The position numbers were made by a program, and so were the translations under genes. From Bacilli bacterium (GTDB lineage: Bacteria > Bacillota_I > Bacilli_A > RFN20 > UBA1709): a stretch of 64,000 bases of DNA. The notes below the pieces were generated by a model. That model was not told where the DNA came from. It worked only from the letters and a program-made list of their open reading frames with translations, and searched no databases. Every line of letters begins with the position of its first letter. Within the stretch, counting starts at the first letter, position 1. This document shows positions 1-64,000 of the stretch, in pieces. The stretch lies in the NCBI GenBank assembly GCA_034115825.1, contig JAXESU010000004.1, positions 205,237 to 269,236 of the forward strand. Reading direction: 5' to 3'.

Positions 1-1608
1 TAGAACAGCATCTAAATTAATATCTAAACCGCTTGCAAGTTCACCGACAGCAACGCTTACTCCACCGGCACCAAAGTCATTACAACGAATGATACGTTTA
101 CTAACTTCTTCATTCCTAAATAAACGTTGAATTTTTCTTTCTTCAACCGCATTACCTTTTTGAACTTCGGCACCAGCTGTTAAAGTTGTTTTTAATTCGT
201 GTGATTTAGATGAACCAGTTGCGCCACCAATACCATCGCGACCAGTTCTTCCTCCAATTAATAAAACAATATCACCATCTTTAGGTGTTAAACGTTTAAC
301 TTGTTCTTTTTTAGCAGCAGCAACTACTGCCCCTACTTCCATTCTTTTAGCAACATAGCCATCATCATATATTTCATGAACATAACCGGTAGTTAAGCCA
401 ATTTGATTACCATATGAAGAAAAACCATGAGCTGCTTCTAAACAAATTTTACGTTGTGGAAGTTTACCTTTTATTGTATCCTCCATTTTTTGTAAAGGAT
501 TACCTGCACCAGTAATTCTCATTGATTGATAAACATAACTTCTACCACTTAATGGATCACGGATTGCTCCACCTAAACAAGTAGCAGCACCACCAAATGG
601 TTCAATTTCTGTTGGGTGGTTATGTGTTTCATTTTTAAACATTAATAACCAATCTTCTTCACCTTCATTAGTGTTTACTTTAATTTCAATTGAACAAGCA
701 TTGATTTCTTCACTTACTTCAAGGTCATCTAAATATCCTTGTTTACGTAATTCTTTCATTGAAATTGTTGCTAAATCCATTAAAGTTAATGGTCTAGTAG
801 TATTCATTCCATAAACATAATGACGTGAGGCTTTATATTTTTCAATATCGCTTCGTAAAATGCTAGCAAATTCACCATCATCGACTTTAATATCTTTTAA
901 AATAGTAGAAAAAGTTGTATGACGACAATGATCTGACCAATATGTATCTAAAACTTTAATTTCAGTTTCAGTTGGATCACGTTTTTCTTCATTTTTAAAA
1001 TAATCTTGGGTTAACTTTAAATCATCAAGATTCATTGCTAAACCATAGTGTTTGATTAAATCATTTAATTGTTGTTCATCTAAAGAAATAAAACCTTCTA
1101 AAGTAGGAATTTTTTCGATTGTTGGATGTTCATCTTGTAATGTTTCTACTTTATCTAAACTTGCAAGACGTTGGTCAACAGGATTAATTAAATATTGTTG
1201 AACTTTACTAACTTCTTCGCTTGTTAAGTTTCCTTCTAAAACATAAACTTTAGCACATTTAACTTTTGCTTTATTATCATTAGTTAAAATCATAAAGCAT
1301 TGTTCACAAGCATCGGCTCTTTGATCATATTGACCTGGTAAATATTCAATAGCAAAAACATAACTATTTTCACTATAAATAAAATCTTCTAAGTAAACTT
1401 CATCAACCATTGGTTCACTTAAAATTGTTTGAATACCTTTTAATAAAGTTTCTTTATTAACGTTTTCAACATCATAGCGATTTAATAAACGAACATTGAC
1501 TAAATTAGTCAATTTTAATTGTGATTTTAAGTTTTCTAATACTTCTTTTGCTTCAACAGCAAAATCAAGACGTTTTTCTACGAATACACGATAAACTTTA
1601 CTCATCAT
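1..1608 (-). CDS. purL: Phosphoribosylformylglycinamidine (FGAM) synthase, single-chain clostridial-type PurL; N-terminal part only, gene continues past the window start
   Basis: Manual minus-strand translation from ATG at 1608 (RBS AGGGAGA) gives MMSKVYRVFVEKRLDF..., then ...ETHNHPTEIEPFGGAATCLGGAIRDPLSGR..., the conserved FGAM-synthase PurL motif. No in-frame stop to position 1. It lies in an operon with purD/H/N/M/E. Confidence 0.8.
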   Translation of the reverse strand, partial: MMSKVYRVFVEKRLDFAVEAKEVLENLKSQLKLTNLVNVRLLNRYDVENVNKETLLKGIQTILSEPMVDEVYLEDFIYSENSYVFAIEYLPGQYDQRADACEQCFMILTNDNKAKVKCAKVYVLEGNLTSEEVSKVQQYLINPVDQRLASLDKVETLQDEHPTIEKIPTLEGFISLDEQQLNDLIKHYGLAMNLDDLKLTQDYFKNEEKRDPTETEIKVLDTYWSDHCRHTTFSTILKDIKVDDGEFASILRSDIEKYKASRHYVYGMNTTRPLTLMDLATISMKELRKQGYLDDLEVSEEINACSIEIKVNTNEGEEDWLLMFKNETHNHPTEIEPFGGAATCLGGAIRDPLSGRSYVYQSMRITGAGNPLQKMEDTIKGKLPQRKICLEAAHGFSSYGNQIGLTTGYVHEIYDDGYVAKRMEVGAVVAAAKKEQVKRLTPKDGDIVLLIGGRTGRDGIGGATGSSKSHELKTTLTAGAEVQKGNAVEERKIQRLFRNEEVSKRIIRCNDFGAGGVSVAVGELASGLDINLDAVL

Positions 1609-1618
1609 TATTTTCTCC

Positions 1619-2869
1619 CTAAACTAATCCAATATCTTTTCGACAATATTTTCCTTTAAAATCAATTATATTACTTGCTTGATAAACTTTTTCTCTTATT
1701 TCATTAAGTGAATCACCTAAACAGCAAATATTTAAAACACGTCCACCATTAGTAACAATTTTACCATTTTCTTCTTTTGTACCAGCGTGGAAAATAATAA
1801 TATCATTACTAACATTATCTAACCCCTTAATTTTAAATCCTTTTTGATATGATGAAGGATAGCCTTCACTAGCTAGAACAAGACAGATAGCATGTTTATT
1901 TGACCATTTTAAATCAACTTCATTTAATTTTTTTAATGAAGTTTTCATCATAACATCAAATAAATCATTTTCAAGTCTTAATAAAATTACTTGGGTTTCT
2001 GGATCACCAAAACGAACATTAAATTCTAAAACCTTAGGTTCATCTTTATCAATCATTAAGCCAATAAATAAAACTCCGCGGAAGTCCATTTTACTAACTT
2101 TAAAAGCATTAACAACTGGTTTTAAAATCTTTTCTTCAATAATTTGATCCATATTTTGCATAAATGGATTTGGTGAAACAGTTCCCATACCACCAGTATT
2201 AGGGCCTTTATTTCCATCATAAATTTGTTTATGGTCTTTTGCATAAACCATTGGCTTAATTGTTTCGCCATCTAAAAAACATAATAAAGAACATTCATAT
2301 CCTTGTAAAAACTCTTCAATGACAACAACATCTCCGGCATCACTTAATGTTTTATCAATCATCATTTCTTTTAAAGTTTGTTTAGCTTCAATTTCATTAT
2401 TTACGATGACAACACCTTTACCAGCAGCAAGGCCACTTGCTTTAATAACTAATGGATAACTAAATTCTTTTAATGCTTTTAAAGCTTCATCAATACTATG
2501 ACATTCAACACTTTTTGCCGTTGGAATGTTATATTGTTTCATAAATTTTTTTGAAAATGCTTTACTACCTTCTAAAGTAGCTGCTTCTTTTTTTGGGCCA
2601 AAAACTAAAATACCATGATCTTCTAAAAGATCGGCAAGTCCAAGACATAAAGGTACTTCAGGACCGATGACAACATAATCAATTTTATTTTCTTTACAAC
2701 AAGCTAAAATACCCTCTAAATCAGTAACACTTATATTATGACACTTACCTAATTTTTTCATTCCGGGATTTCCTGGAAGAAAATGTAATTCACTAACTTT
2801 ACTACTTTTACTTAATTTATAGGCGATAGCGTGCTCTCTACCACCACTACCAATAACTAATACTCTCAT
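1619..2869 (-). CDS. purD: Phosphoribosylamine-glycine ligase
   Basis: 416 aa. MRVLVIGSGGREHA N-terminus and ATP-grasp motifs. Position in the pur operon. Confidence 0.9.
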   Translation of the reverse strand: MRVLVIGSGGREHAIAYKLSKSSKVSELHFLPGNPGMKKLGKCHNISVTDLEGILACCKENKIDYVVIGPEVPLCLGLADLLEDHGILVFGPKKEAATLEGSKAFSKKFMKQYNIPTAKSVECHSIDEALKALKEFSYPLVIKASGLAAGKGVVIVNNEIEAKQTLKEMMIDKTLSDAGDVVVIEEFLQGYECSLLCFLDGETIKPMVYAKDHKQIYDGNKGPNTGGMGTVSPNPFMQNMDQIIEEKILKPVVNAFKVSKMDFRGVLFIGLMIDKDEPKVLEFNVRFGDPETQVILLRLENDLFDVMMKTSLKKLNEVDLKWSNKHAICLVLASEGYPSSYQKGFKIKGLDNVSNDIIIFHAGTKEENGKIVTNGGRVLNICCLGDSLNEIREKVYQASNIIDFKGKYCRKDIGLV

Positions 2870-2880
2870 AATTTTACACC

Positions 2881-4404
2881 TTAGTGTCTAAAATGACGAT
2901 ATCCAGTAAAGACCATTGGAATATTATATTCATTGCATAAATCAATTGAATCTTGATCACGAACACTGCCACCTGGTTGCGCAATACAAGTAATACCGGC
3001 ATCAATAGCAACTTTTACACAGTCATTAAATGGGAAGAAAGCATCACTTGCTAAAACAGCTCCTTTAAAATCTTTGTCCTTATTGTTATGAATAGCATTT
3101 TCTAAAGCCCAAACTCGACTTGTTTGACCTCCACCAATTGCTAAAGTAACACCATTTTTAACGATACAAATAGCGTTTGATTTAACATATTTAACAACAC
3201 GCATGCCAAATTCAATATCACTTAATTGTTCTTTTGTTGGTAAAGCGTTTGTTACAACTTTCATTTCATCAATTAATTTAGTATTTAAATCTTGAACTAA
3301 AACACGACCTTCTAAATACTTAATATCGTATTTTGATTCTCTAACATGTAAGTTCTTTAATTTTAAAACACGTAAATTTTTCTTGGTTTTTAAGACTTCT
3401 AAAGCATCATCATCAAAATCAGGAGCAGCAACAATTTCTAAGAAAATTTCATGCATTTTTAAAGCAGTCTTTTTATCGACTTTATAGTTACAAGCTACAA
3501 TACCTCCAAAAATTGATTGAGGGTCTGCCTCATATGCCTTTAAATATGATTCATATCCACTATTTCCAATAGCAACACCACATGGAGTTGAATGCTTAAT
3601 GGCTGCCGTAACGATTTGATCATCAAATTCACGAACACAAGCAATGGCACCATATAAATCATTAACATTGTTAAATGAAATTTCTTTACCATTTAGTTGT
3701 TCATAATCTAATAATGAATTAACAACAAAAGTATCTTCATATTTATTTGCACTTTGTTGAGAGTTTTCACCATATCGTAAATGTTCCGTTTTCTTTAAAG
3801 AAATATTTAAAATATCTGGATGATCATCGCCTACTTGTTTAGCAAAATAACGCGAAATAGTTGCATCATAACTACCTGTAAGAGCAAATGCTTTATACGC
3901 TAAATTCATACGATAATTAAAATCGTCCAAATTATTTTTAATAGCATTTAAAACACTTTCATAGTCTTTAGTGTCAGTAACAATTAAAACATCTTTAAAG
4001 TTTTTAGCAGCACTTCTAATCATTGAAGGACCACCAATATCAATATTTTCAATCATATCTTCTAAAGGTTTATTGTTTCTTAATGCTTTTTCAAATTCAT
4101 AAAGGTTAACACAGACTAAATCAATTGGTTTAATTCCATATTTTTTAACTGTTTCTTGATGTGACTCTAAATCTCTTCTAAATAATAAACCTCCATGAAC
4201 CATCGGATGAAGTGTTTTAACTCGACCATCTAACATTTCAGGAAAGTTAGTTACTTCATCAATTGCGATAACATCAATACCATTTTCTTTTAAAACATTC
4301 ATTGTTCCACCAGTTGAAACAATTTCAAAACCTAATTCGACTAAACCTTGACAAAATTCAACAATACCTTCTTTATTTGTTACACTAACTAATGCTCTTT
4401 TCAT
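2881..4404 (-). CDS. purH: Bifunctional AICAR formyltransferase / IMP cyclohydrolase
   Basis: 507 aa. MGS-like N-terminal domain (SVTNKEGIVEF...STGGT) followed by an AICARFT domain. Confidence 0.9.
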   Translation of the reverse strand: MKRALVSVTNKEGIVEFCQGLVELGFEIVSTGGTMNVLKENGIDVIAIDEVTNFPEMLDGRVKTLHPMVHGGLLFRRDLESHQETVKKYGIKPIDLVCVNLYEFEKALRNNKPLEDMIENIDIGGPSMIRSAAKNFKDVLIVTDTKDYESVLNAIKNNLDDFNYRMNLAYKAFALTGSYDATISRYFAKQVGDDHPDILNISLKKTEHLRYGENSQQSANKYEDTFVVNSLLDYEQLNGKEISFNNVNDLYGAIACVREFDDQIVTAAIKHSTPCGVAIGNSGYESYLKAYEADPQSIFGGIVACNYKVDKKTALKMHEIFLEIVAAPDFDDDALEVLKTKKNLRVLKLKNLHVRESKYDIKYLEGRVLVQDLNTKLIDEMKVVTNALPTKEQLSDIEFGMRVVKYVKSNAICIVKNGVTLAIGGGQTSRVWALENAIHNNKDKDFKGAVLASDAFFPFNDCVKVAIDAGITCIAQPGGSVRDQDSIDLCNEYNIPMVFTGYRHFRH

Positions 4405-4997
4405 AATACTTTAACCCTTTCATTTTCAATAATTAATTTATTTTCACAATATAATTTAACGGCTTTAGGCAAAATTTGATGTTCAATATTTTTTAAAATT
4501 AACTCTTGAATTTCTTCTTTACTATTACAAGAAGAAATATCAATTGCTTCTTGTAAAATTATTGGACCACCATCAACATCTTTATTCACGAAGTGAACAG
4601 TTGCTCCACTTACTTTAACTCCTCTTTTAAAAACAGCCTCATGAACATGTAATCCATAATATCCTGGACCTGAGAATGAAGGAATAAGCGAAGGATGAAT
4701 ATTGATTATCTTATTTGGATATAAATCAATTAAACGAGGAGAAATAATTGATAAATAACCAGCTAAAACAATTAAATCAATTTTTTCATCATGTAATAAA
4801 GAAATAATTTCATCTTCATCTTTGCTAAAAATCGCTTTAATGTTTTCTTTTTTAGCTCTTTCTAAACCATATGCACTTTTTTTCGATGAAATAACTAATT
4901 TAATATTAGCATTACTTATATAGTTAGATTTAATGGCATCGATTAATGATTGTAAGTTTGTTCCGCCACCAGAAATAAAAACTGCAATATTAATCAT
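4401..4997 (-). CDS. purN: Phosphoribosylglycinamide formyltransferase
   Basis: 198 aa. [14 protein letters not shown]-terminus and the HPSLIP motif typical of GAR transformylase. Overlaps purH and purM by 4 and 8 nt. Confidence 0.85.
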
Positions 4998-6021
4998 TTA
5001 AAATAACTTCCTTACTATCTGTTACTTTACCAATAACATAAGCATCTTCATTAATTTCTTTCAATAAATCTAAAACTTTATTAACATCATCTTTTTTAAC
5101 TGCTAACATAAAACCAATTCCCATATTAAAAACGTTATACATTTCTTTAAGAGGAATTTGACCTTTTTCCATAATTAAGTCGAAAATTTTAGGACGTGGG
5201 AAAGAATTAATATTAATTTCAACCCCTTGATTTTCTTTTAACATACGTGGAACATTTTCAAAGAATCCTCCACCAGTAATATGGCACATGCCTTTAATAT
5301 CAACTTCATTTTTTAATAAATGTTTAATTGCTTTAACATAAATTTTTGTTGGAGTTAGTAGCTCTTCTCCTAATGTTTTTCCAAATTGTTCATAATATTC
5401 ATTTAAGTCTAAATTATTATCTTTAATTAAAACTTTTCGGACTAAAGAAAAACCATTTGAGTGACATCCACTTGAAGGAAGACCAATTAAAATATCGTCT
5501 TTTTCAATTTTTTGACCATCTAATAATTTTTCTTTATCAACGGCACCAACACAAAATCCAGCGATGTCATAATGATCTTTATTGTACATGTCTGGCATTT
5601 CAGCCGTTTCACCACCGATAAGAGCACATTCACTTAAAACACAGCCATCAGCGACACCTTTAACTAATTGCTCTATTTTTTTAGGATAGTTTTTACCAAC
5701 AGCTAAGTAATCTAAAAAGAAAATCGGCATAGCTCCTTGAACTAAGACGTCATTGACGCACATTGCGACAGCGTCGATACCAATCGTATCATGCTTATCC
5801 ATTAAAAAGGCAATCATAAGTTTAGTACCTACACCATCAGTTCCCGAAACTAATACCGGTTCTTTCATCTTTAATAGTGATAAATCAAACATTCCTCCGA
5901 ATGCACCTATTGAATCAATCGCACCTAAAACTTTTGTGCGCGCAACATGTGACTTGATTAATCTTACGGATTCATAGCCCGCTTCTAAATCAACACCAGA
6001 TTCACGATATTTATTTGACAT
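4990..6021 (-). CDS. purM: Phosphoribosylformylglycinamidine cyclo-ligase (AIR synthetase)
   Basis: 343 aa. SGVDLEAGY... and [10 protein letters not shown] motifs of PurM. Confidence 0.9.
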
Positions 6022-6036
6022 ATTTAATCCTCCCTT

Positions 6037-6525
6037 TTAATATTTACTAGCTAATTCGATATTAGCTTTTAAAGCTTGTTCATGCATTTTTTGTCTTTCA
6101 TCTAAAAGTAATTGTTTTAAATCATCATGCTTAATAGCCATAATTTCTAAAGCTAACCAAGCAGCATTTTTACTACCATCAATTGCAACTGTGGCAACAG
6201 GAATTCCAGATGGCATTTGCACAATTGATAATAAAGCATCAATACCATCTAAATACTTACTAACAAGTGGAACACCAATAACTGGTAAAATTGTTTTTGA
6301 AGCAACTACGCCTGGTAATGCAGCTGCCATACCAGCACAAGCAATAATAACTTCTGTTCCATCATTATTTAATTCGTTTACATACTCGCTTAATTCTAAA
6401 GCACAACGATGAGCTGATAAACATTTAAAATCAACTGTTACATTAAAATCTTTTAATAATTTAACAGCTGGTTCAACTTTACTTAAATCGCTCATTGATC
6501 CCATAATTACGGCTACTTTTTTCAT
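6037..6525 (-). CDS. purE: N5-CAIR mutase / PurE catalytic subunit
   Basis: Start moved to the internal MKKVAVIMGSMSDL (ATG at 6525), which is preceded by RBS GGAGGTAT. The track's upstream extension to 6579 runs into the riboswitch terminator. PurE fold motifs (AGMAAALPGVVA) are present. Confidence 0.85.
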   Translation of the reverse strand: MKKVAVIMGSMSDLSKVEPAVKLLKDFNVTVDFKCLSAHRCALELSEYVNELNNDGTEVIIACAGMAAALPGVVASKTILPVIGVPLVSKYLDGIDALLSIVQMPSGIPVATVAIDGSKNAAWLALEIMAIKHDDLKQLLLDERQKMHEQALKANIELASKY

Positions 6526-6544
6526 AAAATACCTCCAAAAAATA

Positions 6545-6590
6545 CTTAAAAAACAAAAAAAGAGGGACAAACCGGGCATACATTTAGCCC
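6545..6590 (-). terminator. Intrinsic terminator forming the expression platform of the ZTP riboswitch
   Basis: Minus-strand RNA CUGGGCUAAAUGUAUGCCCGG: a 6-bp stem with a 9-nt loop, followed by a U-rich run (UUUGUCCCUCUUUUUUUGUUUUUU). Its 5' arm overlaps the 3' pseudoknot strand CCGUCUGGGC. Confidence 0.4.
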
Positions 6591-6660
6591 AGACGGTCGA
6601 CTCTACTAATATAGTTATACTCCCATGTGGTAAACCCCACGTTCCGTCAGTTATATAACT
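6586..6660 (-). promoter_or_regulatory. ZTP (ZMP/AICAR-sensing, pfl motif) riboswitch in the leader of purEMNHD-L
   Basis: Minus-strand RNA AGUUAUAUAACUGACGGAACGUGGGGUUUACCACAUGGGAGUAUAACU...CCGUCUGGGCU. P1 is AGUUAUA/UAUAACU. ACUGACGGAAC matches the consensus ACUGGCGnAnC. P2 is GUGG-loop-CCAC. GGGAG follows. A downstream CCGUC could pair with GACGG as the pseudoknot (consensus CCGCCUGGGCA). Confidence 0.6.
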
Positions 6661-6666
6661 AATTTC

Positions 6667-6694
6667 ATTATAACAAAGAAAAAAATTTTTTCAA
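6667..6694 (-). promoter_or_regulatory. Sigma-A type promoter of the pur operon
   Basis: On the minus strand, TTGAAA (-35), a 16-nt spacer and TATAAT (-10). It sits about 7 nt upstream of the riboswitch P1. Confidence 0.4.
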
Positions 6695-6793
6695 TTTAAT
6701 TATTTATAATTACCGAAATATACAATAAATTACTCTATTGTCGTAAAAAAATATTTATGATAGTATTTTATTGGATTTAATGGAGGCCCAAAA

Positions 6794-7477
6794 ATGGAAA
6801 AGATTTATACAGGTAAGACAAAGGATGTTTATAGTTTAGAAAATGGTAATGTTTTATTAAAGTTTAAAGATGACTGTACTGGTAAAGATGGAGTTTTTGA
6901 TCCAGGAGAAAATACCGTTGGTTTAACAATTGAAGGTATTGGTAAAGAAAATTTAAAAACTTCAGTTTACTATTTTGAACTATTAAAAAAACATGGTATT
7001 AAAACTCACTATGTTAGTGCTGATGTTAAAAATGGTACAATGGAAGTTTTAAAAGGTAAAGTTTTTGGTCATGGTCTAGAAGTTATTTGTCGTCTAGTTG
7101 CTACTGGTAGTTTCATTCGTCGATATGGTGAATATATTGAAAATGGTACTCGTATCGAAAATGGATACGTTGAATGCACTTTTAAAAACGATGCTAAAGG
7201 TGACCCATTAGTAACAAGTGAAGCTTTAGAAGTTTTAGGTATCATGGATCAAAAATTGTTTAATGAAATGAAAAAACAAACATTAGCAATTACTAAAATT
7301 ATTGCTGATGATTTAAAATCAATTGGTTTAGATTTATGGGATATTAAATATGAATTCGGTTACAATAATGGCGAAATTGTTTTAATCGATGAGATTGCTT
7401 CCGGTAATATGAGAGTTTATAAAGGTAGCACAATTGTTGAACCAATTGAACTAACAAAATTAATTTTAAATCGTTAA
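6794..7477 (+). CDS. purC: SAICAR synthetase
   Basis: 227 aa. [13 protein letters not shown]... Divergent from the pur operon. Confidence 0.9.
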
Positions 7478-7478
7478 G

Positions 7479-7510
7479 GATTAGTTAAACTAATCCTTTT
7501 ATTTTTTTCA
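7479..7510 (+). terminator. Rho-independent terminator after purC
   Basis: AGGATTAGTT-aaac-TAATCCT hairpin followed by a T-run. Confidence 0.5.
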
Positions 7511-7517
7511 AAATTTA

Positions 7518-7569
7518 ATTGACTAATTAATAAATATTGATATAATATGCTTATTGATAATGATTATCA
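7518..7569 (+). promoter_or_regulatory. Promoter (TTGACT, 16-nt spacer, TATAAT) followed by a perfect 7-1-7 Fur box TGATAATGATTATCA at 7555-7569
   Basis: Read directly from the sequence. The box lies between the -10 element and the RBS of the Fur-family gene. Confidence 0.55.
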
Positions 7570-7583
7570 AGAAGGGATGATTT

Positions 7584-7982
7584 ATGGAAAGAAATACTTT
7601 ACAAAAGCAAATAGTTAAAAATGCTTTAAAATCGATGCACAACCACCCTACAGCAACAGAAGTTTATAACTACATTCATAAAGATTATCCTAGTATCTCA
7701 AAAGCAACAGTTTTTCGTATTTTAAATAACTGTTGTACAAATGGAGAATTTATGAAAGTTGATGTTAATGATAAAGAAGCCCATTATGAACTTAAGAATC
7801 CTCCTCATTATCATATGCACTGTCGAATTTGTAATAAGATTTTTGACGCTCCTATCCCCTTTGATGATTCCTTAATTAAAAAAGGATTTGAAAATAGTGA
7901 TTTTTTTGTCGAAGGTCATAGTATCGAATTCTATGGTGTCTGTAAAGAATGTCAAAAAAAGAAGGAGATTAACAATGAGTAA
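7584..7982 (+). CDS. fur: Fur-family metalloregulator (Fur/PerR)
   Basis: 132 aa. TVFRILN DNA-binding helix. [10 protein letters not shown]...C...C metal site. A perfect Fur box lies in its own leader. Confidence 0.8.
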
Positions 7983-10026
7983 ACATTTACCATTAAGTGT
8001 TCGTGTTGCAATTGAAGAAAATAATCCATCGATTGTGAGGCATGAAGATTTATGCATAAAATGTGGTTTATGCAAGGACATTTGTGAGCAAAAAATTGCT
8101 GTTCACAATTGTTATAATTTAAAAGATACAAATGATGAAGCCATTTGTATTAATTGTGGTCAATGTAGTAATGTCTGCCCAACAAATTCAATTACTGAAC
8201 GATATGAATATCATACAGTAAAAGAATTAATTAACAATCCTGATAAAATTGTTATCGTTTCCACTTCACCATCAGTAAGAGTATCTTTAGCTGAAGCATT
8301 TGATATGGAAATCGGTTCATATTTAGAAGGAAAAATGGTTGCACTTCTTCGTAAATTAGGCTTTAAATATGTTTTAAATACAAACTTTGCTGCCGATTTA
8401 ACAATCATGGAAGAAGCAAGCGAGTTAATCAAACGTATTAAAGAAAACAAAAACTTACCTCAATTTACAAGTTGCTGTCCAGCTTGGGTTAAATATGTTG
8501 AAACATTTTATCCAAATTTAATTGATAATTTGTCAACATCAAAAAGTCCAATCGGTATGCAAGGTCCAACAATTAAAACTTACTTTGCTAAAAAAAGAAA
8601 GATCGATCCAAAAAGAATTGTTAATGTTGCTTTAACACCTTGCACTGCAAAAAAGATGGAAATTCGTCGTGAAGAAATGAATGCAAGCGGCAATTATCTA
8701 GGAATCGATGACTTAAGAGATATGGATTATGTTATCACAACAAGAGAACTTATAAAATGGGCTAAAGAAGAAAACATTGATTTTAAAAACTTAAAAGATG
8801 AGCCTTATGATTCACTTATGAGTGATGCATCAGGAGCTGGAATTTTATTTGGAAATTCTGGTGGGGTTATGGAAGCAGCTTTAAGAACAGCTTATCATAT
8901 GCTTACTAATAAGGATCCTCAAGATCTATTATTAAATTTAACTCCAGTTCGTGGAATTGATGGCGTTAAAGAAGGTAGTGTGACAATCGATGGATTAACT
9001 ATCAAGTTTGCCGCTATTTCAACTACTAAAAACGCTAAAGATTTTATTGAACGTATTAACAAAAACCATGAACATTATGACTTTATTGAAGTAATGACTT
9101 GTCCAAATGGTTGTATCGGAGGCGGTGGTCAACCAAAAGAATTACTTAATACAGATTTAGATGTTTTAAAAAAACGTATGCAAGGATTATATGATAAAGA
9201 TCAACAAATTACTTTAAAATCTTCTTATCAAAATCCTGAAATTATTAAACTTTATAAACAATTTTATAAAGAACCACTAAGTGAACTTAGTGAAAAAATA
9301 TTACACACAAAATATATTGATCGAAGCAATGATTTAATTAAAGGGAGAAAAAAGAATATGAAAAAATTTAAATGTACTGTATGTGGATATATCCACGAAG
9401 CTAATGAATTAGATCCAAATTATGTTTGTCCACTTTGCAAAGTAGGCGCAGATAAATTTGTTGAAATCAAGGAAGAAGTAAAAGCAACGACTTCAAAATA
9501 TGCTGGAACAAAAACTGAAAAGAATTTAATGGAAGCTTTTGCCGGTGAATCTCAAGCAAGAAACAAATATAAATATTTTGCTGAACAAGCTTTAAATGAA
9601 GGTTATGAACAAATCGCTGCTATTTTTATGGAAACTAGTGAACAAGAAAGCCAACACGCTAAAATGTGGTTTAGCGAATTCCATGGAATTGGCAATACTG
9701 GTGAAAATTTAAAAACAGCTGCTGAAGGCGAAAACGGCGAATGGACTGATATGTATAAACGTATGGCTAAAGAAGCTCGTGAAGAAGGTTTTGAAGAATT
9801 AGCAGTTAAATTTGAACGTGTTGCAGCAGTTGAAAAAGCTCACGAAGAAAGATATTTAAAATTATTAGAAAGAATTCAAAATGGCGAAGTCTTCAAAGAA
9901 AATGGTGCTACTTTCTGGATGTGTCGTAAATGTGGTCATCTTCACTTCGGTGTTGATGCTCCTGAAGCTTGTCCAACTTGTGGCTTCCCTAAAGCATTCT
10001 TTGAAAGAAGAGCAACTAACTACTAA
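7975..10026 (+). CDS. [FeFe]-hydrogenase fused to a rubredoxin domain and a rubrerythrin (683 aa)
   Basis: Start reassigned to ATG at 7975 (MSKHLPLS...), which has RBS GAAGGAGA and overlaps the fur stop. Two ferredoxin-like CxxCxxCxxxCP motifs. H-cluster motifs [16 protein letters not shown] and [14 protein letters not shown]. Then a rubredoxin (CTVCGY...CPLC). Then a rubrerythrin ferritin-like diiron domain ([31 protein letters not shown]) with a C-terminal Cys4 (CRKCGH...CPTCG). Confidence 0.8.
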
Positions 10027-10077
10027 AAATGAAAAAGAAGTGATTTTATCGCTTCTTTTTTTATTGTATAATATAAA

Positions 10078-10536
10078 TTGATTAAAGGAGAAATTTATAT
10101 GGAAATTATTTTAGATATCGCTATTATCTTTTTTATGATTATGGAAACTAGTAACATTATCATTATGTATTTTAAACCAGATTTTAAATATGGAAATAGT
10201 ATGATTGCTTTTAAAAAATGGCAAGAAAGTCAAGATGATGAAAAAAGTAAACTTTATAGCAAATATTTGGTTAATTGGGTTGCCAATTGTAAATTAATCT
10301 TTATTATTTTACTTTTAGTAATTTTAATTTTTGCAACACCTACTATTAAAGTATATGCCATTATCGCGATGATTATTTCAATTGCCATTTATTTCGTTAG
10401 CTTATATCCACTAATTAAAAAGATGGATCAATTAAACGAAATAAACCCAAAAGGATATTCAAAGACTTTATCAATAATGATTTTGATGTTTATTTTAATT
10501 TTTGTTACTTCACTTATTTTATATTTTATTTTATAG
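10078..10536 (+). CDS. Small polytopic membrane protein, function unknown
   Basis: 152 aa, about four hydrophobic segments. A terminator hairpin (GTTCACAT-TATA-ATGTGAAC plus T-run) sits at 10537-10565. Confidence 0.3.
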   Translation: MIKGEIYMEIILDIAIIFFMIMETSNIIIMYFKPDFKYGNSMIAFKKWQESQDDEKSKLYSKYLVNWVANCKLIFIILLLVILIFATPTIKVYAIIAMIISIAIYFVSLYPLIKKMDQLNEINPKGYSKTLSIMILMFILIFVTSLILYFIL

Positions 10537-10620
10537 TTCACATTATATGTGAACTTTTTTATTGCATTATCAATATATTGTTTTATAATAAGAGAGGTTT
10601 TAAAGAAAAGAGGTTAAAAT

Positions 10621-11940
10621 ATGGCTCTCTCACTTACCTGTTTATTAATATCAATTATTTCCCTATTTGTGTGTGTTAATAAATTTCCAACAATATCTTT
10701 TAAAATTAAAAAGGTTAATTTTTCTATACAAACTTTTTATATTGTCCCTTTTATTAGTGCTCTTATTTTAATCACATTTAAAGCTGTTTCTAAAACGGAC
10801 CTTCTTTCATTAATTGATTTTTCTTTACCCGTAAATCCAATTAAAATTTTAATGTTATTTATCTCAATTTCTTTTATTTCCATTTGTCTTGATAAGGCTG
10901 GATTTTTTTCAATGTGTGCTTCAAAGGCTTTAAATAAAGCTAAAGGGTCTAATTTATTGTTTTTTATTCTTCTTTACCTTACAGTATCAATTTTAACTAT
11001 ATTTACTTCTAACGATATCGTTGTTTTGACTTTTACACCTTTTATCTGTTACTATACTGCCATTAAAAAAACCAATCCTCTACCATATTTATTTATTGAA
11101 TTTATCGCGGCTAATTCTTGGTCAATGATGCTTGAAATAGGTAATCCGACAAATATCTATCTAGCATTAAGCGCTAATATTTCTTTTATCGAATATTTTA
11201 AAATAATGTTTTTACCAACCTTTATTTCTTGTTTATCATCGTTCTTTCTTGTTATTTTTATCTTTCGAAAATCAATATTTAGTTACAAAAAAGATAATTT
11301 AGAACAAAAAATTTCTAATTTTCAATATAGTATTGATAAAAATATGATTATCGTTAGTTTAATTCACTTAATCATATGTTTATTTGGTTTAATCTTTTTT
11401 AGTGATTATATGTACATTGTTTGTCTAATTTGTGCAATAAGTTTAAGTCTATTCATGATTATTAATGATATTATTCATAAAACTAAAATCTCAATCGAGG
11501 TATATAAGAAACTACCATATGCAATGATTCCGTTTATCTTATCAATGTATATTATTGTTTGTAGTTTAAACAATGCGAATGTGACTGATATTATTGCTAA
11601 TGGATTAAATACGTTAGCGATTAACGATTTAACTACCGCCTTAACTTATGGATATACTTCTATAATTAGTTGTAATATTTTAAATAATATTCCAATGAGC
11701 ATTCTATATTCATCGATATTGGCAAATAACAATAATATCATTGCTATTTATGCAACTATTATCGGTTCAAACTTAGGTGCCCTTCTTACACCAATTGGTG
11801 CTTTAGCCGGTATAATGTGGCTATCAATTTTAAAAAATCAAAATATCAAAATTTCGTTTACTAGTTTTACTAAATATTGTGGTGTAATTTGCTTTTTTAC
11901 GGCTTTGATTGCCTTTATTACTTTAGCTATTGTTATATAA
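10621..11940 (+). CDS. Polytopic membrane transporter (ArsB/NhaD/CitMHS-like ion-transporter superfamily, tentative)
   Basis: 439 aa with 10-12 hydrophobic segments. The family call is a tentative resemblance only, without clear signature motifs. Confidence 0.35.
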   Translation: MALSLTCLLISIISLFVCVNKFPTISFKIKKVNFSIQTFYIVPFISALILITFKAVSKTDLLSLIDFSLPVNPIKILMLFISISFISICLDKAGFFSMCASKALNKAKGSNLLFFILLYLTVSILTIFTSNDIVVLTFTPFICYYTAIKKTNPLPYLFIEFIAANSWSMMLEIGNPTNIYLALSANISFIEYFKIMFLPTFISCLSSFFLVIFIFRKSIFSYKKDNLEQKISNFQYSIDKNMIIVSLIHLIICLFGLIFFSDYMYIVCLICAISLSLFMIINDIIHKTKISIEVYKKLPYAMIPFILSMYIIVCSLNNANVTDIIANGLNTLAINDLTTALTYGYTSIISCNILNNIPMSILYSSILANNNNIIAIYATIIGSNLGALLTPIGALAGIMWLSILKNQNIKISFTSFTKYCGVICFFTALIAFITLAIVI

Positions 11941-11951
11941 AAAAGGTCAAC

Positions 11952-12746
11952 TTAATTGACCTTTTTATTGTTCTTTTTTTCTTGTAATTCTTTAACTACT
12001 TCAATATAATTTTCATCATTACTCTTAGATGCTTCTTCACTAGCATAATCCAAATCTTTAACATTACGAATTAAATAGCCATTTAACCAATTGTTTTTAC
12101 TTTTTAAGGAAATATAACCTAATACTGCTACAAATAAGCTCCCACAAAAACATACAATAATATCGCCCATCGTATCAATTAAACCAACTCTTCCTGGATC
12201 TTTAATGTTTAAGACATCACCAACAATTTGCCAACGTTGCATATTAGCACCTGTTAATGAATCAATGCTAAATTCATAAATTTCCCAGACCGCTGCGATC
12301 ATCATTGAAAAACAAAAAGAAAATAAAGCGACAAAAAATGGGGATAAACTTAAATGAGTGTTCTTAGATTCGTTTAATAAATTAACTAAACTAAAACCTA
12401 AAGCAGCAAATGCTAGTCCACTTGTTGCATGCAATATTTTATCAAAAACAAGTGAATAATCATAAATTCGATATATTTCTCCAAGAATAAAATGCGCATA
12501 GATAAAAACAATGGCTATAATTTGAAGTCGAGATGGAATATAAAGATGCCATTTTTTAGCAATAAAAGCTGGCACATTTAATAAAATTAAACCTAATAAA
12601 GCTAAGAATATATGATTAAAGCCATTACTATTTTCTTTATCAATCACAATTTCAACGATTGACCAAATTATTGTAGCCATAATCAATATTTGTAAAATTA
12701 ATGTTACAATTTTGACTGATTTTTGATCAGTTATATTTTTTTTCAT
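11952..12746 (-). CDS. Membrane protein, unknown function
   Basis: 264 aa, multiple transmembrane segments. Convergent with the previous gene across a bidirectional hairpin AAAAGGTCAA-CTTA-ATTGACCTTTTT (11941-11970). Confidence 0.3.
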   Translation of the reverse strand: MKKNITDQKSVKIVTLILQILIMATIIWSIVEIVIDKENSNGFNHIFLALLGLILLNVPAFIAKKWHLYIPSRLQIIAIVFIYAHFILGEIYRIYDYSLVFDKILHATSGLAFAALGFSLVNLLNESKNTHLSLSPFFVALFSFCFSMMIAAVWEIYEFSIDSLTGANMQRWQIVGDVLNIKDPGRVGLIDTMGDIIVCFCGSLFVAVLGYISLKSKNNWLNGYLIRNVKDLDYASEEASKSNDENYIEVVKELQEKKNNKKVN

Positions 12747-12830
12747 ATTTAATCACTCCTTCAAGTATTATATCATACTATCAAAATTGAGTAAAAAAAA
12801 TTAATGCAATTGCATTAATTTTAAATTGTT

Positions 12831-13679
12831 TTATTTTTTGAAAAAAGCTACTCCAATAGCACCAGGGCCAATATGTGTTCCAATTGTACAACCTAAAATA
12901 TAATTTGGAATATAGTTTGTGCTTTTCTCCCACAGATGACGATTATCCTCAATATATTTTTTAATCATACTATCATCAAATCCTGAATAAACAGTACCAT
13001 AAGGCATTGTAAAATCTACTCCACCGGTTTCTAAAATTAACTTATTAAGTAAATTGTTACCATTTTTAGAGCCTCTTGCCTTACCAGCTAGTTTTACTTC
13101 ACCATCTTTTACAGTAACTACCGGTTTAATCGATAATAACTCCCCGCCAATTGCTTTAAGTGATGAAATACGACCACCTTTTCGTAAATATTTTAAAGTA
13201 TCAAGCATTGCTAAAACAACAACTCGACTTTTATTTTCGTTAACAAGATTAACAATTTCATCTATTGATTTACCTTGTTTAATTAAATCTAAGGTATATA
13301 AAATAATTAATCTTTCACCGATACTAGCATTTAAACTATCAATAACTCTAACGTTGTTGTTAAAATTACTAGCAGCTTGAACAGCGCTATTATAAGTACC
13401 CGATAACTTTGATGAAATAGTAATAGCAATTACTTCATTTCCTTCATTTGTTAACTTTTCAAAAACTTCTTCAAATCGAAATGGATTAATTTGACTTGTT
13501 TTTGGAAGATCACTATTTTCGATTAATTTTTCGTAAAATGCTTTAGGTAATAAATCAACCCCATCATAAAATACTTCATCATTAAATCTAATTTCCATTG
13601 GAATTAAAGTAATTCCAAGTTTATTTGCTTCTTCTAAATTAATATCACATGAAGAATCAATAACTAACTTTATCGCCAT
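12831..13679 (-). CDS. DegV-family fatty-acid-binding protein
   Basis: 282 aa. MAIKLVIDSSCDI N-terminus and conserved DegV motifs (LSGTY, Kxxxxx...). An intrinsic terminator (TTAATGCAATTGCATTAA plus T-run on the minus strand) is at about 12790-12825. Confidence 0.8.
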   Translation of the reverse strand: MAIKLVIDSSCDINLEEANKLGITLIPMEIRFNDEVFYDGVDLLPKAFYEKLIENSDLPKTSQINPFRFEEVFEKLTNEGNEVIAITISSKLSGTYNSAVQAASNFNNNVRVIDSLNASIGERLIILYTLDLIKQGKSIDEIVNLVNENKSRVVVLAMLDTLKYLRKGGRISSLKAIGGELLSIKPVVTVKDGEVKLAGKARGSKNGNNLLNKLILETGGVDFTMPYGTVYSGFDDSMIKKYIEDNRHLWEKSTNYIPNYILGCTIGTHIGPGAIGVAFFKK

Positions 13680-13681
13680 AT

Positions 13682-14134
13682 TTACCTCCTATATTGCTCT
13701 AAACAAAATTTATCTAAATTGTCTGAAATTGTTGTTAAACACTTATACATAATACTAATTTCATTTTCATCCAAACCATTTGTAATAACATTAACAATTT
13801 GGTTAATTTTTTCATTAATTATTTTCGCTATTTCAATACCTTTATCAGTTAGAATTAGTGGACTACGATAGGCTTTTTCAAACTTTTTTTCACATACAAT
13901 ATAATTATTTTTACTTAAATAATCGATTGTTCGCGAAATCGCAGCTTTATCTTCTTCACAAAGTTTTGATAATTCAGTCGCAGTCAATGGTTTATTTTCT
14001 TTATATAAATAATATAAACAAGAAACATGACTGCTTTTTAATCCTTGTGAAGTCATTTCTTCCATTTTAATTTTTAAAACCGATTTTGCTATTCTACTAA
14101 TTAACAATGTAAAAGATTCATAACGTTTATACAT
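13682..14134 (-). CDS. MarR-family transcriptional regulator
   Basis: 150 aa. A winged-HTH core (LTATELSKLCEEDKAAISRTIDYLSKNNYIV) typical of MarR. Confidence 0.75.
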   Translation of the reverse strand: MYKRYESFTLLISRIAKSVLKIKMEEMTSQGLKSSHVSCLYYLYKENKPLTATELSKLCEEDKAAISRTIDYLSKNNYIVCEKKFEKAYRSPLILTDKGIEIAKIINEKINQIVNVITNGLDENEISIMYKCLTTISDNLDKFCLEQYRR

Positions 14135-14170
14135 AATTTTTCTCCTTTACCGATAGCATTTTATCAATAA

Positions 14171-14190
14171 CTTGTTGATTTGTCAACAAG
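14171..14190. promoter_or_regulatory. Perfect 8-4-8 inverted repeat CTTGTTGA-TTTG-TCAACAAG in the marR promoter region; candidate MarR operator
   Basis: Palindrome read directly from the sequence, 35-55 nt upstream of the marR start. Confidence 0.35.
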
Positions 14191-14227
14191 ATTAAAAAAG
14201 ATTAAAAAATAGAAGGAAATAATCCTT

Positions 14228-14431
14228 CTATTCAATATCAATATCAAGTGGTTTATCAATCTCTTTCGAAATATATTGACCATTTTTCTTTCGTTGACGA
14301 ACACACTCACTTAATAAATATTCAATTTGACCATTGATCGAACGAAAATCATCTTCTGCCCAACTTGCTAATGCTTCATATAATTTTGGTGATAATCTTA
14401 ATGGAATTTGCTTTTTTTGATTGTCATTCAT
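14228..14431 (-). CDS. Small Arc/ribbon-helix-helix-type DNA-binding protein
   Basis: 67 aa. [31 protein letters not shown] resembles Arc-like DNA-binding proteins. Followed by a terminator hairpin AGAAGGAAATAATCCTTCT (14211-14229). Confidence 0.5.
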
Positions 14432-15420
14432 TAATATAAACTACCTGAATTAACAATTGGTTGAGCATCTTTATTGCCACATAAGACAACTAATAAGTTA
14501 GAAACCATTGCTGCTTTACGTTCATCATCTAAAACAACAACATTATTTTCACTTAAGCGTTCAAGAGCCATTTCAACCATACCAACTGCACCATCAACAA
14601 TCATCTTACGAGCATCAATAATAGCAGAAGCTTGTTGACGTTGTAACATAACAGCAGCGATTTCTGGAGCATAAGCTAAATAAGTAATACGTGCTTCAAT
14701 AATTTCAATACCAGCTTCTAATACTCGGCTTTGAATTTCATCTTTAATACGAGCTGCTACCACTTCACTTGATCCTCTTAAGCTTCCTTCATCAGCGATT
14801 CCATCACCAGTTGTATCGACATTAGGAGCTACGTCATAAGGATAAATACGAACAATATTTCTTAAAGCACTATCACATTGAAGTGATAAATATTCTTTAT
14901 AGTTATCGACTGTAAAGACAGCTTTAGCAGTATCAACTACTCTCCACATAACCGCAATACCAATTTCAACTGGATTACCTAAACAGTCGTTGATCTTTTG
15001 ACGATTATTATTTAAAGTCATAATTTTTAAAGAAATTTTTCGACCATTACTTTCTAAAGATTTACCTAAACTTTCTTGTAAAGTAGTACCCTTTACATCA
15101 CCACTTTGATTTAATTTTGTATTTGCAGCTGGATTAAAACTTGTACAAAATGGATTAACAAAATAGAAACCAGCATCTTTTAATGTACCAATGTATTTAC
15201 CAAATAAAGTTAAAACTAAACCTTCTTGTGGCTTTAATACTTTTAGACCCATAAAAGGAATCCACCCAAAAGCAACATAAACTCCACCAATTGCTAAAAA
15301 TAAGACATCTTCAATAACTGCACCATAAATTAATAAGCCAGTAGCTGCTAAATAAAGAGCCAAAAATAGAATTAAGAAAAACATACCATTCTTTTTATTT
15401 TTCAAAACAATTTCTTTCAT
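14431..15420 (-). CDS. SPFH/band-7 (stomatin/prohibitin-like) membrane protein
   Basis: 329 aa. N-terminal transmembrane segments then an SPFH core. Stop and start overlap with the downstream Arc-like gene. Confidence 0.7.
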
Positions 15421-15486
15421 ATTATTATATCCCCCTTATGTTTTGATACTATAATGATATCATTTTTATATCATTTGTCAATAGGG

Positions 15487-15987
15487 TTATAATTCTTTTT
15501 GTAAAACATTAACCGTATATAATTCTCGCTTATCTTGAAAACCACTTTCTTTAAAATCATTTTTATACCAGAAGTTTTTACTTTGATTATTACTACTAAC
15601 ATAACCTAAACGTACTTCATTAAATCCTAGTTTTTTTAAATAGTCTAAAATTTCATTAATAATAAATGTACCAATATTTTTCTTTTGATAATCTTTATTC
15701 ATCATGAAAAAACCAATAAACGCAATATTGTCTTTTGGATAACCTAAAATTAAATCTAGAACTGCTACTAATTCATTTTCATTATAAAAACCAACAAAAT
15801 ATTTATCATCATATGTTTTATTAGGTGGTAAAGCTTTTAGATCATCAATAATACTTTGTCTTGTTAAAGGCGTTTTTAAATGCTCATAATAAAAAGGGTT
15901 ATTAAAACATACGTTATACACTTCATCAACATCTTCATTCAATATTCTTTTAACCTTATATTTACTTGATAAATTATTAATATTCAT
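15487..15987 (-). CDS. GNAT-family N-acetyltransferase
   Basis: 166 aa. Acetyl-CoA-binding motif region (IAFIGFFMMNKDYQKKNIGTFIINEILDYLKKLGF). Confidence 0.6.
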   Translation of the reverse strand: MNINNLSSKYKVKRILNEDVDEVYNVCFNNPFYYEHLKTPLTRQSIIDDLKALPPNKTYDDKYFVGFYNENELVAVLDLILGYPKDNIAFIGFFMMNKDYQKKNIGTFIINEILDYLKKLGFNEVRLGYVSSNNQSKNFWYKNDFKESGFQDKRELYTVNVLQKEL

Positions 15988-16316
15988 AAAATCATCTCCC
16001 TTTAAGTAAATTATTTATTTTAATTAAATATATTATAAAGTACCTACTTTTCATCTTTACACGGAAATTTATATATTAAATATAGTAATTCATATTTATT
16101 GTCCTATTGCTTTAAATTTATCCAAATATTATAAAATATACCATCAGTTACCAAATTATTAAAATATTCTCTCATTTCTTCAGTAAAATTGTAATTAAAT
16201 AAACCCCCTTCGGGAATATCAATTATTTTTATATATAATAGTTATTTCTCCTTTAAAATTTGTGTCATTTCTTTTTTTGTGTAAAAATTAATTACTTCAA
16301 AAATATTTTAATAAAT

Positions 16317-16553
16317 TTATAACTTATCAAAATGAACAATTTTATCAACTTTATCATTTACTAACTTAAAATAAGTACTATTAGATAAATTTTTTTGATT
16401 ACCTTTAATATCCTCCTTGTTCTTTGAACCTAGTAAATGTGTTGCATTTAAAATAGTTTCGTCAACAAGAACATTTTCACCATTATATTTTTGTAGCAAA
16501 AAATTATCACCCAAAAATGAATCATAGTAAGATGAAAGTATGTCAACAACCAC
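16317..16553 (-). CDS. Hypothetical protein
   Basis: 78-aa ORF in an AT-rich, gene-poor stretch. Coding status is uncertain. Confidence 0.2.
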   Translation of the reverse strand: MVVDILSSYYDSFLGDNFLLQKYNGENVLVDETILNATHLLGSKNKEDIKGNQKNLSNSTYFKLVNDKVDKIVHFDKL

Positions 16554-16836
16554 ATACGTACAAGATTCTTTTCTATTATTTCCACCCCCCTTATATATTT
16601 TTAAAATAGTATGATGCGAAATAGTCTATAATAAACATATTATTTAATTGGAGTTGGCTATTTGATAAGTTGGAACTAAATCGGAAGGCTTTATTATCAA
16701 ATTATCATTAAATGCCTGGATAGTTTTATTTGTTATACCATCATCATTATAGGATTCATATTCAAGAAACGAAAAATTTATTAGTCCAATAATTGAAATT
16801 AATAAAACAGCTAGTTTTTTCATAAAATATTCTCCT

Positions 16837-17439
16837 TTAAACCAAAATTTTATAATTTTTAATTAAATCATTAATTAAAAGAGTTTTATCAATTTGACTA
16901 TTACTTTGCTTGCTCAATTTTACTTTCATAATCATGCTATCATCATATTTAAAATGAATATCACAAGCTCCATCATAATAATCTAAAATATCATATTTTA
17001 TCTCATTATTTATAACACTACCATCTTCAACATAAAAAGGATAATAATATATTTCAAATCTATCATAAGTCTGAGCGGAAATTTGATCTTCATAATACAT
17101 ATAAAGAATTTCAAAATAATCATATGATGAATTATAAATATCTTCCTTATTTGAACAATTAATATTTATATGTCCAGAAAAAGTTATGCTATGTTCTTCA
17201 AAATTGATTGGTAAATTAAAACTAGAAACCCCAAAATGAAAATCGCCATTTTTATTAGCGTTTTTTAATTGAATAATAAAGTCTGATGCTTCACTAGTAT
17301 TATTAAAACCTTTATCCCACCAAATTCTATCTTTTCCAGGTAAAATTAAATCATTATTGTTTTCATTAACGGTACAACTTACACAAAAACAATTTAATAA
17401 AATGAACAAAAAAACAAAAATTATACTCCTCTTTTTCAT
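16837..17439 (-). CDS. Putative lipoprotein / secreted protein, unknown function
   Basis: 200 aa. Signal peptide with Cys (LLNCFCVSC). Rich in Tyr, Asp and Asn. Confidence 0.3.
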   Translation of the reverse strand: MKKRSIIFVFLFILLNCFCVSCTVNENNNDLILPGKDRIWWDKGFNNTSEASDFIIQLKNANKNGDFHFGVSSFNLPINFEEHSITFSGHININCSNKEDIYNSSYDYFEILYMYYEDQISAQTYDRFEIYYYPFYVEDGSVINNEIKYDILDYYDGACDIHFKYDDSMIMKVKLSKQSNSQIDKTLLINDLIKNYKILV

Positions 17440-17839
17440 ATTCTTATCACCATCTTAAAATTATCATAAATTATTTAATTACTCAATATAATTCATAAAA
17501 ATAGTAAGCCTATTAGCATTACAATTAAACTTATACTTAAATCGAAAAATGCTATAAATAAAATAATGCATCTAACATTCCTTATTCGATAAATTATAGA
17601 ACAAGTTCTAAAAATACAATTCATCAACTATCTAAAAAAATTTATAATATTAAGTCAGAGGATTAAGAATCGTACAATCTTAATTAGATTTTTGTTCGAA
17701 AAACAAAATTTCATAACCATTCACCATACAAGAATAAAATCATCAAATTAATTTTTTTCATCTCACATTAAATTAATTAGAGCAAAATTTATCAACAAAA
17801 AAATAGAGCAAAATGCTCTATTCTTTAATAACGAAAAAT

Positions 17840-18484
17840 TTAAAATTCTTTATCTTGAATAAAATGTAAACTTATTAAAATTGAGATAAATATACCAATA
17901 ATAATTAATGTTGTAATTAAAAACAACAATAATGTTGCATTCAAATTGGTTATCAAATTACTAATATCTATATTATTTAATTCTAAAATCTTCTTAATTC
18001 CAATAAACATAAGCAAAATAATTCCAAAGACTATTATCAAGACTATTCTACTTTTATCACCACTAAAGTTAATTTCAATTGGCAACATTATACTAATAAC
18101 TAGAAAGAGTATTAATAACGAGAATAAACTAATATATGCTAAGTCAATTGTTACTACATTTCCATTTATAAAACTTGATAAAGCAACTATTATAATACCG
18201 ATAACTATACCACTTACTCCACTTATTAATCCTAATAAGAATTTTTCAATAACATATTGTTTTCGGGAGAATGGAAGAGTAAAAAGATATAAATTCCCTT
18301 CATCAAATTCATCATAACTTATGGTAGTAATTGCTATTAAACAAAATACAAAAGATAAAAAATTCAAAATAAATAAATAATTTGCATCTGTAAAAGAAAA
18401 ACAAATACAAATTACTAAAATTAAAGCTAAAAATCTTTTTTGATTTAACATTAATTTTAAGTCTTTTAAAAATAGTCCTTTCAT
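17840..18484 (-). CDS. ABC-2 type transporter permease
   Basis: 214 aa, six hydrophobic segments. Start overlaps the upstream ATPase by 4 nt. Confidence 0.5.
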   Translation of the reverse strand: MKGLFLKDLKLMLNQKRFLALILVICICFSFTDANYLFILNFLSFVFCLIAITTISYDEFDEGNLYLFTLPFSRKQYVIEKFLLGLISGVSGIVIGIIIVALSSFINGNVVTIDLAYISLFSLLILFLVISIMLPIEINFSGDKSRIVLIIVFGIILLMFIGIKKILELNNIDISNLITNLNATLLLFLITTLIIIGIFISILISLHFIQDKEF

Positions 18485-19332
18485 ACATTCTCTCCCTTTA
18501 TCATTAAAGAAATAATTGAATCTAAATTAGTATTTTCAATTATTATTTTTGGATAATTATCTCGGTAATATTGCTTACTATCAGTTAAACACATAATACA
18601 ATAATTATTTTTCTCATATTTTAAAATATGGGACTTATCAATATTTTCAAACATCTCTTTTTCTAATTTTAAAATTCCATAATCATTTAATAAAACATCA
18701 TTATCCTCGTGTAAAATAATTTTACCTTTTTCTATCATGTAAATATCATCACATAAACTTTCTAAATCATTTGAAATATGAGAACTTATCAAAATTGAGC
18801 GTTCTTTATCCTTTTCTAAATAATCTTGAAGCATTGATAATATCTCATTTCTAGAAACAATATCTAATCCCGAAGTTGGTTCATCTAGGATTAATAACTT
18901 CGCATTATGTGATAAAGCAATCAACATCTTTAATTTTGCTTTCATTCCAGTAGAAAAATCTTTAACTTTTTTATTTAAAGGTATCTTAAATTTTTTTAAA
19001 TTTTCAATAAAATCATCCTTATCAAACTCATTATAAAAATTATTAAGAATTTCAATTATATCTTTAACACTTAAATAACCACTAAAAGTTGAGTTTGATA
19101 AAGAAACACCTATTTTTTCTTTATCAGCATTTGTAAAACTTGAAATATCTTTATTCATAATTGTAATTGTACCGCTATCTTTTTTAATCAAATTTAGTAT
19201 CAATTTAAACAAAGTGGTTTTTCCAGAACCATTTTCTCCAATTAGACCAGTAATACGCCCATCTAATACTTCTAAAGAACATGATAATTCAAAATCACTA
19301 TACCTTTTTACTAAGTTATCAATTTTAATCAT
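18481..19332 (-). CDS. ABC transporter ATP-binding protein
   Basis: 283 aa. Walker A GENGSGKTT, signature FSTGMKAKL, Walker B LLILDEPTSGLD. Confidence 0.8.
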   Translation of the reverse strand: MIKIDNLVKRYSDFELSCSLEVLDGRITGLIGENGSGKTTLFKLILNLIKKDSGTITIMNKDISSFTNADKEKIGVSLSNSTFSGYLSVKDIIEILNNFYNEFDKDDFIENLKKFKIPLNKKVKDFSTGMKAKLKMLIALSHNAKLLILDEPTSGLDIVSRNEILSMLQDYLEKDKERSILISSHISNDLESLCDDIYMIEKGKIILHEDNDVLLNDYGILKLEKEMFENIDKSHILKYEKNNYCIMCLTDSKQYYRDNYPKIIIENTNLDSIISLMIKGENV

Positions 19333-19681
19333 CGGTGTTATCCTCCAAAATTAATAAAAATGTGTCTTTAATTTCTTTATTTGATATTCCTACCATTTTT
19401 GCTTTTTTAATTATTATATCAATTGATTCTTCTAAAGATTTAATCTGTTCTTCTCTTATTAACTCCTTATTAACAAAAGATACATAAGTACCTTTACCAT
19501 GAATTGTTTTAACTATCCCTTCACTTTCTAATAAATCATATGCTTTTTTTACTGTTAAAGCACTTATTTTTAAATCTTTAGCCAACATTCTAACCGAAGG
19601 AAGGTTATCATTTGTCTTTAATTCATTTTTTCGTATTAATAATTTAATTTGATCTACTAATTGTTCATAAATAGGTATCAT
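19325..19681 (-). CDS. GntR-family (YtrA-like) transcriptional regulator
   Basis: Start reassigned to MIPIYEQLVDQI (ATG at 19681). GntR HTH (LPSVRMLAKDLKISALTVKKAYDLLESEGIV). It is the first gene of a GntR/ABC/ABC-2 module. Confidence 0.7.
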   Translation of the reverse strand: MIPIYEQLVDQIKLLIRKNELKTNDNLPSVRMLAKDLKISALTVKKAYDLLESEGIVKTIHGKGTYVSFVNKELIREEQIKSLEESIDIIIKKAKMVGISNKEIKDTFLLILEDNTDD

Positions 19682-19790
19682 TGAATTAAAATTTATAATA
19701 ATATTCAAGCTAATCACCTCAATAACAGTATATAACAGTATACAACAGTTGTCAATATTTAAAAATAGAGCCAAATGCTCTATTCTTAAA

Positions 19791-20645
19791 CTATAACTCA
19801 TTTAGAATTCCGTCTTCTAAATCTTTTAAATTATATAAAGTATCTAATACATCAAATGTTTCTTCTAAATTATGTTTAGCAGTTAACCAACCCTTACCAT
19901 CAGTAAACCAAACAAATGAAAAGTTATCAATGTTTATAGACTCAATTGCTAAATTCTTGTAACTTCGAGCAGTTTCGTTTAATTTTGAACCACTACTACC
20001 ATAAAAATTACATTCACAAGCGTAAATACGATTGTCTTTAACTAATACAAAATCAAATCTCTTTTCTGTTTTTCCATCATTACTTATTAATGATAAATCT
20101 AAACCAAATTGCTTTTCGATTGATGATTTAGTCATTTCTTTAAAATATGTCTTATTTTTAATAAAACCATATTTTACTAAGTAAGATTCTACTAAATCTT
20201 CCATTACATCTCCAGTACGATTCTTTCTTCCATTGGTATCCATACCTACTTCTACACCCATTACATAATCTACTAAATTATTAATAATATGATTTTGTAA
20301 TAAATCAAATAAACCAGTCTTTTCCATAAAATTACAATACTCTTCAATTGTATAATTAGGTTTATTAAAATTAAAAATATACTCACCAGTTGCATCTATA
20401 ATTTTAATTTCTTTTTCACGCTTTGCTAATAATATAGGAAGAACTTTTAGTGTTTTTGGATATTCATTTAAAATTGTTTTAAATTCATCTTTAATATTTT
20501 TTGAACCTATTAAAGAATTTAAAATATTTAACTCAATTTTAATATTATCGATATTTCCATAAACTTTTTCAAAATCCGTATAATAATTCCAAGTGGCAAT
20601 ACTATCTTTCATAGTATTTAACCAATCATTAAAATTTCTTTTCAT
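19791..20645 (-). CDS. Type II restriction endonuclease, DpnII/MboI family (GATC)
   Basis: 284 aa. Blocks such as VDYVMGVEVGMDTNGRKNRTGD and SGSKLNETARSYK recalled from memory of R.DpnII (DpnB). Immediately downstream of two methyltransferase genes. Confidence 0.7.
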   Translation of the reverse strand: MKRNFNDWLNTMKDSIATWNYYTDFEKVYGNIDNIKIELNILNSLIGSKNIKDEFKTILNEYPKTLKVLPILLAKREKEIKIIDATGEYIFNFNKPNYTIEEYCNFMEKTGLFDLLQNHIINNLVDYVMGVEVGMDTNGRKNRTGDVMEDLVESYLVKYGFIKNKTYFKEMTKSSIEKQFGLDLSLISNDGKTEKRFDFVLVKDNRIYACECNFYGSSGSKLNETARSYKNLAIESINIDNFSFVWFTDGKGWLTAKHNLEETFDVLDTLYNLKDLEDGILNEL

Positions 20646-20649
20646 TTTA

Positions 20650-21426
20650 TTACTCCTTTATAATATCAATTAATCGTTTTTCTGTGATTTTTATATATTC
20701 TTCTTCTTTTTCAATACCGATATACCTTCTATTTAATTTATAAGCGACAATTCCAGTAGTTCCACTACCATTAAATGGATCTAAGATAATATCATTTTCT
20801 TTAGTTGAAGCTAAAATAATTCTTTCTAATAATGATTCTGGTTTTTGTGTTGGGTGTTTTCCAAACACTTTTTCTTTTTTTAAAGGCAAATTTATTAACC
20901 AAACATCTTTCATTTGTTTATCATTATTTAGTTCTTTCATTAATGAATAATTAAAGTAATGTTTTCCTTTTTTATTTTGCGAAATTTGTTTTCTAGCCCA
21001 TATAATTGTCTCAGTTGAATGAGTGAATGAACGACACGCTAAATTAGGAGCAGGATTAGGTTTTTGCCAAGTAATATTATTGATAATTGAAAATCCCTCC
21101 ATTTCTAAAGCAACTCCAATTGAATAAATATTATGATAAGTACCACTAATCCAAATACTTCCATTATCCTTTAGAGCTTCTCTGCATAATTTTAACCACT
21201 TACGACTATATTTGATTTTCTTTTCAATAGTCATATTAGTTTTATCCCATTCACCTTTATTAACCGATACTTGTTTGCCTCCACTACAAGATATTCCATC
21301 ATTAGATAAAAAATATGGTGGATCAGCAAAAATCATATCAATACTTTTCGGTTCAATCTTCCTTAATTGTTTAAAACAGTCACCTTTTATAATTTTAAAT
21401 TTTTGATCATCATAAACTTTTTCCAT
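20650..21426 (-). CDS. DNA methyltransferase, DpnA (M2.DpnII)-like, beta-class with a DPPY motif
   Basis: 258 aa. FADPPYFLSNDGIS, NITWQKPNPAPNL and HPTQKPE..LERIILASTKE motifs, similar to DpnA. Confidence 0.8.
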   Translation of the reverse strand: MEKVYDDQKFKIIKGDCFKQLRKIEPKSIDMIFADPPYFLSNDGISCSGGKQVSVNKGEWDKTNMTIEKKIKYSRKWLKLCREALKDNGSIWISGTYHNIYSIGVALEMEGFSIINNITWQKPNPAPNLACRSFTHSTETIIWARKQISQNKKGKHYFNYSLMKELNNDKQMKDVWLINLPLKKEKVFGKHPTQKPESLLERIILASTKENDIILDPFNGSGTTGIVAYKLNRRYIGIEKEEEYIKITEKRLIDIIKE

Positions 21427-21434
21427 ATATTCAC

Positions 21435-22475
21435 CTAATAATTTGTGATGATAACTTCAAAAACATTACCACGTCCACTAGACTTAGAATTAATCATTCT
21501 TTTAGCTTCAACAATGTGAATATTGTATCCCGAGTATAGTTCATTTATAAAAGGAGTATTGTGATTTGAAAACATAACATAAACACCTTTTTCATCTAGA
21601 TCTTTAAACACTTTTGCTAGTCTAACTTGCTCTTCTTTACCAAATCCTTCTTTACTGTAATCAACAAATCCATTTTTATCTGGGAAAACATCATATGGTG
21701 GGTCAAAATAAACAAAATCACCTTTTTTGGCATTTTTGACAGCTTCTTCAAAATCTAATTGAGTTACATTAATTGAGCAATCCTTAAAATATCTAATTAA
21801 TTCAATCATATTGTTACGATCAAAAGTCGATACTTTTTCTTTATGTCCAGATGGAACATTAAAATATCCTTTTGCATTAACTCGATATAAACCATTAAAA
21901 CAAGCTTTGTTTAAATAAATTATTCTTGCTGCTCTAATATATTGAGGTAGAGTAATAAAATTGTCATTTCTATCCATCTCACGAATTTGATAATAGTATT
22001 CTTCATTATGATTTTGTTCATGTTTAATTAATTCATCAATCATTCTATTGGCATCTTCTTGATTTTTTAAACACTTATAAACACTAATTAATTCAGAATT
22101 TATATCATTAATATAAGCCATTTTAGGAGTCAAATCAAAAAACAATGCTCCACCACCAACAAATGGCTCATAATATATATTATAGTCTTTTGGCATAAAT
22201 TCCTTTAATTTTGTTAATAACTGTGTTTTACCCCCAGCCCATTTAACAAATGGTTTAACATCGTGTACATATTCAAAAGACATCAACTCAGGTATAGTAA
22301 CATTCAATGCACTACTTAATTTATTGATAGTTTCAAGAGTAACATTTACTTTACCTTGCTCAATTTTTGATATTTGTGCCCTTTCAATTCCGGTTAAATT
22401 AGATAATTCTAATTGAGAAATATCTAATATTGTTCTTAACTCTTTTATTCTATTTCCAAATAAAATTTGTAACAT
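21435..22475 (-). CDS. Dam-type N6-adenine (GATC) methyltransferase with an N-terminal XRE-family helix-turn-helix domain
   Basis: Start set at MLQILFGNRIKELR (ATG at 22475, RBS GGAG). The first 60 aa form an XRE HTH (ISQLELSNLTGIERAQISKIEQGK). The remainder has DpnM/Dam motifs (VKWAGGKTQLL, EPFVGGGALFF, YFDPPYD). Confidence 0.8.
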   Translation of the reverse strand: MLQILFGNRIKELRTILDISQLELSNLTGIERAQISKIEQGKVNVTLETINKLSSALNVTIPELMSFEYVHDVKPFVKWAGGKTQLLTKLKEFMPKDYNIYYEPFVGGGALFFDLTPKMAYINDINSELISVYKCLKNQEDANRMIDELIKHEQNHNEEYYYQIREMDRNDNFITLPQYIRAARIIYLNKACFNGLYRVNAKGYFNVPSGHKEKVSTFDRNNMIELIRYFKDCSINVTQLDFEEAVKNAKKGDFVYFDPPYDVFPDKNGFVDYSKEGFGKEEQVRLAKVFKDLDEKGVYVMFSNHNTPFINELYSGYNIHIVEAKRMINSKSSGRGNVFEVIITNY

Positions 22476-22508
22476 ATTTATCAACTCCAAATAAATTATA
22501 TCATAATT

Positions 22509-22530
22509 AATGTGTGTTATAATACACATT
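22509..22530. promoter_or_regulatory. Inverted repeat AATGTGT-N8-ACACATT; the spacer carries TATAAT
   Basis: Located in the divergent promoter between the HTH-methyltransferase gene (minus) and the second DpnA-like methyltransferase gene (plus). Confidence 0.4.
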
Positions 22531-22589
22531 TTTGTTTTTTAAAAGTTTTTTACTTTTTTTAACTATTAATATATTAAAGGAGTGATTAT

Positions 22590-23321
22590 ATGCTTTATAA
22601 CGATGATTGTATTAATGTTTTTAAAAAAATAACAGATAATAGTATTGATATGATTTTTGCTGATCCACCTTATTTTCTATCTAACAATGGATTAAGTATT
22701 CATAACGGAAAAATAGTCTCAGTAAATAAAGGAGAATGGGATAAAAAAGAAAACTATGAAGATGTAAAATTATTTAATGAAACATGGTTAAAAGAATGTT
22801 ATCGTGTATTAAAAGATGGTTCATCTTTATGGGTAAGTGGTACACAACATAATATCTTTGATATAAGAGAAATCATTTTAAAATTAGGGTTTAAAATTCA
22901 AAACATAATAATTTGGCATAAAATTGACCCTCCACCTCTTATATTTAAAACTAGATTTAAATTTTCTTATGAATTTATTATTTGGGCTACTAAAGGAAAA
23001 AACAATTCTTTTAATTATGAAGAAGTATTTAAAATAAATAATGAAGAAATGCACGATGTTTGGAATATCGGAGCAGTAAAAAAGGATGAAAAGCTTTTTG
23101 GCTATCATCCTACACAAAAACCAGAAAAATTATTAGAAATTATTATTAAATCCACATCAAAAGTCAATGATATTATCTTAGATCCATTTATGGGAAGTGG
23201 AACTACTTGTTATGTGGCAAAAAAATTAAATAGAAGATATATTGGAATTGAAAAAAACGAAGAATATTTTATAATATCTAAATCAAGAATAACAAATATA
23301 AAAATTACTCATATAAATTAA
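22590..23321 (+). CDS. Second DpnA-like DNA methyltransferase (paralog)
   Basis: 243 aa. FADPPYFLSNNG, HPTQKPEKLLEIIIKST, DPFMGSGTT. Divergently transcribed from the other R-M genes. Confidence 0.75.
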   Translation: MLYNDDCINVFKKITDNSIDMIFADPPYFLSNNGLSIHNGKIVSVNKGEWDKKENYEDVKLFNETWLKECYRVLKDGSSLWVSGTQHNIFDIREIILKLGFKIQNIIIWHKIDPPPLIFKTRFKFSYEFIIWATKGKNNSFNYEEVFKINNEEMHDVWNIGAVKKDEKLFGYHPTQKPEKLLEIIIKSTSKVNDIILDPFMGSGTTCYVAKKLNRRYIGIEKNEEYFIISKSRITNIKITHIN

Positions 23322-23489
23322 CAATTGCATATAAATAAAGATTCTCTTCATGCGTAATAAAATTAATAATCTTTATTTAAGGACACATTATATTTACGTA
23401 TAATTGAAATAAATAATTTTAAGTATCATTTAACGAATTATAATAAAAAGCGTTAGAATCACTTCTAACACTTTTTAACTTAATAAACA

Positions 23490-24332
23490 TTATCGATTTA
23501 TTGATATGTTTTTCTTCATTTTGATTACATATTCCAGTTGTAAAGGAGATAAATATCCATCCTTCACTTTTTTACTTGTTAATACTTTATTTTTATATTT
23601 AATATCATAGAATGAGTAACCTTTTATAGCATAAAAATCTAAGCCAAAATATATTAAAGCCAAATCTGTCATCAACTCATTTTTATCTGTAAAATTTAGA
23701 TTATTAATGTGAAAATAATAATGGATACATTCATGAAAACAAATAGTTAAAAGTCGATAAATATTCATTCCATTGTATATTACTATATTTATTTCGCAAC
23801 CTTCATCTGCAATAATATTTATCCAACCAGCATAATTGTTTTTAACAATACCTCGTTTAATCGTATTAACTACTATGTTACCTTCTAAATTTAAGTATTT
23901 AATAATTCGATTTATAATTTGTTTAACGTCGTATTCAGTTGCAATATATTTTTTATTATAATGCCTAATTATCCAATCAAAATTATCTTGAAAAGTATCA
24001 AAACTTATTGATTCGACTATCATAGAATTACTTAATTCGATCCATAAATCTTCTAACATTTTTTCATCATCATAGCTTATAATCTCATAAATATTTTCTT
24101 TTTTATAAAAAATGTCTTCATTAAAACTCTTCATTTTAAATGCTGATTTTGACTCTCTGGCAATAATATACATTAATAGACTTCTTCTATCTAATATCAT
24201 AAGTATCAAATAGTACACAACAAGTATTACATCAAGTATTATTATTTTTGTGGACAAAATAAATAATATTATCAAATAAATCTGCATATAGATAATAGTC
24301 TTGATATATAGCGATAAATATATTCTTTTCAT
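23490..24332 (-). CDS. Membrane-anchored protein with an HExxH motif (putative ImmA/IrrE-like zinc metallopeptidase)
   Basis: 280 aa. N-terminal transmembrane segments. The HECIH motif (in CFHECIHYYFH) is the only signature seen. Confidence 0.3.
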   Translation of the reverse strand: MKRIYLSLYIKTIIYMQIYLIILFILSTKIIILDVILVVYYLILMILDRRSLLMYIIARESKSAFKMKSFNEDIFYKKENIYEIISYDDEKMLEDLWIELSNSMIVESISFDTFQDNFDWIIRHYNKKYIATEYDVKQIINRIIKYLNLEGNIVVNTIKRGIVKNNYAGWINIIADEGCEINIVIYNGMNIYRLLTICFHECIHYYFHINNLNFTDKNELMTDLALIYFGLDFYAIKGYSFYDIKYKNKVLTSKKVKDGYLSPLQLEYVIKMKKNISINR

Positions 24333-24347
24333 TCAATTTAAAAATAA

Positions 24348-24761
24348 TTAATGTCCAAAGGTATTTCTACAATATGCATCAACTTGATATTGTAAATTAT
24401 TGCTATTTTCATTTATTCTAAATTTCTTTTCGAACACTTTTTCAGCACCACAATTAGGACAAATTGCTCTAAATACAACAATAACTTCAATGGATGGATT
24501 ATAACCCTTGCCATATTCACTTTTTCTTTCTTGATAACTATATTCACAACCTTTTAAACTTCCACCGCATTTATCACAAACTTTTCTAGATGATTGTGTG
24601 GCACTTATATACCATAAAAATCCTATAGATGCAACAATTAATCCGGCAATTGTTAAAGCCCCATTGACACTTATTCCAATGGTTACTAAAATGAACCCAA
24701 TAGCAAATAATACTCCAGCTTTTATTCTTTTCGATGTGTGTGGATTTTTCATTAACTTCAC
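24348..24761 (-). CDS. Zinc-ribbon membrane protein
   Basis: 137 aa. N-terminal transmembrane hairpin, then CDKCGG...C and CPNCG Cys pairs. Confidence 0.4.
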   Translation of the reverse strand: MKLMKNPHTSKRIKAGVLFAIGFILVTIGISVNGALTIAGLIVASIGFLWYISATQSSRKVCDKCGGSLKGCEYSYQERKSEYGKGYNPSIEVIVVFRAICPNCGAEKVFEKKFRINENSNNLQYQVDAYCRNTFGH

Positions 24762-24780
24762 CCCCTTTTCTCTATAATAA

Positions 24781-24789
24781 CCCCCCCCC
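24781..24789. repeat. C9 (G9 on the coding strand) homopolymeric tract immediately upstream of the zinc-ribbon membrane protein gene
   Basis: Nine consecutive C residues in a genome of about 28% GC. It sits between a putative -10-like TATTATAG and upstream sequence, about 35 nt from the ATG. Confidence 0.9.
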
Positions 24790-25043
24790 GAAAAATCAAC
24801 TACATTTTATATTTTTTTGTTTTTTATCAAATTTCAACAAACTTTTATCATTTTTTATATATTCCGATATAAATATCATAAGCATATAATTTCAGTTAAT
24901 ATTCGTTGTTATTCTTAATTTTCCAATAAAAAAAGCAAATTTGTTTATTCAATTTCTTACATTTTTAAATAAAGAAATACTTAAACTAAATTTGCTAATT
25001 TGAATTTTGTTTTTTATAACTCTTTTTAAAATATTAATAATTT

Positions 25044-25128
25044 TGGTGCGGCCAATGAGACTTGAACTCACACGAATTTAATCATACGCCCCTCAAACGT
25101 ACGCGTCTACCAATTCCGCCATGACCGC
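25044..25128 (-). tRNA. tRNA-Leu (anticodon GAG)
   Basis: Manual fold: acceptor GCGGTCA/TGGCCGC, D-arm, anticodon stem TACGT/GCGTA with loop TTGAGGG, long variable arm, T-arm GAGTTCAAGTCTC, and 3' CCA encoded. Confidence 0.85.
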
Positions 25129-25202
25129 ATTTACGATATTATTATAACAATTTTATCATTTTTTTCAATAATAAAAGTCCTTCATTTGAAGGACTTAATA
25201 AA

Positions 25203-26198
25203 CTATGCAGTTTGAAGAATCTTATCGATATTAGTTTTAATTTCTTCTTTAACACCTAGGTTATTTAAAACCGTATCTAAAGTCTCTTTTTGTTCACTTG
25301 TAACGGTGATTGTTTGAGTAGCATTACCACTTTCATCAATTAAAGGATCACTTACTTGTGTTAAAATACTTTCAATTGGTTCAACATATTGACCTTTAAT
25401 TGGTTCTGGTAATTTATTAACAATTTCAGAGAAAACAATCATATCATCTACTAATTGATTAGCTTTTTCTTGATTTAAATTACCTTCACTATCAACATAT
25501 TCATTAATAATTGTTCCATCTTGATATGAATCTAATAAATCACCGACACGACTAAACGTTGATGTATAACGATCAATATCTTCTTTACTAGCATCTTCAC
25601 CTGCAAAATAACGAGCTGCTAAACTTTCGACAGAGTAAGGTAAATCATTTTTTTCTAATACTAATTGCACTTTATTAGTTAATTGATAAATTTGTTTTAA
25701 ACCGAATGAATTATTAATTAATTCTTCGCCACCTTTAAAGATCATTGGAGAAGCAAAAATAGCTAGTAAAACCATACAAATAGCTAGATTAATAATCAGT
25801 TGCCAAATAGCTCCTAATGTTCTTCCAATTAATCCTTTTCCTCTAAATAATGTTCTAATTAATAAATTGATGATTAATTTTAAAATTCCATAAACAATTA
25901 ATATACCAATGATAACTAAAACAATATAAGCAGGTCTAGTTAATAATCCTGAAATTAAGGTTGCAAAATCCCCAGTAAAGGTTTTATTAACAAAATTTTG
26001 AATCCATCCAGTATTCTCTAAACTTGTCGCAAGTGGTGGAACCATAAAAATCATTGCAAAAATTAAAACAACAAATAAAAGAAAATCAAATAACTTTTTA
26101 AATATCCCATCTTTTAATCCACTAATTACACCAAGAACCAAAATTAATAAAATTGGAATTTGGATAAAAAGAGGATTTAAGTTACTTACATCGATCAT
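25203..26198 (-). CDS. Membrane protein (N-terminal multi-TM domain, tentative CvpA-like resemblance, plus a soluble C-terminal domain)
   Basis: 331 aa. Four or five transmembrane segments, then an acidic soluble region. Confidence 0.3.
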   Translation of the reverse strand: MIDVSNLNPLFIQIPILLILVLGVISGLKDGIFKKLFDFLLFVVLIFAMIFMVPPLATSLENTGWIQNFVNKTFTGDFATLISGLLTRPAYIVLVIIGILIVYGILKLIINLLIRTLFRGKGLIGRTLGAIWQLIINLAICMVLLAIFASPMIFKGGEELINNSFGLKQIYQLTNKVQLVLEKNDLPYSVESLAARYFAGEDASKEDIDRYTSTFSRVGDLLDSYQDGTIINEYVDSEGNLNQEKANQLVDDMIVFSEIVNKLPEPIKGQYVEPIESILTQVSDPLIDESGNATQTITVTSEQKETLDTVLNNLGVKEEIKTNIDKILQTA

Positions 26199-26313
26199 AT
26201 AAATCTCTCCTTTTTTTAATTATGTTAGCATAATTAATTACACTTTTCAAATCAATAAAAAATAGGGATTTTTAATTTCCCTATTTTTGTAATTATCTTT
26301 AGTTTACAATCAA

Positions 26314-27069
26314 TTATGCAACTTTACTAATTAAATTAATAAATTTTTGAGCGTCAAGCGAAGCACCACCAACTAAAACACCATTGATATCTTCACTTTC
26401 CATATATTCTTTAACGTTTTCTTCTTTAACACTACCACCGTATTGGATTAAAACACTATTACTAGTTTCTTCATCATATAATCCTTTAACAGTTTCACGA
26501 ATGAAATGGCATACATCACTAGCGATTTCTTTTGATGCATTTTTACCTGTACCAATTGACCAAACCGGTTCGTAAGCAATAACCATTTTCTTAACGTCTT
26601 CTTTACTAATATTAGCTAAGCCTTCTTTTAATTGAGCAAAGATAACATCTTTAGTTTGACCACTTTCATATTGATCTAGTGTTTCACCAACACAATAAAT
26701 TGGAGTAAAGTTATTAGCAAATAAAGCAACTAACTTTTTGTTACATGTAGCATTAGTTTCATTAAAGTAAGTTCTTCTTTCACTATGACCTACTAAACTA
26801 TAATTAATGCCAATTTCTTGAAGCATATTAATAGCAACTTCACCTGTAAAAGCACCTTTAGGTTCAAAGTAAACATTTTGAGCACTTACAACGAAAGAAG
26901 TAGCGATATTTTTAACACTTTCTAGACTTAAGAAAGATGGAGCAACACCAATAATAAAGTCTTTATTACTAACTTTTTTAGCATATTCATCAAAGATAGT
27001 CGCAAACTCTTTTGCTTCTTTGATTGTGTGATTCATCTTCCAGTTACCGATAATAATTACTCTTTTCAT
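26314..27069 (-). CDS. tpiA: Triosephosphate isomerase
   Basis: Start at MKRVIIIGNWKMNHT (ATG at 27069), 13 nt after the pgk stop. Motifs AYEPVWSIGTG and GGASL. Confidence 0.9.
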   Translation of the reverse strand: MKRVIIIGNWKMNHTIKEAKEFATIFDEYAKKVSNKDFIIGVAPSFLSLESVKNIATSFVVSAQNVYFEPKGAFTGEVAINMLQEIGINYSLVGHSERRTYFNETNATCNKKLVALFANNFTPIYCVGETLDQYESGQTKDVIFAQLKEGLANISKEDVKKMVIAYEPVWSIGTGKNASKEIASDVCHFIRETVKGLYDEETSNSVLIQYGGSVKEENVKEYMESEDINGVLVGGASLDAQKFINLISKVA

Positions 27070-27082
27070 AAAACTTACCTCA

Positions 27083-28294
27083 TTATTTATCTTGAATAAC
27101 ATCAATGCCTGGTAAGTGACCATCATTTTCAATCATTTCTAATGAAGCACCACCGCCGGTCGAAACATGTGAGAACTTATCTTTATAACCAAGTTTTAAA
27201 GCAGCACTAGCACTATCGCCACCACCAATTACACTAAAGACACCAGTAACTTCAGTGATTGCTTTACAAACACTTGTTGTACCTTTAGCGAATAAATCAT
27301 TTTCAAAAACGCCCATTGGACCATTCCAGAAAACCATTTTAGCGCTATGAATAATATTAGTGAATTCTTTAATTGATTCTTCACCAATATCAACGCCTTC
27401 ATAACCAAAAGGAATAGTTCTACCATTTGATTTTGTAATCTTTGTAGGTTCTTTAAAATTATCTGTACAAACAAAGTCTACTGGTAAAACAATTTTATCT
27501 TTTCCTTCGCTTAAACATTTACTAGCAAAATCTAAAGAAGCTTCTTCAACTAATGAATTACCAACATCATAACCTAAAGATTTTAAGAAAGTATAAGCCA
27601 TAGCTCCACCGATAATAATCTTATCAGCTTTTTTCATTAAACCTTCAATTACTTTAATCTTATCACTAACTTTAACGCCACCTAAAACAGCAACGTAAGG
27701 ATGAACATCACCGATAACACACTTTGTTAATGATTTAACTTCTTTTTCAACTAAGAAACCAATAGCAGTTTCTTTACCTTGTTTATCCATAACACTTGGA
27801 ATACCATATGTTGAAGCGTGAGCTCTATGAGCACTACCAAAAGCATCCATAACATAAGCATCACCTAAAGAAGCCCAATATTCACCTAATTCAGGATCAT
27901 TTTTTTCTTCGCCTTTTAAGTAACGAGTATTTTGCATTAATAAAACTTCACCTGGTTTTAAATCCTTAACCATTTGTTCTAATTTAGAACCTTTATTTTC
28001 GTCACAGTAATGGAATTTATCACCAAAAATTTCTTCTAAACGATAAGTAATAAACTTCATATCGTTTTTCTTCATATCTTTTTTAGCTTGTTCTTCATCT
28101 TTATGTTTAACTTTACCTAAGTGAGATAATAAGACGACTTTAGCACCATTTTCTAATAAATAATTTATTGTTGGTAAAGCTTGGATAATACGGTTATCAT
28201 CACTAATTTTACCATCAATTAAAGGTACGTTAAAATCGACTCTAACGATGACAGTTTTGTTATTAACATTTAAGTCAGTTACAATTTTTTTCAT
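27083..28294 (-). CDS. pgk: Phosphoglycerate kinase
   Basis: 403 aa. VRVDFNVP and GGGA motifs. Confidence 0.9.
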   Translation of the reverse strand: MKKIVTDLNVNNKTVIVRVDFNVPLIDGKISDDNRIIQALPTINYLLENGAKVVLLSHLGKVKHKDEEQAKKDMKKNDMKFITYRLEEIFGDKFHYCDENKGSKLEQMVKDLKPGEVLLMQNTRYLKGEEKNDPELGEYWASLGDAYVMDAFGSAHRAHASTYGIPSVMDKQGKETAIGFLVEKEVKSLTKCVIGDVHPYVAVLGGVKVSDKIKVIEGLMKKADKIIIGGAMAYTFLKSLGYDVGNSLVEEASLDFASKCLSEGKDKIVLPVDFVCTDNFKEPTKITKSNGRTIPFGYEGVDIGEESIKEFTNIIHSAKMVFWNGPMGVFENDLFAKGTTSVCKAITEVTGVFSVIGGGDSASAALKLGYKDKFSHVSTGGGASLEMIENDGHLPGIDVIQDK

Positions 28295-28364
28295 TTTTCT
28301 ATTCTCCTTTTTATCTTAATAAAAAAGTAGCACTTTATATAAAAGCGCTACTTTTCAAAGTAAA

Positions 28365-29396
28365 CTATTTAACGCCTAGAACTTCTGCGTAGGCTTTTGC
28401 TAAACGGATGTATTGGCAAGTATATGAATATTCATTATCATACCAAGAAACAACTTTAACAACTTGTTTACCTTCTGGTAAAGTTAAAACCATTGTTTGA
28501 GTTTCATCAAATAATGAACCTTCAGTAATACCTAAAATATCACTTGAAACGATTGGATCTTCAGTATAACCTAAAACACCTTTTAAGTAAGTTTCTGAAG
28601 CTTCTTTCATTAATTTGTTAATTTCTTCTTTAGTAGTTTCTTTCTTTAATGTTAATGATAAGTCAACTAAAGAACCATCAACTACTGGAACACGAACAGC
28701 ACCACCGTGTAATCTACCTTTTAATGAAGGAATTACTAAGTGGATAGCTTTTGCAGCACCAGTTGAAGAAGGAACGATGTTTGCAGCACAAGCACGGCCT
28801 CTTCTAAAGTCTTTTTCTTTAACTAAGTCTAATGAAGTTTGGTCATTTGTATAAGCGTGAACAGTAGTCATGAAACCACCTTCAACGCCAAAATTATCTT
28901 CTAAAACTTTCATAACTGGGGCTAAGCAGTTTGTTGTACAAGAAGCACCAGAAATAACTTTCATATCTTTTGTTAATTTATCTGAGTTAACACCATAAAC
29001 GAATGTTGGAGTTGTTTGATCAGCTGGAGCACTGATAATAACACCTTTAGCACCACCGACTTCAACGTGAACTTTAGCATCTTCATAGCCTTTGAATCTA
29101 CCTGTACATTCTAAAACGATGTCAACACCATAATCAGACCATTTAATTAAGTTAGGATCTTTTTGACCAATAACTGGAATCTTAACGCCATCGAAAACGA
29201 TGTTATTTTCTTCACTTGTTACTGTGTGACCCTTTAATGTTCTATGAGCTGAGTCATATTTTAATAAATAAGCTAAGTTTTTAGCACTACTTAAATCATT
29301 AATGGCAACGATTTCAAAATTACCGTCTTCAACCATTCTTCTGAATGCTAAACGGCCAATTCTACCAAAACCATTAATAGCTACTTTAATTTTCAT
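28365..29396 (-). CDS. gapA: Glyceraldehyde-3-phosphate dehydrogenase
   Basis: Start at MKIKVAINGFGRIGR (ATG at 29396, RBS AGGAGG). Active-site ASCTTNCLAP. Confidence 0.9.
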   Translation of the reverse strand: MKIKVAINGFGRIGRLAFRRMVEDGNFEIVAINDLSSAKNLAYLLKYDSAHRTLKGHTVTSEENNIVFDGVKIPVIGQKDPNLIKWSDYGVDIVLECTGRFKGYEDAKVHVEVGGAKGVIISAPADQTTPTFVYGVNSDKLTKDMKVISGASCTTNCLAPVMKVLEDNFGVEGGFMTTVHAYTNDQTSLDLVKEKDFRRGRACAANIVPSSTGAAKAIHLVIPSLKGRLHGGAVRVPVVDGSLVDLSLTLKKETTKEEINKLMKEASETYLKGVLGYTEDPIVSSDILGITEGSLFDETQTMVLTLPEGKQVVKVVSWYDNEYSYTCQYIRLAKAYAEVLGVK

Positions 29397-29545
29397 AATA
29401 TTATTTCCTCCTGTATTATTCATACGCTTTTATTATATTACAAATAATAAAAAAAGCAAGAAAAAAACGCTTTCTAAATAACATATTAAAAGATTATTTG
29501 AAAAAAATTGTAAAAGTTGTATAATAAAATAAACGAGGTGTTAAG

Positions 29546-29812
29546 ATGCAAAAACGTAATTATATTTTAAAATCAGTTAATGGATTATCTTCGAGATTAT
29601 CATGTAATTTAGTAAGTTTTGCAAATAGATTTAACTCACTAATTATTCTTCATTATGATGGCGAAGAAGCTAATTTAAAATCAATCATGAACGTTATGGC
29701 TTTAGTTATCCAAAACAATGAACCATTTGCTATTTCTTGCACTGGTGACGACGAAGAAGAGGCTATCAATAGCATTGATAACTATTTAAAAAACTTAGAT
29801 ATCATAGCATAA
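29546..29812 (+). CDS. HPr-like phosphocarrier paralog of Crh type (His15 replaced by Ser, Ser46 retained)
   Basis: 88 aa. GLSSRLS aligns to HPr GIHARPA and Crh GLQARPA. NLKSIMNVMAL aligns to the Ser46 region NLKSIMGVMSL. Confidence 0.65.
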   Translation: MQKRNYILKSVNGLSSRLSCNLVSFANRFNSLIILHYDGEEANLKSIMNVMALVIQNNEPFAISCTGDDEEEAINSIDNYLKNLDIIA

Positions 29813-29956
29813 AATTACACTTATTTTATGCTTTTTTCTTTATAGGGTTTATTTTTTCTCATTAGAGTGTTAATATTATGTTGTATTATTCACAAAATAG
29901 TTCGACTTATATTTTGTGGTAATAAAACTTTTTTCATTTAGGAGGAGAAAATTAAT

Positions 29957-30643
29957 ATGAAAAAAAGATATTTATTAGCCGCTTTATTATGTGGATTAGT
30001 TTTAACTGCTTGTGGTCCAAAAGACACTACTTCATCAAGTAATCCAAATTCAAGTACTCCTGATTCTAGTACTCCAGATTCTAGCACACCTTCAACTAGT
30101 ACTCCAGATTCTAGTACTCCTGAAGTTGATGTTGAATTATTCACAACTATTGACTGGGCAACAAAAAATTCTGAAGGATTCGATTCATACACAGTTCCTG
30201 AAATTAATGTTACTAACACTGATGGTTCTACAGTAGTTGTTAAAAAGAACTCTGCTTGTTATCAAGCTAAATTCAATGCTGATGATTCAATTGGTGCAAC
30301 TATGGCAATGAATTTCTATGCTAAAGCTCCAGAAGCAACATACCTTGAATTTGATATGGGCGAAAATGTTGTTAAACAAATGGACGTAGATTTTAGAGTA
30401 TGGAGTGAAAAAGATTTAGAACAAATGGCTAACAATTTCTTAAGTTTAGCAATCCAACAATGGGTTGATGATGCTTGGGTTGAAGTAGTTAGTGTTACTT
30501 TAGAAGAATTATCTGCTGCTGAATATACAAATAAATCAGTTGAATTAAATTCATCAAAGATTAGATTCTACGGCGAGAAAAAACCTGATGCTAATACAAC
30601 AAACGCACGTTTAGTTGTTGATAATATCAAGTTATATAAATAA
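29957..30643 (+). CDS. Lipoprotein with a Ser/Thr/Pro-rich repeat linker
   Basis: 228 aa. Signal peptide with lipobox LTAC. (S)STPDS repeats. Globular C-terminal domain. Confidence 0.5.
   Translation: MKKRYLLAALLCGLVLTACGPKDTTSSSNPNSSTPDSSTPDSSTPSTSTPDSSTPEVDVELFTTIDWATKNSEGFDSYTVPEINVTNTDGSTVVVKKNSACYQAKFNADDSIGATMAMNFYAKAPEATYLEFDMGENVVKQMDVDFRVWSEKDLEQMANNFLSLAIQQWVDDAWVEVVSVTLEELSAAEYTNKSVELNSSKIRFYGEKKPDANTTNARLVVDNIKLYK
30053..30122 (+). repeat. 15-nt in-frame tandem repeat (AGTACTCCwGATTCT, about 4.5 copies) encoding the TPDSS linker
   Basis: Read directly from the sequence. Copies are near-identical with one degenerate unit. Confidence 0.6.
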
Positions 30644-30682
30644 TTAACCAAAAATAAAAACTCTAGGAAAACCTAGAGTTTT

Positions 30683-31318
30683 TTATTTACTAGCTTCTTT
30701 AAAAATTTCTAATCCTTTAGTTGTTAAAGGATGTTCTAACATTTTTAAAATTACTTTATATGGAATAGTTGCAACATGTGCACCAGCATGTAAGGCTTCG
30801 TGAACATGATCTAAAGATCTAATTGATGCGGCAATAATTTCAGTATCAAAACCGTAAAGATCAAATAAATAACGAACTTCACTAATTAATTCAACGCCTG
30901 TTCCTTTAGTGATGTCATCTAATCTTCCCATAAATGGCGAAACATAAGTTGCACCACATTTAGCAGCTAAAATAGCTTGAGCAGGAGTAAAAATTAAAGT
31001 TACATTTGTTTTAATTCCTTCTTTACTTAGCATTTTAGTTAATTTCATACCTTCTAAAGTCATTGGAACCTTGATAACGATATTTTTATGCATTTTAGCG
31101 TATTCTTTAGCTTCTTTATACATATTAGTAGCGTTATCTTCTTTAACTTCGGCACTAATTGGGCCATCAATTAAAGTCGTAATTTCTTTAATTGTCGAAA
31201 CTAAATCTCTTCCTTCTTTAGCAATTAATGATGGATTAGTAGTTACTCCATCAACAAAAGGAAAACTACTTGCTTCTTTGATTTCATTTAAATTGGCAGT
31301 ATCAATAAAAATCTTCAT
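30683..31318 (-). CDS. Transaldolase / fructose-6-phosphate aldolase (short TalC/Fsa class)
   Basis: 211 aa. [15 protein letters not shown]...GVTTNPSLI. Catalytic Lys region VIKVPMT. Confidence 0.8.
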
Positions 31319-31575
31319 AAACTATTTTTCTCCCTTTCTTTTTTATAAGTTTTATAAAGTTTAGTAGCATGAATAATAATTAAGAAACTATTTAAAACCC
31401 ATGTTGATAACGAATTAATTAAAATTCCATAAACAACAAAGAAACTAGCTCCAATAACATTCACCATTCTAATTTTTCGTTCTCCATTTAATGAGAAAGA
31501 AATTAAAACTAGAAGTGTTGCTACTAATCCTATTATTTCATAAACATTAAAATTTGCAACAAATTGTTCAATCAA
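31315..31575 (-). CDS. Small membrane protein
   Basis: 86 aa with two hydrophobic helices. Overlaps the neighbouring gene by 4 nt. Confidence 0.3.
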
Positions 31576-31585
31576 TTTTCTTTCC

Positions 31586-31930
31586 TCACTTTAAAATTGT
31601 TCGAGTAGCTATAACATCTACTCCTAAGTTTAAAACATTTTTGATTATAACATCGTGCATTTTAATTGGTGCTTTACAAACAACTTTATTTATTTCATCC
31701 ATAACATCAAACATTTTTTCTTTGGGAATATCTCCACTTGTTTTAACAGGTAAACGATTAATACTCGATGAAATAATTTTAACCGTTGAAGTTATATTAC
31801 GCATTGGGTGAGTTACTTCATCTAAAGCATATTTTTCTCCACGTTTACAAGTATTACCACTTACTTTTAAATCATCACTAACTTTTAAACGACATCCTTT
31901 AGGACAAATAATACAAACAAATTCTTTCAT
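31586..31930 (-). CDS. DUF1667-like small Cys-containing protein (third gene of a GlpA-like cluster)
   Basis: 114 aa. CIICPKGC motif at the N-terminus. Conserved position after the two oxidoreductases. Confidence 0.5.
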   Translation of the reverse strand: MKEFVCIICPKGCRLKVSDDLKVSGNTCKRGEKYALDEVTHPMRNITSTVKIISSSINRLPVKTSGDIPKEKMFDVMDEINKVVCKAPIKMHDVIIKNVLNLGVDVIATRTILK

Positions 31931-31934
31931 TTAC

Positions 31935-33191
31935 TTATCCCTCCACTACTTCAAAAGATAATACACCGACATTATCTTTGAATAAATCTTTACTTATGTC
32001 AATGCTTTCCATTTCAGCTGGTAGCATATGTGGTTTAAACACTTTTTTAACTTCCTGATCATTAAATTTAACGACAATACGCGAATTACTAAAAGGTTTA
32101 CGAACTCTAAAATTAAAGGTTACTTTATCTTTAACATTAATTAAACGAATGCGTGATGGAACAGTATAGGCAATACCATTTTTAGCAACACATTCAATAT
32201 AATTATTATCTTTGACTAAATTTCCTTTTAAATATTCACTACATGCTTTACCTGCTCTTCTTCCTTCATTGGTGACAAAATCAACTAAGTCATGAACATG
32301 AAGAACATTACCACAGGCAAAGATTCCTTCAATATCACATTCAAGCGATTCATTAACTAATGCTCCTCTTGTAGTACTATTTTGTCTTACCCCTAAATTA
32401 TCTAATAATTCATTCGAAGGAATAAGGCCAACAGAAAGAAGTAATGTGTCTACATCAAAGACTTTTTCGGTTCCTTTAATCGGTTGAAATTTATCATCAA
32501 CTTGACTAATTTCAATTTGCTCTAAATGACCTTTACCTTTAATATTTGTTACCGTATGTGATAAATATAATGGAATATCAAAATCATTTAAACATTGAGC
32601 AATATTACGACTTAAACCATTTGAATAAGGCATAAGTTCGGCAACACCTAATACTTTAGCTCCTTCTAAAGTCATTCTTCGAGCCATGATTAAACCAATA
32701 TCACCACTACCAAGAATAAAAACTTTTTTACCAACTAAATAACCATCAATATTTAAATATTTTTGAGCAAGTCCAGCAGTCATAACCCCACTTGGACGAT
32801 CTCCAGGAATTGAAATTGCTCCACGATTTCGTTCACGACAACCAGTTGCTAAAATAATGCTTTTAGCTTTAACAACTTGATAGCCTTCTAAACTATTAGC
32901 GTAATAAACTTCTTTATTTTGACTAATCGATAAAACAACTGTATTAAGTTTATATTCAATTCCCAATTCATTTATCTTATTAGCAAAGCGTTCGGCATAT
33001 TCTGGGCCACTTAATTGTTCTTTAAATTCTTGAAGGCCAAAACCGGTATGAATACATTGAAGTAAAATACCTCCAAGTGCTTCATCACGTTCTAAAATTA
33101 AAATATTTTTAATACCGTTTTGATAAGCTTCAATAGCACTAGCCATACCACCACTTCCACCACCAATGACGACTAAATCATATTCTTTCAT
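31935..33191 (-). CDS. NAD(P)/FAD-dependent pyridine nucleotide-disulfide oxidoreductase
   Basis: 418 aa. GGGSGG dinucleotide motif at the N-terminus and a second GSGDIG motif. Confidence 0.7.
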   Translation of the reverse strand: MKEYDLVVIGGGSGGMASAIEAYQNGIKNILILERDEALGGILLQCIHTGFGLQEFKEQLSGPEYAERFANKINELGIEYKLNTVVLSISQNKEVYYANSLEGYQVVKAKSIILATGCRERNRGAISIPGDRPSGVMTAGLAQKYLNIDGYLVGKKVFILGSGDIGLIMARRMTLEGAKVLGVAELMPYSNGLSRNIAQCLNDFDIPLYLSHTVTNIKGKGHLEQIEISQVDDKFQPIKGTEKVFDVDTLLLSVGLIPSNELLDNLGVRQNSTTRGALVNESLECDIEGIFACGNVLHVHDLVDFVTNEGRRAGKACSEYLKGNLVKDNNYIECVAKNGIAYTVPSRIRLINVKDKVTFNFRVRKPFSNSRIVVKFNDQEVKKVFKPHMLPAEMESIDISKDLFKDNVGVLSFEVVEG

Positions 33192-33193
33192 TG

Positions 33194-34627
33194 TTATTGT
33201 CCCTCCTTGGTAGTGAATCGTAAAATATTCGAATCTTTACGACCTAATAAAATTTCTTTTTCATCTTTATGAAGTTCTCTTGCTAAAATTTTAACAACTA
33301 AACTCTCACAAAATCCACCTTGGCATTTACCAAATCCCGGACGAACACGTTTTTTAACCCCGCGAACAGTTGTTGCTCCGCAAGGTCGATGAATTGCATC
33401 TAAAATTTCGCCTTCACTAATTTTTTCACAACGGCAAATTAAATGAGCAAAACGATGATCTAATTGATAATATTTATTTTTTTCTTCTTCACTTAAATTA
33501 CCAAGTTTAACAAACGGTCTTCTTGTTGGATTAAAATTCTTTTTCTTTTGAAGGTCATTGTTTCTTTTAATTAAATCAACAACATATAATGCTATTGCAT
33601 AAGATGAAGCAAGACCCGGAGATTGAATACCGGTTACGTGATAAAAATTAGCATTATTTTGATCTTCTTCAATAATAAAATCATTTGTTTGTGATACTGC
33701 ACGATTACCAGCAAACGAACGAATTATTTGATTAAAAGGAATATTTTTAACAACTTTATTAACTCCTAAACGAACATTATCTAAAGTATCTTTATCAGTT
33801 GAATAATCATCAATATTATCAACAAATTCACTTGATGGACCTAACAAATAGTTTCCATGAGTTGTTGGCGTAACTAATATCCCTTTTCCTTTACTTGTTG
33901 GAAGTGGGAAAATCGTATGAGTAACAAAAGGAGTTTTAAAGTGATCTAAAACAAAATATTCACCTTTACGAGGTTTAATTTTAATTTCAGTATTACCAAT
34001 CATTTTAGCGATTTTCTCACCATTCAAACCCGAAGCATTAATTACCATCTTTGTTTGATAACAATCTTTTGTTGTTTTAACAACATAAAAACCATTATCA
34101 TTTTGAATATCAATTACTTCTTCATCCAAATGAAGTTTAACCCCATTTTCAATCGCATTTTCCATTAAGGCAACACAATATTCAAATGGATTAACAATTC
34201 CACATGTTGGGGCTAATAAACCATATTTAATATCATCTTGAATAAATGGCTCAATTTTTAAAAGTTCTTCGCGATTTAAAATCGTTGTTTGAACTCCATT
34301 AAGTTCACCATTACGTCGCATTTCTTTAAGTGTTTCTAAATCACTTTCATTACTAGCAACAGTAATACTTCCAATTCGTTTAAAATCAAACCCTAATTCT
34401 AAACTTAACTTATCAAATAAACTATTCCCTAACACATTTAATTTAGCTTTTAAGGTATTAGGGTGTGGATCATAACCACTATGAACAATCGCGCTATTAG
34501 CCATTGAAGTAACTTCACAAACATCTTCTTCTTTTTCAATAACTAAAGTATTTAATTGATAAGACGATAATTCACGAGCAATACTACTTCCAATAACCCC
34601 TGCTCCAATAATTATTACATCTAACAT
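33194..34627 (-). CDS. FAD-dependent glycerol-3-phosphate dehydrogenase/oxidase-like enzyme with a C-terminal BFD-like [2Fe-2S] domain
   Basis: 477 aa. IIGAGVIGSSIA FAD motif. C-terminal CRCEKISEGEI...GKCQGGFC. Confidence 0.7.
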   Translation of the reverse strand: MLDVIIIGAGVIGSSIARELSSYQLNTLVIEKEEDVCEVTSMANSAIVHSGYDPHPNTLKAKLNVLGNSLFDKLSLELGFDFKRIGSITVASNESDLETLKEMRRNGELNGVQTTILNREELLKIEPFIQDDIKYGLLAPTCGIVNPFEYCVALMENAIENGVKLHLDEEVIDIQNDNGFYVVKTTKDCYQTKMVINASGLNGEKIAKMIGNTEIKIKPRKGEYFVLDHFKTPFVTHTIFPLPTSKGKGILVTPTTHGNYLLGPSSEFVDNIDDYSTDKDTLDNVRLGVNKVVKNIPFNQIIRSFAGNRAVSQTNDFIIEEDQNNANFYHVTGIQSPGLASSYAIALYVVDLIKRNNDLQKKKNFNPTRRPFVKLGNLSEEEKNKYYQLDHRFAHLICRCEKISEGEILDAIHRPCGATTVRGVKKRVRPGFGKCQGGFCESLVVKILARELHKDEKEILLGRKDSNILRFTTKEGQ

Positions 34628-34638
34628 TTTTATCCCCC

Positions 34639-36135
34639 CTACTTAAATGTTTGGGTTGCTTTAACTGCCTTTTTCCAACCATCGTATAATTTGTTTATTT
34701 CAGCTTCTGGCATTGTTGGATAATAATCTTTACCTATTCGATGACATTTTTTAATATCATTGATGTCTTTATAAAAACCAATTGCGAGTCCTGCTAAATA
34801 TGCTGCGCCTAACGCTGTTGTTTCACTTACACATGGTAACTTTACTTCAACATTTAAGATGTCACTTTGAAATTGCATTAAGAAATTATTACTAGTAGCT
34901 CCTCCATCAACGTATAAACATTTTAAAGGAATTTTAGCTTCTTCTAGCATAACATTCATTACATCTTTACTTTGATAGGCAATCGACTCTAAAACGGCAC
35001 GAATTAAATGCTCTTTACTAGTTCCTCTTGTAAGACCAAAAATAGCACCACGAGCATCATTATCCCAATAAGGTGTTCCTAAACCAACAAAAGCTGGAAC
35101 AATATAAACGCCATTACTATCTTTAACTCTAATAGCATATTGTTCACTATCTTTTGCGTCTTTAATCATTCGTAAACCATCTCTAATCCATTGAACAACA
35201 CTACCACCAATAAAAACCGATCCTTCTAACGCATAAGTAACTTTACCATTAAGTCCCCAAGCAATTGTTGTTAATAAACCATTATTTGAATAAACTGGTT
35301 TATCTCCGGTATTCATAAGCATAAAACAGCCTGTTCCATAGGTGTTTTTGGCTTCTCCAACTTCATAACAACATTGACCGAAAAGGGCCGCTTGTTGGTC
35401 ACCAGCAATTCCGGTAATTGGAATATGATATGGTGTTTTAAATGGTGAAAATTGTTCAGCATAACCATAGATTTCACTTGATGATTTAACATCTGGTAAC
35501 ATACTTCGCTTAATCCCAAAGATTTGTAATAACTCATCATCCCAATCAAGCGTATTAATGTTAAATAACATTGTTCTTGAAGCATTAGTATAATCAGTAA
35601 CATGGACTTTACCATTAGTTAATTTATAAATTAACCATGTATCAATCGTTCCAAATAATAAACGATCTTCATCTAATAACTGTTTAGCTTTAGGGACATT
35701 ATCTAAAATCCATTTAATTTTAGTCGCACTAAAATATGGATTAATGATTAATCCTGTTTTTTGGTGAACTATATCACTATAGCCTTTTTTAATTAGATTA
35801 TCAGCGATTTCTTGACTTTGACGTGATTGCCACACAATCGCATTATAAACGGGTTCTTTAGTTACTTTATCAAATAAAACAGTTGTTTCACGTTGATTAG
35901 TTATCCCAATGGCAGCAATTTGTTTAATATCTATTCCTGTTTTGATTAATAAAGATGAAATAACATCAACAATTGACGACCATATTTCAAGCGGATCATG
36001 TTCGACCCATCCAGGATGTTGAAAAATCTGAGGAAATTCTTTTTGGGCCATACCAACATTATTACCTTCTTTATCAAAAAGAATAGCACGAGAGCTAGTT
36101 GTCCCTTGATCTAAAGCTAAAATATATTTTTTCAT
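34639..36135 (-). CDS. glpK: Glycerol kinase
   Basis: 498 aa. [15 protein letters not shown] and FGGS sugar-kinase motifs. Confidence 0.9.
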
Positions 36136-36221
36136 TTTGTTTCACCTACTTAATAAAAGTATAGCACAAAAAAACCTTAGTATAAACTAAGGTTTAAAAA
36201 TATTTACATTCCAACTGACAT

Positions 36222-37142
36222 TTATAAATAATTATTGAAAAATTCTTTGATTTTTTGGTTATAAAAAGACTCACTTTTTTCTTGATATTCACTATAGGAT
36301 GTAAAAGTTTTGTTTAAATATGGATAATCTTGATAATATGAACCGACTACTTTTACACTATCATCATCATTAAAAACAAATTGGTCATTAAAATAAATGG
36401 CAAAGTCTTTACATTCACCTTGTTCATAGTAAACAATCGCCGGAATCCTTCCACCATTATAACTATAAAAACCATATTTCTTACAGAAAGCTTCCCAAAT
36501 TTCTGGATGTTCTTCTTTATCTTTTCGTACTTCATCAGTTTCTACATAATAAAACTTCTTTTTATTCTCTTTTAGAAAATCACTTAAAAAAGCATCATTC
36601 ATGTAACTACAATCACCACATGATTTCCAACCGAAATAAACAACCATTGATTCTTTATTATTTAAATGAGTATCTAATTGATCAAAAGTTAAATTATACA
36701 TTGTCGGTTTAATAAAATATTTATCCATAAAGCTATTAAATTCCTCACTTTTATTAAAAATATCTTTATATTTTGAGTATGTAAAAACTTTATCCAATTC
36801 ACCATTACGATAAATAACCATAATTGGCGCACGATTAGGTACACTACTTTCAACTACCATTAAATCTGATAAAAAAGTTTTATATAAAACAACTTGATTT
36901 TCACTAATATAACTATTGTAGATTTTTTCAAAACTTTTACAGTATTGACATGTTGGTAAATAACCAAAAAGCAAGAATGAATCTCCACTATTCTTTTTAG
37001 CCTTTATTTCATCAGGATATAAATCAATTGCTTCATTTATCCCTTCTTGACCTTCTAATAGAATTTTTTCTTTATTTTGATTACAGCTAGTAAAACCAAA
37101 CAAAGAAAAAATCATTATAAACATAAGAAAAAACTTTTTCAT
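36222..37142 (-). CDS. Lipoprotein with two thioredoxin-like CxxC motifs (putative thiol-disulfide oxidoreductase)
   Basis: 306 aa. Lipobox FTSC. CQYC and CGDC motifs in two repeated halves. Confidence 0.45.
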   Translation of the reverse strand: MKKFFLMFIMIFSLFGFTSCNQNKEKILLEGQEGINEAIDLYPDEIKAKKNSGDSFLLFGYLPTCQYCKSFEKIYNSYISENQVVLYKTFLSDLMVVESSVPNRAPIMVIYRNGELDKVFTYSKYKDIFNKSEEFNSFMDKYFIKPTMYNLTFDQLDTHLNNKESMVVYFGWKSCGDCSYMNDAFLSDFLKENKKKFYYVETDEVRKDKEEHPEIWEAFCKKYGFYSYNGGRIPAIVYYEQGECKDFAIYFNDQFVFNDDDSVKVVGSYYQDYPYLNKTFTSYSEYQEKSESFYNQKIKEFFNNYL

Positions 37143-38738
37143 CTATAAAACCTCCTTGTATTTTTCACATATTTTTCGAGCTACTCTTATTCCATCTAAA
37201 GCGCTAGTTGTTATTCCGCCACTATAACCAGCGCCTTCACCAATTGGATAAATATTTTGATGCGAAATAGATTGATATGAAGAGTCACGAACAATTCGGA
37301 TTGGTGATGATGAACGTGATTCAATTCCATAAAGAAGCGCATTATTAATAAAGCCATTAACTTTACGATCAATTTTCATAATTCCTTCTTTTAATGAGTT
37401 AGTAATAAAATAAGGTAAACATTCATTTAAATTAACCATTTTTAAAGGCATTTGACAATTGGATTTATAAGGTAAAGCTGTTGATGTTTTATCACTTAAA
37501 AAATCAACTACTGTTTGTACTCCTAAATGATAAGACTTTGTTAATGAATATGCAAGACGTTCATACTTTTGTTGAAAATAAATTCCGGCAAGAGGATGAC
37601 TACTTTCAAAATCACTTGTCTCAACATTTACTAATAAAGCGCTATTAGCAAACTTCGAATCTCGCTTATAATAGGACATCCCATTAGTAACATTTCCTAA
37701 AAATTCACTCGATGAAGCCATTATTTCACCACCAGGACACATACAAAAGCTATAAACATGACGATTATTGTCAAGATGTTCAACAAATTTATATTCAGCA
37801 GCTGGTAAATCTTCTTTAAATTTTCCATATTGAAATTCATTAACAAATGATTGAAGGTGCTCAATTCTAACACCCATGGCAAATGATTTTTGTTCAATAT
37901 GAACATTATGTTGATAAAGCATTTCAAATGTATCACGGGCACTATGACCTAAAGCTAAGATTAAATCATTTGTCACAAATGACTTCATATTACCGTTATT
38001 TTCAATGCTAATAGTGATACTATTAGCATCATTATAATTAAAGTCAACTAATTTATGTTCAAAATAAATCTCCCCACCCAAGTTCATAATTTTAAAACGC
38101 ATATTTTTAACAACTTTACGTAAATTATCACTACCAACATGTGGATGGTTTAACGTTAAGATTTCTTTTGGAGCACCAAAATCAACAAATTCATTTAAAA
38201 GGACCCTTATTTGTTTATCATTTGATGAAGTCATTAATTTTCCATCACTAAAGGTACCTGCTCCACCTTCACCAAATTGAACATTTGATTCTAAATTTAA
38301 TTCTTGCTTTTTAAAAAACTGTTCAATGTCTTGAATACGATGGTCAACATCTTTCCCCCGTTCAAAAAGAAGGGGTTTAAGTCCTTGTTTAGCAAGATAA
38401 TAAGCGGCAAATAAACCACTTGGACCACTTCCAATAACGATTGGTCGATATTGTGAAGTTAAATTAGCAAATGGTAAACGTTCTTCAATTTCTTCTTCAC
38501 TAATTTCTTTTAAATTTTTACGTAATTTATGATTGTTTAAAATAACTTTTTCATTACCTTTAATATAAAAACTCTCAACATAAAAAATATCATTTTTATC
38601 ACGGGCATCGATTGATTTTTTAGCTAATTCAAAGGAATAAATGTCTTTTTCTTTTAAATTATACTTTTTTAAAAATTTTCGTTTGCTTTCTTCAATCGTC
38701 TCTTTAAGTTCAACGCGAAAATTATTGACTAAAAACAT
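37143..38738 (-). CDS. FAD-dependent protein (COG2509-like uncharacterised dehydrogenase)
   Basis: 531 aa. GSGPSGLFAAYYLA dinucleotide-binding motif. Confidence 0.55.
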   Translation of the reverse strand: MFLVNNFRVELKETIEESKRKFLKKYNLKEKDIYSFELAKKSIDARDKNDIFYVESFYIKGNEKVILNNHKLRKNLKEISEEEIEERLPFANLTSQYRPIVIGSGPSGLFAAYYLAKQGLKPLLFERGKDVDHRIQDIEQFFKKQELNLESNVQFGEGGAGTFSDGKLMTSSNDKQIRVLLNEFVDFGAPKEILTLNHPHVGSDNLRKVVKNMRFKIMNLGGEIYFEHKLVDFNYNDANSITISIENNGNMKSFVTNDLILALGHSARDTFEMLYQHNVHIEQKSFAMGVRIEHLQSFVNEFQYGKFKEDLPAAEYKFVEHLDNNRHVYSFCMCPGGEIMASSSEFLGNVTNGMSYYKRDSKFANSALLVNVETSDFESSHPLAGIYFQQKYERLAYSLTKSYHLGVQTVVDFLSDKTSTALPYKSNCQMPLKMVNLNECLPYFITNSLKEGIMKIDRKVNGFINNALLYGIESRSSSPIRIVRDSSYQSISHQNIYPIGEGAGYSGGITTSALDGIRVARKICEKYKEVL

Positions 38739-39883
38739 TATTTCATCCCTTTCAATTTTAAATATACTTTATACGCTGAAGAAAAAGCAAAATGAAGATT
38801 ATATCCTCCACATCGACCATCAACATCAAGCATTTCTCCCATGATAAATAAATTTTTATGAATTTTCGATTCTAAATCAATTGTTACTTCATTCAAATTA
38901 ATACCACCACTAACAACTTGATAAATATCACTATTCTTATTTAAATCAATTTTAAAAGTTAAATTCTTTAATAATTCAACCGTTTGATTTATATTAGTAA
39001 GATTACATCGACTCTTTAAATATTGTACAACTTCATCTTCAAGCAACCCCTTAAAAGGATATTTGCTACTTTTATACCGTTTTAACAACATTTTAAATAA
39101 ATCTTCTTTACTTAAATTATTAAATAAATCAACACTTAAAAGAGCTTTACTTATTTTTTCATTTAACACTTTTTTACGAGCATAAATTGACGATAACTCA
39201 AAAACTGCTATACCACTAAGAGAGTCATTTTTAAATAGTATTTCACCACTAGAAGTATATTTGTGATCATTAATCATTAAACTAACTGAACCTTTAACTT
39301 TACGACCATTTAATAATGGTATTCTTTCTTCAAGATAAAGTGGTGAAAGTGATGGATATAATTTTGTTAAATGATGATCTAAATTATTGACTAAGTTAAT
39401 ATTATTTAAACTTATATAATTATTTTTGCTTAGTCCTGCTTCACTACCTAGAGCTAAAACACACACATCAAAATATTCGTTATTAATAACATATTGTTGA
39501 TTAACAATCGTTATTTCTTTAACTTCACTATTATAATTTATTTGACAATTTAAATTATTGGTTAAGCCATCATAAATAATTTGCGTTTTTTCAAAATATG
39601 GATATAGACGTCCTTCTTCATCTTCTTTTATATTTACCCCTAGAACTTCTTCTAACTTTTTTGTATCTAATAAAGAAATAATATTTTTAACAAAAGAAGG
39701 ATTATTATACATCTTAGCATCCATATTAATATTAGAAACATTCCCACGACCATTACCTGACATTTTAACTTTTTTTAATAAACTATTAAAACGCTCATAA
39801 ATCGTAACGGTATGATTTGTATTAGTTAACATCTTTGCAAGGGCTACACCACTTGCACCACCACCAATAATTGCTATTTTCAT
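38738..39883 (-). CDS. HI0933/BaiN-like (aminoacetone-oxidase family) flavoprotein
   Basis: 381 aa. MKIAIIGGGASGVALAK. The stop overlaps the start of the upstream flavoprotein gene. Confidence 0.6.
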   Translation of the reverse strand: MKIAIIGGGASGVALAKMLTNTNHTVTIYERFNSLLKKVKMSGNGRGNVSNINMDAKMYNNPSFVKNIISLLDTKKLEEVLGVNIKEDEEGRLYPYFEKTQIIYDGLTNNLNCQINYNSEVKEITIVNQQYVINNEYFDVCVLALGSEAGLSKNNYISLNNINLVNNLDHHLTKLYPSLSPLYLEERIPLLNGRKVKGSVSLMINDHKYTSSGEILFKNDSLSGIAVFELSSIYARKKVLNEKISKALLSVDLFNNLSKEDLFKMLLKRYKSSKYPFKGLLEDEVVQYLKSRCNLTNINQTVELLKNLTFKIDLNKNSDIYQVVSGGINLNEVTIDLESKIHKNLFIMGEMLDVDGRCGGYNLHFAFSSAYKVYLKLKGMK

Positions 39884-39967
39884 TCATATCACCTTTTATA
39901 TTATATCTTTTTTATTTATTATTCGCAATTTTTGTGTTATAATTTTTAAACAAAGGGAGGTTTTTAT

Positions 39968-40816
39968 ATGGCTAAAATTGTAATCACCACAGATTCTACA
40001 TGTGCGATTTCACAAGAAGAAGCTAAATCACTAGGCATTTTTGTTTTACCACTTAACGTTATCGTTGATGGACAAGAATATCATGATGGTATTGATATAA
40101 ATAATGAACAACTTGCTAAATATATGCGTGGAGGAAGTGACATTAAAACTTCTACACCAACATTATTTGAAATGGAAAACTTTTTTGACAATGTTTTAAG
40201 TCAAGGTTATGATAAAGTAATTCACTTTACAATTTCTTCAAAATTAACATCTATTTTTAGTATGTTCACTGTTAATTGTAAAGAAAAATATGGTGATAAA
40301 GTTGTCATCATCGACACTTTAAGTGTTTGTTCATTTATGGGGAATATTGTCTTACACGCTAAAATGTTAGTTGATGAAGGTAAAGATGCTGATTATATTA
40401 TCAATGATGTTAAATCACATATCGGTGTTGAAGATATTTTCTTTGTTCCTGAAAGTTTAACTTTCTTAAAACGCGGAGGAAGAGTTTCTCCGACAGTTGC
40501 GGCTATTGGTAATATGTTAGGTATTAAACCTGTTTTACGTTTTGTTGATGGTGCCATTGATAAAGACGGAACAACTCGTGCTCTAAAAAAATATATTCCA
40601 ACAATTGTTGATTACTATAAATCAAAGAATTATAGTAGTGATGAATACGAAATTCATATCGTTGAATTCGATTGTGGTATTAACACTAAGTTATTATTAG
40701 AATATATCGAAAAAGAATTTAGTGGTTATACAATTAAAGTTACACCAATATCAATTAATGTTTGTGCCCATTGCGGTCCTGGTACTATTGGTATCGGTTT
40801 TACTAAAAAAGCTTAA
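39968..40816 (+). CDS. DegV-family protein (paralog 2)
   Basis: 282 aa. Same architecture as the gene at 12831-13679. Confidence 0.8.
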   Translation: MAKIVITTDSTCAISQEEAKSLGIFVLPLNVIVDGQEYHDGIDINNEQLAKYMRGGSDIKTSTPTLFEMENFFDNVLSQGYDKVIHFTISSKLTSIFSMFTVNCKEKYGDKVVIIDTLSVCSFMGNIVLHAKMLVDEGKDADYIINDVKSHIGVEDIFFVPESLTFLKRGGRVSPTVAAIGNMLGIKPVLRFVDGAIDKDGTTRALKKYIPTIVDYYKSKNYSSDEYEIHIVEFDCGINTKLLLEYIEKEFSGYTIKVTPISINVCAHCGPGTIGIGFTKKA

Positions 40817-40909
40817 TTTACTAAAACTCTAACTTTTCAGTTAGAGTTTTTTATTTTATCTTGCTTTATATTTAGAATAAATATAAAATCTAACTAAGGT
40901 GATAATTTT

Positions 40910-43900
40910 ATGAATTTAATTTACAAAAAACAACTTCGTGATGCCCTTCATAAAAAGAAATTATATATTACATTATTTATCATTACCCTTCTAGGAATGA
41001 TTTTTTATGCCGGGTTTACAAGTGTTCGCAATAACTTAAAATATTCGATTAACCAATACTATTTAGAACAAAATTTATGTGATTATACTATTAAATCTTC
41101 GACTTATTTTAATAGTGATGAAGCTAATAATTTTGCCAAAGAATTTTCTTTGATTGATTTATATCATCATAGTGTTGTCGTTAATGAAGGAGATATCTAT
41201 TATAAGAATGATATTAGCGTTAATATTCCTCTTATTATCGAGGGCGAATATTTTAATGATCAACCAAATTATATTTTAGATTATGATTACGCATTAAAAC
41301 ATCATTATCATGTTGGTGATACTTTTTTTATTGAAAATGATCGTTATACTATAACTGCTTTAGCAAAGTTCGTTGATTATATTTTTAAAGGAAACTATAT
41401 GCCTGTCAGTAACGAAAGCTATGTTTTCTTAATAAGTAATACTTCATTTAATAATTATAATGAAATTAGTTTTAAGTCATCACTTTCTTTAAAAGAAATA
41501 AAGGGTATCGCTAACAATTACTTTAGTAATGATTTTGTCGTTATTAAAACTAGCGATCAATATAGTTATACTCGTGTTAATAACGATTTAGATTTAATTA
41601 ATTCGATTTTATTCATTTTTCCTATTGCGTGTTTTATTTCAATTATTATTATTTTATACATCAATTACAATCGCCTAATTCAAGATCAAAAAAAATATTT
41701 AGGAATTTTAAAAGCTAATGGTTTTAAAGTTCGTCATCTATTTTTTAGTTTAACAATTATTCCACTTACAATTGTTTTACTTGCTTCTCTTTGTGGTTCA
41801 TTAATTGGAATAAAAGTAATTCCTTTAGTTTATGTTAACTTACTTAAAAGTTATTATTGTTTACCTCCTTTAAGAACTGCTAGTTTATTTTATAGTGTTG
41901 GTCTTCCAATTTTAATTTTATTTTTCACTTCATTCATTACTATTTGTGTTCCTCTACTTTTAACAGTTTTCAAAACTCCAATGGAGCTAATGAAAAATGA
42001 AGACAGTAATAATAAAACAAGGATGATTTTTAAAAATACTAATCTTCCATATCATTTAAAGCTTGTCGCTCGTAATATCTTAACTTATACCAAAAAAAAT
42101 ATTTGTATGATCCTTTCTTCGACAATTATTTTAGGTATTGTTCTAGCTATTTTCTTTGTTGAAGATTCAATTAATTATACTGATGAAACATTAGCCAAAA
42201 AATCTTTCAATGCTGATTATTATTTAGCAATAAATAATTATTACTATGACGATGCTAAAACAATTTTAGAACAAGATGATAGTCCAATTAGTGATTTTTA
42301 TTATATAAATAGTATCAATATTAAGACAGAATATGAAAATATTCGAGAGGACTTATATCTATATGATGAAACAAAACCTTCACTGAAAGTTGACGATATT
42401 AATAATAATCCTCTCGATTTAACAAAAAGAGGAATATATTTACCTTCTAGTTATCAAAAATATGGTCTTAATATAAATGATGAAATTACTATTTATTTCA
42501 GTGTCGATAATTATGTTAGACCATTTAAATTTCCTGTTGCCGGCTTTATTAAAGAATTTGGTTTAACTAAATTTGCGATGTCATTACAAACTATTGAAGA
42601 TTTAAATAAACAAATTGCTGACTACTTAAAAGAAATCCCTACGCCATTTTTTGTTAAACTTAAAGATAGTTATACAAATAATGATTTAGCCGAATTTGTT
42701 GAAGATAATTTTAAATATTATCCATTAATCACTTCCTTAAACAACAATTTAAACTATCAATATAAGACTGAAACAAAAATTACTAATAGTGATACGATAA
42801 GTGATGTTACTACTTTTGCTAATTTAGAAACATATATCCCTTACAATAGTAACAAGTTAGATCTATATTTATTTGATTATAAAACGACTACTTTAGTTTT
42901 AAATGATCAAAATAATCAACCGATTACCTTTAAAAACGATGGCTTATATATCAATGAAAAAACAGCTTATAACCTCCAATTACATATTGGTGATACTGTA
43001 ATTATCAATTATTTAGATACGATTATTCCTCTTACTCTCAGTGGGATTACTAATTCTTTTATTGATAGTTATTGTGACTTTAATTATTTTAATTTAATGT
43101 ATAAATTTAGTGGTGGAAAAGAAACTATTAAAAAAGAATATTTATTTAATTCTACCCTAACAATGACTGAGCTAAAAGAACAAGGATTAAAAGATTTTAG
43201 TTATTTCCGTTTCAATTATCTAAATGATTTATATTGTTTTAATAATAGTGGAATAAAAATAGATGATTTTGAATCATTAATTGATGGTAATACTATCTAT
43301 AGCCGTTATCAAACATATCAAAGCATCATAAATAATAATGATAAAGATAGCAAACTATCCTTAACTGTTTTAGAAGATGGTATGATTACTAACATTAACG
43401 ATAATGGAATATATTTACCTATTCAATACGATAAGAATTATGATATAAACGATTCAATAAATATTCGTCTTAATAATAAAAATTACACGATGAAAATTGA
43501 AGGTTTTATTAAAGCAACCTCATTTGGAGCATTTGCAAGTTCGACTTACTTAAAAACTATTAGTAACGATTTTACTTTTAATAAAGATTATTCTTCATAC
43601 TTAATTAAAACAAATAATATTAGTCAACTTAAAGATAATATTTTTACTAATCAAGAATATCATCATTTTTCAATCAATAACTTAAGTTCATTTAAACGCA
43701 ACATGAAATTAATTTATGATATTATTACTTTAACAAAAGTTATCACTACTGTTTTAGCAGGTTCAATCTTTATTTTGTTAAGTTATAATATTGGCGTTAT
43801 TTGTTTAAATGCTCGCTTAAACGATATTAAATGCTTTAAAGCAATGGGTTATAAAGAAAGTAAACTAAATCATATGTTAACATTAGAAAATGTCATCATC

Positions 43901-44125
43901 GTCATTATTGGTGCGATTTTAGCTGTTCCAATCGGAAGAGTAATGTGTGACTACATTTTAAAACAAGTTTTTATTATTACAATGGTAAGAATGTTCATAT
44001 CCACATCATTTTTAACTATTTTAACTGTTATCATTATTGCAATAACATTAATATTAATTGCTTCAAATTTTATCAATCGTAAAGTAAGTCGTCTGGACTT
44101 ATTAACTCTATTAAAGGAGAAATAA
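40910..44125 (+). CDS. ABC exporter permease with two FtsX/MacB-type modules
   Basis: 1071 aa. Transmembrane helix, large extracytoplasmic domain, four transmembrane segments, second large domain, and a C-terminal four-TM FtsX module. Confidence 0.65.
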   Translation: MNLIYKKQLRDALHKKKLYITLFIITLLGMIFYAGFTSVRNNLKYSINQYYLEQNLCDYTIKSSTYFNSDEANNFAKEFSLIDLYHHSVVVNEGDIYYKNDISVNIPLIIEGEYFNDQPNYILDYDYALKHHYHVGDTFFIENDRYTITALAKFVDYIFKGNYMPVSNESYVFLISNTSFNNYNEISFKSSLSLKEIKGIANNYFSNDFVVIKTSDQYSYTRVNNDLDLINSILFIFPIACFISIIIILYINYNRLIQDQKKYLGILKANGFKVRHLFFSLTIIPLTIVLLASLCGSLIGIKVIPLVYVNLLKSYYCLPPLRTASLFYSVGLPILILFFTSFITICVPLLLTVFKTPMELMKNEDSNNKTRMIFKNTNLPYHLKLVARNILTYTKKNICMILSSTIILGIVLAIFFVEDSINYTDETLAKKSFNADYYLAINNYYYDDAKTILEQDDSPISDFYYINSINIKTEYENIREDLYLYDETKPSLKVDDINNNPLDLTKRGIYLPSSYQKYGLNINDEITIYFSVDNYVRPFKFPVAGFIKEFGLTKFAMSLQTIEDLNKQIADYLKEIPTPFFVKLKDSYTNNDLAEFVEDNFKYYPLITSLNNNLNYQYKTETKITNSDTISDVTTFANLETYIPYNSNKLDLYLFDYKTTTLVLNDQNNQPITFKNDGLYINEKTAYNLQLHIGDTVIINYLDTIIPLTLSGITNSFIDSYCDFNYFNLMYKFSGGKETIKKEYLFNSTLTMTELKEQGLKDFSYFRFNYLNDLYCFNNSGIKIDDFESLIDGNTIYSRYQTYQSIINNNDKDSKLSLTVLEDGMITNINDNGIYLPIQYDKNYDINDSINIRLNNKNYTMKIEGFIKATSFGAFASSTYLKTISNDFTFNKDYSSYLIKTNNISQLKDNIFTNQEYHHFSINNLSSFKRNMKLIYDIITLTKVITTVLAGSIFILLSYNIGVICLNARLNDIKCFKAMGYKESKLNHMLTLENVIIVIIGAILAVPIGRVMCDYILKQVFIITMVRMFISTSFLTILTVIIIAITLILIASNFINRKVSRLDLLTLLKEK

Positions 44126-44131
44126 TCAATT

Positions 44132-44836
44132 ATGGAAAAAATTATCGAATTCAAAAATGTTACCCGTTATTACAAAACGATGAGTGTTATTACTAAAGCC
44201 TTAGATGACGTTTCATTTACTATCAATGAAGGTGAATTTGTCATTATTTTAGGAGATAGTGGTAGCGGTAAATCAACGGCTTTAAACTTAATCGGTGGGA
44301 TTGATCGATTAACTGGTGGCGAAATCTATTTTAAAGATAAAAATATTTCAACACTAAAACGACAAGAACTAAATGAGTATCGTGCTCTTAATGTTGGTAT
44401 TGTTTTTCAAAACTATAATTTAATTAATAATTTAAGTGTATTAGAAAACGTTAAAATTGTTAATGATATTAAAGACAATAATCTTGACGCTAAAGAAATG
44501 TTAACTCGCGTTGGACTAGCTAATAAACTTGATCGCTTCCCTATTGAATTATCTGGTGGTGAACAGCAACGTGTAGCAATTGCTCGAGCCCTTGTTAAAA
44601 AACCTGATATTTTATTATGTGATGAACCAACCGGAGCTTTAGACTATGAAAATAGTAAAAATATTTTAAAATTATTAAAAGATTTAAATATTAACTATAA
44701 TATTACAACAATTATCGTTACCCATAACCAAGCTTTTAAAAAAGTCGCTGATAAGATTATTACTTTAAAAAGTGGTAAGGTAATAAACATTATTAATAAC
44801 GATAATCCATTACCTGTCGAAAAGTTAGAATGGTAA
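44132..44836 (+). CDS. ABC transporter ATP-binding protein (MacB/LolD-like)
   Basis: 234 aa. [35 protein letters not shown]. Confidence 0.85.
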
Positions 44837-44866
44837 AAAGAAAAGTTCACTTTGAAGTGAACTTTT

Positions 44867-45715
44867 TTATTTTTCTTTATAAATAATACCAATTGTTCCT
44901 TTACCACAGTGTGTTGAAATAACACATCCTGCAGTTTGTTCTAAAATATTTTCTTTTTTAAAGCCTAAATTAATTAATTCTTCAATCATTTCTTGAGCTT
45001 CATCACTAGCAAAACAATGAGTAACAAAGATTAAATCTTTATCAATGTTATAAATACCATTCATAACATCTTCAAGTTGACCTTTTACACCTTGTTTCAT
45101 TCCTCTAAATTTACGGGCAACAACCATTTGACCATCAACTACTTTAATGTTTGGTTTAATTCTTAAAATAGTACCAACAACACGAGCCATTCCACTGCAT
45201 CTTCCGCCCTTATGTAAATATTCTAAAGTATCAATAACAAATTGAGTACGAATCTTTTCACGATCGATAATTAAAATATCATATATCTCTTTAGCACTCT
45301 TACCTTCATCACGTAATTTACAAGCTTCTAATACTAAATAACCAATCCCACTAGAAAGATTTTTAGAATCCATAACATAAATGCGTTCTTCACCTAATTC
45401 TTCTTTTACTTGGTTAAAAATATTAAATGTACCACTAAATCCTGCACCAATACCAGTATAGAAAATATCATAACCTTCATCTATATAAGGTTTAAATGCA
45501 TCATAAACATCTTTAAAAGTTGGACAAGATGACTTTGGAAGCATTTTACGTTTCTTTACTTCATCGAATAATAAACTTGGGGTAATATCACTTCCATCTT
45601 TATAAACATCTTGTTCAAAAGTTACATATAATCGAACAACTTTAATATCATACTTTTGACAAATTTCATTACTTAAATCACATGTTGAATCACTAAAAAT
45701 AACGACTTTGTTCAT
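44867..45715 (-). CDS. DegV-family protein (paralog 3)
   Basis: 282 aa. MNKVVIFSDSTCDL. Confidence 0.8.
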   Translation of the reverse strand: MNKVVIFSDSTCDLSNEICQKYDIKVVRLYVTFEQDVYKDGSDITPSLLFDEVKKRKMLPKSSCPTFKDVYDAFKPYIDEGYDIFYTGIGAGFSGTFNIFNQVKEELGEERIYVMDSKNLSSGIGYLVLEACKLRDEGKSAKEIYDILIIDREKIRTQFVIDTLEYLHKGGRCSGMARVVGTILRIKPNIKVVDGQMVVARKFRGMKQGVKGQLEDVMNGIYNIDKDLIFVTHCFASDEAQEMIEELINLGFKKENILEQTAGCVISTHCGKGTIGIIYKEK

Positions 45716-45829
45716 AATTTTCTACCTCACTAACTTTAAATATATTTTAATATAAAAAAGATAAAATAGCAATGTGAAATAAGTCTTTTTAATTAATTAA
45801 AAAGACAACCATGAATGGCTGTCTTTGTT

Positions 45830-47320
45830 CTAAATTAATGGCAATAATTCATTGACCATACTTTCTAATTTATTTACATAGAATGTACGATCTTTGCCCA
45901 ATGTTGTGTCAATTTCTGTAGTTTCAACTCCAGGATCTTTGACAATTTTACTAACATTCGTACTTAGAATATTACTTCCTTTTGTAATATTTAAAGAGTT
46001 TTTAATAATATTAAAATAATTATTAATTTGATCTTCGGTAAATCCCTTGCCTATTACTAAGCCATCATGCAAAGTTAAAAAAGCTTTTGCTTCGATTATA
46101 TTGTTATTATTAATAGACAACTTACCAGAATTTTCACTCGTTCCATAAGCATTACGTGCAATTTGAATTGCATTATTTTTGTCTTCATCTTTAATTGTTT
46201 TAATAGCATTTAAATTGAATGTATTATTTTCGATACGAGAAACAATACCATCTTTATTATAAGGTAATTGGATATTAATTGAACGAACACAATCACTAAT
46301 TGTATTTCCTACAATTTCATAACTTGTTTTTGTGTTTTGAGCAAAAATAGTAAGTGGATATCTACTTTTTCCAACGTTATAAAAAGTACAATTTTTAATT
46401 ACAAAATGAGCATCTCCACTTAAACTAATACCTACATTAGAAAAAATACAATCTTCAAATACAATCGTTTGATTACTTAATTTATTATCATTAGTTAATC
46501 CAGAACTCGAATTATTTGAAACAGAAATACTTGGAGAATCTCCTTTTTCACTCATATGTGTTGATCCAAAATACTTTCCTTTTACAGTAACTGTATTATC
46601 TACTACTGATATAGTATTGGCAAAAATATTTGTAGGTACTTTATCACTTATAATACTTCCCCAACTACCATTAGCATTATTCTCCTTGTTAATAATTTTA
46701 ACATCTTCACTACTAGTAACATTGTCAAAACTTTCTTTTAAAATTAAAGTTCCATTTTCAGCATTTACATTTACTGTAGGTTTAACATTCATTTCAATAG
46801 CGTTATTATTTAAATCAAAATTATAATTTGTAATTGTATCATTTGAGACAAAATTCAATCCACTATTTACAACAACAGAAGATAATAATGCATAATTTGA
46901 GACTCCTTTTTGTAAACGAAGTGAAGAGTCTAAAGTTGACCAAAGTTTGTCACTAGTGACTTCTTTTTTATCTTCAGGATACAAAATATTACCAGTCTCT
47001 TTATCAAGTAATAAACATTCTTTACCTTCACGATAATAAGCAAAAACATAATTTTTAGAAATTGTTTTGAAATGATTAGAATTAATTCCATTTTTTTCAA
47101 TTAAAGTTATTAATTCTGGTAATGTAATATCATCATCTAAAGCTGATTCTGCTTTTAATAATGTGTTATATTGCGTACACATTTGCTCATCTACAGACTG
47201 ATTAGCTTTTTCCGTAAAGCCTAAATAACCAACAGCTGAAACTGTTGCTAAAACAGCTAGAATAGCAATAACAACTAATAATTCAACAAGCGTAAATGCT
47301 CTCTTTTTAGTCTTTTGCAT
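45830..47320 (-). CDS. Type IV prepilin-like protein with a C-terminal parallel beta-helix-like domain (496 aa, Ala at -1)
   Basis: Class III signal KKRA|FTLVELLVVIAILAVLA and a conserved GYLGFT block shared with the other pilins. C-terminal PbH1-like repeats (NCTFYNVG, GNTISDC, ENNTFNLN). Last gene of the pilus locus; a terminator hairpin at about 45803-45824 follows on the minus strand. Confidence 0.6.
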   Translation of the reverse strand: MQKTKKRAFTLVELLVVIAILAVLATVSAVGYLGFTEKANQSVDEQMCTQYNTLLKAESALDDDITLPELITLIEKNGINSNHFKTISKNYVFAYYREGKECLLLDKETGNILYPEDKKEVTSDKLWSTLDSSLRLQKGVSNYALLSSVVVNSGLNFVSNDTITNYNFDLNNNAIEMNVKPTVNVNAENGTLILKESFDNVTSSEDVKIINKENNANGSWGSIISDKVPTNIFANTISVVDNTVTVKGKYFGSTHMSEKGDSPSISVSNNSSSGLTNDNKLSNQTIVFEDCIFSNVGISLSGDAHFVIKNCTFYNVGKSRYPLTIFAQNTKTSYEIVGNTISDCVRSINIQLPYNKDGIVSRIENNTFNLNAIKTIKDEDKNNAIQIARNAYGTSENSGKLSINNNNIIEAKAFLTLHDGLVIGKGFTEDQINNYFNIIKNSLNITKGSNILSTNVSKIVKDPGVETTEIDTTLGKDRTFYVNKLESMVNELLPLI

Positions 47321-47324
47321 AAAA

Positions 47325-49016
47325 CTACTCCCCTTTTCTTAATTTTTCACTTACGCGAACAACATCACTTAATTGTTCAAATTCTTCAAAAGAAGTTTCC
47401 CCATTTAAAACTCTTTCTTTAGCATTATCTAAGATTGATTGCATTTTTTGATTTAAAATTTCATTTAATCTTTCAGTATTAAAATCATCTGACATAATTA
47501 ATTCACGCATTCTTTCATCAAGAACCATGATTTCAAAAACACCAATACGACCACTATAACCAGTATTGTTACATTTACGGCATCCTTTAGCATGATAGAT
47601 TTCAACTGGATGATCTAAACCTAACATATGCATTTCAGCTAAAGTTGTTAGACGTTTTTCTTTACATTCTGGACATAACTTTCTAACTAAACGTTGTGAA
47701 ATAGCGCCTAGCAAAGCATCAGCTACTAAGTAACGTGGAATACCCATATTAATTAAACGAGTGATAACACCTGCAACATCATTAGTGTGGATAGTTGATA
47801 AAACTAAGTGACCTGTAATAGCTGCACGTGTAGCGATATTAGCTGTTTCTTCATCACGAATTTCACCGATCATAATAACGTTAGGGTCTTGACGTAAAAT
47901 TGAACGAAGAGCGTTAGCAAAAGTCATATTAGCTTTAACGTTAACTTGAACTTGGTTAATACCAACAATTTGGTTTTCAACAGGATCTTCAACCGTAATA
48001 ATATTCGTATCTTCTTTATTTAAATAACGTAAGAAAGCATACATTGATGTTGATTTACCACTACCAGTAGGACCAGTTAGAAGGATAATTCCATGTGGAC
48101 GAGTAATCATTTGTAATACTAATTCTTGTTGACGTTTAGAAAAACCTAAAGCATCTAAATTATCACTGCTAAAGGAAACGTTATAAATACGAATAACAAT
48201 TTTTTCACCATTAATAGTTGGAATTGTTGAAACACGGAAATCATATGGAACGCCTTTAACATCTAAACTAATCTTACCATCTTGAGGTACACGACGTTCA
48301 GCAATATTCATTTCAGCCATAATCTTATAACGAGCTAAAACTGCTTGATATAATGTTACGGGAATTGAATCAACACTTAATAATTTACCGTCAATTCTTA
48401 AACGAACGCGAACTTCAGTTTCAAATGGTTCAATATGAATATCACTTGCGCCACGAGAAATAGCATCTTTTAAGATTGAGTCACAAAGTTTAATAATTGG
48501 TGCATCAATACCAATATTTTCTTTTAATTGTTCACTACTATTTTTGTTTTCATCATTATATTCAGTTAAAACTGATGTTTGTTGTGCCTTATTATCAATG
48601 TATTCTAGTAATTTAGTAATTTGACTTGGGACAACTAAAAATAGTTTAATTTCTTTATTAACATTAAAGCGTAATTCATTAATTTCATCTTTTCTAAATG
48701 GATTAGCAAAACCCATATAAATATATTTATCATCTTCACTATATGGAACTACTTGAAATTCGATTAACTTTTCTCTTGGAAAGCGATTAGCAAGTTTAAT
48801 ATCAATTTCATTTAATTGATATGCTCTTAATTCAATATGTAAAAATGAAGATAATGATTCATAGACTTTTTGTTCATCTAATACATTATTTTTGATTAAT
48901 ACTGATGATAAAGGTTCAGCATTAACATTACTACTTTGTAAATACGGTTCAACATCATTTTGATTAATTACATTATGACTTACTAAAAAGGATGCAAATA
49001 AATCATTAAAAAGCAT
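47325..49016 (-). CDS. pilB: Type IV pilus assembly ATPase (GspE/PilB family)
   Basis: 563 aa. Walker A LLTGPTGSGKST and a tetracysteine CPEC...CRKC motif. Confidence 0.85.
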   Translation of the reverse strand: MLFNDLFASFLVSHNVINQNDVEPYLQSSNVNAEPLSSVLIKNNVLDEQKVYESLSSFLHIELRAYQLNEIDIKLANRFPREKLIEFQVVPYSEDDKYIYMGFANPFRKDEINELRFNVNKEIKLFLVVPSQITKLLEYIDNKAQQTSVLTEYNDENKNSSEQLKENIGIDAPIIKLCDSILKDAISRGASDIHIEPFETEVRVRLRIDGKLLSVDSIPVTLYQAVLARYKIMAEMNIAERRVPQDGKISLDVKGVPYDFRVSTIPTINGEKIVIRIYNVSFSSDNLDALGFSKRQQELVLQMITRPHGIILLTGPTGSGKSTSMYAFLRYLNKEDTNIITVEDPVENQIVGINQVQVNVKANMTFANALRSILRQDPNVIMIGEIRDEETANIATRAAITGHLVLSTIHTNDVAGVITRLINMGIPRYLVADALLGAISQRLVRKLCPECKEKRLTTLAEMHMLGLDHPVEIYHAKGCRKCNNTGYSGRIGVFEIMVLDERMRELIMSDDFNTERLNEILNQKMQSILDNAKERVLNGETSFEEFEQLSDVVRVSEKLRKGE

Positions 49017-49031
49017 TTCTTTCTTCCTCCT

Positions 49032-50240
49032 TTAACCAATATTTTGCATAAGTGAGATAATTGGTAAGAAAATAGCTAAAATTACTACACCAACAATGAC
49101 CCCTAATGTGATTATCATTAATGGTTCTAAAGCCGCTGTTGCTTTAGTAATAGATGATTCAACCATATCTTCAAAATATCTACTAGTTGATTTTAAAACA
49201 CCTTCTAAATCACCACTTTTTTCACCAACATTGATCATTTCCGTTAACATAAGTGGGAAGATTTTGGTGTTTTCAATTGATTTAGCAATACGTTTACCAC
49301 GCTTTACTTCTTCAATTGAGTATCTAAACTTTTCTTCAAACAACTTGTTATCTAACATTTTAGAGACGTTTTCCATCGCATCAGTAATATTCATACCACT
49401 TTCTAGAAGAATAATAAATGCTTTAGTAAAACGTGAGGTAATTAAGTTTTTTTGAACGGTTCCAAGAATTGGTAAATGTAATTTTAAATAGTCTTTACTA
49501 TATTTACCACTTTCAGTTTTAAAATATAAGATTATAATTAGCACAACTGCTAAGATGGCTGGAATGATAATAAAGATATTATTAACAAAGAACTCGGAAA
49601 TGTTCATAATAACTCTTGTTAAGGTTGGGATATCTCCACCTAATTCATTAATTGTCGACTCGAATTGAGGCAAGACAAATAAAGTCATAAATAATATAAC
49701 AACAATAATTAAGACCGAAACAATAATTGGATAAACCATTGCCCCTTTAACCTTTCTTTTAATACGACGATCATTTTCATAATAATCAGCCATACTTGAA
49801 AGAACAGTATCCAAAGAGCCAGATTCTTCACCGATTGCTACCATGTTAATAAAGAAATTTGGGAATACTTTTGGATGTTTTCGAAAAGCTTCAGATAAAA
49901 TAACCCCTGACATAACATCATTATAAATTTCACTTAAAACTTTTTGGAAAATCTTACTAAATTTTTGTTTGCGTAAAACATTAAGCGAATCGGCAATACT
50001 AATTGAAGCTTTTACCATTATTGAAAATTCTCGTAAAAATGAAACTACTTCATTAAATGGTACTTTACTTCTAACCGCCAAAAAAGTATTTGGTTTTTTC
50101 TCTTTAATAACTGTCGCACTTAATAAAATATAGTTATCTCTTTTTAAAAGAGCACGTAAACTTACTTCATCATTTGCTTCTTTAACAATAATTTTATTTT
50201 GTCCTAATTCATCAAGGACTTTACAATTGTATAGTAACAA
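49032..50240 (-). CDS. pilC: Type IV pilus platform protein (GspF/PilC family)
   Basis: 402 aa. Two T2SSF repeats each followed by transmembrane segments. Confidence 0.8.
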   Translation of the reverse strand: MLLYNCKVLDELGQNKIIVKEANDEVSLRALLKRDNYILLSATVIKEKKPNTFLAVRSKVPFNEVVSFLREFSIMVKASISIADSLNVLRKQKFSKIFQKVLSEIYNDVMSGVILSEAFRKHPKVFPNFFINMVAIGEESGSLDTVLSSMADYYENDRRIKRKVKGAMVYPIIVSVLIIVVILFMTLFVLPQFESTINELGGDIPTLTRVIMNISEFFVNNIFIIIPAILAVVLIIILYFKTESGKYSKDYLKLHLPILGTVQKNLITSRFTKAFIILLESGMNITDAMENVSKMLDNKLFEEKFRYSIEEVKRGKRIAKSIENTKIFPLMLTEMINVGEKSGDLEGVLKSTSRYFEDMVESSITKATAALEPLMIITLGVIVGVVILAIFLPIISLMQNIG

Positions 50241-50241
50241 A

Positions 50242-51021
50242 TTAAATCACCAGCCTTATATAAAAATCAATTAATAAGTTGCCATATAATAGAGCAAAAT
50301 ATGTTCCGATTAATAAATATGGTCCAAAAGCAATTTCACTATCGCGACTTTTCTTCTTTAAAGAAATTAATGTAACTTCAATAATCGATCCTAGAAGCGA
50401 ACCAACTAAAATTGCTATTATTAAACATTGATAACCTAAAAGAAGTCCGGAAATAGTCATTAAAATAACATCGCCCATTCCTAAACATTCTTGTTTCATC
50501 ACTAGTTTACCAATAACTTTAATTAAGAAAAAGAATAGAAATCCAACTAACGCCCCAATTAAATAAGGCATATAATCCATTTTTAAATAAAAAACTAAAT
50601 AACTAACATAACCTAAAGTTAAGATAAAATAAATAACTTGCGTTAAATCATAAATGTAATGAGTTTGATAATCAATGCCACCAATCACTAAAAACAAGCA
50701 GACTAATAACAAGACGAATATCAAATCATAACTTAAACGGAATTGTAAAAAAGCCAATAAAAAGCTTACTCCTCCTAAAATTTCTAAAATGAAGGAAAAA
50801 TATCCAATTGGACTATGACAATAACGACATTTACCTTTTAAAATGATAAAGCTTAAAATCGGAATATTGTCATACCATTTAATTTTTTGTTTACAATGAG
50901 GACAAAATGAATCTGGTTTAACAATGCTCATTTTATTTGGAACACGATAAATAATAACCCCAATAAAGCTAGCTAAAACTGTTCCTAAAATAAAGATAAA
51001 CACACTTACTAAATAAATCAT
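50242..51021 (-). CDS. pilD: Prepilin peptidase (A24 family, PilD/ComC)
   Basis: 259 aa. CPHC...CRYC zinc site. Catalytic Asp in GGIDYQ and LGMGDV. Confidence 0.8.
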   Translation of the reverse strand: MIYLVSVFIFILGTVLASFIGVIIYRVPNKMSIVKPDSFCPHCKQKIKWYDNIPILSFIILKGKCRYCHSPIGYFSFILEILGGVSFLLAFLQFRLSYDLIFVLLLVCLFLVIGGIDYQTHYIYDLTQVIYFILTLGYVSYLVFYLKMDYMPYLIGALVGFLFFFLIKVIGKLVMKQECLGMGDVILMTISGLLLGYQCLIIAILVGSLLGSIIEVTLISLKKKSRDSEIAFGPYLLIGTYFALLYGNLLIDFYIRLVI

Positions 51022-51212
51022 TTGCTCACCTCATCGCCAACAGTTTCTTGTAATTGATTAAATCGACTATTTATAATGGCACTATAACGATAAACGGAAA
51101 TAAAAGCAGCTAAAGAAATCGTTGAGATAAAGAAAGTTAAAACAATTGTAATGATTAAGGCATAGCCTTTATTCTTTTTACGCATGATTATATCTTCCTC
51201 CTTTATCACCAT
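51018..51212 (-). CDS. Small pseudopilin-like protein lacking Glu5
   Basis: 64 aa. KKNKGYALIITIVL resembles a class III signal sequence but has no Glu at +5. Confidence 0.3.
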   Translation of the reverse strand: MVIKEEDIIMRKKNKGYALIITIVLTFFISTISLAAFISVYRYSAIINSRFNQLQETVGDEVSK

Positions 51213-51624
51213 AAACTAATTCTTTAATGATGTATCTTTCACTATTTACTTCCTTAACAAATAATTTCATTTCGGTATAGTCATCGTCATCAAAATTATC
51301 GTAAATCGCAGTCAAGATATATTTAGCATTATCACTATTAGAAGAAGGCTCATAATTACTACTATAATAAACCATAAGAGTTTTATCAACTTCATTAAAT
51401 AAATATTCACCTGACTCATAATAGCTTTCATACCATTTTTGATAATATTTGCTACTAAATGAATCTATTTCATAACAAATAGTTTCAAAATGCATATATT
51501 CACGTTGTCTTTCTTCGCCTTTAACTGATAATAAATACGTTGTTAAGACGACACCAAAAGTTATAAGAAAGATAACTGATGCAACGATAACTTCAATTAA
51601 AGTCATCCCTCTTTTTTTCATCAT
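51178..51624 (-). CDS. Minor (pseudo)pilin
   Basis: 148 aa. KKRG|MTLIEVIVASVIF class III signal with Glu5. Confidence 0.55.
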   Translation of the reverse strand: MMKKRGMTLIEVIVASVIFLITFGVVLTTYLLSVKGEERQREYMHFETICYEIDSFSSKYYQKWYESYYESGEYLFNEVDKTLMVYYSSNYEPSSNSDNAKYILTAIYDNFDDDDYTEMKLFVKEVNSERYIIKELVYGDKGGRYNHA

Positions 51625-52769
51625 AATTTAATACCTTTCAAACGATAATGACTAAAATCAATATTATAATCAAGTCTTGTTAAACCATTAGTAATTGATG
51701 ATAAATCATATTCTTTGTCACTAGCATAAATGTAATTAGTAATTTTACGTTTTTCTAATTCAAATTCATGCTTAGCAATAATTGATAAATATTGACTAAT
51801 GATATCAGTTTCATCATTACATTCAAAACTATAGAAAGTTACTAATTTACCATTAAATGAATTCATTAATGTACATAGATTGTTTTGTACATAAATTAAT
51901 GCAAAATCTTCTTTAATATCATTTTTAATGTTATCAAATAAATAATTGCCCCATAAATTATAACTATTAATACTAACACCTAAAATTTTAGCAACTTTTT
52001 TAAAATAATTAATAATTGCTAAAGGAACAAAGTAAGTATAATAAACACTACCTAATTTATGTTCATACAAATGTTCAAAAGTTACATATTTGTCTTTAAA
52101 ATCAGGGAAATCATTTTTAATTTCTTTTTGATAAAGTTTAATTGCTTTACTTTTACTCATCTTTGGTAATGAAATAACACTTCTAAAACATTCATCAACA
52201 CTTAATAAGATATCAAGAGTTCCTAATTTAGAAACGTTCGCTTTAATTAAATCAGTAACAGCATCAATATTAGCAAAAACACCATTAACAATTGAAAAAG
52301 TTGAAACATTTAAATTAACTTCTTCTTTTAATAATCCTTTTTCATAACGAGATAACTTTAAACTAGGTGTTCCAATGTTATTGAAAAATAAGACTAAACG
52401 ATCTTTTTTATCATAAACAACTTTTTTATTAGGTTTGATTTCTTTAACATCGTTTTTTACTTCTTCTTTAATTTCTTTTGTTTCTTCTTTGACTTCAGTA
52501 ACTTCTTCTTTACTTTCTTCTTTTATCTCTTCACTACTTGCAACTTCAACAGCTTGCTTAACAACTTCTTCTTGATGCTCTTCAATTATTTCTTCTTTTT
52601 TACTCTCTTGATGAGCATCAATTTCTCTTTGTAATTCTTTATTGATTTTTATTTCTTTTTGCTTATCCTTTTTCCTAAAGTAGTTAATTGTCGCAACATA
52701 ACTAACTGGAATAAAAACTAATAAAATAACCGCAACAATAAAAATAATTAAATACAAATCTTTATTCAT
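51621..52769 (-). CDS. Putative pilus assembly protein (PilM-like actin-fold region behind an N-terminal TM helix and a Glu/Lys-rich coiled coil)
   Basis: 382 aa. N-terminal hydrophobic helix, then a KEE-repeat region, then a roughly 250-aa domain in the position a PilM/N/O component would occupy. Assignment by context and weak similarity only. Confidence 0.35.
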   Translation of the reverse strand: MNKDLYLIIFIVAVILLVFIPVSYVATINYFRKKDKQKEIKINKELQREIDAHQESKKEEIIEEHQEEVVKQAVEVASSEEIKEESKEEVTEVKEETKEIKEEVKNDVKEIKPNKKVVYDKKDRLVLFFNNIGTPSLKLSRYEKGLLKEEVNLNVSTFSIVNGVFANIDAVTDLIKANVSKLGTLDILLSVDECFRSVISLPKMSKSKAIKLYQKEIKNDFPDFKDKYVTFEHLYEHKLGSVYYTYFVPLAIINYFKKVAKILGVSINSYNLWGNYLFDNIKNDIKEDFALIYVQNNLCTLMNSFNGKLVTFYSFECNDETDIISQYLSIIAKHEFELEKRKITNYIYASDKEYDLSSITNGLTRLDYNIDFSHYRLKGIKL

Positions 52770-52909
52770 AATTTACATTCTCCTATTTCTTATTTATACT
52801 TTTTCTAACTAGTCTATTGACAATTAAATAACTAATTGGTAACAAAATAATCAACGTAACACAAAAAACAAATATGAATAAATAAAAATCTTTTAGCATA
52901 AAAGTCCCC

Positions 52910-53353
52910 CTATTCACAACAAGTAAAAACTAAACTATCTTCACCATATGAACCATTAAATTTAATTGTATATGTAAATTCATGAACAATACTTCCATTA
53001 TTGTCTACATTACGACAAATGATTTCGATAACTGTAATTCGATCACACTTAATCAAATTTTCTCCATTGTACATAACTGAATCATCATTAATTTTATAAC
53101 TATACAATTGAAGTTCATCAATAACATCAATAATATCTTTATTCTCTTCGTATATTTCATGTGTGTGATTAATCATATGATCTTTAATAGCCAAAATTTT
53201 TAAATTAGTACTAGCATCAGTAGTTACCTCATTAGAAACTTTTGATATAAAAAAAACCGAGGATACAAGTGTTAAAATCATAATAGACGCACTAGATATT
53301 GTTACAATTAATTCTATTAACGTCATACCTTTTTTCTTTTTCACTCTTATCAC
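52910..53353 (-). CDS. Minor (pseudo)pilin
   Basis: 147 aa. KKKG|MTLIELIVTI class III signal with Glu5. Confidence 0.55.
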   Translation of the reverse strand: MIRVKKKKGMTLIELIVTISSASIMILTLVSSVFFISKVSNEVTTDASTNLKILAIKDHMINHTHEIYEENKDIIDVIDELQLYSYKINDDSVMYNGENLIKCDRITVIEIICRNVDNNGSIVHEFTYTIKFNGSYGEDSLVFTCCE

Positions 53354-53434
53354 CTCGCTATTATCTATTATAATGTTACCCCTTATTAACCCTATATGTC
53401 AACAAATATATTTTTATATAAAAATATAAATAAA

Positions 53435-53465
53435 AAAATCACCCTCATAAAGAGAGTGATTTGAG
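53435..53465 (-). terminator. Intrinsic terminator immediately after the 149-aa pilin gene
   Basis: Minus-strand ATCACTCTCTTT-ATGAGGGTGAT hairpin followed by UUUUUUU. Confidence 0.4.
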
Positions 53466-53478
53466 ATAATAAAACTAA

Positions 53479-53928
53479 TTATTTTGAGCCAACGATTTCG
53501 TCAGTAGCTAAAGTCCAAGTTGCTTTTGCTGATTCAATTTTATAGACAATTGAAGTTAAAGTACCATCTGAAGCAATCTCAGCATCAATAACAGAACCAT
53601 CTTGTTTTGATAATTCAAAATATTTTTCAAGTGCTTTATCTAGTTCTTCAGAAGTAGTAGCATTTTCAGCACCTTTTTTTACAACAACTTTATTTGGTTC
53701 AGTCATTGTGAATGTATAACCTTCAATAACTTCTTCACCATCTGCTAAACCTGCAACTAACATCGTTTTGTATTGAGTTAATTCCGTAACTGCCTTAGAT
53801 TCTCTAGCATTTTGAGTAAAACCTAAATAACCAACAACTGAAACTGATGCTAAAATAGCTAAAATAGCAATAACAACTAATAATTCAACTAATGTAAAAC
53901 CTTTTTTCTTATTTTTTCTGTTAATCAT
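53479..53928 (-). CDS. pilA: Type IV pilin (candidate major pilin, 149 aa)
   Basis: KKKG|FTLVELLVVIAILAILASVSVVGYLGFTQNARESKAVTELTQYKT. Small size and its own terminator suggest the major subunit. Confidence 0.65.
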   Translation of the reverse strand: MINRKNKKKGFTLVELLVVIAILAILASVSVVGYLGFTQNARESKAVTELTQYKTMLVAGLADGEEVIEGYTFTMTEPNKVVVKKGAENATTSEELDKALEKYFELSKQDGSVIDAEIASDGTLTSIVYKIESAKATWTLATDEIVGSK

Positions 53929-54062
53929 TTTAATTTTCTCCTCCTGTTAACATAAAAAACGTAGACTATTCATATTTGTCGCATTATTTATAAAAGTCCG
54001 CTTTTTTATTATAGTAATTTTTTATAAATATGTCAAATATGTTTTTTCTTATTAGGATTACA

Positions 54063-54527
54063 CTATTTTTCAACAGCAGTTATTTCATCATTGATTATAT
54101 CCCATGTTGCAATAGCTTTGTCAGTAATATACTTCAATTCAACAAGTCTACCATTTACCTCAGAGTTATCAATTTTAGTATTTAAAACATGAGCATTTTT
54201 ATTAGAAATATCTATATCAAAATAATCTACTAATGCCAAATATAAATCGTCTATTGGTTCCCCTAGTGTTGATATCTTTTTAGTTATAATAATTTTATTA
54301 GTTTCAGGCATTGTAAATGTAAATGAACCAATTTGTTCTTTTCCATCAGCCAAATCCGCTATCAATTTTGTCTTATATTGTGTAAGCTCGCTAATAGCTT
54401 TTGATTCATTTGCTTTTTTTGTAAAAGCTAAATAACCTAGAATAGATGCTGATGCTAATATAGTTAATATAACTATTACAACTAATAACTCAACTAATGT
54501 AAATCCTTTGTTTCTTTTTTTACTCAT
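54063..54527 (-). CDS. Type IV pilin paralog (154 aa)
   Basis: NKG|FTLVELLVVIVILTILASASILGYLAFTKKANESKAISELTQYKT. The C-terminal ATWDIINDEITAVEK parallels ATWTLATDEIVGSK of the 149-aa pilin. Confidence 0.65.
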   Translation of the reverse strand: MSKKRNKGFTLVELLVVIVILTILASASILGYLAFTKKANESKAISELTQYKTKLIADLADGKEQIGSFTFTMPETNKIIITKKISTLGEPIDDLYLALVDYFDIDISNKNAHVLNTKIDNSEVNGRLVELKYITDKAIATWDIINDEITAVEK

Positions 54528-54676
54528 CTTCTATTGCCTCCAATCAAAAAATATGTTTGTTTTTTCAATACTTTTTCGATTTTTTATTCTATATGAATTA
54601 AATAGTAAAGTCAAGCAATGTGATAATAATTAATCAAATAAAAAATAGAGGTTAGTTACCTCTATTCTTTATAAAA

Positions 54677-55639
54677 TTATTTTTCATCATTGTAATTAAC
54701 GTTGATTACACCAGTTAATTTATAGTAGGCTGTTTCAATTTGTTTTTTAACGTTTTCTAAATCCTCGTCATTTCTAACAGTAATCTTAATTGGTTTCAAT
54801 TTTAATGGTTCTAAACCATTACCAACTTTCAATTTACCCATTTTAAATTTAACGACTAATGTATTTTGTTTAATGCTAATTAAAGCCAAAGTTTTTCTTT
54901 GACCAACTCTAATTCTTTGATCATAATCATAATTATTAATATTAGTATTTTCAAAATCTAAAGCATAATTTACGATCTCATCATAATATTTTCTTTGAGC
55001 AACATTTAATCTTTCAAAAGAAACAGCAAATTTTTCTTTTTCGGCTACACCAATCTTTTTAACATTACCTTCTTCTTCTAATTCTTCATCATCGAATTCA
55101 TTCTTTACGACAACCTTTTCAACTGTTTGAACAGTTGTAGGTGTTGGCTCTTTAACTGCATATATTGCAGAATAGAATAGTGCTACTAACATATAAATAG
55201 CTACACCTACTATCATTGATACTAAAAACCATATTGATAAAGAAACAGCAAATACTTGACCAACATAAGTTAATGCTTTGGCAAAAGGAAGCTTACTAGC
55301 AAATGATCCAGTTCCAACTAAACCAATAACAAGACCAACAATAATTGCAGCAACTAATCTAGAAATCTTTAATCCTTGATTTTTAACATAACTAACTTCA
55401 ACCATAATAAATGCAACAATTAATCCTATACCAAAACTCATTACTGCTAAATAGTTAGCAACAGTTGGATGTAAAACAGGCATTCTTAAAATTGCACGTG
55501 AAATTGCTTGAAATACATTTGATTCACCTAATAAATGTAAATCATAATCTAATGCAAATGCAGTAAATGCAAATAAAAATGTGTAAAATAAACTAAGAGT
55601 AACGTATAAAATATTTCTTCTACATACTTTTTTATTCAT
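54677..55639 (-). CDS. Membrane protein of unknown function inside the pilus locus
   Basis: 320 aa. Five transmembrane segments, then an acidic linker and a soluble C-terminal domain of about 140 aa. Confidence 0.3.
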   Translation of the reverse strand: MNKKVCRRNILYVTLSLFYTFLFAFTAFALDYDLHLLGESNVFQAISRAILRMPVLHPTVANYLAVMSFGIGLIVAFIMVEVSYVKNQGLKISRLVAAIIVGLVIGLVGTGSFASKLPFAKALTYVGQVFAVSLSIWFLVSMIVGVAIYMLVALFYSAIYAVKEPTPTTVQTVEKVVVKNEFDDEELEEEGNVKKIGVAEKEKFAVSFERLNVAQRKYYDEIVNYALDFENTNINNYDYDQRIRVGQRKTLALISIKQNTLVVKFKMGKLKVGNGLEPLKLKPIKITVRNDEDLENVKKQIETAYYKLTGVINVNYNDEK

Positions 55640-55837
55640 ATATATTCCCCTTTCATTAGTAAGTAAAAAAATTATTAAGTAACGTATTTAAATAAAATTA
55701 TTTTTGTCGATATATAATTATTAAAAATACATTAACTATCTAGGTATATATTAAAGTATAATCAAAATAGTGTCAATAAATTATAATAAAAAGCACGAGA
55801 AATCAGATTAAAAAATCTTTTTTTCTCGTGCATAATA

Positions 55838-57004
55838 TTACTTAATATTTAAATTAGAAAAAACAATACCTCTATTAACATCTTCAATTGAGTTATATGT
55901 GTTCCATAAGTATCTGAATCCACCAATATTAGCGATTTTATTAACATGATCTCCAGATTTTTCGTAATTTGCTACCTTAATATCATAATGTATTGTATCG
56001 CCAATAACTTCCAATTTCATAGATACAGTAACTTTTGAATTATTTATTTCTTCACCATCACGCAAAATAACAGCTAAATTTCCTTTTCCCCAATTTCCAG
56101 CATCATCAGAAAAACAGTTTGTCATAGGAGCTAAAGCATAATATTTATCATTACTTTTTGCTAATCCAACCATTATTTCTGTATTTTGTGATCCATTAGT
56201 GCCATTAAAACCTAATGAAAATTGTACATTATCATTATTCTCCATACTTGATAAATCTAAATCAAATGAAACAGTTGTAGCACTGCCATCCCAATCTAAA
56301 TTTTTATCAGTTTCGGTAAAATAAGTGGTTGGACCTGAACCATCATTATCTTTTGCAATTTTAATGCCATTATCAACAGCTAATACTTTTCCGTATTCTA
56401 AAGGAGTTTTAAAAACATCTTCTAGAGTATCGTTATTAATTTTCTTAGCTTCAATTTCATGATAAGAATTGCCACATGCATCACATTTATATTCAACATC
56501 GCCATTTACAAATGGTTGAACTGAAACATTTTTTACTTCTTTTAATTTGTGTTGATGTTCTGAAGATACTTCATCGCTAATAACATTCCATGTTGCATAT
56601 ACATTATCATCAATGCTATAAACTATTTCATCAATAATAAATTTTTCATCTTCGTTTGTAACCTTGAAGAAGAAATCAGCATCATCATCAGCTTCAACAA
56701 AAGAAATAAATGCATCTTCTAAACTACCTTTATATAGCATCATTTCAATTCCTTTATCACTTTTAGAAACTAATGCTACTTTTCCTTCTTCATTTGAAAT
56801 TACCTTATTTCCAGTAACTAAATTTGCTGTAGCTACTGTTTTATATTGTGTAAGTTCAGTTAATGCTTTAGATTCTTTCGCACGACTAGTAAAACCTAAA
56901 TATCCAACTACTGAAACACTTGCTAATACCGCTAATATTGCGATAACTACTAATAATTCAACTAATGTAAAAGCTTTACGTTTAATTTTTTTCATTTTTT
57001 TCAC
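55838..57004 (-). CDS. Type IV prepilin with an extra C-terminal domain of about 240 aa (388 aa, Ala at -1)
   Basis: RKA|FTLVELLVVIAILAVLASVSVVGYLGFTSRAKESKALTELTQYKT. The pilin core ends near ...YATWNVISDEVSSEH. An additional Cys-containing domain follows. Confidence 0.6.
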   Translation of the reverse strand: MKKMKKIKRKAFTLVELLVVIAILAVLASVSVVGYLGFTSRAKESKALTELTQYKTVATANLVTGNKVISNEEGKVALVSKSDKGIEMMLYKGSLEDAFISFVEADDDADFFFKVTNEDEKFIIDEIVYSIDDNVYATWNVISDEVSSEHQHKLKEVKNVSVQPFVNGDVEYKCDACGNSYHEIEAKKINNDTLEDVFKTPLEYGKVLAVDNGIKIAKDNDGSGPTTYFTETDKNLDWDGSATTVSFDLDLSSMENNDNVQFSLGFNGTNGSQNTEIMVGLAKSNDKYYALAPMTNCFSDDAGNWGKGNLAVILRDGEEINNSKVTVSMKLEVIGDTIHYDIKVANYEKSGDHVNKIANIGGFRYLWNTYNSIEDVNRGIVFSNLNIK

Positions 57005-57067
57005 CTCTAAAATAATTGTATAACTCTTATGTCAACAATGTCAACCTTAAAAAGTTATATAGTATAT

Positions 57068-57100
57068 AAAAATGGACTAAATCAATTAGTCCATTTTTAA
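57068..57100 (-). terminator. Hairpin TGGACTAA-ATCAA-TTAGTCCA with flanking T-runs on both strands, overlapping the stop of the Lgt-like gene
   Basis: Perfect 8-bp stem read from the sequence. It separates the giant-pilin/Lgt-like pair from the 388-aa pilin gene. Confidence 0.4.
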
Positions 57101-57748
57101 TCTTTTTTCGCGAACTTTTTTCACAATAATAATTATAATTCCTAATATAATAGAAACTATAGACCAAAGTTGGCCTATGCTAATTAAATCAAATAGCAAG
57201 TTCCAGTGGAATCTAAAAAATTCAATTACAAATCTACAAGTCCCATAAACTATCAATAAATATGGGTAAGAATATCCATTAATAAATCTATTAAAGACGA
57301 GAATAGTGACAAAAATTATCAATGCTATTCCAGCTTCAATTAATTGTATAGGTACTTGATATCCATTAATTTCAATACCATAACAACATCCTTCGATATA
57401 ACAACCTATTTTCATAAAAACTAGCATTAGCATATGCAAAGGAGTTATCAAATCCAATGTTTCTATAAAGTCTAGTCTTCTAATCTTTGAATAAATAAAT
57501 GGGATTAAAGATAATGAAAATATTGTACCGTAGAATGAAACACCAGTATACGCGAATGATAAAGCTTCAATAGAAGCAAATATCGCTGCAAATATATAAG
57601 CAAAAATAATTTGCAAAATTGTAAGAATCAAACCATCAATAATGGAATATCCATTTTTTTTAAATATTATTGTGAATGTTATTATGGATATTACTGCTCC
57701 TATAAAATACATTCCTAGTGAGGAAATAAAATTAAACATTAAAAACAT
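57086..57748 (-). CDS. Divergent prolipoprotein diacylglyceryl transferase (Lgt)-family membrane protein
   Basis: 220 aa, about seven transmembrane segments. YGTCRFVIEFFRFHWN matches the Lgt block GYGAFRIIVEFFRQPD. ISIGQLWSIVSI matches ISMGQILSIPMI. The canonical Lgt signature GRxGNFxNGE is replaced by GCYIEGCCYGIE, and the His of GMSFHGG appears as Tyr (TGVSFYGT). Comparison was made against the E. coli Lgt sequence recalled from memory. Confidence 0.5.
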   Translation of the reverse strand: MFLMFNFISSLGMYFIGAVISIITFTIIFKKNGYSIIDGLILTILQIIFAYIFAAIFASIEALSFAYTGVSFYGTIFSLSLIPFIYSKIRRLDFIETLDLITPLHMLMLVFMKIGCYIEGCCYGIEINGYQVPIQLIEAGIALIIFVTILVFNRFINGYSYPYLLIVYGTCRFVIEFFRFHWNLLFDLISIGQLWSIVSIILGIIIIIVKKVREKRLKMD

Positions 57749-57759
57749 AAACTATTCCT

Positions 57760-60405
57760 TTAATTTAAGATAGTTTCATTAAAATATGAATTACCATCTC
57801 TTGTAGCATATACCTCAAAGTATCCTACATTATAAACAGATTCTTTTGTTGTCTTCTTCCAATTAACTTCACCATCAACAAAGATTACTTCGCTCATTTG
57901 CTTTGAACTTAATATCTTACCATTAAAACCACACTTACCAGATATAACTAACTTACCATCAATTTTAATTAGTGCATCTTGTTGATATTTATTAAATGTT
58001 AATGAGTTTCCTTGACTATCAAAATATTGATTATATCCATAAATTGTATCATTTTTAGATGGCTTTTGTGTATTATTCTCAGCCCATTGATAAGCAACAA
58101 GTCCAGAATTATCCAATTTTAATATACCACCATCTTCGACAGTTAAAGATGATCCAGGCATCATCTTTACACCTGTAGGATCGCCTTCATCATTAGTGGT
58201 TATATCTAATTGAGCTCCATTTTTAACAACAACATCATATAGTCCACTTATTGGCATTTCAACCTTACTTGTATTAGCCGCAATTTCTGTAGGAGGACAA
58301 CTAATATTAATACCCATATATAATTTATCTACTATAGAAGTTCCTTTTGTAATTTCTAACAATGTTCTATTAGTTGACTTATTATGATAATAAGTTATTT
58401 CATTTCCAGAATTCATTTTGAATATTGCTTCATATTGATTTGAATCATTATTTGGAGCAATAACATTTGCAATCATTGCTGCTTTAATCTTAGCACTATT
58501 AACGTGAATTAATAATTGTGCTTTAAATATAGAATTATATTTAAATAAAGTTTTAACAAAAAGACCATCCATGTAATAAGTTCCAAATTGAAATACGTTA
58601 TTAGTCAATTCCTTTGAATAAGTTCCTCCATTAAAGGAATCTGTAACCATCATGCCATACAAAGTGGCACCAGAACCAATAATTAATCTTTGAACATCAT
58701 CATTGCTAGAAATAACGCCATAATTCACAAGTTTACTACCACTTCTAATAGTTAATAATCCTTTTGAATTTAATGTTAGTTGGCCATAATTTCCAACCAA
58801 TTGAGACGACTTTTCTGTTGAGTTACCTGCATAGTGATATCCACCAACAAACACATTACCATCAACATATAATTTTGCATCAATATTTAAATTTGAATAC
58901 ATATTTAAAGGATTGTTGTCACGTGTATACCATGCTGCATCTTGAGTAAATGGCTCTTTGACATTATCATACTTGATTGTGTCATTATCAATCATAGGTA
59001 CTCTTAAAATATCTTTACTTTCTAAAACAACATCTCTATTTATTACTCCATCTTTACCCAAGACATATAATTCTTCTTCAATGCCATTATTTGCATATTC
59101 AATGGCATCATTAATATCAAAATACTTGTCACCGATTTTTACATTTGGTGTTACATTTTCAAACATTACATAAATTTTTAATCTACCATTTTCGTCAGTT
59201 AAAAATTCATCACCAGCATCTATTGTGTGATAATAAATACTTGTTGGTAGCCCATCAAGAGTTACCTTCTTCTCAATAGAAATATAGTCATCTGATGGAT
59301 TATATTTCCAACCAACAAATTTGTTTGCAATCTTTGTATCACTGCTAGGGACAAACATATCATATGCTGAAATTTCAACACTTTCTTTTGTATATTCAAC
59401 GACAGTTGTTTTTGCTTCACTTCCGTTAACATATGACACAAATACTACTTCTTTTACAGCATTTTTTCTATCTGTATTAACAACAATATTAGATGAAATT
59501 TCTTTCCAACCTTTTGCATTTAGCATATCAATAAATTCTTGTGAAGAAATTACTGTTGAATTATCAACTAATTTTTTCAAAGAATCATATGCATTATCAT
59601 CAATTGTTTTAACATTTGATGGAATATCAACAATTCTAATTTTACGACTAGAAATTTTATCAACAGTTGTTTTATTTAAATTAACTACATTTTGACTAAA
59701 AATAGCGTATCTTTTAGGTTGAGTGTTTTCATCAATAAATTCACTATTACCTTCATTATTAGCACCAACAAACGAAGCATTGTTAACAAGTGTGCTTAAT
59801 GTACTATATACGCTAACACCTGTATCATTCATATCGTTAGCTTTACTAAAACCATTAATTGTTTCTAATGCTTTTGTAATATCACTGTAAGACTTTGGAT
59901 TTCTAATTGTATTTATTGCATCAGCAAATCCATCTCTAGATGATTTACCTATTAATAAATAACCATCAATAAAACTTTCAGGTGCATAGATTAAATCATC
60001 AATTGTTCCAAAAGTTTCTACTCCATATGTACTTGATTTAGAATCATCTTCAGGATAAACCTTTTTATAACCATTTTTATCAAAATCACCTAATTCTACT
60101 CTATTTGTGTTTGTGTTATAGAATAAATAGGCATTTTTTGATTCTGTTTTAAGTTCAAATCCTTTTTCTTCTAAATTTTCAACTATTTCAACTGCTGCAA
60201 CAGGACTATCTGTATAAGCTTGTTCTGCTGCAAGAACATGGTTAATGTTACTAACTAATTGAATATCTTTTGATCTTCTTGCATTTTCAATAAAGCCAAG
60301 ATAACCAACAGTAGAAACAGTTGCAAGAATAGCTAAAATAGCAATTACAACTAATAATTCAACAAGAGTAAATGCTTTTTTGCCATTTTTCTTCTTATTA
60401 AACAT
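57760..60405 (-). CDS. Giant type IV prepilin-like protein (881 aa, Ala at -1) with a large beta-rich C-terminal domain
   Basis: GKKA|FTLVELLVVIAILAILATVSTVGYLGF N-terminus. About 830 further residues with Gly/Asn/Thr/Ser-rich repeats suggestive of parallel beta-helix/adhesin folds. First gene of the locus. Confidence 0.6.
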   Translation of the reverse strand: MFNKKKNGKKAFTLVELLVVIAILAILATVSTVGYLGFIENARRSKDIQLVSNINHVLAAEQAYTDSPVAAVEIVENLEEKGFELKTESKNAYLFYNTNTNRVELGDFDKNGYKKVYPEDDSKSSTYGVETFGTIDDLIYAPESFIDGYLLIGKSSRDGFADAINTIRNPKSYSDITKALETINGFSKANDMNDTGVSVYSTLSTLVNNASFVGANNEGNSEFIDENTQPKRYAIFSQNVVNLNKTTVDKISSRKIRIVDIPSNVKTIDDNAYDSLKKLVDNSTVISSQEFIDMLNAKGWKEISSNIVVNTDRKNAVKEVVFVSYVNGSEAKTTVVEYTKESVEISAYDMFVPSSDTKIANKFVGWKYNPSDDYISIEKKVTLDGLPTSIYYHTIDAGDEFLTDENGRLKIYVMFENVTPNVKIGDKYFDINDAIEYANNGIEEELYVLGKDGVINRDVVLESKDILRVPMIDNDTIKYDNVKEPFTQDAAWYTRDNNPLNMYSNLNIDAKLYVDGNVFVGGYHYAGNSTEKSSQLVGNYGQLTLNSKGLLTIRSGSKLVNYGVISSNDDVQRLIIGSGATLYGMMVTDSFNGGTYSKELTNNVFQFGTYYMDGLFVKTLFKYNSIFKAQLLIHVNSAKIKAAMIANVIAPNNDSNQYEAIFKMNSGNEITYYHNKSTNRTLLEITKGTSIVDKLYMGINISCPPTEIAANTSKVEMPISGLYDVVVKNGAQLDITTNDEGDPTGVKMMPGSSLTVEDGGILKLDNSGLVAYQWAENNTQKPSKNDTIYGYNQYFDSQGNSLTFNKYQQDALIKIDGKLVISGKCGFNGKILSSKQMSEVIFVDGEVNWKKTTKESVYNVGYFEVYATRDGNSYFNETILN

Positions 60406-60603
60406 TTTATCTTTCTCCTCCTATAAAATATTATAAATAAGCTAATAGTATAATGTTGGCGTTTACAATGTATGCTATTAGTACGATAATTTTACTACAT
60501 TTATAGTGTGTAGTCAAATGGTTGAAAATGAAAAATCGTTTTTTCTTTACATAATATATTATTCTTTATATAATTATCAATTATATAGGAGTGTGATTAT
60601 TTC

Positions 60604-61176
60604 ATGAAAATACTTAAGGATCGCATTATTAAAGATGGTATTATTATTGATAATCGTGTTATAAAAGTAGATTCTTTTGTCAACCATCAAGTTGATACTG
60701 CTCTTATGAATAAAATGGCTAATGAAATTATTAACCGATTTAAGGATAATAAAATCGATAAAGTTTTAACAATTGAAGCTAGTGGTATCGCTTTTGCTTA
60801 TGCTATTGCTTCTCTTCTTAATGTTAATTTAGTATTTGCCAAAAAAGAAAAAACTTCCAACATTGGAAATGATGATGTATACTCTGCTAAAGTATTTTCT
60901 TTTACTCATAATAACGAAAACACTATTGTTGTTAATAAAAAATACTTAAAAAATAATGAAAATATCTTAATCGTTGATGATTTTTTAGCAAATGGCGAAG
61001 CTCTTAAAGGTCTTATAAGTCTAGTTGAACAAGCTAATGCTAATGTCATTGGATGTGGTATTATTATCGAAAAAGGATTCCAAGACGGCGGTCGTTTTTT
61101 AAGGAATAAAGGCTATCATATTGAGTCTTTAGCTATTATTAAAAATATAAAGGATAACCAAATAACTTTTGAATAG
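60604..61176 (+). CDS. xpt: Xanthine phosphoribosyltransferase
   Basis: 190 aa. MKILKDRIIKDGIII...VDSFVNHQVD N-terminus, and PRPP-binding ILIVDDFLANG. Confidence 0.85.
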   Translation: MKILKDRIIKDGIIIDNRVIKVDSFVNHQVDTALMNKMANEIINRFKDNKIDKVLTIEASGIAFAYAIASLLNVNLVFAKKEKTSNIGNDDVYSAKVFSFTHNNENTIVVNKKYLKNNENILIVDDFLANGEALKGLISLVEQANANVIGCGIIIEKGFQDGGRFLRNKGYHIESLAIIKNIKDNQITFE

Positions 61177-61298
61177 TTAAGGTTATCCTTTTTATTAACT
61201 TACTGCATTAAATAAAAATAATTATTATTTGACTATCACAATCCATTTGGTGTATAATATAAATGCCCTACAAAATAGGGTATTAAGAAGGTGGATTG

Positions 61299-61706
61299 AT
61301 GGCAGTTTCTTATATTGTTATTCCAAAGCAAATTGATGAGATATTTAAAAATTTTAAAAATAAAAATCCATTCAACTTAAAATCTAGACTTAAAATAATT
61401 AAAAAAAAGTATAAAAATATTGATGATGATTCTTTTTATGAAAAATTAATTTTAGAAATTAATACATGTTGTAAAAACGGTAAAAGTATTGTTATTTATA
61501 GTAGCCCGATTAATAACAAAATCAATATAATTAAGTTTAGAATGAAAGATTCTTCTATTCCTTTTGGAAAAAGTTACGGATGGAGACTAATCGCCTTGCT
61601 TGATGAGGTAAATGATCTATTTTACTTACTTGATATTTACTCTCATTCGGAAGGAAAAGATAATATTGACGCGAACGAAAAAAAAAGTATTAAAAAAAAT
61701 TTGTGA
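61299..61706 (+). CDS. Putative RelE/ParE/HigB-superfamily toxin
   Basis: About 135 aa. The C-terminal GWRLIALLDEVNDLFYLLDIYSHSE resembles the RelE-fold consensus yRiiY...v.il.i.hR. Immediately upstream of an XRE antitoxin-like gene. Assignment is tentative. Confidence 0.35.
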   Translation: MAVSYIVIPKQIDEIFKNFKNKNPFNLKSRLKIIKKKYKNIDDDSFYEKLILEINTCCKNGKSIVIYSSPINNKINIIKFRMKDSSIPFGKSYGWRLIALLDEVNDLFYLLDIYSHSEGKDNIDANEKKSIKKNL

Positions 61707-61745
61707 TGAATATGTAGATTGTTTATAGAGTGGAGGTATATAAAC

Positions 61746-62153
61746 ATGACTAAATTAAATATTAATGCAATCAAAAAGAATTCTTTTCAAGTTATTGAAA
61801 ATGACTATTCTTATATTGATAATGCATATTTGAGAAATTTTAGAATGAAATTAAAAATGAGCCAATCACTATTTGCTAATTATTTAGGAGTATCAAAAAA
61901 AGCTATCGAAAAGTGGGAAAAAGAAGGTAATAATATCAATCCTCTTGTCAAACGCATGGTCTTTTTAATCGAAAAAGATCCTAAGATTCTTTCACTCTTA
62001 ATGGAAGTTAAAATGCCTAAACCAATTTATGAAACTCATTCATATAAGACATTTGAATTTAACGAAATTGAGAACGAAAATAGAATAAATATCAGTAAAC
62101 CTAAACATAGTTTAGAATGTAGACAATATACTACATCTTTTGGGAGGATATAG
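61746..62153 (+). CDS. XRE-family helix-turn-helix protein (HigA-like antitoxin candidate) with a C-terminal extension of about 55 aa
   Basis: Start at MTKLNINAIKK (ATG at 61746, RBS GGAGG). HTH MSQSLFANYLGVSKKAIEKWEKEGN. An extra C-terminal tail follows the HTH core. Confidence 0.5.
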   Translation: MTKLNINAIKKNSFQVIENDYSYIDNAYLRNFRMKLKMSQSLFANYLGVSKKAIEKWEKEGNNINPLVKRMVFLIEKDPKILSLLMEVKMPKPIYETHSYKTFEFNEIENENRINISKPKHSLECRQYTTSFGRI

Positions 62154-62155
62154 TT

Positions 62156-62551
62156 ATGAGCACAAACCTATATCATTTTTTAGGATATAAAATACTAGAA
62201 ATAAGATATAAGAATAAAAATAATGATAGTTCTTATATTACTATTAGCGTACCACAAGATAACTATAACAAGAAAAAAAGTATATATTCTTTTTTAATAA
62301 AAATAACTACTGATTTTGGAAATGATGATAATTATTTTTTATTTCAAGCTGATTTTGAAATTTATAACATAGATGAATTTAATAATTTTGAAAGCAATGA
62401 AAAAAAAGCATATTTCCTAAGAATTGTATTCCCATTTATTCGAGAAAAAATATTTTCAATCACATCAGATACAGATCAGGGATTATTGCTGCCAACAATC
62501 GATATAAGAAACTTTAATTTTGACTGTGAATTAAAATTAATTAAGGCATAA
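62156..62551 (+). CDS. Hypothetical protein (third gene of the putative TA module)
   Basis: 131 aa, no recognisable motif. Translationally coupled to the preceding gene (2-nt gap). Confidence 0.25.
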   Translation: MSTNLYHFLGYKILEIRYKNKNNDSSYITISVPQDNYNKKKSIYSFLIKITTDFGNDDNYFLFQADFEIYNIDEFNNFESNEKKAYFLRIVFPFIREKIFSITSDTDQGLLLPTIDIRNFNFDCELKLIKA

Positions 62552-62603
62552 AAAATAAAACTATCTATTCGAACAAATAGATAGTTTTTTTTGCAAAAAA
62601 AAA

Positions 62604-62677
62604 TGGAGCAGATGACGGGAATCGAACCCGCATAGCAACCTTGGCAAGGTTGTGTTCTACCACTGAACTACATCTGC
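62604..62677 (-). tRNA. tRNA-Gly (anticodon GCC)
   Basis: Manual fold: GCAGATG acceptor, D-loop AGTTCAGTGGTAGAAC, anticodon loop TTGCCAA, T-loop GGTTCGATTCC, CCA encoded. Confidence 0.85.
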
Positions 62678-62787
62678 ATCACTAACTTTCGGCTTTTTTA
62701 TTATAAACAATTTAAAACCATATTGCAAGTACTTTTTTAAAAATTTTTTTATTTTTTTTATAAAAAAAATAAAGTAGGGATCCTTCC

Positions 62788-63096
62788 CTACTTTAAAGCA
62801 TCTAATTTAGAAATTAAAACATTTTTAGAAGTAAAACCAACATTACGATTAACTTCTTTACCATCTTTAAAGAAAACAATTGTTGGAATTGAATAGATTC
62901 CTAATGCACTTGCAACATCACCTACATTATCGACATTTAATTTATAGATAGCTGCATCTTTATAACTATTTGCAACATCTTCAATGATTGGAGATAACAT
63001 TTTGCATGGACCACACCAATCAGCATAGAAATCAATCATAACTAATCCTTCTTTGATAGCTTCTTTAAATTCAGCAACACTTTTAATATAATTCAT
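62788..63096 (-). CDS. trxA: Thioredoxin
   Basis: 102 aa. WCGPCK active site. Confidence 0.85.
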   Translation of the reverse strand: MNYIKSVAEFKEAIKEGLVMIDFYADWCGPCKMLSPIIEDVANSYKDAAIYKLNVDNVGDVASALGIYSIPTIVFFKDGKEVNRNVGFTSKNVLISKLDALK

Positions 63097-63145
63097 AATT
63101 TAATCCTCCTTATTTCTAACTACACTTGTATATTATCATAGATGA

Positions 63146-63904
63146 TTATTTTTGCAAAATCATTTGCTCATTAAATATTTCTCTTGGATCAAATCCTTCA
63201 AAAATTACATTATCATAAATTTGTAAATAATATTGATAATCTTCTCTATTCTTAGCAGTGAAACTAATTACCGGTTTATCTTTCTTTAAATATCTTTTTA
63301 TTACTTTATTTGAAAAATGAATATCAGTATTTAAATAATTTGGTTTAGATAAAATATTAGTCCACATTTTAGTTAGAGCCAGTTTAACTAATTTGGGCAT
63401 TTTTTTATCTTTAAAATCATATACTAATTGTCCACGAATAATTTTAGGATCTTTTTTTCTAACCTTATACATAAGTAATGGATCAAATGATTGAATAACA
63501 TATTGTCCTTGATAATTTTTTAATAGTTCTAATACTTTATTAACTAATATTTGATTATGTTTTTTATCAATTGATTTAAGTTCAATAATTAAATTAACTT
63601 GACCATTTACTAATTTTAAAACGTCTTTAAAAAGCGGAATATGCGTTTCATTGTTCATTAATTTAATCTTTTTTAAATCTATATAGTTCAAATCAATTAT
63701 TTTTTGATCAATATGAGCGATTCTTTTAAGATGTAAATCATGAGCGACAACTACTTCTAAATCTTTGCTTAACTGTACATCTAATTCAATATCAAATTTA
63801 TTCTTAATTGCTTCATTAAATGCTTCTAAAGTGTTTTCAATTATCGTTATATTATTAAAATATCCCCGATGAGCAATCGGGGAAGATTTTAACCAATTAA
63901 GCAT
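63146..63904 (-). CDS. Glycerophosphodiester phosphodiesterase
   Basis: 252 aa. IAHRGY, ELDVQL and VVAHD GDPD motifs. Confidence 0.8.
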   Translation of the reverse strand: MLNWLKSSPIAHRGYFNNITIIENTLEAFNEAIKNKFDIELDVQLSKDLEVVVAHDLHLKRIAHIDQKIIDLNYIDLKKIKLMNNETHIPLFKDVLKLVNGQVNLIIELKSIDKKHNQILVNKVLELLKNYQGQYVIQSFDPLLMYKVRKKDPKIIRGQLVYDFKDKKMPKLVKLALTKMWTNILSKPNYLNTDIHFSNKVIKRYLKKDKPVISFTAKNREDYQYYLQIYDNVIFEGFDPREIFNEQMILQK

Positions 63905-64000
63905 TTAAAAATAGTCTCCGTTGTTGACGAAATTTCTCCACTATTAGAAGCAATAAAGAACATAATCGTAGCAAAAACGTTATTTGATAAATGAGCAATA

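What the first reader, a model, noticed from the sequence alone, without database searches (positions are those of the whole stretch)
7555..10026. Single polypeptide joining an [FeFe]-hydrogenase, a rubredoxin and a rubrerythrin, under a Fur box
All three H-cluster motifs ([30 protein letters not shown]) plus N-terminal ferredoxin-like clusters are followed in-frame by a rubredoxin CxxC...CxxC domain. A complete rubrerythrin follows (diiron ExxH helices plus a C-terminal rubredoxin-like Cys4). This architecture would allow H2-driven reduction of peroxide or O2 within one protein: hydrogenase to rubredoxin to rubrerythrin. The gene is translationally coupled to a Fur-family regulator. A perfect 7-1-7 Fur box lies in the shared leader, implying metal- or oxidative-stress control.
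Basis: partly seen in the sequence, partly recalled or inferred. Interest (0 to 1): 0.55.

Follow-up and report, generated by a model that had tools for sequence, protein, structure and literature searches.

The report
Hydrogen-powered peroxide reductase with its own repressor
This is a real gene for one protein that joins a hydrogen-splitting enzyme to a peroxide-destroying enzyme, a fusion already predicted in 2007-2010 and shown in 2025 to use H2 to reduce H2O2. Here it sits in a two-gene operon behind its own Fur/PerR-type repressor and that repressor's binding site.

Summary
An uninterrupted 683-codon ORF (7975-10026, +) encodes these domains in order:
- two [4Fe-4S] ferredoxin motifs
- a complete group A [FeFe]-hydrogenase H-domain ([32 protein letters not shown])
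- a short rubredoxin
- a rubrerythrin four-helix diiron domain with all seven ligands
- a second rubredoxin-like Cys4 centre

It overlaps by 8 nt the stop of a 132-aa Fur-family gene (7584-7982). An exact TGATAATGATTATCA box (7555-7569) lies just after a near-consensus promoter, and terminators bracket the two genes.

This is the "HydR" architecture (Meyer 2007, Calusinska 2010). C. perfringens HydR was shown in 2025 to be an H2-dependent H2O2 reductase. Full-length homologues occur in at least 80 species-level genomes of gut anaerobes.

The modest addition is the regulator. About one third of hydR loci carry a Fur-family gene directly upstream. All of these have a PerR-type metal site (Asp at BsPerR position 104). 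Regulators with Asn61 pair with TTAGAATnATTCTAA boxes. The window's regulator has Arg61 and a Fur-type box. I read it as a peroxide-sensing, PerR-like autorepressor with Fur-box specificity, at about 55% confidence.

The parts
7476..7498 (+). Terminator-like hairpin plus T-run after purC. It marks the upstream boundary of the operon.
   Evidence: 10-bp stem followed by TTATTTTTTT
7519..7546 (+). Promoter: -35 TTGACT (7519-7524), 16-nt spacer, TG-extended -10 TATAAT (7541-7546).
   Evidence: 11 of 12 matches, with TG before the -10; sequence
7555..7569 (.). Operator: exact 7-1-7 Fur-type box TGATAATGATTATCA, which extends to the 17-nt palindrome TTGATAATGATTATCAA (7554-7570). It starts 8 nt after the -10 hexamer, so it lies over the expected transcription start.
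   Evidence: 1 exact match, 0.01 expected. Equivalent boxes occupy the same place in L007, L081, L006 and L090.
7584..7982 (+). Fur-family regulator of 132 aa, PerR-like. Aligned to B. subtilis PerR: H21=H37, R45=N61, E69=D85, H75=H91, H77=H93, D88=D104, with structural Cys4 at C80/C83/C120/C123.
7975..10026 (+). hydR: 683-aa [FeFe]-hydrogenase - rubredoxin - rubrerythrin fusion. The ATG overlaps the regulator's stop codon by 8 nt, and an AAGGAGA ribosome-binding site lies at 7962-7968.
8029..8214 (+). F-domain with two [4Fe-4S] ferredoxin motifs (C27/30/33/37 and C58/61/64/68). This is the 'M2' type N-terminus.
8245..9324 (+). H-domain (Fe_hyd_lg_C, residues 91-384) plus the small-subunit-like tail (residues 396-450). 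H-cluster cysteines are C168, C223, C376 and C380, with proton-relay C167. The L2 motif is TPCTAKKME.
9358..9474 (+). Rubredoxin 1: a shortened Fe(Cys)4 domain with C467, C470, C485 and C488.
   Evidence: Low-confidence linkers flank it at residues 458-460 and 501-505 in the AlphaFold2 model.
9496..9879 (+). Rubrerythrin four-helix-bundle diiron domain. Ligands are E525, E558, H561, E586, E589, E620 and H623, equivalent to D. vulgaris rubrerythrin E20, E53, H56, E94, E97, E128 and H131. The loop between helices 2 and 3 is the short form.
9910..10014 (+). Rubredoxin 2: the C-terminal rubrerythrin Fe(Cys)4 domain with C650, C653, C666 and C669.
10031..10061 (+). Intrinsic-terminator-like hairpin plus T-run, 5 nt after the hydR stop codon. 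It marks the downstream boundary of the two-gene operon.

Best explanation
The locus is a self-contained two-gene operon: promoter, operator, repressor gene, hydR, terminator.

The enzyme. hydR encodes an H2:H2O2 oxidoreductase of the HydR type. H2 is split at the H-cluster. Electrons pass through the two [4Fe-4S] F-clusters to the Fe(Cys)4 rubredoxin centres and then to the rubrerythrin diiron site, which reduces H2O2 to water. By analogy with C. perfringens HydR the protein probably works as a domain-swapped homodimer and is strongly biased toward H2 uptake.

The regulator. The upstream 132-aa Fur-family protein most likely dimerises on the TGATAATGATTATCA palindrome, which lies over the transcription start, and represses both genes. 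I propose it is a PerR-type sensor. Its regulatory metal site has the PerR-specific Asp at position 104, so H2O2 would oxidise a metal-binding His, release the repressor and induce the peroxide reductase. Newly made repressor would then shut the operon off once H2O2 is gone. Its recognition helix carries Arg instead of the PerR-typical Asn, which explains why the operator is a Fur-type box rather than a PerR-type box.

Shown here: the ORF, the domains, all ligands, the operon signals, the box, and the conservation of both the architecture and the regulator linkage.
Shown in the literature for a homologue: the H2-dependent H2O2 reductase activity.
Inferred: the activity of this particular protein, the electron path, repression at the box, and peroxide as the signal.

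Probabilities: enzyme function about 0.85; PerR-like peroxide control about 0.55.
For: Enzyme:
- Intact ORF with all motifs.
- Pfam and NCBIfam hits above curated cut-offs for group A [FeFe] hydrogenase and for rubrerythrin.
- All 8+5+4+7+4 metal ligands are invariant in 32 full-length homologues of 60-78% identity.
- The diiron ligands align one-to-one with D. vulgaris rubrerythrin. The 13-residue loop between helices 2 and 3 is missing, the same feature Taylor et al. link to the dimeric P. furiosus type in CperHydR.
- The L2 motif TPCTAKKME carries the Thr and Ala of the uptake-biased CpII (TPCTAKKYE) and CperHydR (TPCTAKKFE).
- The AlphaFold2 model has mean pLDDT 85, with low-confidence linkers exactly between the domains. 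Its hydrogenase part matches solved group A hydrogenases such as DdH and CpI.
- CperHydR, with the same architecture, reduces H2O2 with H2 at 442 per min and does not when CO-inhibited (PMC11926857).

Regulator:
- A promoter matching 11 of 12 consensus positions is followed directly by the box, and terminators lie on both sides of the two genes.
- The exact box has a chance expectation of 0.01 in the window.
- The best PDB match is B. subtilis PerR (1e-16, ungapped), ahead of every Fur.
- The best NCBIfam models are the two PerR equivalogs, at 80 and 74 bits against 53 for Bacillus Fur.
- D88 aligns with PerR D104, and R45 with PerR N61. These are the residues reported to discriminate PerR from Fur in peroxide sensitivity and box choice (Parent 2013 and Caux-Thang 2015, as cited in PMC8638967).
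- 24-25 of 74 evaluable species-level hydR loci have a Fur-family gene directly upstream on the same strand. All of these regulators carry H37, D/E85, H91, H93, D104 and both CxxC pairs.
- All 15 regulators with Asn61 have a TTAGAATnATTCTAA-like box. That box fits the published PerR-box consensus NTANAANNATTNTAN (PMC3458967).
- Among Arg61 regulators, the window, L007 and L081 have TGATAATnATTATCA.

Functional logic (inference): a classical Fur would switch on an 18-iron protein during iron starvation, which makes little sense. A PerR would switch on a peroxide reductase when peroxide appears.
Against: - There are no biochemical data for this protein.
- Its identity to CperHydR could not be measured, because the sequence was not retrievable.
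- No HydE/F/G maturase or H2-producing hydrogenase was seen in the part of the window I scanned, so maturation and the H2 source are unverified.
- CperHydR itself is O2-sensitive, and its physiological role is still only proposed.
- The regulator scores far below the curated cut-offs of every PerR and Fur equivalog.
- It has Glu at the D85 position and Arg at the N61 position, both Fur-like, and the box is a perfect Fur consensus that does not fit the PerR consensus.
- The closest hydR homologue with genomic context (78% identity) and a Clostridium saudiense homologue have no adjacent regulator.
- Most hydR loci without a regulator show no recognisable box, so this wiring is optional.
- Related regulators at 42-52% identity stand alone, away from any hydR, so the subfamily is not dedicated to hydR.
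Confidence: 0.72

Rival explanations
1. Same enzyme, but the operon is under iron control. The upstream protein is a true iron-sensing Fur, or a separate global Fur binds the box, so expression follows iron availability rather than peroxide.
For: - The box is an exact match to the classical 7-1-7 Fur consensus and violates the PerR-box consensus at positions 2 and 14.
- The regulator has Arg at the recognition-helix position that distinguishes Fur from PerR, and Glu at the D85 position as in Fur.
- The enzyme needs about 18 Fe per chain, so a link to iron status is conceivable.
Against: - Asp rather than Glu occupies the position that separates PerR/Irr from Fur/Zur/Mur/Nur.
- PerR profiles and the B. 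subtilis PerR structure outscore every Fur.
- A holo-Fur repressor would induce an iron-rich enzyme under iron starvation, which is counter-intuitive (inference).
- In 15 other lineages the hydR-linked regulator has Asn61 and a box that fits the PerR consensus.
Confidence: 0.22
2. The physiological acceptor is O2 (or both O2 and H2O2). On this reading the protein is an H2-dependent oxidase that scavenges O2, as the reader also suggested.
For: - The cofactor chain that would serve O2 is the same one that is present here.
- From my own knowledge, not a tool result: some rubrerythrin-family proteins, such as the reverse rubrerythrin of C. acetobutylicum, are reported to reduce both H2O2 and O2.
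Against: The only characterised homologue was assayed with H2O2, and its hydrogenase domain was inactivated by O2 about as fast as a standard clostridial enzyme. Classical rubrerythrins strongly prefer H2O2 (general knowledge).
Confidence: 0.1
3. The fusion is an assembly or annotation artefact, or a decaying gene with no function.
For: None found.
Against: - The reading frame is uninterrupted.
- A 99%-identical full-length protein occurs in an independent assembly (P0001).
- The top 80 species-level genome hits and more than 200 listed protein clusters almost all cover the query end to end.
- All ligands are invariant.
Confidence: 0.01

Closest known systems
CperHydR, the [FeFe] hydrogenase-rubrerythrin chimera of Clostridium perfringens (CPF_1076; Taylor et al., JACS 2025, PMC11926857)
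   Same: - Single polypeptide with 2x[4Fe-4S], H-cluster, rubredoxin, diiron four-helix bundle and a second rubredoxin.
- L2 motif of the uptake-biased CpII type (TPCTAKKxE).
- Short loop between rubrerythrin helices 2 and 3, implying a domain-swapped dimer.
- Predicted function H2 + H2O2 -> 2 H2O.
   Different: - Different organism: low-GC, and the best relatives are Erysipelotrichaceae and Massilicoli.
- L2 has Met where CperHydR has Phe.
- Identity to CperHydR was not measured.
- Here the gene is co-transcribed with a Fur/PerR-family repressor. The paper mentions no regulator or operon.
Monomeric 'M2'-type clostridial [FeFe] hydrogenases with a C-terminal rubredoxin-rubrerythrin-rubredoxin module (classification of Meyer 2007 and Calusinska et al. 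2010, as redrawn in Land et al. 2019, PMC6984386)
   Same: Exactly this modular structure was predicted from genomes.
   Different: I could not read the original papers, so I do not assign the exact sub-class letter.
CpII, the H2-uptake [FeFe] hydrogenase II of Clostridium pasteurianum
   Same: M2 layout and the Thr/Ala variant of the L2 motif that is associated with uptake bias.
   Different: CpII has no rubredoxin or rubrerythrin extension.
Bacillus subtilis PerR (PDB 2FE3/3F8N), and PerR-controlled rubrerythrin genes of clostridia
   Same: - Best structural-sequence match, aligned without gaps.
- His37, His91, His93 and Asp104 are conserved, as is the Cys4 zinc site.
- Autoregulated operator over the promoter.
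- The controlled gene is a peroxide reductase.
   Different: Arg replaces Asn61, Glu replaces Asp85, and the operator is a Fur-type box (TGATAAT half-site) rather than a PerR-type box. Scores are below the PerR equivalog cut-offs.
Classical rubrerythrin with separate rubredoxin and NADH:rubredoxin oxidoreductase (e.g. D. vulgaris Rbr, 1B71; P. furiosus Rbr)
   Same: Diiron ligands and the C-terminal Fe(Cys)4 domain (NCBIfam rubrerythrin equivalog passed).
   Different: Electrons come from a fused hydrogenase and H2 instead of from NAD(P)H through separate proteins.

Membership tests
HydR ([FeFe] hydrogenase-rubrerythrin chimera) | One uninterrupted polypeptide joining HydA and rubrerythrin | tested here: met
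   683-codon ORF with no internal stop. Homologues have the same length and coverage.
HydR ([FeFe] hydrogenase-rubrerythrin chimera) | H-cluster motifs L1 TSCCPxW, L2 (M/T)PCxxKxxE and L3 ExMxCxxGCxxGGGQP, plus two N-terminal [4Fe-4S] motifs | tested here: met
   All are present at residues 165-171, 221-229, 372-387, 27-37 and 58-68, and all are invariant in 32 homologues.
HydR ([FeFe] hydrogenase-rubrerythrin chimera) | Two Fe(Cys)4 rubredoxin centres flanking a diiron four-helix bundle with Glu/His ligands | tested here: met
   C467/470/485/488 and C650/653/666/669; E525, E558, H561, E586, E589, E620 and H623 align to the D. vulgaris rubrerythrin ligands.
HydR ([FeFe] hydrogenase-rubrerythrin chimera) | Short loop between rubrerythrin helices 2 and 3 (P. 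furiosus-like, dimer-forming), as reported for CperHydR | tested here: met
   13-residue gap relative to D. vulgaris rubrerythrin in the phmmer alignment; the paper's statement is.
HydR ([FeFe] hydrogenase-rubrerythrin chimera) | H2-dependent catalytic reduction of H2O2, with strong bias toward H2 uptake | not testable with these tools
   Shown only for CperHydR.
HydR ([FeFe] hydrogenase-rubrerythrin chimera) | Sequence similarity to the characterised CperHydR itself | not tested
   The sequence is not in the held supplement and not among the listed hits. A Clostridium saudiense orthologue is 62% identical.
[FeFe] hydrogenase group A (NCBIfam TIGR02512) | Score above the curated cut-off | tested here: met
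   459.9 bits against a cut-off of 405.95. The group B1 model scores 159 against a cut-off of 450. HydDB sub-group assignment was not available.
Rubrerythrin (NCBIfam NF045767 equivalog) | Score above the curated cut-off | tested here: met
   229.8 bits against a cut-off of 200.
PerR (peroxide-sensing Fur-family repressor) | Fur-family fold with a Cys4 structural site | tested here: met
   PF01475 at 66 bits; C80/C83/C120/C123 align with C96/C99/C136/C139 of B. subtilis PerR.
PerR (peroxide-sensing Fur-family repressor) | Regulatory site His37, Asp85, His91, His93, Asp104, with Asp rather than Glu at position 104 | tested here: inconclusive
   H21, H75, H77 and D88 match, but position 85 is Glu. 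Asp104 is the discriminating residue according to PMC8638967.
PerR (peroxide-sensing Fur-family repressor) | Asn in the DNA-recognition helix (Asn61) and a PerR-type box (NTANAANNATTNTAN) | tested here: not met
   Arg45 occupies that position. The box has G at position 2 and C at position 14.
PerR (peroxide-sensing Fur-family repressor) | Curated equivalog score | tested here: not met
   80.1 bits against a cut-off of 180, and 74.3 against 200.
Fur (iron-sensing repressor) | Fur box TGATAATnATTATCA and Arg in the recognition helix | tested here: met
   Exact box at 7555-7569; Arg45.
Fur (iron-sensing repressor) | Glu at the position equivalent to PerR Asp104; curated equivalog score | tested here: not met
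   Asp88. The Bacillus Fur model scores 53 bits against a cut-off of 220.

The most novel reading that the evidence does not exclude
The upstream gene is a natural 'PerR with a Fur reading head': a peroxide-sensing repressor (Asp104) whose Arg61 makes it use a Fur-type operator. Together with hydR it would form a portable, self-resetting, peroxide-inducible 'H2-powered peroxidase' cassette.

Such cassettes occur in about one third of hydR loci. They come in two operator/recognition-helix dialects: Asn61 with TTAGAATnATTCTAA, and Arg61 with TGATAATnATTATCA.

If true, this would give the missing physiological evidence that HydR belongs to the oxidative-stress response. It would also be a natural counterpart of the engineered PerR N61R switch.
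Probability: 0.45. Interest if true: 0.45.

Novelty: new member of a known kind. Interest (0 to 1): 0.3.

Why it matters
The enzyme lets a strict anaerobe spend fermentation-derived H2 to destroy H2O2 without drawing on NAD(P)H. That is relevant to how gut anaerobes survive oxygen exposure. The chemistry and the architecture are already published, so this locus adds another member rather than a new principle.

What it does add is genomic evidence about regulation. In many lineages hydR is wired to its own PerR-like repressor, which supports the oxidative-stress role that the 2025 study could only propose. The locus also offers a simple two-gene system for testing how Fur-family proteins pair the sensing residue (Asp or Glu at position 104) with the DNA-reading residue (Asn or Arg at position 61).

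Tried and rejected
1. TTG 7888 as the start codon (the longest ORF). Rejected: homologues start at MSKHLPL and a ribosome-binding site precedes ATG 7975.

2. The box as a chance AT-rich palindrome. Rejected for the exact match (0.01 expected). The relaxed pattern with up to 2 mismatches is not enriched, so no regulon can be inferred from this window.

3. hydR as universally regulated through such a box. Rejected: in 48 loci without an adjacent regulator, only 3-6 have a weak match upstream. The 78%-identical homologue and the C. saudiense homologue lack the regulator.

4. The regulator subfamily as dedicated to hydR. Rejected: relatives at 42-52% identity stand alone, several of them downstream of sleB-ypeB.

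5. Obtaining the CperHydR sequence, to measure identity. This failed both through the paper's supplement and through a homologue search seeded with a Clostridium orthologue.

6. Foldseek of the whole model against the PDB returned only hydrogenase chains and added nothing beyond the sequence searches. Model coordinates are not exposed, so I could not measure cluster-to-cluster distances.

7. HydE/F/G, a second hydrogenase, a second Fur paralogue or another rubrerythrin in the window. tblastn with the two proteins of the locus found no further Fur-family, hydrogenase or rubrerythrin sequence, and the 20 further ORFs scanned with Pfam held no HydE/F/G. The rest of the genome is unknown.

8. The MMBR review on hydrogen metabolism in pathogens is not held. 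HydDB is not available.
Full report
**What is in the sequence**

Between a terminator-like hairpin after purC (7476-7498) and another after the long ORF (10031-10061) lies a compact two-gene unit. It begins with a near-consensus promoter: TTGACT at 7519-7524, a 16-nt spacer, and a TG-extended TATAAT at 7541-7546, matching 11 of 12 consensus positions. Eight bases after the -10 hexamer starts TGATAATGATTATCA (7555-7569), which extends to the 17-nt palindrome TTGATAATGATTATCAA. This is the only exact match to the 7-1-7 pattern in the 64 kb window, with 0.01 expected from shuffles. With two mismatches allowed the pattern is not enriched.

A 132-codon Fur-family gene follows at 7584-7982 (PF01475, 66 bits). 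Its last codons overlap the ATG of the long ORF in the sequence ATGAGTAA, and that ATG is preceded by AAGGAGA. The long ORF runs from 7975 to 10026, encodes 683 residues and has no internal stop. The mechanically longest start, TTG 7888, is not the real one, because all homologues begin MSKHLPL.

**The fusion protein**

Pfam finds two Fer4 motifs, Fe_hyd_lg_C (1e-90), Fe_hyd_SSU, Rubrerythrin (4e-21) and two copies of the rubrerythrin-type rubredoxin domain. NCBIfam places it above the curated cut-offs of '[FeFe] hydrogenase, group A' (460 against 406 bits) and of the rubrerythrin equivalog (230 against 200 bits). It falls well below the group B1 cut-off.

Also present are two CxxCxxCxxxC motifs, a CxxC-14-CxxC rubredoxin, two ExxH motifs and a terminal CxxC-12-CxxC. 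In an alignment of 32 full-length homologues (60-78% identical) every predicted ligand is invariant:
- F-clusters: C27/30/33/37 and C58/61/64/68
- H-cluster: C167, C168, C223, C376, C380
- Rubredoxin 1: C467/470/485/488
- Diiron site: E525, E558, H561, E586, E589, E620, H623
- Rubredoxin 2: C650/653/666/669

The C-terminal 175 residues align end to end with solved rubrerythrins (9FJ2 at 7e-64; D. vulgaris 1B71 at 2e-46), with the diiron ligands in register. There is a 13-residue gap in the loop between helices 2 and 3. The N-terminal 450 residues match solved group A hydrogenases (T. kivui HDCR HydA2 at 1e-109, CpI at 1e-98).

An AlphaFold2 model built on the alignment has mean pLDDT 85. Its only low-confidence stretches are short linkers at residues 458-460, 501-505 and 641-643 and the last three residues (681-683), which makes it a beads-on-a-string arrangement of four modules. 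Foldseek against the PDB returns DdH, CpI and HydABC HydA for the hydrogenase part. The middle rubredoxin is a shortened version of the clostridial rubredoxin.

**It is already known**

A literature search immediately finds Taylor et al., JACS 2025 (PMC11926857). Following earlier genome surveys (Calusinska et al. 2010; the nomenclature of Meyer 2007 and Calusinska 2010 is redrawn in PMC6984386 with a 'rubredoxin-rubrerythrin-rubredoxin' module), they expressed the C. perfringens protein CPF_1076 and named it HydR. Their results:
- The enzyme showed essentially no H2 evolution.
- Catalytic H2-dependent reduction of H2O2 ran at 442 +/- 120 per min and was abolished when CO replaced H2.
- Modelling indicated a homodimer, because the rubrerythrin part lacks the 13-residue loop of the monomeric D. 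vulgaris type.

The window protein shares that deletion. It also shares the Thr/Ala form of the L2 motif that the authors associate with uptake bias: CpII TPCTAKKYE, CperHydR TPCTAKKFE, here TPCTAKKME.

I could not retrieve the CperHydR sequence, so identity to the characterised enzyme is unmeasured. A Clostridium saudiense orthologue is 62% identical.

**How common it is**

- The protein database returns a 99%-identical protein from an independent assembly, plus far more homologues than the 120 listed. All but one of those 120 cover 99-100% of the query, and all carry both hydrogenase and rubrerythrin Pfam domains.
- A second search seeded with a Clostridium orthologue gives another 120 full-length clusters. 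Sources name them '[FeFe] hydrogenase, group A' or 'rubrerythrin' in C. symbiosum, Blautia, Hespellia and others.
The best 80 loci are 48-73% identical, and almost all cover the query end to end; the few shorter matches lie mostly on truncated contigs. They come from Erysipelotrichaceae (closest: 73%; Massilicoli timonensis 68%), Lachnospiraceae, Oscillospiraceae, Fusobacterium, Phascolarctobacterium, Selenomonadaceae, Sutterella/Burkholderiaceae, Spirochaetales and Christensenellales.

Its low GC content (about 0.27) and its nearest relatives suggest an Erysipelotrichales-like gut Firmicute.

**The regulator and its box**

This is the part not covered by the paper, which never mentions PerR, a regulator or an operon.

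The window protein's best solved relative is B. subtilis PerR (1e-16), aligned without gaps and ahead of all Fur structures. Its best NCBIfam models are two PerR equivalogs (80 and 74 bits), ahead of Bacillus Fur (53 bits), but all fall far below the cut-offs.

The ungapped alignment maps its residues onto B. subtilis PerR as follows:

| Window regulator | B. subtilis PerR | Comment |
|---|---|---|
| H21 | H37 | conserved |
| R45 | N61 | Fur-like Arg |
| E69 | D85 | Fur-like Glu |
| H75 | H91 | conserved |
| H77 | H93 | conserved |
| D88 | D104 | PerR-type Asp |
| C80/C83/C120/C123 | C96/C99/C136/C139 | zinc site conserved |

According to PMC8638967, which cites Parent et al. 2013 and Caux-Thang et al. 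2015, Asp versus Glu at the 104-equivalent position separates PerR/Irr from Fur/Zur/Mur/Nur. Asn versus Arg in the recognition helix separates PerR-box readers from Fur-box readers. The window protein is therefore a hybrid: a PerR-type sensing residue with a Fur-type reading residue. The Fur-type box in front of it is exactly what the Arg predicts.

**Comparative support**

I built an HMM from the linked regulators and searched the 80 species-level loci. Of the 74 with enough upstream sequence, 24 (25 with L081) have a Fur-family gene directly upstream of hydR on the same strand. Two more have one about 800 nt upstream, and one has it downstream.

All 23 regulators I aligned (the window's, L086's and 21 from the species-level loci) keep H37, D/E85, H91, H93, D104 and both CxxC pairs. 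The 15 with Asn61 (Oscillospiraceae, Flavonifractor, Gemmiger, Owariibacterium and some Lachnospiraceae) all have a TTAGAATnATTCTAA-like palindrome 11-25 nt before the start codon. That palindrome fits the published PerR-box consensus NTANAANNATTNTAN (PMC3458967).

Among the Arg61 regulators:
- The window, Massilicoli (TGATAATGAGTATCA) and an uncultured Bacilli genome (TGATAATCATTATCA) have the Fur-type box in the same position.
- L006, L086 and L090 keep a good right half-site (ATTATCA, ATTATCG, ATTGTCA) with a diverged left half.
- Three other Arg61 regulators have different palindromes or none that I could recognise.

Limits on this pattern:
- The linked regulators score best against PerR models but never reach the cut-offs.
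- The linkage is optional. The 78%-identical hydR and the C. saudiense hydR have no regulator, and hydR loci without one rarely show a box.
- Relatives of the regulator at 42-52% identity stand alone.
- In one genome the regulator-hydR pair (59% and about 73% identical) sits next to a relaxase fragment and an IS200-type transposase.

**Most likely mechanism**

Enzyme (probability about 0.85): H2 is oxidised at the H-cluster. Electrons pass through the two F-clusters to the rubredoxin centres and on to the diiron site, which reduces H2O2 to water. By analogy with CperHydR this probably happens within a domain-swapped dimer.

Regulation (probability about 0.55): the metal-loaded regulator dimer sits on the palindrome over the transcription start and represses both genes. 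H2O2 oxidises a metal-binding His, as in PerR, and the operon is derepressed. Newly made repressor then closes it again.

The iron-sensing alternative (about 0.22) rests on the perfect Fur box, Arg45 and Glu69. It would mean inducing an approximately 18-iron protein under iron starvation, which I consider unlikely; that judgement is an inference. Oxygen as the main acceptor (about 0.1) cannot be excluded.

**Context**

The operon is embedded in ordinary chromosomal genes:
- purD, purH, purN, purM and purE on the minus strand, with purC on the plus strand
- then a small membrane protein, an ArsB/CitMHS-type transporter, and DegV, MarR and SPFH genes
- further away pgk, gap, and a glycerol kinase / glycerol-3-phosphate dehydrogenase cluster

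tblastn with the two proteins of the locus finds no second Fur-family gene, hydrogenase or rubrerythrin in the window, and the 20 further ORFs scanned with Pfam include no HydE/F/G maturase.

**Verdict**

This is a new member of a known kind. The recurrent coupling to a PerR-like regulator, in two operator/recognition-helix dialects, is a modest and testable addition that supports the proposed oxidative-stress role of HydR.

Noticed in passing
window 6580-6664 (-): A ZMP/ZTP riboswitch (Rfam RF01750, 61.9 bits against a gathering score of 39) lies directly upstream of the purE-purM-purN-purH-purD gene string on the minus strand, about 900 nt upstream of the finding.
   Followed up: no
L086 2563-6452 (also L087): In one genome the regulator-hydR pair (regulator 59% identical, same 8-nt overlap) sits right after a relaxase-domain ORF and an IS200-type Y1 transposase. 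This suggests the cassette can travel on mobile elements.
   Followed up: partly
L078, L058, L048, L038, L050, L053, L075, L026, L046, L022, L049, L028 and others, 11-25 nt before the regulator start codon: A second, very uniform operator type, TTAGAATnATTCTAA, precedes hydR-linked regulators that have Asn at the PerR-61 position. Arg61 regulators have TGATAATnATTATCA-like boxes instead. This looks like residue-to-base co-variation across lineages.
   Followed up: partly
L088, L089, L092 (regulators P0148, P0154, P0136): Stand-alone relatives of the regulator (42-45% identical, also with Arg61 and Asp104) lie in all three genomes directly downstream of the spore-cortex genes sleB-ypeB. This synteny is conserved and unrelated to hydR.
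   Followed up: no
window 31586-36135 (-): A cluster of glycerol kinase, an FAD-dependent glycerol-3-phosphate dehydrogenase/oxidase-like protein with a BFD [2Fe-2S] domain, a pyridine-nucleotide-disulphide oxidoreductase and a 114-aa ORF. Enzymes of this type can be an endogenous source of H2O2 in some low-GC bacteria (my own knowledge). No link to hydR was tested.
   Followed up: no
window 10099-10536 (+) and 11952-12746 (-): Two predicted membrane proteins (145 and 263 aa) have no Pfam family. The first follows the hydR terminator and precedes an ArsB/CitMHS-type transporter gene (10621-11940).
   Followed up: no
window 40910-44125 (+) and 45830-47320 (-): A 1071-aa FtsX-type permease, and a 495-aa protein with an N-terminal prepilin-type methylation motif, the latter within a minus-strand run of ORFs that were not scanned.
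   Followed up: no
L001 5880-5930: The closest hydR with genomic context (78% identity) has no adjacent regulator. It does have AT-rich near-palindromes upstream (TAATAATAATTATAA, one mismatch from a PerR-type box), so it may be controlled in trans. In such AT-rich DNA this could also be chance.
   Followed up: partly

What the first reader, a model, noticed from the sequence alone, without database searches (positions are those of the whole stretch)
19791..23321. DpnII-type GATC restriction-modification locus with three methyltransferases, one fused to an XRE HTH domain
The locus has a DpnII/MboI-family endonuclease. It has a DpnA-like methyltransferase, which in DpnII also methylates single-stranded DNA. 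It has a DpnM/Dam-like methyltransferase whose first 60 aa are an XRE helix-turn-helix domain. It has an extra, divergently transcribed DpnA-like paralog. Fusion of a C-protein-like controller to the methyltransferase, and duplication of the ssDNA methyltransferase, are unusual for this family. They suggest self-regulated establishment after horizontal transfer. The locus lies in an accessory stretch near tRNA-Leu.
Basis: partly seen in the sequence, partly recalled or inferred. Interest (0 to 1): 0.55.

Follow-up and report, generated by a model that had tools for sequence, protein, structure and literature searches.

The report
Self-regulated GATC restriction-modification cassette
This is an intact DpnII-type (GATC) restriction-modification operon whose main methylase carries a built-in repressor domain with a conserved operator in its own promoter, plus a third accessory methylase; it is a common but apparently unstudied variant of a well-known defence system.

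Summary
Window 19791-23321 holds four intact genes. They are R.DpnII (PF04556, E 1e-107), a DpnA orthologue (64% identical to M.LlaDCHIB), an XRE-HTH::DpnM fusion, and a divergent third beta-class methylase (M3). The true start of the fusion gene is 22475, giving 346 aa.

- The HTH is controller-protein-like: its best solved-structure matches are C.AhdI and C.BclI, and it hits a PADLOC 'control protein' model.
- I found its likely operator, an 18-bp palindrome of the form TGTG-N10-CACA at 22511-22528. It lies just upstream of an extended -10.
- The palindrome is present in 19 of 20 XRE-fused loci from many phyla and in 0 of about 181 other Dam loci. This points to SsoII-like auto-repression, here on an N6-adenine methylase heading an M-A-R operon.

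Two claims are weakened.
- The fusion is not rare. All 120 closest protein clusters are full-length fusions. Unfused relatives have a separate XRE-HTH gene instead. About 39 of 70 related DpnII loci carry a different N-terminal extension (weak, sub-threshold HTH_17 match) with its own conserved promoter palindrome.
- M3 is not a local duplication. It is an old clade, 46-48% identical to all DpnA-type enzymes, that travels with the XRE-DpnM gene in two alternative positions. Its specificity is unknown.

I found no evidence of a tRNA-Leu island.

The parts
19757..19791 (-). Hairpin terminator immediately after the stop codon of R. It marks the end of the M-A-R operon.
   Evidence: 15-bp stem, dG -16.8 kcal/mol, z -6.4 against shuffles. 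Sequence read. It is one copy of a 50-nt direct repeat (family D1).
19791..20645 (-). R.DpnII-family restriction endonuclease, 284 aa. Predicted to cut unmethylated GATC.
   Evidence: PF04556 over the full profile, E 1.4e-107. PADLOC REase_II 1.7e-107. 33% identical to R.LlaDCHI. It carries all columns that are invariant among 45 diverse relatives.
20650..21426 (-). DpnA orthologue: beta-class N6-adenine methylase, 258 aa.
   Evidence: PF01555 E 5e-63. 64% identical to M.LlaDCHIB. PADLOC MTase_II PDLC03371, 340.7 bits. DPPY and FxGxG motifs are present.
21435..22259 (-). DpnM/Dam-class (D12, alpha) N6-adenine methylase domain of the fusion protein, residues 73-346.
   Evidence: 2DPM E 2.6e-77. 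TIGR00571 281.6 bits. 47% identical to M.LlaDCHIA. In the AF2 model the ordered domain runs from residue 83 to 346.
22260..22475 (-). XRE-type HTH domain (residues 2-64) plus linker (65-82) of the fusion protein. The true start codon is at 22473-22475.
   Evidence: PF01381 E 5e-12. C.AhdI 5.7e-8 and C.BclI 7.1e-8. PADLOC Control_protein 1.4e-14. AF2 gives five helices at pLDDT 86-97 and then an unstructured linker. The start is fixed by P0001.
22485..22488 (-). Shine-Dalgarno GGAG of the fusion gene, 9 nt before the ATG.
   Evidence: Read directly from the sequence.
22495..22503 (-). Extended -10 promoter element TGATATAAT of the M-A-R operon.
   Evidence: Sequence. The same element, TGnTATAAT-like, sits 2-17 nt after the palindrome in 14 of 15 aligned loci.
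22511..22528 (.). Predicted operator of the HTH domain: the 18-bp palindrome TGTGTGTTATAATACACA. The wider 22-bp palindrome spans 22509-22530.
   Evidence: Palindrome found (I11). It is the only TGTG-N10-CACA in the 64 kb. It is conserved at the same place in 19 of 20 XRE-fused loci and in none of the other Dam loci.
22515..22523 (+). Possible extended -10 (TGTTATAAT) pointing towards M3, embedded in the operator. This is speculative.
   Evidence: Sequence only. A similar TGTTAAAAT is present in L245 but not in L242.
22590..23321 (+). M3: third, divergently transcribed beta-class N6-adenine methylase, 243 aa. Specificity unknown.
   Evidence: PF01555 E 2e-58. It has its own clade at 64-73% identity. 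It is 46-48% identical to all DpnA-type groups. It lies next to an XRE-HTH::DpnM gene in every locus examined.
23444..23477 (.). AT-flanked hairpin between the convergent genes M3 and 23490-24332. It is a likely bidirectional terminator.
   Evidence: Terminator scan: 15 pairs, loop of 4.

Best explanation
The locus is a functional Type IIP DpnII/LlaDCHI-type restriction-modification cassette, predicted to act on GATC. One promoter drives the operon HTH-dpnM, dpnA, dpnB(R), with gaps of 8 and 4 nt between genes and a hairpin terminator after R.

The first product has two functions. Its C-terminal D12 domain methylates GATC. Its N-terminal five-helix XRE domain, joined by a flexible linker of about 18 residues, binds the 18-bp palindrome TGTG-N10-CACA, probably as two molecules. 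That palindrome occupies the -35/spacer region directly upstream of an extended -10.

Binding would occlude RNA polymerase, so the methylase represses its own operon. This is negative autoregulation. In a naive cell the strong promoter fires fully. As the methylase accumulates, the whole M-A-R transcript is throttled to a low, fixed M:R ratio.

M3 is a separate transcription unit, so it can supply methylase that is not tied to R expression. It may itself be under the same operator.

What is shown: gene identities, domain architecture, the palindrome and its strict co-occurrence with the XRE domain, and the promoter geometry.
What is inferred: GATC specificity, binding, the direction of regulation, and the role of M3.
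For: The AF2 two-domain model with a linker comes.

Operator evidence:
- In 15 aligned promoter regions from Bacilli, Erysipelotrichaceae, Tenericutes, Staphylococcaceae MAGs and viral contigs, the layout is the same. The order is palindrome, gap of 2-17 nt (mostly 6-10), TGnTATAAT, 16-33 nt, then ATG.
- Positions 1-4 and 15-18 are invariant. L003 and L004 carry a symmetric change, TGTGCA...TGCACA.
- 19 of 20 XRE-fused loci have the motif within 350 nt upstream of the Dam domain. None of about 181 other Dam loci do. Those comprise 138 without an N-terminal extension and about 43 with other extensions. Only 42 motif hits occur in 2.4 Mb of fetched DNA.
- The motif occurs once in the 64-kb window.

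Close relatives without the fusion (L083, L086) have a separate 64-aa XRE gene ending 2 nt before dpnM. Its recognition helix differs and the TGTG-N10-CACA motif is absent.

GATC is depleted in the window: 107 observed against 170 expected.

Precedent: M.SsoII, M.Ecl18kI, M.EcoRII, M.MspI and M.ScrFIA repress their own promoters through an N-terminal HTH (PMC3978073, PMC3874152, PMC12707154).
Against: - Nothing here shows binding or repression.
- The closest characterised HTH relatives, the C proteins, are usually activators at low concentration.
- R lies in the same operon, so auto-repression gives no obvious delay of R relative to M at establishment.
- The 5' UTR implied by the -10 is very short, about 10-13 nt.
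- GATC specificity rests on family membership and on modest GATC depletion. CATG is depleted even more.
- One fused locus (L088) has a degenerate palindrome.
- The role of M3 is conjecture.
Confidence: 0.68

Rival explanations
1. The HTH domain acts like a classical C protein. It would activate the operon promoter (positive feedback) at low concentration rather than simply repressing it.
For: The best matches of the domain are C.AhdI and C.BclI and PADLOC control-protein models. C proteins bind near the -35 and activate (PMC2632904, PMC12707154).
Against: - There is a single palindrome, not the paired C-box layout.
- The promoter already has a near-consensus extended -10, so it should be strong without an activator.
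- The gap between operator and -10 varies from 2 to 17 nt, which fits occlusion better than a fixed activating geometry.
- The regulated gene is M, not R.
Confidence: 0.15
2. M3 is an unrelated orphan methylase of another specificity, for example a GANTC or other A-methylating enzyme. It would merely hitch-hike beside the cassette and contribute nothing to the GATC system.
For: - It is only 46-48% identical to every DpnA-type group, including M.LlaDCHIB.
- It has its own transcription unit.
- In L245 it persists without DpnA or R.DpnII.
Against: - It is adjacent to an XRE-HTH::DpnM gene in all independent loci seen, in two different positions.
- Its best PADLOC model is the same as for the DpnA orthologue (PDLC03371, 292.6 bits), ahead of the model PDLC03216 (237.7 bits), which I take to be CcrM-like from its 364-residue profile length alone.
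- GANTC is not depleted in the window, although orphan methylases need not cause depletion.
Confidence: 0.3
3. The HTH is a general DNA-tethering or targeting module that aids methylation. It would not be a transcription regulator.
For: M.SsoII shows strong non-specific DNA binding (PMC3978073). Domain fusions to methylases are common (PMC4738411).
Against: - A specific palindrome is conserved exactly at the promoter of the gene. It is absent from relatives that lack the domain, and it occurs only once in 64 kb.
- Unfused relatives encode the domain as a separate small gene.
Confidence: 0.07
4. The cassette is a decaying or silent remnant with no restriction activity.
For: DpnII-type R genes are often truncated in Mycoplasma hominis strains (PMC10305163).
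Against: - All four ORFs are full length with catalytic motifs intact.
- The promoter, Shine-Dalgarno sequence and terminator are intact.
- GATC is depleted.
Confidence: 0.08

Closest known systems
DpnII (S. pneumoniae) and LlaDCHI (L. lactis pSRQ700) GATC restriction-modification systems
   Same: Same three core genes in the same order on one strand: a DpnM-type alpha methylase, a DpnA-type beta methylase and an R of PF04556. Identity to the LlaDCHI proteins is 47%, 64% and 33%. DpnM structure 2DPM matches at E 2.6e-77.
   Different: The textbook systems have no HTH on DpnM (LlaDCHIA is 284 aa) and no third methylase. In S. pneumoniae, dpnA has a competence-induced promoter (PMC3573125). Nothing comparable was seen here.
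Regulatory methylases M.SsoII, M.Ecl18kI, M.EcoRII, M.MspI, M.ScrFIA
   Same: An N-terminal HTH region of about 70 residues, a flexible linker and a methylase domain. A palindromic regulatory site, distinct from the methylation site, lies in the gene's own promoter. The expected result is auto-repression (PMC3978073, PMC3874152). M.SsoII is divided 1-71 / 72-379. Here the division is 1-72 / 73-346.
   Different: The characterised examples listed in the two papers that enumerate them (PMC3978073, PMC3874152) are all C5-cytosine methylases, mostly with a divergent R gene whose promoter competes with that of M. Here the catalytic domain is a D12 N6-adenine methylase, and R is co-transcribed downstream. 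The operator sequences are unrelated (AGGACAAATTGTCCT against TGTGTA-N6-TACACA).
Controller (C) proteins such as C.AhdI and C.BclI
   Same: XRE five-helix fold. These are the closest solved relatives of the N-terminal domain and it matches a PADLOC control-protein model. Unfused relatives (L083, L086) have a 64-aa stand-alone version.
   Different: Here the domain is fused and sits upstream of M rather than R. There is a single palindrome rather than paired C-boxes. The predicted action is repression only.
SsuDAT1I and MboI-type GATC systems with extra enzymes (recalled from memory, not tested here)
   Same: GATC systems with more than the minimal two genes.
   Different: To my recollection those systems duplicate Dam-type methylases or the R gene. 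They do not add an outgroup beta-class methylase or an HTH.

Membership tests
DpnII-type (GATC) Type IIP restriction-modification system | Restriction endonuclease of the DpnII/MboI family (PF04556), full length | tested here: met
   PF04556 positions 1-278 of 278, E 1.4e-107. All invariant columns of 45 diverse relatives are present.
DpnII-type (GATC) Type IIP restriction-modification system | DpnM/Dam-class (D12) N6-adenine methylase with intact motifs | tested here: met
   TIGR00571 scores 281.6 bits against a cut-off of 114.85. 2DPM matches at E 2.6e-77. The DPPY and FxGxG columns are invariant.
DpnII-type (GATC) Type IIP restriction-modification system | Second, DpnA-type beta-class methylase between M and R, all on one strand | tested here: met
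   64% identical to M.LlaDCHIB. Order is M-A-R with gaps of 8 and 4 nt.
DpnII-type (GATC) Type IIP restriction-modification system | Recognition of GATC, with protection by G6mATC | not testable with these tools
   Only indirect evidence: family membership, and a GATC observed/expected ratio of 0.63.
DpnII-type (GATC) Type IIP restriction-modification system | The DpnA-type enzyme methylates single-stranded DNA | not testable with these tools
   Known for S. pneumoniae DpnA (PMC3573125). No sequence signature for this activity was available to test.
Regulatory methylases of the SsoII/EcoRII type | N-terminal HTH domain joined by a flexible linker to the methylase domain | tested here: met
   PF01381 E 5e-12. 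AF2 gives helices over 2-64, a linker over 65-82 and the methylase domain over 83-346.
Regulatory methylases of the SsoII/EcoRII type | Palindromic regulatory site in the gene's own promoter, distinct from the methylation site | tested here: met
   TGTG-N10-CACA at 22511-22528, next to the extended -10. It is conserved in 19 of 20 fused loci. There is no GATC in the intergenic region.
Regulatory methylases of the SsoII/EcoRII type | Demonstrated binding and auto-repression | not testable with these tools
   Needs EMSA or footprinting and reporter assays.
Regulatory methylases of the SsoII/EcoRII type | C5-cytosine methylase catalytic domain (all characterised members) | tested here: not met
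   The catalytic domain is PF02086 D12 N6-adenine. It therefore works like this family but is not a homologous member.
Controller (C) proteins of restriction-modification systems | XRE-type HTH homologous to known C proteins | tested here: met
   C.AhdI 5.7e-8 and C.BclI 7.1e-8. PADLOC Control_protein 1.4e-14.
Controller (C) proteins of restriction-modification systems | Stand-alone small protein encoded upstream of, and activating, the R gene | tested here: not met
   Here it is fused to M and lies upstream of M. Stand-alone versions in L083 and L086 also precede M, not R.
Controller (C) proteins of restriction-modification systems | Paired C-box operator (distal activating site plus proximal repressing site) | tested here: inconclusive
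   Only one palindrome is evident in each of the 15 promoters. Weak second sites were not searched for exhaustively.

The most novel reading that the evidence does not exclude
XRE-HTH::DpnM with its TGTG-N10-CACA operator would be the first recognised auto-regulatory circuit built on an N6-adenine (Dam-class) methylase. A second class exists, with a weak HTH_17-like N-terminal extension and the promoter palindrome TATTC-N8-GAATA. Together they would mean that most DpnII-family systems of gut and host-associated bacteria are controlled by their own methylase, with no C protein and no R-delay switch. M3 would then be a decoupled 'safety' methylase, or an enzyme of new specificity, that co-evolved with this regulatory variant.
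Probability: 0.4. Interest if true: 0.55.

Novelty: new variant of a known kind. Interest (0 to 1): 0.4.

Why it matters
DpnII/MboI-type GATC systems are textbook enzymes and are very widespread in gut Firmicutes, Mollicutes, Saccharibacteria and other groups. Their regulation is usually treated as a simple constitutive operon.

This work gives a concrete, testable cis-element and a trans-acting domain for a large subfamily. It suggests that methylase-borne repressors have so far been shown only for C5 methylases in the reviews I read. They may nevertheless be the rule rather than the exception in this N6-adenine family.

It matters practically in two ways. GATC restriction is a major barrier to transforming such organisms. 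A repressor/operator pair of this size is also a potential orthogonal regulatory part.

The recurrent third methylase raises a simple open question: why should a GATC system need three adenine methylases? One expression experiment could answer it.

Tried and rejected
- An exact look-up of the R protein found no record. P0001 gave only a 3.5-kb copy of the same locus.
I replaced it with four exact look-ups of M3-clade proteins.
- An apparent full-length HTH-Dam match on S. thermophilus plasmid pSt08 was an alignment running through the stop codon of the rep gene. It is not a fusion.
- The stricter operator pattern TGTGNA-N6-TNCACA misses the window copy, whose right arm is CACACA. I used the looser TGTG-N10-CACA instead.
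- Regulation by promoter methylation, as in CfrBI, is rejected because there is no GATC in 22476-22589.
- A tRNA-Leu-linked island is rejected. There is no repeat of the tRNA end, no integrase among nearby ORFs, and the GC content is unremarkable.
- There is no second operator copy near M3 in loci where M3 lies downstream of R.
- R.DpnII has no solved structure detectable by sequence.
- Seven literature searches found no description of an XRE-DpnM fusion, its operator, or a three-methylase DpnII system. The library lacks REBASE and most subscription journals, so this is weak evidence of novelty.
- I did not run a structure-library search on the AF2 model. The sequence-level matches already identified both domains.


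Full report
**What is there**

The window has about 27% G+C. The fusion protein, R and M3 are identical to proteins annotated from a 'MAG: Bacilli bacterium' contig of 274,736 bp.

Between 19791 and 23321 there are four intact genes.
- On the minus strand, with gaps of only 8 and 4 nt: an HTH::Dam fusion (21435-22475), a beta-class methylase A (20650-21426) and an endonuclease R (19791-20645).
- On the plus strand, transcribed divergently from a 114-bp intergenic region: a second beta-class methylase, M3 (22590-23321).

Identities are as follows.
- R matches PF04556 (DpnII) over the whole profile, E 1.4e-107. It carries every column that is invariant among 45 diverse relatives.
- The fusion protein combines PF01381 HTH_3 (E 5e-12) with PF02086 D12 methylase (E 1.5e-60). 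It passes the NCBIfam Dam cut-off (281.6 against 114.85 bits). It matches the DpnM crystal structure 2DPM at E 2.6e-77.
- A and M3 are both PF01555 and are 53% identical to each other.
- Against the experimentally known LlaDCHI system of pSRQ700, the Dam domain is 47% identical, A is 64%, R is 33% and M3 is only 47%.

One correction concerns the start codon. The mechanical ORF starts at 22529. The real start is the ATG at 22475, with GGAG 9 nt upstream. It gives the 346-aa protein found in databases (P0001, 100% identical). All 120 closest relatives are 344-350 aa, apart from a few longer gene calls.

**The HTH domain**

Among all solved structures, the best matches of residues about 22-82 of the mechanical ORF are the controller proteins C.AhdI (5.7e-8) and C.BclI (7.1e-8). 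PADLOC's 'Control_protein' model PDLC03665 matches residues 3-70 at 1.4e-14.

An AlphaFold2 model built on 24 relatives has mean pLDDT 84. It gives a five-helix N-domain (residues 2-64, pLDDT 86-97), an unstructured linker (65-82) and the Dam domain (83-346). This is the same layout as M.SsoII, with an N-terminal region 1-71 and a methylase domain 72-379 joined by a flexible linker (PMC3978073).

**The operator**

The intergenic region holds a 22-bp palindrome, AATGTGTGTTA|TAATACACATT, at 22509-22530. I collected related loci from four sources: viral contigs, a genome scan seeded with a diverse R.DpnII alignment, exact look-ups and the window itself.

In 15 promoter regions of XRE-fused genes I found the same anatomy. 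The order is:
- TGTG(T/C/G)A-N6-T(A/G/N)CACA;
- a gap of 2-17 nt, mostly 6-10;
- an extended -10 of the form TGnTATAAT;
- 16-33 nt;
- the ATG.

Positions 1-4 and 15-18 of the palindrome are invariant. L003 and L004 carry a symmetric change in both arms (TGTGCA...TGCACA), as expected for a site bound by a dimer.

The counts are clear.
- 19 of 20 loci with an XRE-fused Dam (55% identity or more) have TGTG-N10-CACA within 350 nt upstream of the Dam domain. The exception, L088, has a degenerate copy.
- None of about 181 other Dam loci has it there. These are 138 without an N-terminal extension and about 43 with other extensions.
- There are only 42 hits in the 2.4 Mb of fetched DNA.
- In the 64-kb window it occurs once. 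On its own that would not be significant (0.45 expected). The cross-locus conservation is the evidence.

With the -10 hexamer at -12 to -7, the operator spans roughly -40 to -19. It therefore overlaps the -35/spacer of a promoter that should be strong unaided. This geometry, together with the variable spacing, argues for repression by occlusion rather than activation.

There is no GATC in the intergenic region, so control through promoter methylation is excluded.

**Fused and unfused forms**

Within the same DpnM clade (50-66% identity) some genes lack the HTH. In L083 and L086 a separate 64-aa XRE gene ends 2 nt before dpnM, giving a C-M-A-R operon (PF01381 E about 4e-10). Its recognition helix differs, and the TGTG-N10-CACA motif is absent there. 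This supports reading the window's N-domain as a controller gene fused to its target.

**How unusual is the fusion?**

It is not unusual in sequence space. All 120 best hits of the fusion protein (59-100% identity) have both domains. They include Mycoplasma sp. 888 and a Bacteroidales MAG.

I also tallied the 70 species-level genome loci that are closest in R sequence and show a complete Dam gene.
- 6 are XRE-fused.
- 2 have the separate XRE gene.
- About 22 have no extension.
- About 39 carry a different conserved N-terminal extension of about 55 aa (ISAKEAAEKWNISQRRV...GNxWxIP). It gives weak, sub-threshold HTH_17 matches, E 1e-4 to 7e-4.

All 36 of the extracted promoters from that last group share CTTGCTATTATTC-N8-GAATATAAT. 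This is a palindrome, TATTC-N8-GAATA, that fills the spacer and overlaps the -10.

The papers I read that enumerate characterised regulatory methylases list only C5 enzymes (PMC3978073, PMC3874152); a recent review discusses the same class (PMC12707154). I found nothing on Dam-class examples.

**The third methylase**

M3 has its own clade of 235-243-aa proteins at 64-73% identity. It is equidistant, at 46-48%, from every DpnA-type group, including M.LlaDCHIB. Those groups are 53-65% identical to one another. It is therefore an old paralogue, not a local duplication.

It is tightly linked to the XRE-fused dpnM.
- Four look-ups of M3-clade proteins, chosen without knowing their neighbours, all landed next to an XRE-HTH::Dam gene.
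- M3 appears divergent-upstream in the window, L242 and L245.
- It appears downstream of R on the same strand in L246, L247, L082, L084 and L002.
Co-occurrence there is inferred.
- In L245 the fused methylase, operator and M3 persist, while DpnA and R are replaced by T5orf172 and OLD-like genes.

M3 and A have the same best PADLOC model (PDLC03371, at 292.6 and 340.7 bits). That model scores ahead of PDLC03216, which I take to be CcrM-like from its 364-residue profile length. This mildly favours GATC specificity. The specificity nevertheless remains untested.

Because M3 is a separate transcription unit, it could supply methylation that is uncoupled from R expression. In the window an extended -10 (TGTTATAAT, 22515-22523) pointing towards M3 lies inside the operator. 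That would put M3 under the same control, but it is shared by only one of the two other divergent loci, so it is speculative.

**Operon ends and genomic context**

A strong hairpin follows the R stop codon at 19757-19791 (dG -16.8 kcal/mol, z -6.4). A hairpin at 23444-23477 separates M3 from the convergent downstream gene.

GATC is the second most depleted 4-bp palindrome in the window (107 against 170 expected). GANTC is not depleted.

The cassette sits in different neighbourhoods in other genomes, so it moves as a unit. Here I found no integrase, no tRNA-derived repeat and no clear GC anomaly. The tRNA-Leu link is therefore unsupported.

**Verdict**

This is a real, intact DpnII-type cassette. 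Its emphasis on rarity and duplication is not borne out.

The added value of this work is threefold: a conserved operator/repressor pair on an N6-adenine methylase, the fused and unfused forms, and a recurrent outgroup third methylase. I rate it a new variant of a known kind and of moderate interest.

Noticed in passing
L089-L159 (genome loci), about 30-60 nt upstream of the methylase start codons: Two-gene DpnII-type systems have a Dam methylase with a conserved N-terminal extension of about 55 aa that gives a weak HTH_17 match. All 36 extracted promoters share CTTGCTATTATTC-N8-GAATATAAT. This is a palindrome, TATTC-N8-GAATA, between the -35 and the -10. It looks like a second, independent class of putative methylase-borne repressor and operator, present across Clostridia, Saccharibacteria, Desulfovibrionaceae and others.
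   Followed up: partly
window 17799-17848 and 19761-19810: A 50-nt direct repeat, 80% identical. Each copy covers the last codons of a gene plus a hairpin terminator, one after the ABC permease and one after R. The two copies bracket the 1962-bp GntR/ABC-ATPase/permease module. This suggests a past insertion or recombination at the end of the restriction-modification cassette.
   Followed up: partly
L245:2900-6720: A variant locus in which the XRE-HTH::Dam gene, its operator and the divergent M3 are kept. DpnA and R.DpnII are replaced by a T5orf172 gene and an ABC-ATPase/OLD-TOPRIM gene. A zeta-toxin gene and a serine recombinase gene lie nearby.
   Followed up: no
L247:2790-2836, also L249 and L002: Where M3 lies downstream of R, its Shine-Dalgarno sequence (AGGAGTGA) forms the 3' arm of a hairpin, TCACTCCT...AGGAGTGA, followed by T6 and a TTG start codon. 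This could be a terminator that also sequesters the ribosome-binding site.
   Followed up: no
window 19727-19755 (- strand): The promoter of the downstream GntR/PmtR-like regulator and ABC exporter operon is near consensus (TTGACA-17-TATACT). It has a tandem TATACTGTTA repeat between the -35 and the -10, which is a likely GntR operator.
   Followed up: no
whole window: CATG is the most depleted 4-bp palindrome (98 observed against 181 expected), more so than GATC. This hints at a CATG-specific restriction system elsewhere in the genome.
   Followed up: no
window 23490-24332 and 24348-24761 (- strand): Two genes of unknown function lie between M3 and tRNA-Leu. One is a 280-aa membrane-anchored protein with a faint SprT-like match. 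The other is a 137-aa membrane protein with a zinc-ribbon-like CxxC pair. Neither hits a defence model.
   Followed up: partly
L251 (S. thermophilus plasmid pSt08) 1776-2831: tblastn aligns the whole fusion protein here, but the N-terminal part runs through the stop codon of the rep gene. The plasmid's Dam methylase is unfused. This is a caution for automated fusion counts.
   Followed up: yes

Follow-up and report, generated by a model that had tools for sequence, protein, structure and literature searches.

A probable type IV pilus locus of an uncultured Bacilli bacterium, with modular pilins whose predicted beta-helix cargos differ between near-identical strains

Modular pilins were catalogued in 2021 (PMC8179133). 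In S. sanguinis, the bulky modular pilins PilB and PilC are polymerised and act as adhesins (PMC8179133), PilB having a vWA module and PilC a lectin module of the concanavalin-A-like kind (Raynaud et al. 2021, PMC8179133; PMC9934059). The locus described here shares with that system a monoderm host, a single pil locus that encodes several modular minor pilins, and a pair of small pilins that are paralogues (PilE1 and PilE2 there, of 149 and 154 aa here). The concept of a module grafted onto a pilin for filament display is also the same. It differs in its effectors, which are predicted beta-helices and an unnamed lipoprotein-type domain undetected by signature databases, and in size, one protein being about twice as large as PilB. 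Dataset S1 of the catalogue contains three proteins with the architecture IPR012902-IPR039448, listed without analysis (PMC8179133). The combination of pilin and beta-helix, for which the preliminary description of this DNA saw sizes far outside the usual range, was already on record in that supplement. We take IPR039448 to be the right-handed beta-helix domain of InterPro, and the architecture to be pilin plus right-handed beta-helix. The likeness is to the order proposed below for the 496-aa family, an N-terminal methylation motif and then a right-handed beta-helix. The window proteins fall below Pfam detection, and therefore would not count in the catalogue.

Large minor pilins with extra structural domains are also found as ComZ (Thermus thermophilus) and CofB/TcpB (type IVb pili), for which a tip location and ligand or DNA binding have been proposed, while in the type II secretion pilin GspK an extra domain is inserted into the pilin sheet (PMC8179133). 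ComZ and CofB resemble the present proteins in having extra beta-rich domains, a beta-solenoid in ComZ and a beta-repeat with a beta-sandwich in CofB. ComZ and CofB/TcpB belong to diderm systems, unlike the monoderm host here, and no sequence relation of the window pilins to them was found in this analysis. The ComZ module, like that of GspK, is inserted rather than appended. Strain-specific pilA alleles of P. aeruginosa form groups that have their own downstream accessory genes, and they are exchanged by recombination within a conserved 5' region and within conserved flanks.

The present locus lies in a 64-kb window, the whole stretch of DNA analysed, from an uncultured, low-GC (~27%), anaerobic, gut-type Bacilli MAG. 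A minus-strand cluster at 45830-60405 holds seven prepilin genes together with pilD, pilC and pilB. From its genes and predicted folds it is best read as a monoderm-type type IV pilus locus, within a whole explanation that we favour slightly. Genes other than those of the five main prepilins are as follows.

50242..51021, minus strand: PilD prepilin peptidase / N-methyltransferase (A24_N_bact E 7e-31, Peptidase_A24 E 2e-11)
49032..50240, minus strand: PilC platform protein (T2SSF E 1e-59, two repeats)
47325..49016, minus strand: PilB assembly ATPase with MshEN-type N-terminal domain (T2SSE E 8e-134, MshEN E 2e-9)
51178..51624, minus strand: 148-aa minor prepilin, KKRG↓MTLIEVIV (N_methyl E 5.3e-6; TIGR02532 above cut-off)
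52910..53353, minus strand: 147-aa minor prepilin, KKKG↓MTLIELIV (motif scan; N_methyl E 2e-3, under cut-off)
51018..51212, minus strand: small ORF of 64 aa (55 aa as called in other assemblies), N-terminus KNKG↓YALIITIV
51621..52769, minus strand: 382-aa protein with N-terminal transmembrane helix, Lys/Glu-rich linker and ~260-aa domain
54677..55639, minus strand: 320-aa polytopic membrane protein, 98-99% conserved in the locus

The pilD-pilC-pilB set that had been claimed is therefore present, with A24 peptidase, T2SSF and T2SSE matches, as are the extra minor pilins, found as the 148- and 147-aa prepilins and the 55/64-aa pilin-like ORF. This small ORF has a pilin-like N-terminus without Glu5, is 100% conserved in strain A, and gave no family match in Pfam or NCBIfam; it may encode an alpha-1-only minor pilin. 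A phmmer search with PilB against all ORFs of the window returned PilB alone, so that as the sole T2SSE-family ATPase it leaves no PilT retraction ATPase there. Nor did Pfam, NCBIfam and PDB searches reveal a recognisable PilM/N/O match among the window proteins. The 382-aa protein, without significant match in the same three databases, keeps its position in the locus in all four strains compared, and may be a putative functional counterpart of PilM/N/O. The 320-aa protein is encoded by two ORFs instead of one in one strain.

Five further prepilin genes had been proposed, and all were located with the expected lengths on the minus strand.

53479..53928, minus strand: 149-aa type-A pilin (N_methyl E 1.2e-10)
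54063..54527, minus strand: 154-aa type-A pilin (N_methyl E 3.6e-10)
55838..57004, minus strand: 388-aa modular pilin, type-A module with HxH..CxxC linker and beta-rich cargo
45830..47320, minus strand: 496-aa modular pilin, type-B carrier with predicted beta-helix (N_methyl E 3.6e-8)
57760..60405, minus strand: 881-aa modular pilin, with leader, carrier, middle domains and predicted C-terminal beta-helix (N_methyl E 1.1e-7)

NCBI gives the pilins here the product name 'type II secretion system protein'. The class III signal that had been proposed for them is real, as all five exceed the curated cut-offs of Pfam N_methyl (PF07963, E-values 1e-7 to 1e-10, far beyond chance) and TIGR02532. They share this signal and the start of helix alpha-1, and alignment reproduced the described N-terminus, K/R-[GA]↓FTLVELLVVIAILAxLAxVSxVGYLGF. 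As a marker of one family this segment holds only in part: it is common to the five, but its FTLVELLVVIAILAILA core recurs across many phyla as a generic pilin N-terminus, and the apparent paralogy of the pilins rests on the sequence after that core. Two other described features were seen in the alignment, the ESKAxxELTQYKT block in the 149-, 154- and 388-aa pilins, and the landmark ATW(T/D/N)..DE(I/V), past which the 388-aa protein runs for 239 aa.

The 149-aa type-A pilin is the probable major subunit, as had been suggested. Its gene has an AGGAGG ribosome-binding site and is flanked by its own signals, the terminator-like hairpin lying directly behind it as described.

54008..54036, minus strand: sigma-70-type promoter TTGACA-17-TATAAT (12/12 consensus), upstream of the 149-aa gene
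53436..53462, minus strand: intrinsic-terminator-like hairpin and T-run, directly 3' of the 149-aa gene

The exposed, globular centre of this pilin (~aa 66-135) differs from strain to strain, its two ends staying identical; identity to the L088 protein is 78.5%. The 154-aa pilin, 51% identical to it and 98.7-100% conserved between strains, is possibly a second major subunit.

A single pilin scaffold had been suggested for all five. Instead, two distinct modules were found, with only about the first 45 residues in common. Type A (~145 aa) occurs in the 149-, 154- and 388-aa pilins, and type B (~119 aa, with the C-terminal end ..YPED) in the 496- and 881-aa pilins. Type B also occurs in ~230 further large metagenomic pilins of up to 1359 aa, and is shared by a consensus of 232 pilins of at least 400 aa. 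Alignment of the family profile with the alternative allele P0132 by hhalign covered residues 1-119 only, at 99.9% probability, which sets the boundary of the module. The sizes had been thought far outside the known range, yet 201 relatives of at least 500 aa, and 23 of at least 850 aa, were retrieved.

56558..57004, minus strand: type-A module of the 388-aa protein, aa 1-149, up to ATWNVISDEV (alignment)
60046..60405, minus strand: type-B carrier of the 881-aa protein, ~aa 1-120 (AF2 secondary structure: alpha-1 aa 14-58, a short helix, three beta-strands aa 93-117)
46964..47320, minus strand: type-B carrier of the 496-aa protein, aa 1-119, ending ..ILYPEDKK (hhalign; AF2: alpha-1 aa 11-59, strands aa 91-114)

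The 388-aa type-A module is 46% and 37% identical to the small pilins (BLASTP). The N-termini of the 496- and 881-aa proteins are predicted to form a pilin fold, a long alpha-1 with a small beta-sheet, with the cargo directly after it. The claim that the three large proteins each combine a pilin module and a cargo domain is supported. The parts beyond the modules are as follows.

57763..59145, minus strand: predicted right-handed parallel beta-helix of the 881-aa protein, ~aa 421-881
59146..59988, minus strand: middle region of the 881-aa protein, ~aa 140-420 (AF2 secondary structure)
45833..46963, minus strand: predicted right-handed parallel beta-helix cargo of the 496-aa protein, aa 120-496
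55841..56557, minus strand: cargo of the 388-aa protein, aa 150-388, of a rare unnamed family with STYFGExDKNxDWDG ... GxRYLWN

The AF2 model of the 496-aa protein had a pLDDT of 82.8 and a pTM of 0.83; that of the 881-aa protein, based on eight sequences only, had a pLDDT of 74.9 and a pTM of 0.64, and gave no Foldseek match in the PDB at E<=1e-3. Its middle region is modelled as an alpha/beta domain and, after it, a beta domain that contains an F-x-GW motif, without Pfam match or assignable family. Of the PbH1/beta-helix repeats described earlier, Pfam detected none, no beta-helix family matching the window proteins; only structure prediction and Pfam matches in homologues support them. The 388-aa cargo has no Pfam or PDB match. 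A HMMER search of 1.84 billion representatives gave 24 matches at E<=1e-3, including the protein itself; nearly all of the 23 relatives carry lipoprotein signals, with L-x-A-C-G lipoboxes in the alignment, and elsewhere the family occurs on proteins of 220-320 aa with such signals.

Three other metagenome assemblies belonging to this species were compared with the window, giving four independent assemblies from which 'strains' were inferred. Gene order is common to all four, and the machinery is 94-100% identical (PilD and PilC, 99-100%). The 388-aa protein is also conserved, at 97.7-98.2%. Against this background two blocks stand out, with sharp identity breaks at ~59900 and ~57100, and at ~47200 and ~45750.

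57100..59900, minus strand: hypervariable block 1, the 881-aa (giant) pilin from ~aa 170 to its end and the whole Lgt-family gene
57086..57748, minus strand: Lgt-family (prolipoprotein diacylglyceryl transferase-like) membrane protein, 220 aa (PF01790 E 2.8e-21)
45750..47200, minus strand: hypervariable block 2, the 496-aa gene beyond ~codon 40

Sliding-window nucleotide identity in block 1 against two strains was 40-77%, compared with 96-99% in the flanks, and in block 2 an apparent 43-56%, compared with 98-99%. The giant pilin is 100% identical over aa 1-100 in three strains, but 49% overall; beyond ~residue 170 it falls, with the adjacent Lgt-family gene, to 16-46%, and beyond aa 450 to 16-34% (50-aa blocks). 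The Lgt-family gene co-varies with the giant-pilin allele: the identity of its protein to that of strain A is 63%, and to that of strain C, where the 881 allele is that of the window, 100%. In place of the 496-aa allele strain A has one of 445 aa, whose cargo shows no detectable homology, and the sample with an 887-aa giant allele carries the 496-aa allele of the window. The two cassettes therefore assort independently between strains, given an allele pairing within each sample that is an assumption, as one sample may hold several strains. As in P. aeruginosa pilA, allele exchange would take a neighbouring gene along, here that of the Lgt family; there it is the major pilin that is exchanged, whereas here it would be effector modules on modular minor pilins.

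Many of the best structural matches of the cargos are depolymerases, lyases and glycosidases. The beta-helix modules might accordingly be enzymes presented on the pilus (polysaccharide lyases, glycosidases or depolymerases) that act on glycans of mucin, plants or capsules, in which case the pilus would serve foraging or the remodelling of biofilms and not adhesion. We consider this unlikely, though the best placed of the alternatives. Adhesins (TibA, Ag43, PfbA and tapirin) are among the top matches too, the tapirin likeness being at generic fold level only, and tapirins are not described as pilins in their paper. Conserved beta-helix positions are mostly Gly, aromatic, hydrophobic or Asn, no conserved acidic or basic catalytic cluster was found in either beta-helix family, and no CAZyme-type Pfam family matches the window proteins. 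Identity of 16-34% between strains is met more typically in surfaces for binding or antigenic surfaces than in an active site under conservation.

A little less probable again is a reading in which the class III signal serves the large proteins for export and anchoring only. Once cut by PilD, they would be surface-displayed proteins kept in the membrane by alpha-1, or would assemble into a short pseudopilus or a bindosome-like structure, and would not be part of long pili. The bindosome of archaea, with sugar-binding proteins that have class III signals, offers a precedent. The cargos are bulky (up to ~85 kDa), and relatives of two of them are lipid-anchored surface proteins, so that membrane-proximal display would be their usual setting. 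Position -1 is Ala in all three modular pilins (in the 881-aa leader followed by F(+1) and E(+5)) and Gly in the four small pilins; Ala(-1) occurs in 87/201 retrieved relatives of at least 500 aa compared with 4/32 below 300 aa (Fisher p 7e-4). Mutagenesis in P. aeruginosa reportedly showed that Ala at -1 lowers cleavage efficiency. An 853-aa homologue from a species further removed lacks pilus machinery in the flanks covered, 4.7 kb upstream and 10 kb downstream. However, all three large proteins strictly conserve Glu5 and the whole of the alpha-1N polymerisation interface, each has a full globular pilin module beyond a mere signal, and in four strains the genes sit inside a complete pilus locus. 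S. sanguinis PilB (~50 kDa), moreover, does enter pili (PMC8179133).

A competence (Com) or type II secretion pseudopilus with decaying or misassembled large ORFs, as the NCBI name and weak sub-threshold NCBIfam matches of the N-terminus to ComG and Gsp pseudopilins might imply, is highly improbable and already contradicted, since those matches lie far under curated cut-offs and cover the generic N-terminus only, full-length homologues exist, the AF2 models are confidently folded, and the intact large ORFs are not artefacts, being called identically in the NCBI annotation of the source MAG (MDY4788923.1, 881 aa; MDY4788910.1, 496 aa) and reassembled from other samples at 98-99.5% (99.5% in L088, 98% in L087).

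The reading we prefer, somewhat better than even in our estimate, is a type IV pilus that displays cargos on modular pilins, with the beta-helices exchanged between strains. PilD would cut the short basic leader off the seven prepilins, and PilB with PilC would polymerise the 149-aa pilin into a fibre, probably with its 154-aa paralogue. We infer that the three modular pilins enter this fibre via their N-terminal pilin modules, most likely at the tip or sparsely along it, as their cargos are bulky. The major-pilin-like type-A module of the 388-aa protein would bear a small domain that in relatives sits on lipoproteins, and the 119-aa type-B module the predicted right-handed beta-helices of the 496- and 881-aa proteins, whose role is most likely to bind ligands, probably glycans, on the surface of a host, of food or of microbes. 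Homologous recombination would swap these beta-helix cargos between strains, with one crossover falling within the conserved 5' part that encodes the carrier and the second within conserved sequence downstream; for the giant pilin, the exchanged tract would include the adjacent Lgt-family gene.

Two further differences from S. sanguinis are that the beta-helix pilins have a dedicated carrier, unlike the major pilin and common to hundreds of metagenomic proteins, and that their cargos are replaced between strains. The modular-pilin architecture itself was already known (PMC8179133). The locus is no new kind of system, but a new and informative example of the 'modular pilin' idea, because its two beta-helix domains differ strongly between near-identical strains. 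This replacement of beta-helix cargos as cassettes is what is new here and the most interesting feature of the locus; through such exchange, each strain would come to have its own combination of pilus-displayed modules.

ORF calling in the window resolved the type IV pilus locus into an uninterrupted run of 14 ORFs on the minus strand (45830-60405). Five of them encode the prepilins described previously.

Prepilin genes of the locus (ORF calls with N_methyl and TIGR02532 matches)
45830-47320, minus strand, 496-aa prepilin
53479-53928, minus strand, 149-aa prepilin
54063-54527, minus strand, 154-aa prepilin
55838-57004, minus strand, 388-aa prepilin
57760-60405, minus strand, 881-aa prepilin (the giant pilin)

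All five scored above the curated thresholds for N_methyl PF07963 (E = 1 × 10−7 to 1 × 10−10) and TIGR02532. Alignment reproduced the features by which the preliminary description had grouped them: a near-identical N-terminal segment, K/R-[GA]↓FTLVELLVVIAILAxLAxVSxVGYLGF, in all five; the block ESKAxxELTQYKT in the 149-, 154- and 388-aa proteins; and the landmark ATW..DE(I/V), past which the 388-aa protein runs for 239 residues. Each shows the hallmarks of a class III signal, namely a short basic leader that ends in Gly/Ala (−1), then a hydrophobic first residue (+1) and Glu5. The cleavage site reads KKG↓FTLVE in the two shortest proteins (149 and 154 aa) and K(K/R)A↓FTLVE in the three longest (388, 496 and 881 aa). 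A six-frame motif scan found seven prepilins in the window, every one inside this locus; the two beyond the five are minor pilins of 148 and 147 aa. Another ORF (55/64 aa) resembles a pilin at its N-terminus but lacks Glu5.

The expected pilD-pilC-pilB set was also present, comprising a PilD A24 peptidase with both domains, a PilC with two T2SSF repeats and a PilB with T2SSE (E = 8 × 10−134) and an MshEN-type N-domain. A second T2SSE ATPase was not found in the 64-kb window, and thus there is no PilT there. None of PilM, PilN or PilO was recognised; a 382-aa protein is without Pfam or PDB relative. Ahead of the 149-aa gene lie a perfect consensus promoter (TTGACA-17-TATAAT) and an AGGAGG ribosome-binding site, and a terminator hairpin follows it; all of these fit its proposed role as the major subunit. 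A ComG (ComGC-GG) or Gsp (GspG-K) pseudopilus was rejected, as matches fell far below curated cut-offs and covered the generic N-terminus only. It was also ruled out that the large ORFs are pseudogenes: NCBI annotates both the 881-aa (MDY4788923.1) and the 496-aa protein (MDY4788910.1; 'Bacilli bacterium' MAG, contig of 274,736 bp), and each allele was assembled independently from further samples.

The shared N-terminus had been read as a single pilin scaffold. Past approximately the first 45 residues, the five proteins instead split into two groups with different carrier modules. Type A is a module of ~145 aa found in the 149-, 154- and 388-aa proteins (37-51% identity), while in type B, the module of the 496- and 881-aa proteins, the last residues are ..(V/I)x(F/Y)PE(D/E). 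When the 496-aa family profile was compared with an alternative allele by hhalign, residues 1-119 alone aligned (99.9% probability), which fixes the type-B boundary. AlphaFold2 models of the type-B module contain a long alpha-1, one or two short helices and a small antiparallel sheet (helix 11-59 and strands 91-114 in the 496-aa protein; helix 14-58 and strands 93-117 in the 881-aa protein), with the cargo directly after. The module is thus predicted to be a pilin fold, and sequence matches to pilins of solved structure cover alpha-1. The core FTLVELLVVIAILAILA is generic: matches listed in a scan of GTDB genomes with back-translated GFTLVELLV and VIAILAILA, both generic pilin N-termini, were from Planctomycetota, Verrucomicrobiota and CPR. 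Paralogy therefore rests on sequence downstream of the core. With boundaries drawn from hhalign (aa 119), the ATW..DE landmark and the AlphaFold2 models, the three large proteins fit the definition by Raynaud et al. 2021 of modular pilins, in which a short linker joins a pilin module to one that is not pilus-specific. Outside the window, the genome has at least one further type-A modular pilin, a 316-aa protein on the same MAG contig (P0218) with a different C-terminal domain of ~170 aa.

Past the N-terminal motif, the cargos of all three large pilins gave no sequence match in Pfam, NCBIfam or PDB. For the 496- and 881-aa proteins, the suggested PbH1/parallel beta-helix was borne out at the level of predicted fold, both models having the stacked three-strand coils of a right-handed parallel beta-helix, and not as a Pfam match in the window proteins. 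Neither protein matched PF13229/PbH1 even at E ≤ 0.1. Among 19 homologues of the 496-aa protein, three matched PF13229 and one PF20585, and no member of the 881-aa family matched a right-handed beta-helix profile in Pfam. The 496-aa family profile returned only weak pentapeptide, tailspike and pectinesterase matches from PDB, and Foldseek found no PDB match for the 881-aa model at E ≤ 1 × 10−3. In the shallow alignments of both families, conserved positions are mainly Gly, aromatic, hydrophobic and Asn, with no conserved acidic cluster, a pattern that argues weakly for binding over catalysis.

A phage origin of these cargos was rejected. Searches of 50,697 phage records by tblastn returned no match for the 496-aa cargo and one weak match, probably bacterial, for the 881-aa cargo. 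The latter lies in an 'UNVERIFIED' fecal scaffold labelled phage, where a lipoprotein-type surface protein of 1753 aa, with ABC-transporter genes adjoining, has the distant relative of the beta-helix (23% identity, E = 3 × 10−6) at its C-terminus; a protein of this type in such a neighbourhood makes the scaffold probably bacterial. The 388-aa cargo has no counterpart in Pfam or PDB and, across 1.84 billion representatives searched in full with HMMER, only 23 relatives. These are 220-320 aa long, nearly all start with a lipoprotein signal and lipobox (L-x-A-C-G), and some also contain the HxH...CxxCG linker. Two cargos, that of the 388-aa protein and the 881-aa beta-helix, thus have lipid-anchored relatives and are fused to a pilin here.

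The class III motif was present in 295 proteins returned by the searches, with a median length of 589 aa; 201 are at least 500 aa, 23 at least 850 aa, and the longest is 1359 aa. The 881-aa protein had been thought far outside the known range. It is large, yet with these lengths it is not an outlier in its family, and an 860-residue modular pilin has been published (PMC8179133). The preliminary description therefore held in its observations and in part of its interpretation, the single scaffold and the unprecedented size being given up. The type-B consensus is common to 232 proteins of at least 400 aa. Judged by source names alone, the family occurs in 'Bacilli bacterium', 'Candidatus Caccosoma sp.' and 'Clostridia bacterium'. 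An additional Pfam domain could be recognised in about one-tenth or fewer of the returned proteins: Beta_helix, GH28, Pectate_lyase_5, LRR_5, Glug, M26 peptidase and esterase in the 496- and 881-aa lists, and LTD, CBM26 and Flg_new_2 in the 388-aa list, where matches cover the N-terminal module only.

Two loci of other organisms contain relatives in different settings. In a more distant species (L004, 4760-13913), an 853-aa homologue (cluster of 23 sequences) has no pilus machinery in the 4.7 kb upstream and 10 kb downstream of it that were covered; four large ORFs (682, 614, 290 and 535 aa) without Pfam family come after it. In the other (L085, 1029-6132), the genes after a 977-aa relative of the giant pilin encode a 235-aa membrane protein and a Wzy_C protein (O-antigen ligase/PglL-PilO-like), a neighbour that hints at O-glycosylation of such pilins.

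Variation between strains was examined in three further metagenome assemblies, in which the same locus has an unchanged gene order: L001/L002 (strain A, SRR16894834), L003 and L087 (SRR13517625), and L088 (strain C, SRR9866654). Strain A and the window are near-identical in the machinery and differ greatly in the giant pilin.

Protein identity between strain A and the window
PilD, 99.6%
PilC, 99.8%
154-aa pilin, 100%
320-aa membrane protein, 98.8%
388-aa pilin, 97.7%
giant pilin (881 vs 866 aa), 49%
Lgt-family protein, 63%

In 50-residue blocks, identity between the giant pilins is 100% over aa 1-100, 50-98% to aa 300, ~40-46% to aa 450 and 16-34% beyond. A 200-bp sliding comparison resolved the divergence into two sharply bounded islands, with flanks 96-99% identical.

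Divergent islands (window coordinates)
~59900-57100, island 1, giant-pilin cargo and the entire Lgt-family gene
~47200-45750, island 2, 496-aa gene past approximately codon 40

In place of the 496-aa gene, strain A has a 445-aa allele whose cargo shows no detectable homology to the 496-aa cargo, with PbH1-like repeats again abundant. A sample with an 887-aa giant allele has the 496-aa allele of the window (98%). In strain C, the giant pilin is the 881-aa allele of the window (99.5%) and the Lgt-family protein is identical. Since giant-pilin and 496-aa alleles combine differently among samples, the two cassettes appear to assort independently, assuming one strain per sample. The major pilin of strain C is 78.5% identical to that of the window, with a 3-residue deletion; the difference lies in the central part (~aa 66-135) and both termini are identical, as would be typical of an exposed, selected pilin surface. 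In L003 (12416-13378), the 320-aa membrane protein is split into ORFs of 87 and 179 aa by a frameshift or assembly error.

The 220-aa Lgt-family gene (57086-57748, minus strand) has a pilin gene on either side in each of the four strains and is co-transferred with the giant-pilin cargo: its product is 63% identical between strains with different pilin alleles and 100% between strains that share one. Its motif KIGCYIEGCCYG presumably departs from the canonical Lgt signature. The protein might be an allele-specific accessory factor; that an Lgt-family gene lies beside pilins of which two have lipoprotein relatives of their cargos may be coincidence. Exchange of pilin alleles together with an accessory gene recalls the pilA allele groups of P. 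aeruginosa, where the pilin allele is exchanged with a downstream accessory gene.

We take IPR039448 to be a right-handed beta-helix domain. Modular pilins are an established class of more than 1,200 proteins in 264 architectures, and the supplement to that survey lists the architecture IPR012902-IPR039448 for three proteins (PMC8179133). Compared with these, the present proteins differ in having cargos invisible to signature databases, a dedicated and widespread carrier module, one cargo of lipoprotein origin, and effector modules replaced as cassettes within one species. Tapirins, beta-helix adhesins beside a Gram-positive type IV pilus locus, have conserved N-termini and variable C-termini, and resemble the present proteins in predicted fold only. 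No paper joining 'modular pilin' with 'beta-helix' was found in the literature searched. The strain-level cassette replacement is a new observation.

The host is an anaerobe with an Fe-only hydrogenase. This enzyme, a fusion with rubrerythrin and a rubredoxin-like domain (7888-10026, plus strand), indicates, together with a ZMP/ZTP riboswitch upstream of purine biosynthesis genes (6580-6664, minus strand), a probable anaerobic fermenter. Beyond the locus, a strain-variable island (61296-62551, plus strand) lies beside a tRNA (62607-62677, minus strand). In the window it holds three ORFs, which may together form a toxin-antitoxin-chaperone module: one of 136 aa belongs to no family, one of 144 aa matches an HTH_3/MqsA-like antitoxin, and the match of the third, of 131 aa, is SecB-like and weak. 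The same site has a 347-aa RNase III-like gene in L001 and L088, and a 194-aa ORF in L003. As the organism is known from metagenomes only, we infer function throughout.

From established knowledge of type IV filaments and the S. sanguinis precedent (PMC8179133), PilD would process the prepilins, and PilB and PilC would polymerise the 149-aa pilin, perhaps along with the 154-aa one, into a fibre. The modular pilins would be incorporated via their pilin modules, with cargos exposed, probably at the tip. Position −1 is Ala in all three modular pilins and Gly in the four small pilins, and Ala(−1) is enriched among large proteins of the wider set (Fisher p = 7 × 10−4). Given the specificity of prepilin peptidases, Ala at −1 may mean slower processing, which, if so, would fit low abundance.

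Ligand recognition, with glycans the probable ligands, under selection that is diversifying or niche-specific is the role suggested by three features: the predicted beta-helix fold, the extreme variability between strains and the absence of a conserved acidic cluster from the shallow alignments. A direct role of the extra module in pilus-mediated function is what we infer from fold and strain variability alone. The beta-helix modules could instead be enzymes displayed on the pilus, but this is less likely; the shallow alignments of these families show no conserved acidic cluster. Less likely still, the large proteins would be displayed at the membrane without polymerisation; PilD, PilC and PilB are encoded within the same locus as the prepilins.

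Returning to pilus-borne ligand recognition, a broader reading can be offered tentatively. The 119-aa type-B module may be a dedicated 'plug-and-play' carrier across uncultured gut Bacillota, bearing hundreds of mostly unannotated effectors (beta-helices, LRR, Glug, esterase, peptidase and others), with entire cassettes swapped inside a species by carrier-anchored recombination. If true, type IV pili would serve as a hypervariable, strain-defining surface recognition system, comparable to phage tailspike swapping.

Modular pilins are the current explanation of how one simple filament does many jobs; to our knowledge, those studied so far are few and come from cultured pathogens only. Because signature databases miss many effector modules, the published census is too low; the conserved carrier module could serve as a search handle for such proteins in gut metagenomes. 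Cargo domains move between lipoprotein and pilin display. In a natural population, effectors are replaced as cassettes while the machinery is constant, which points to strong diversifying or niche-specific selection on pilus ligands. Should host or dietary glycans prove to be ligands of the cargos, these modules would become candidate determinants of niche specificity at the level of strains among poorly known gut Bacilli.
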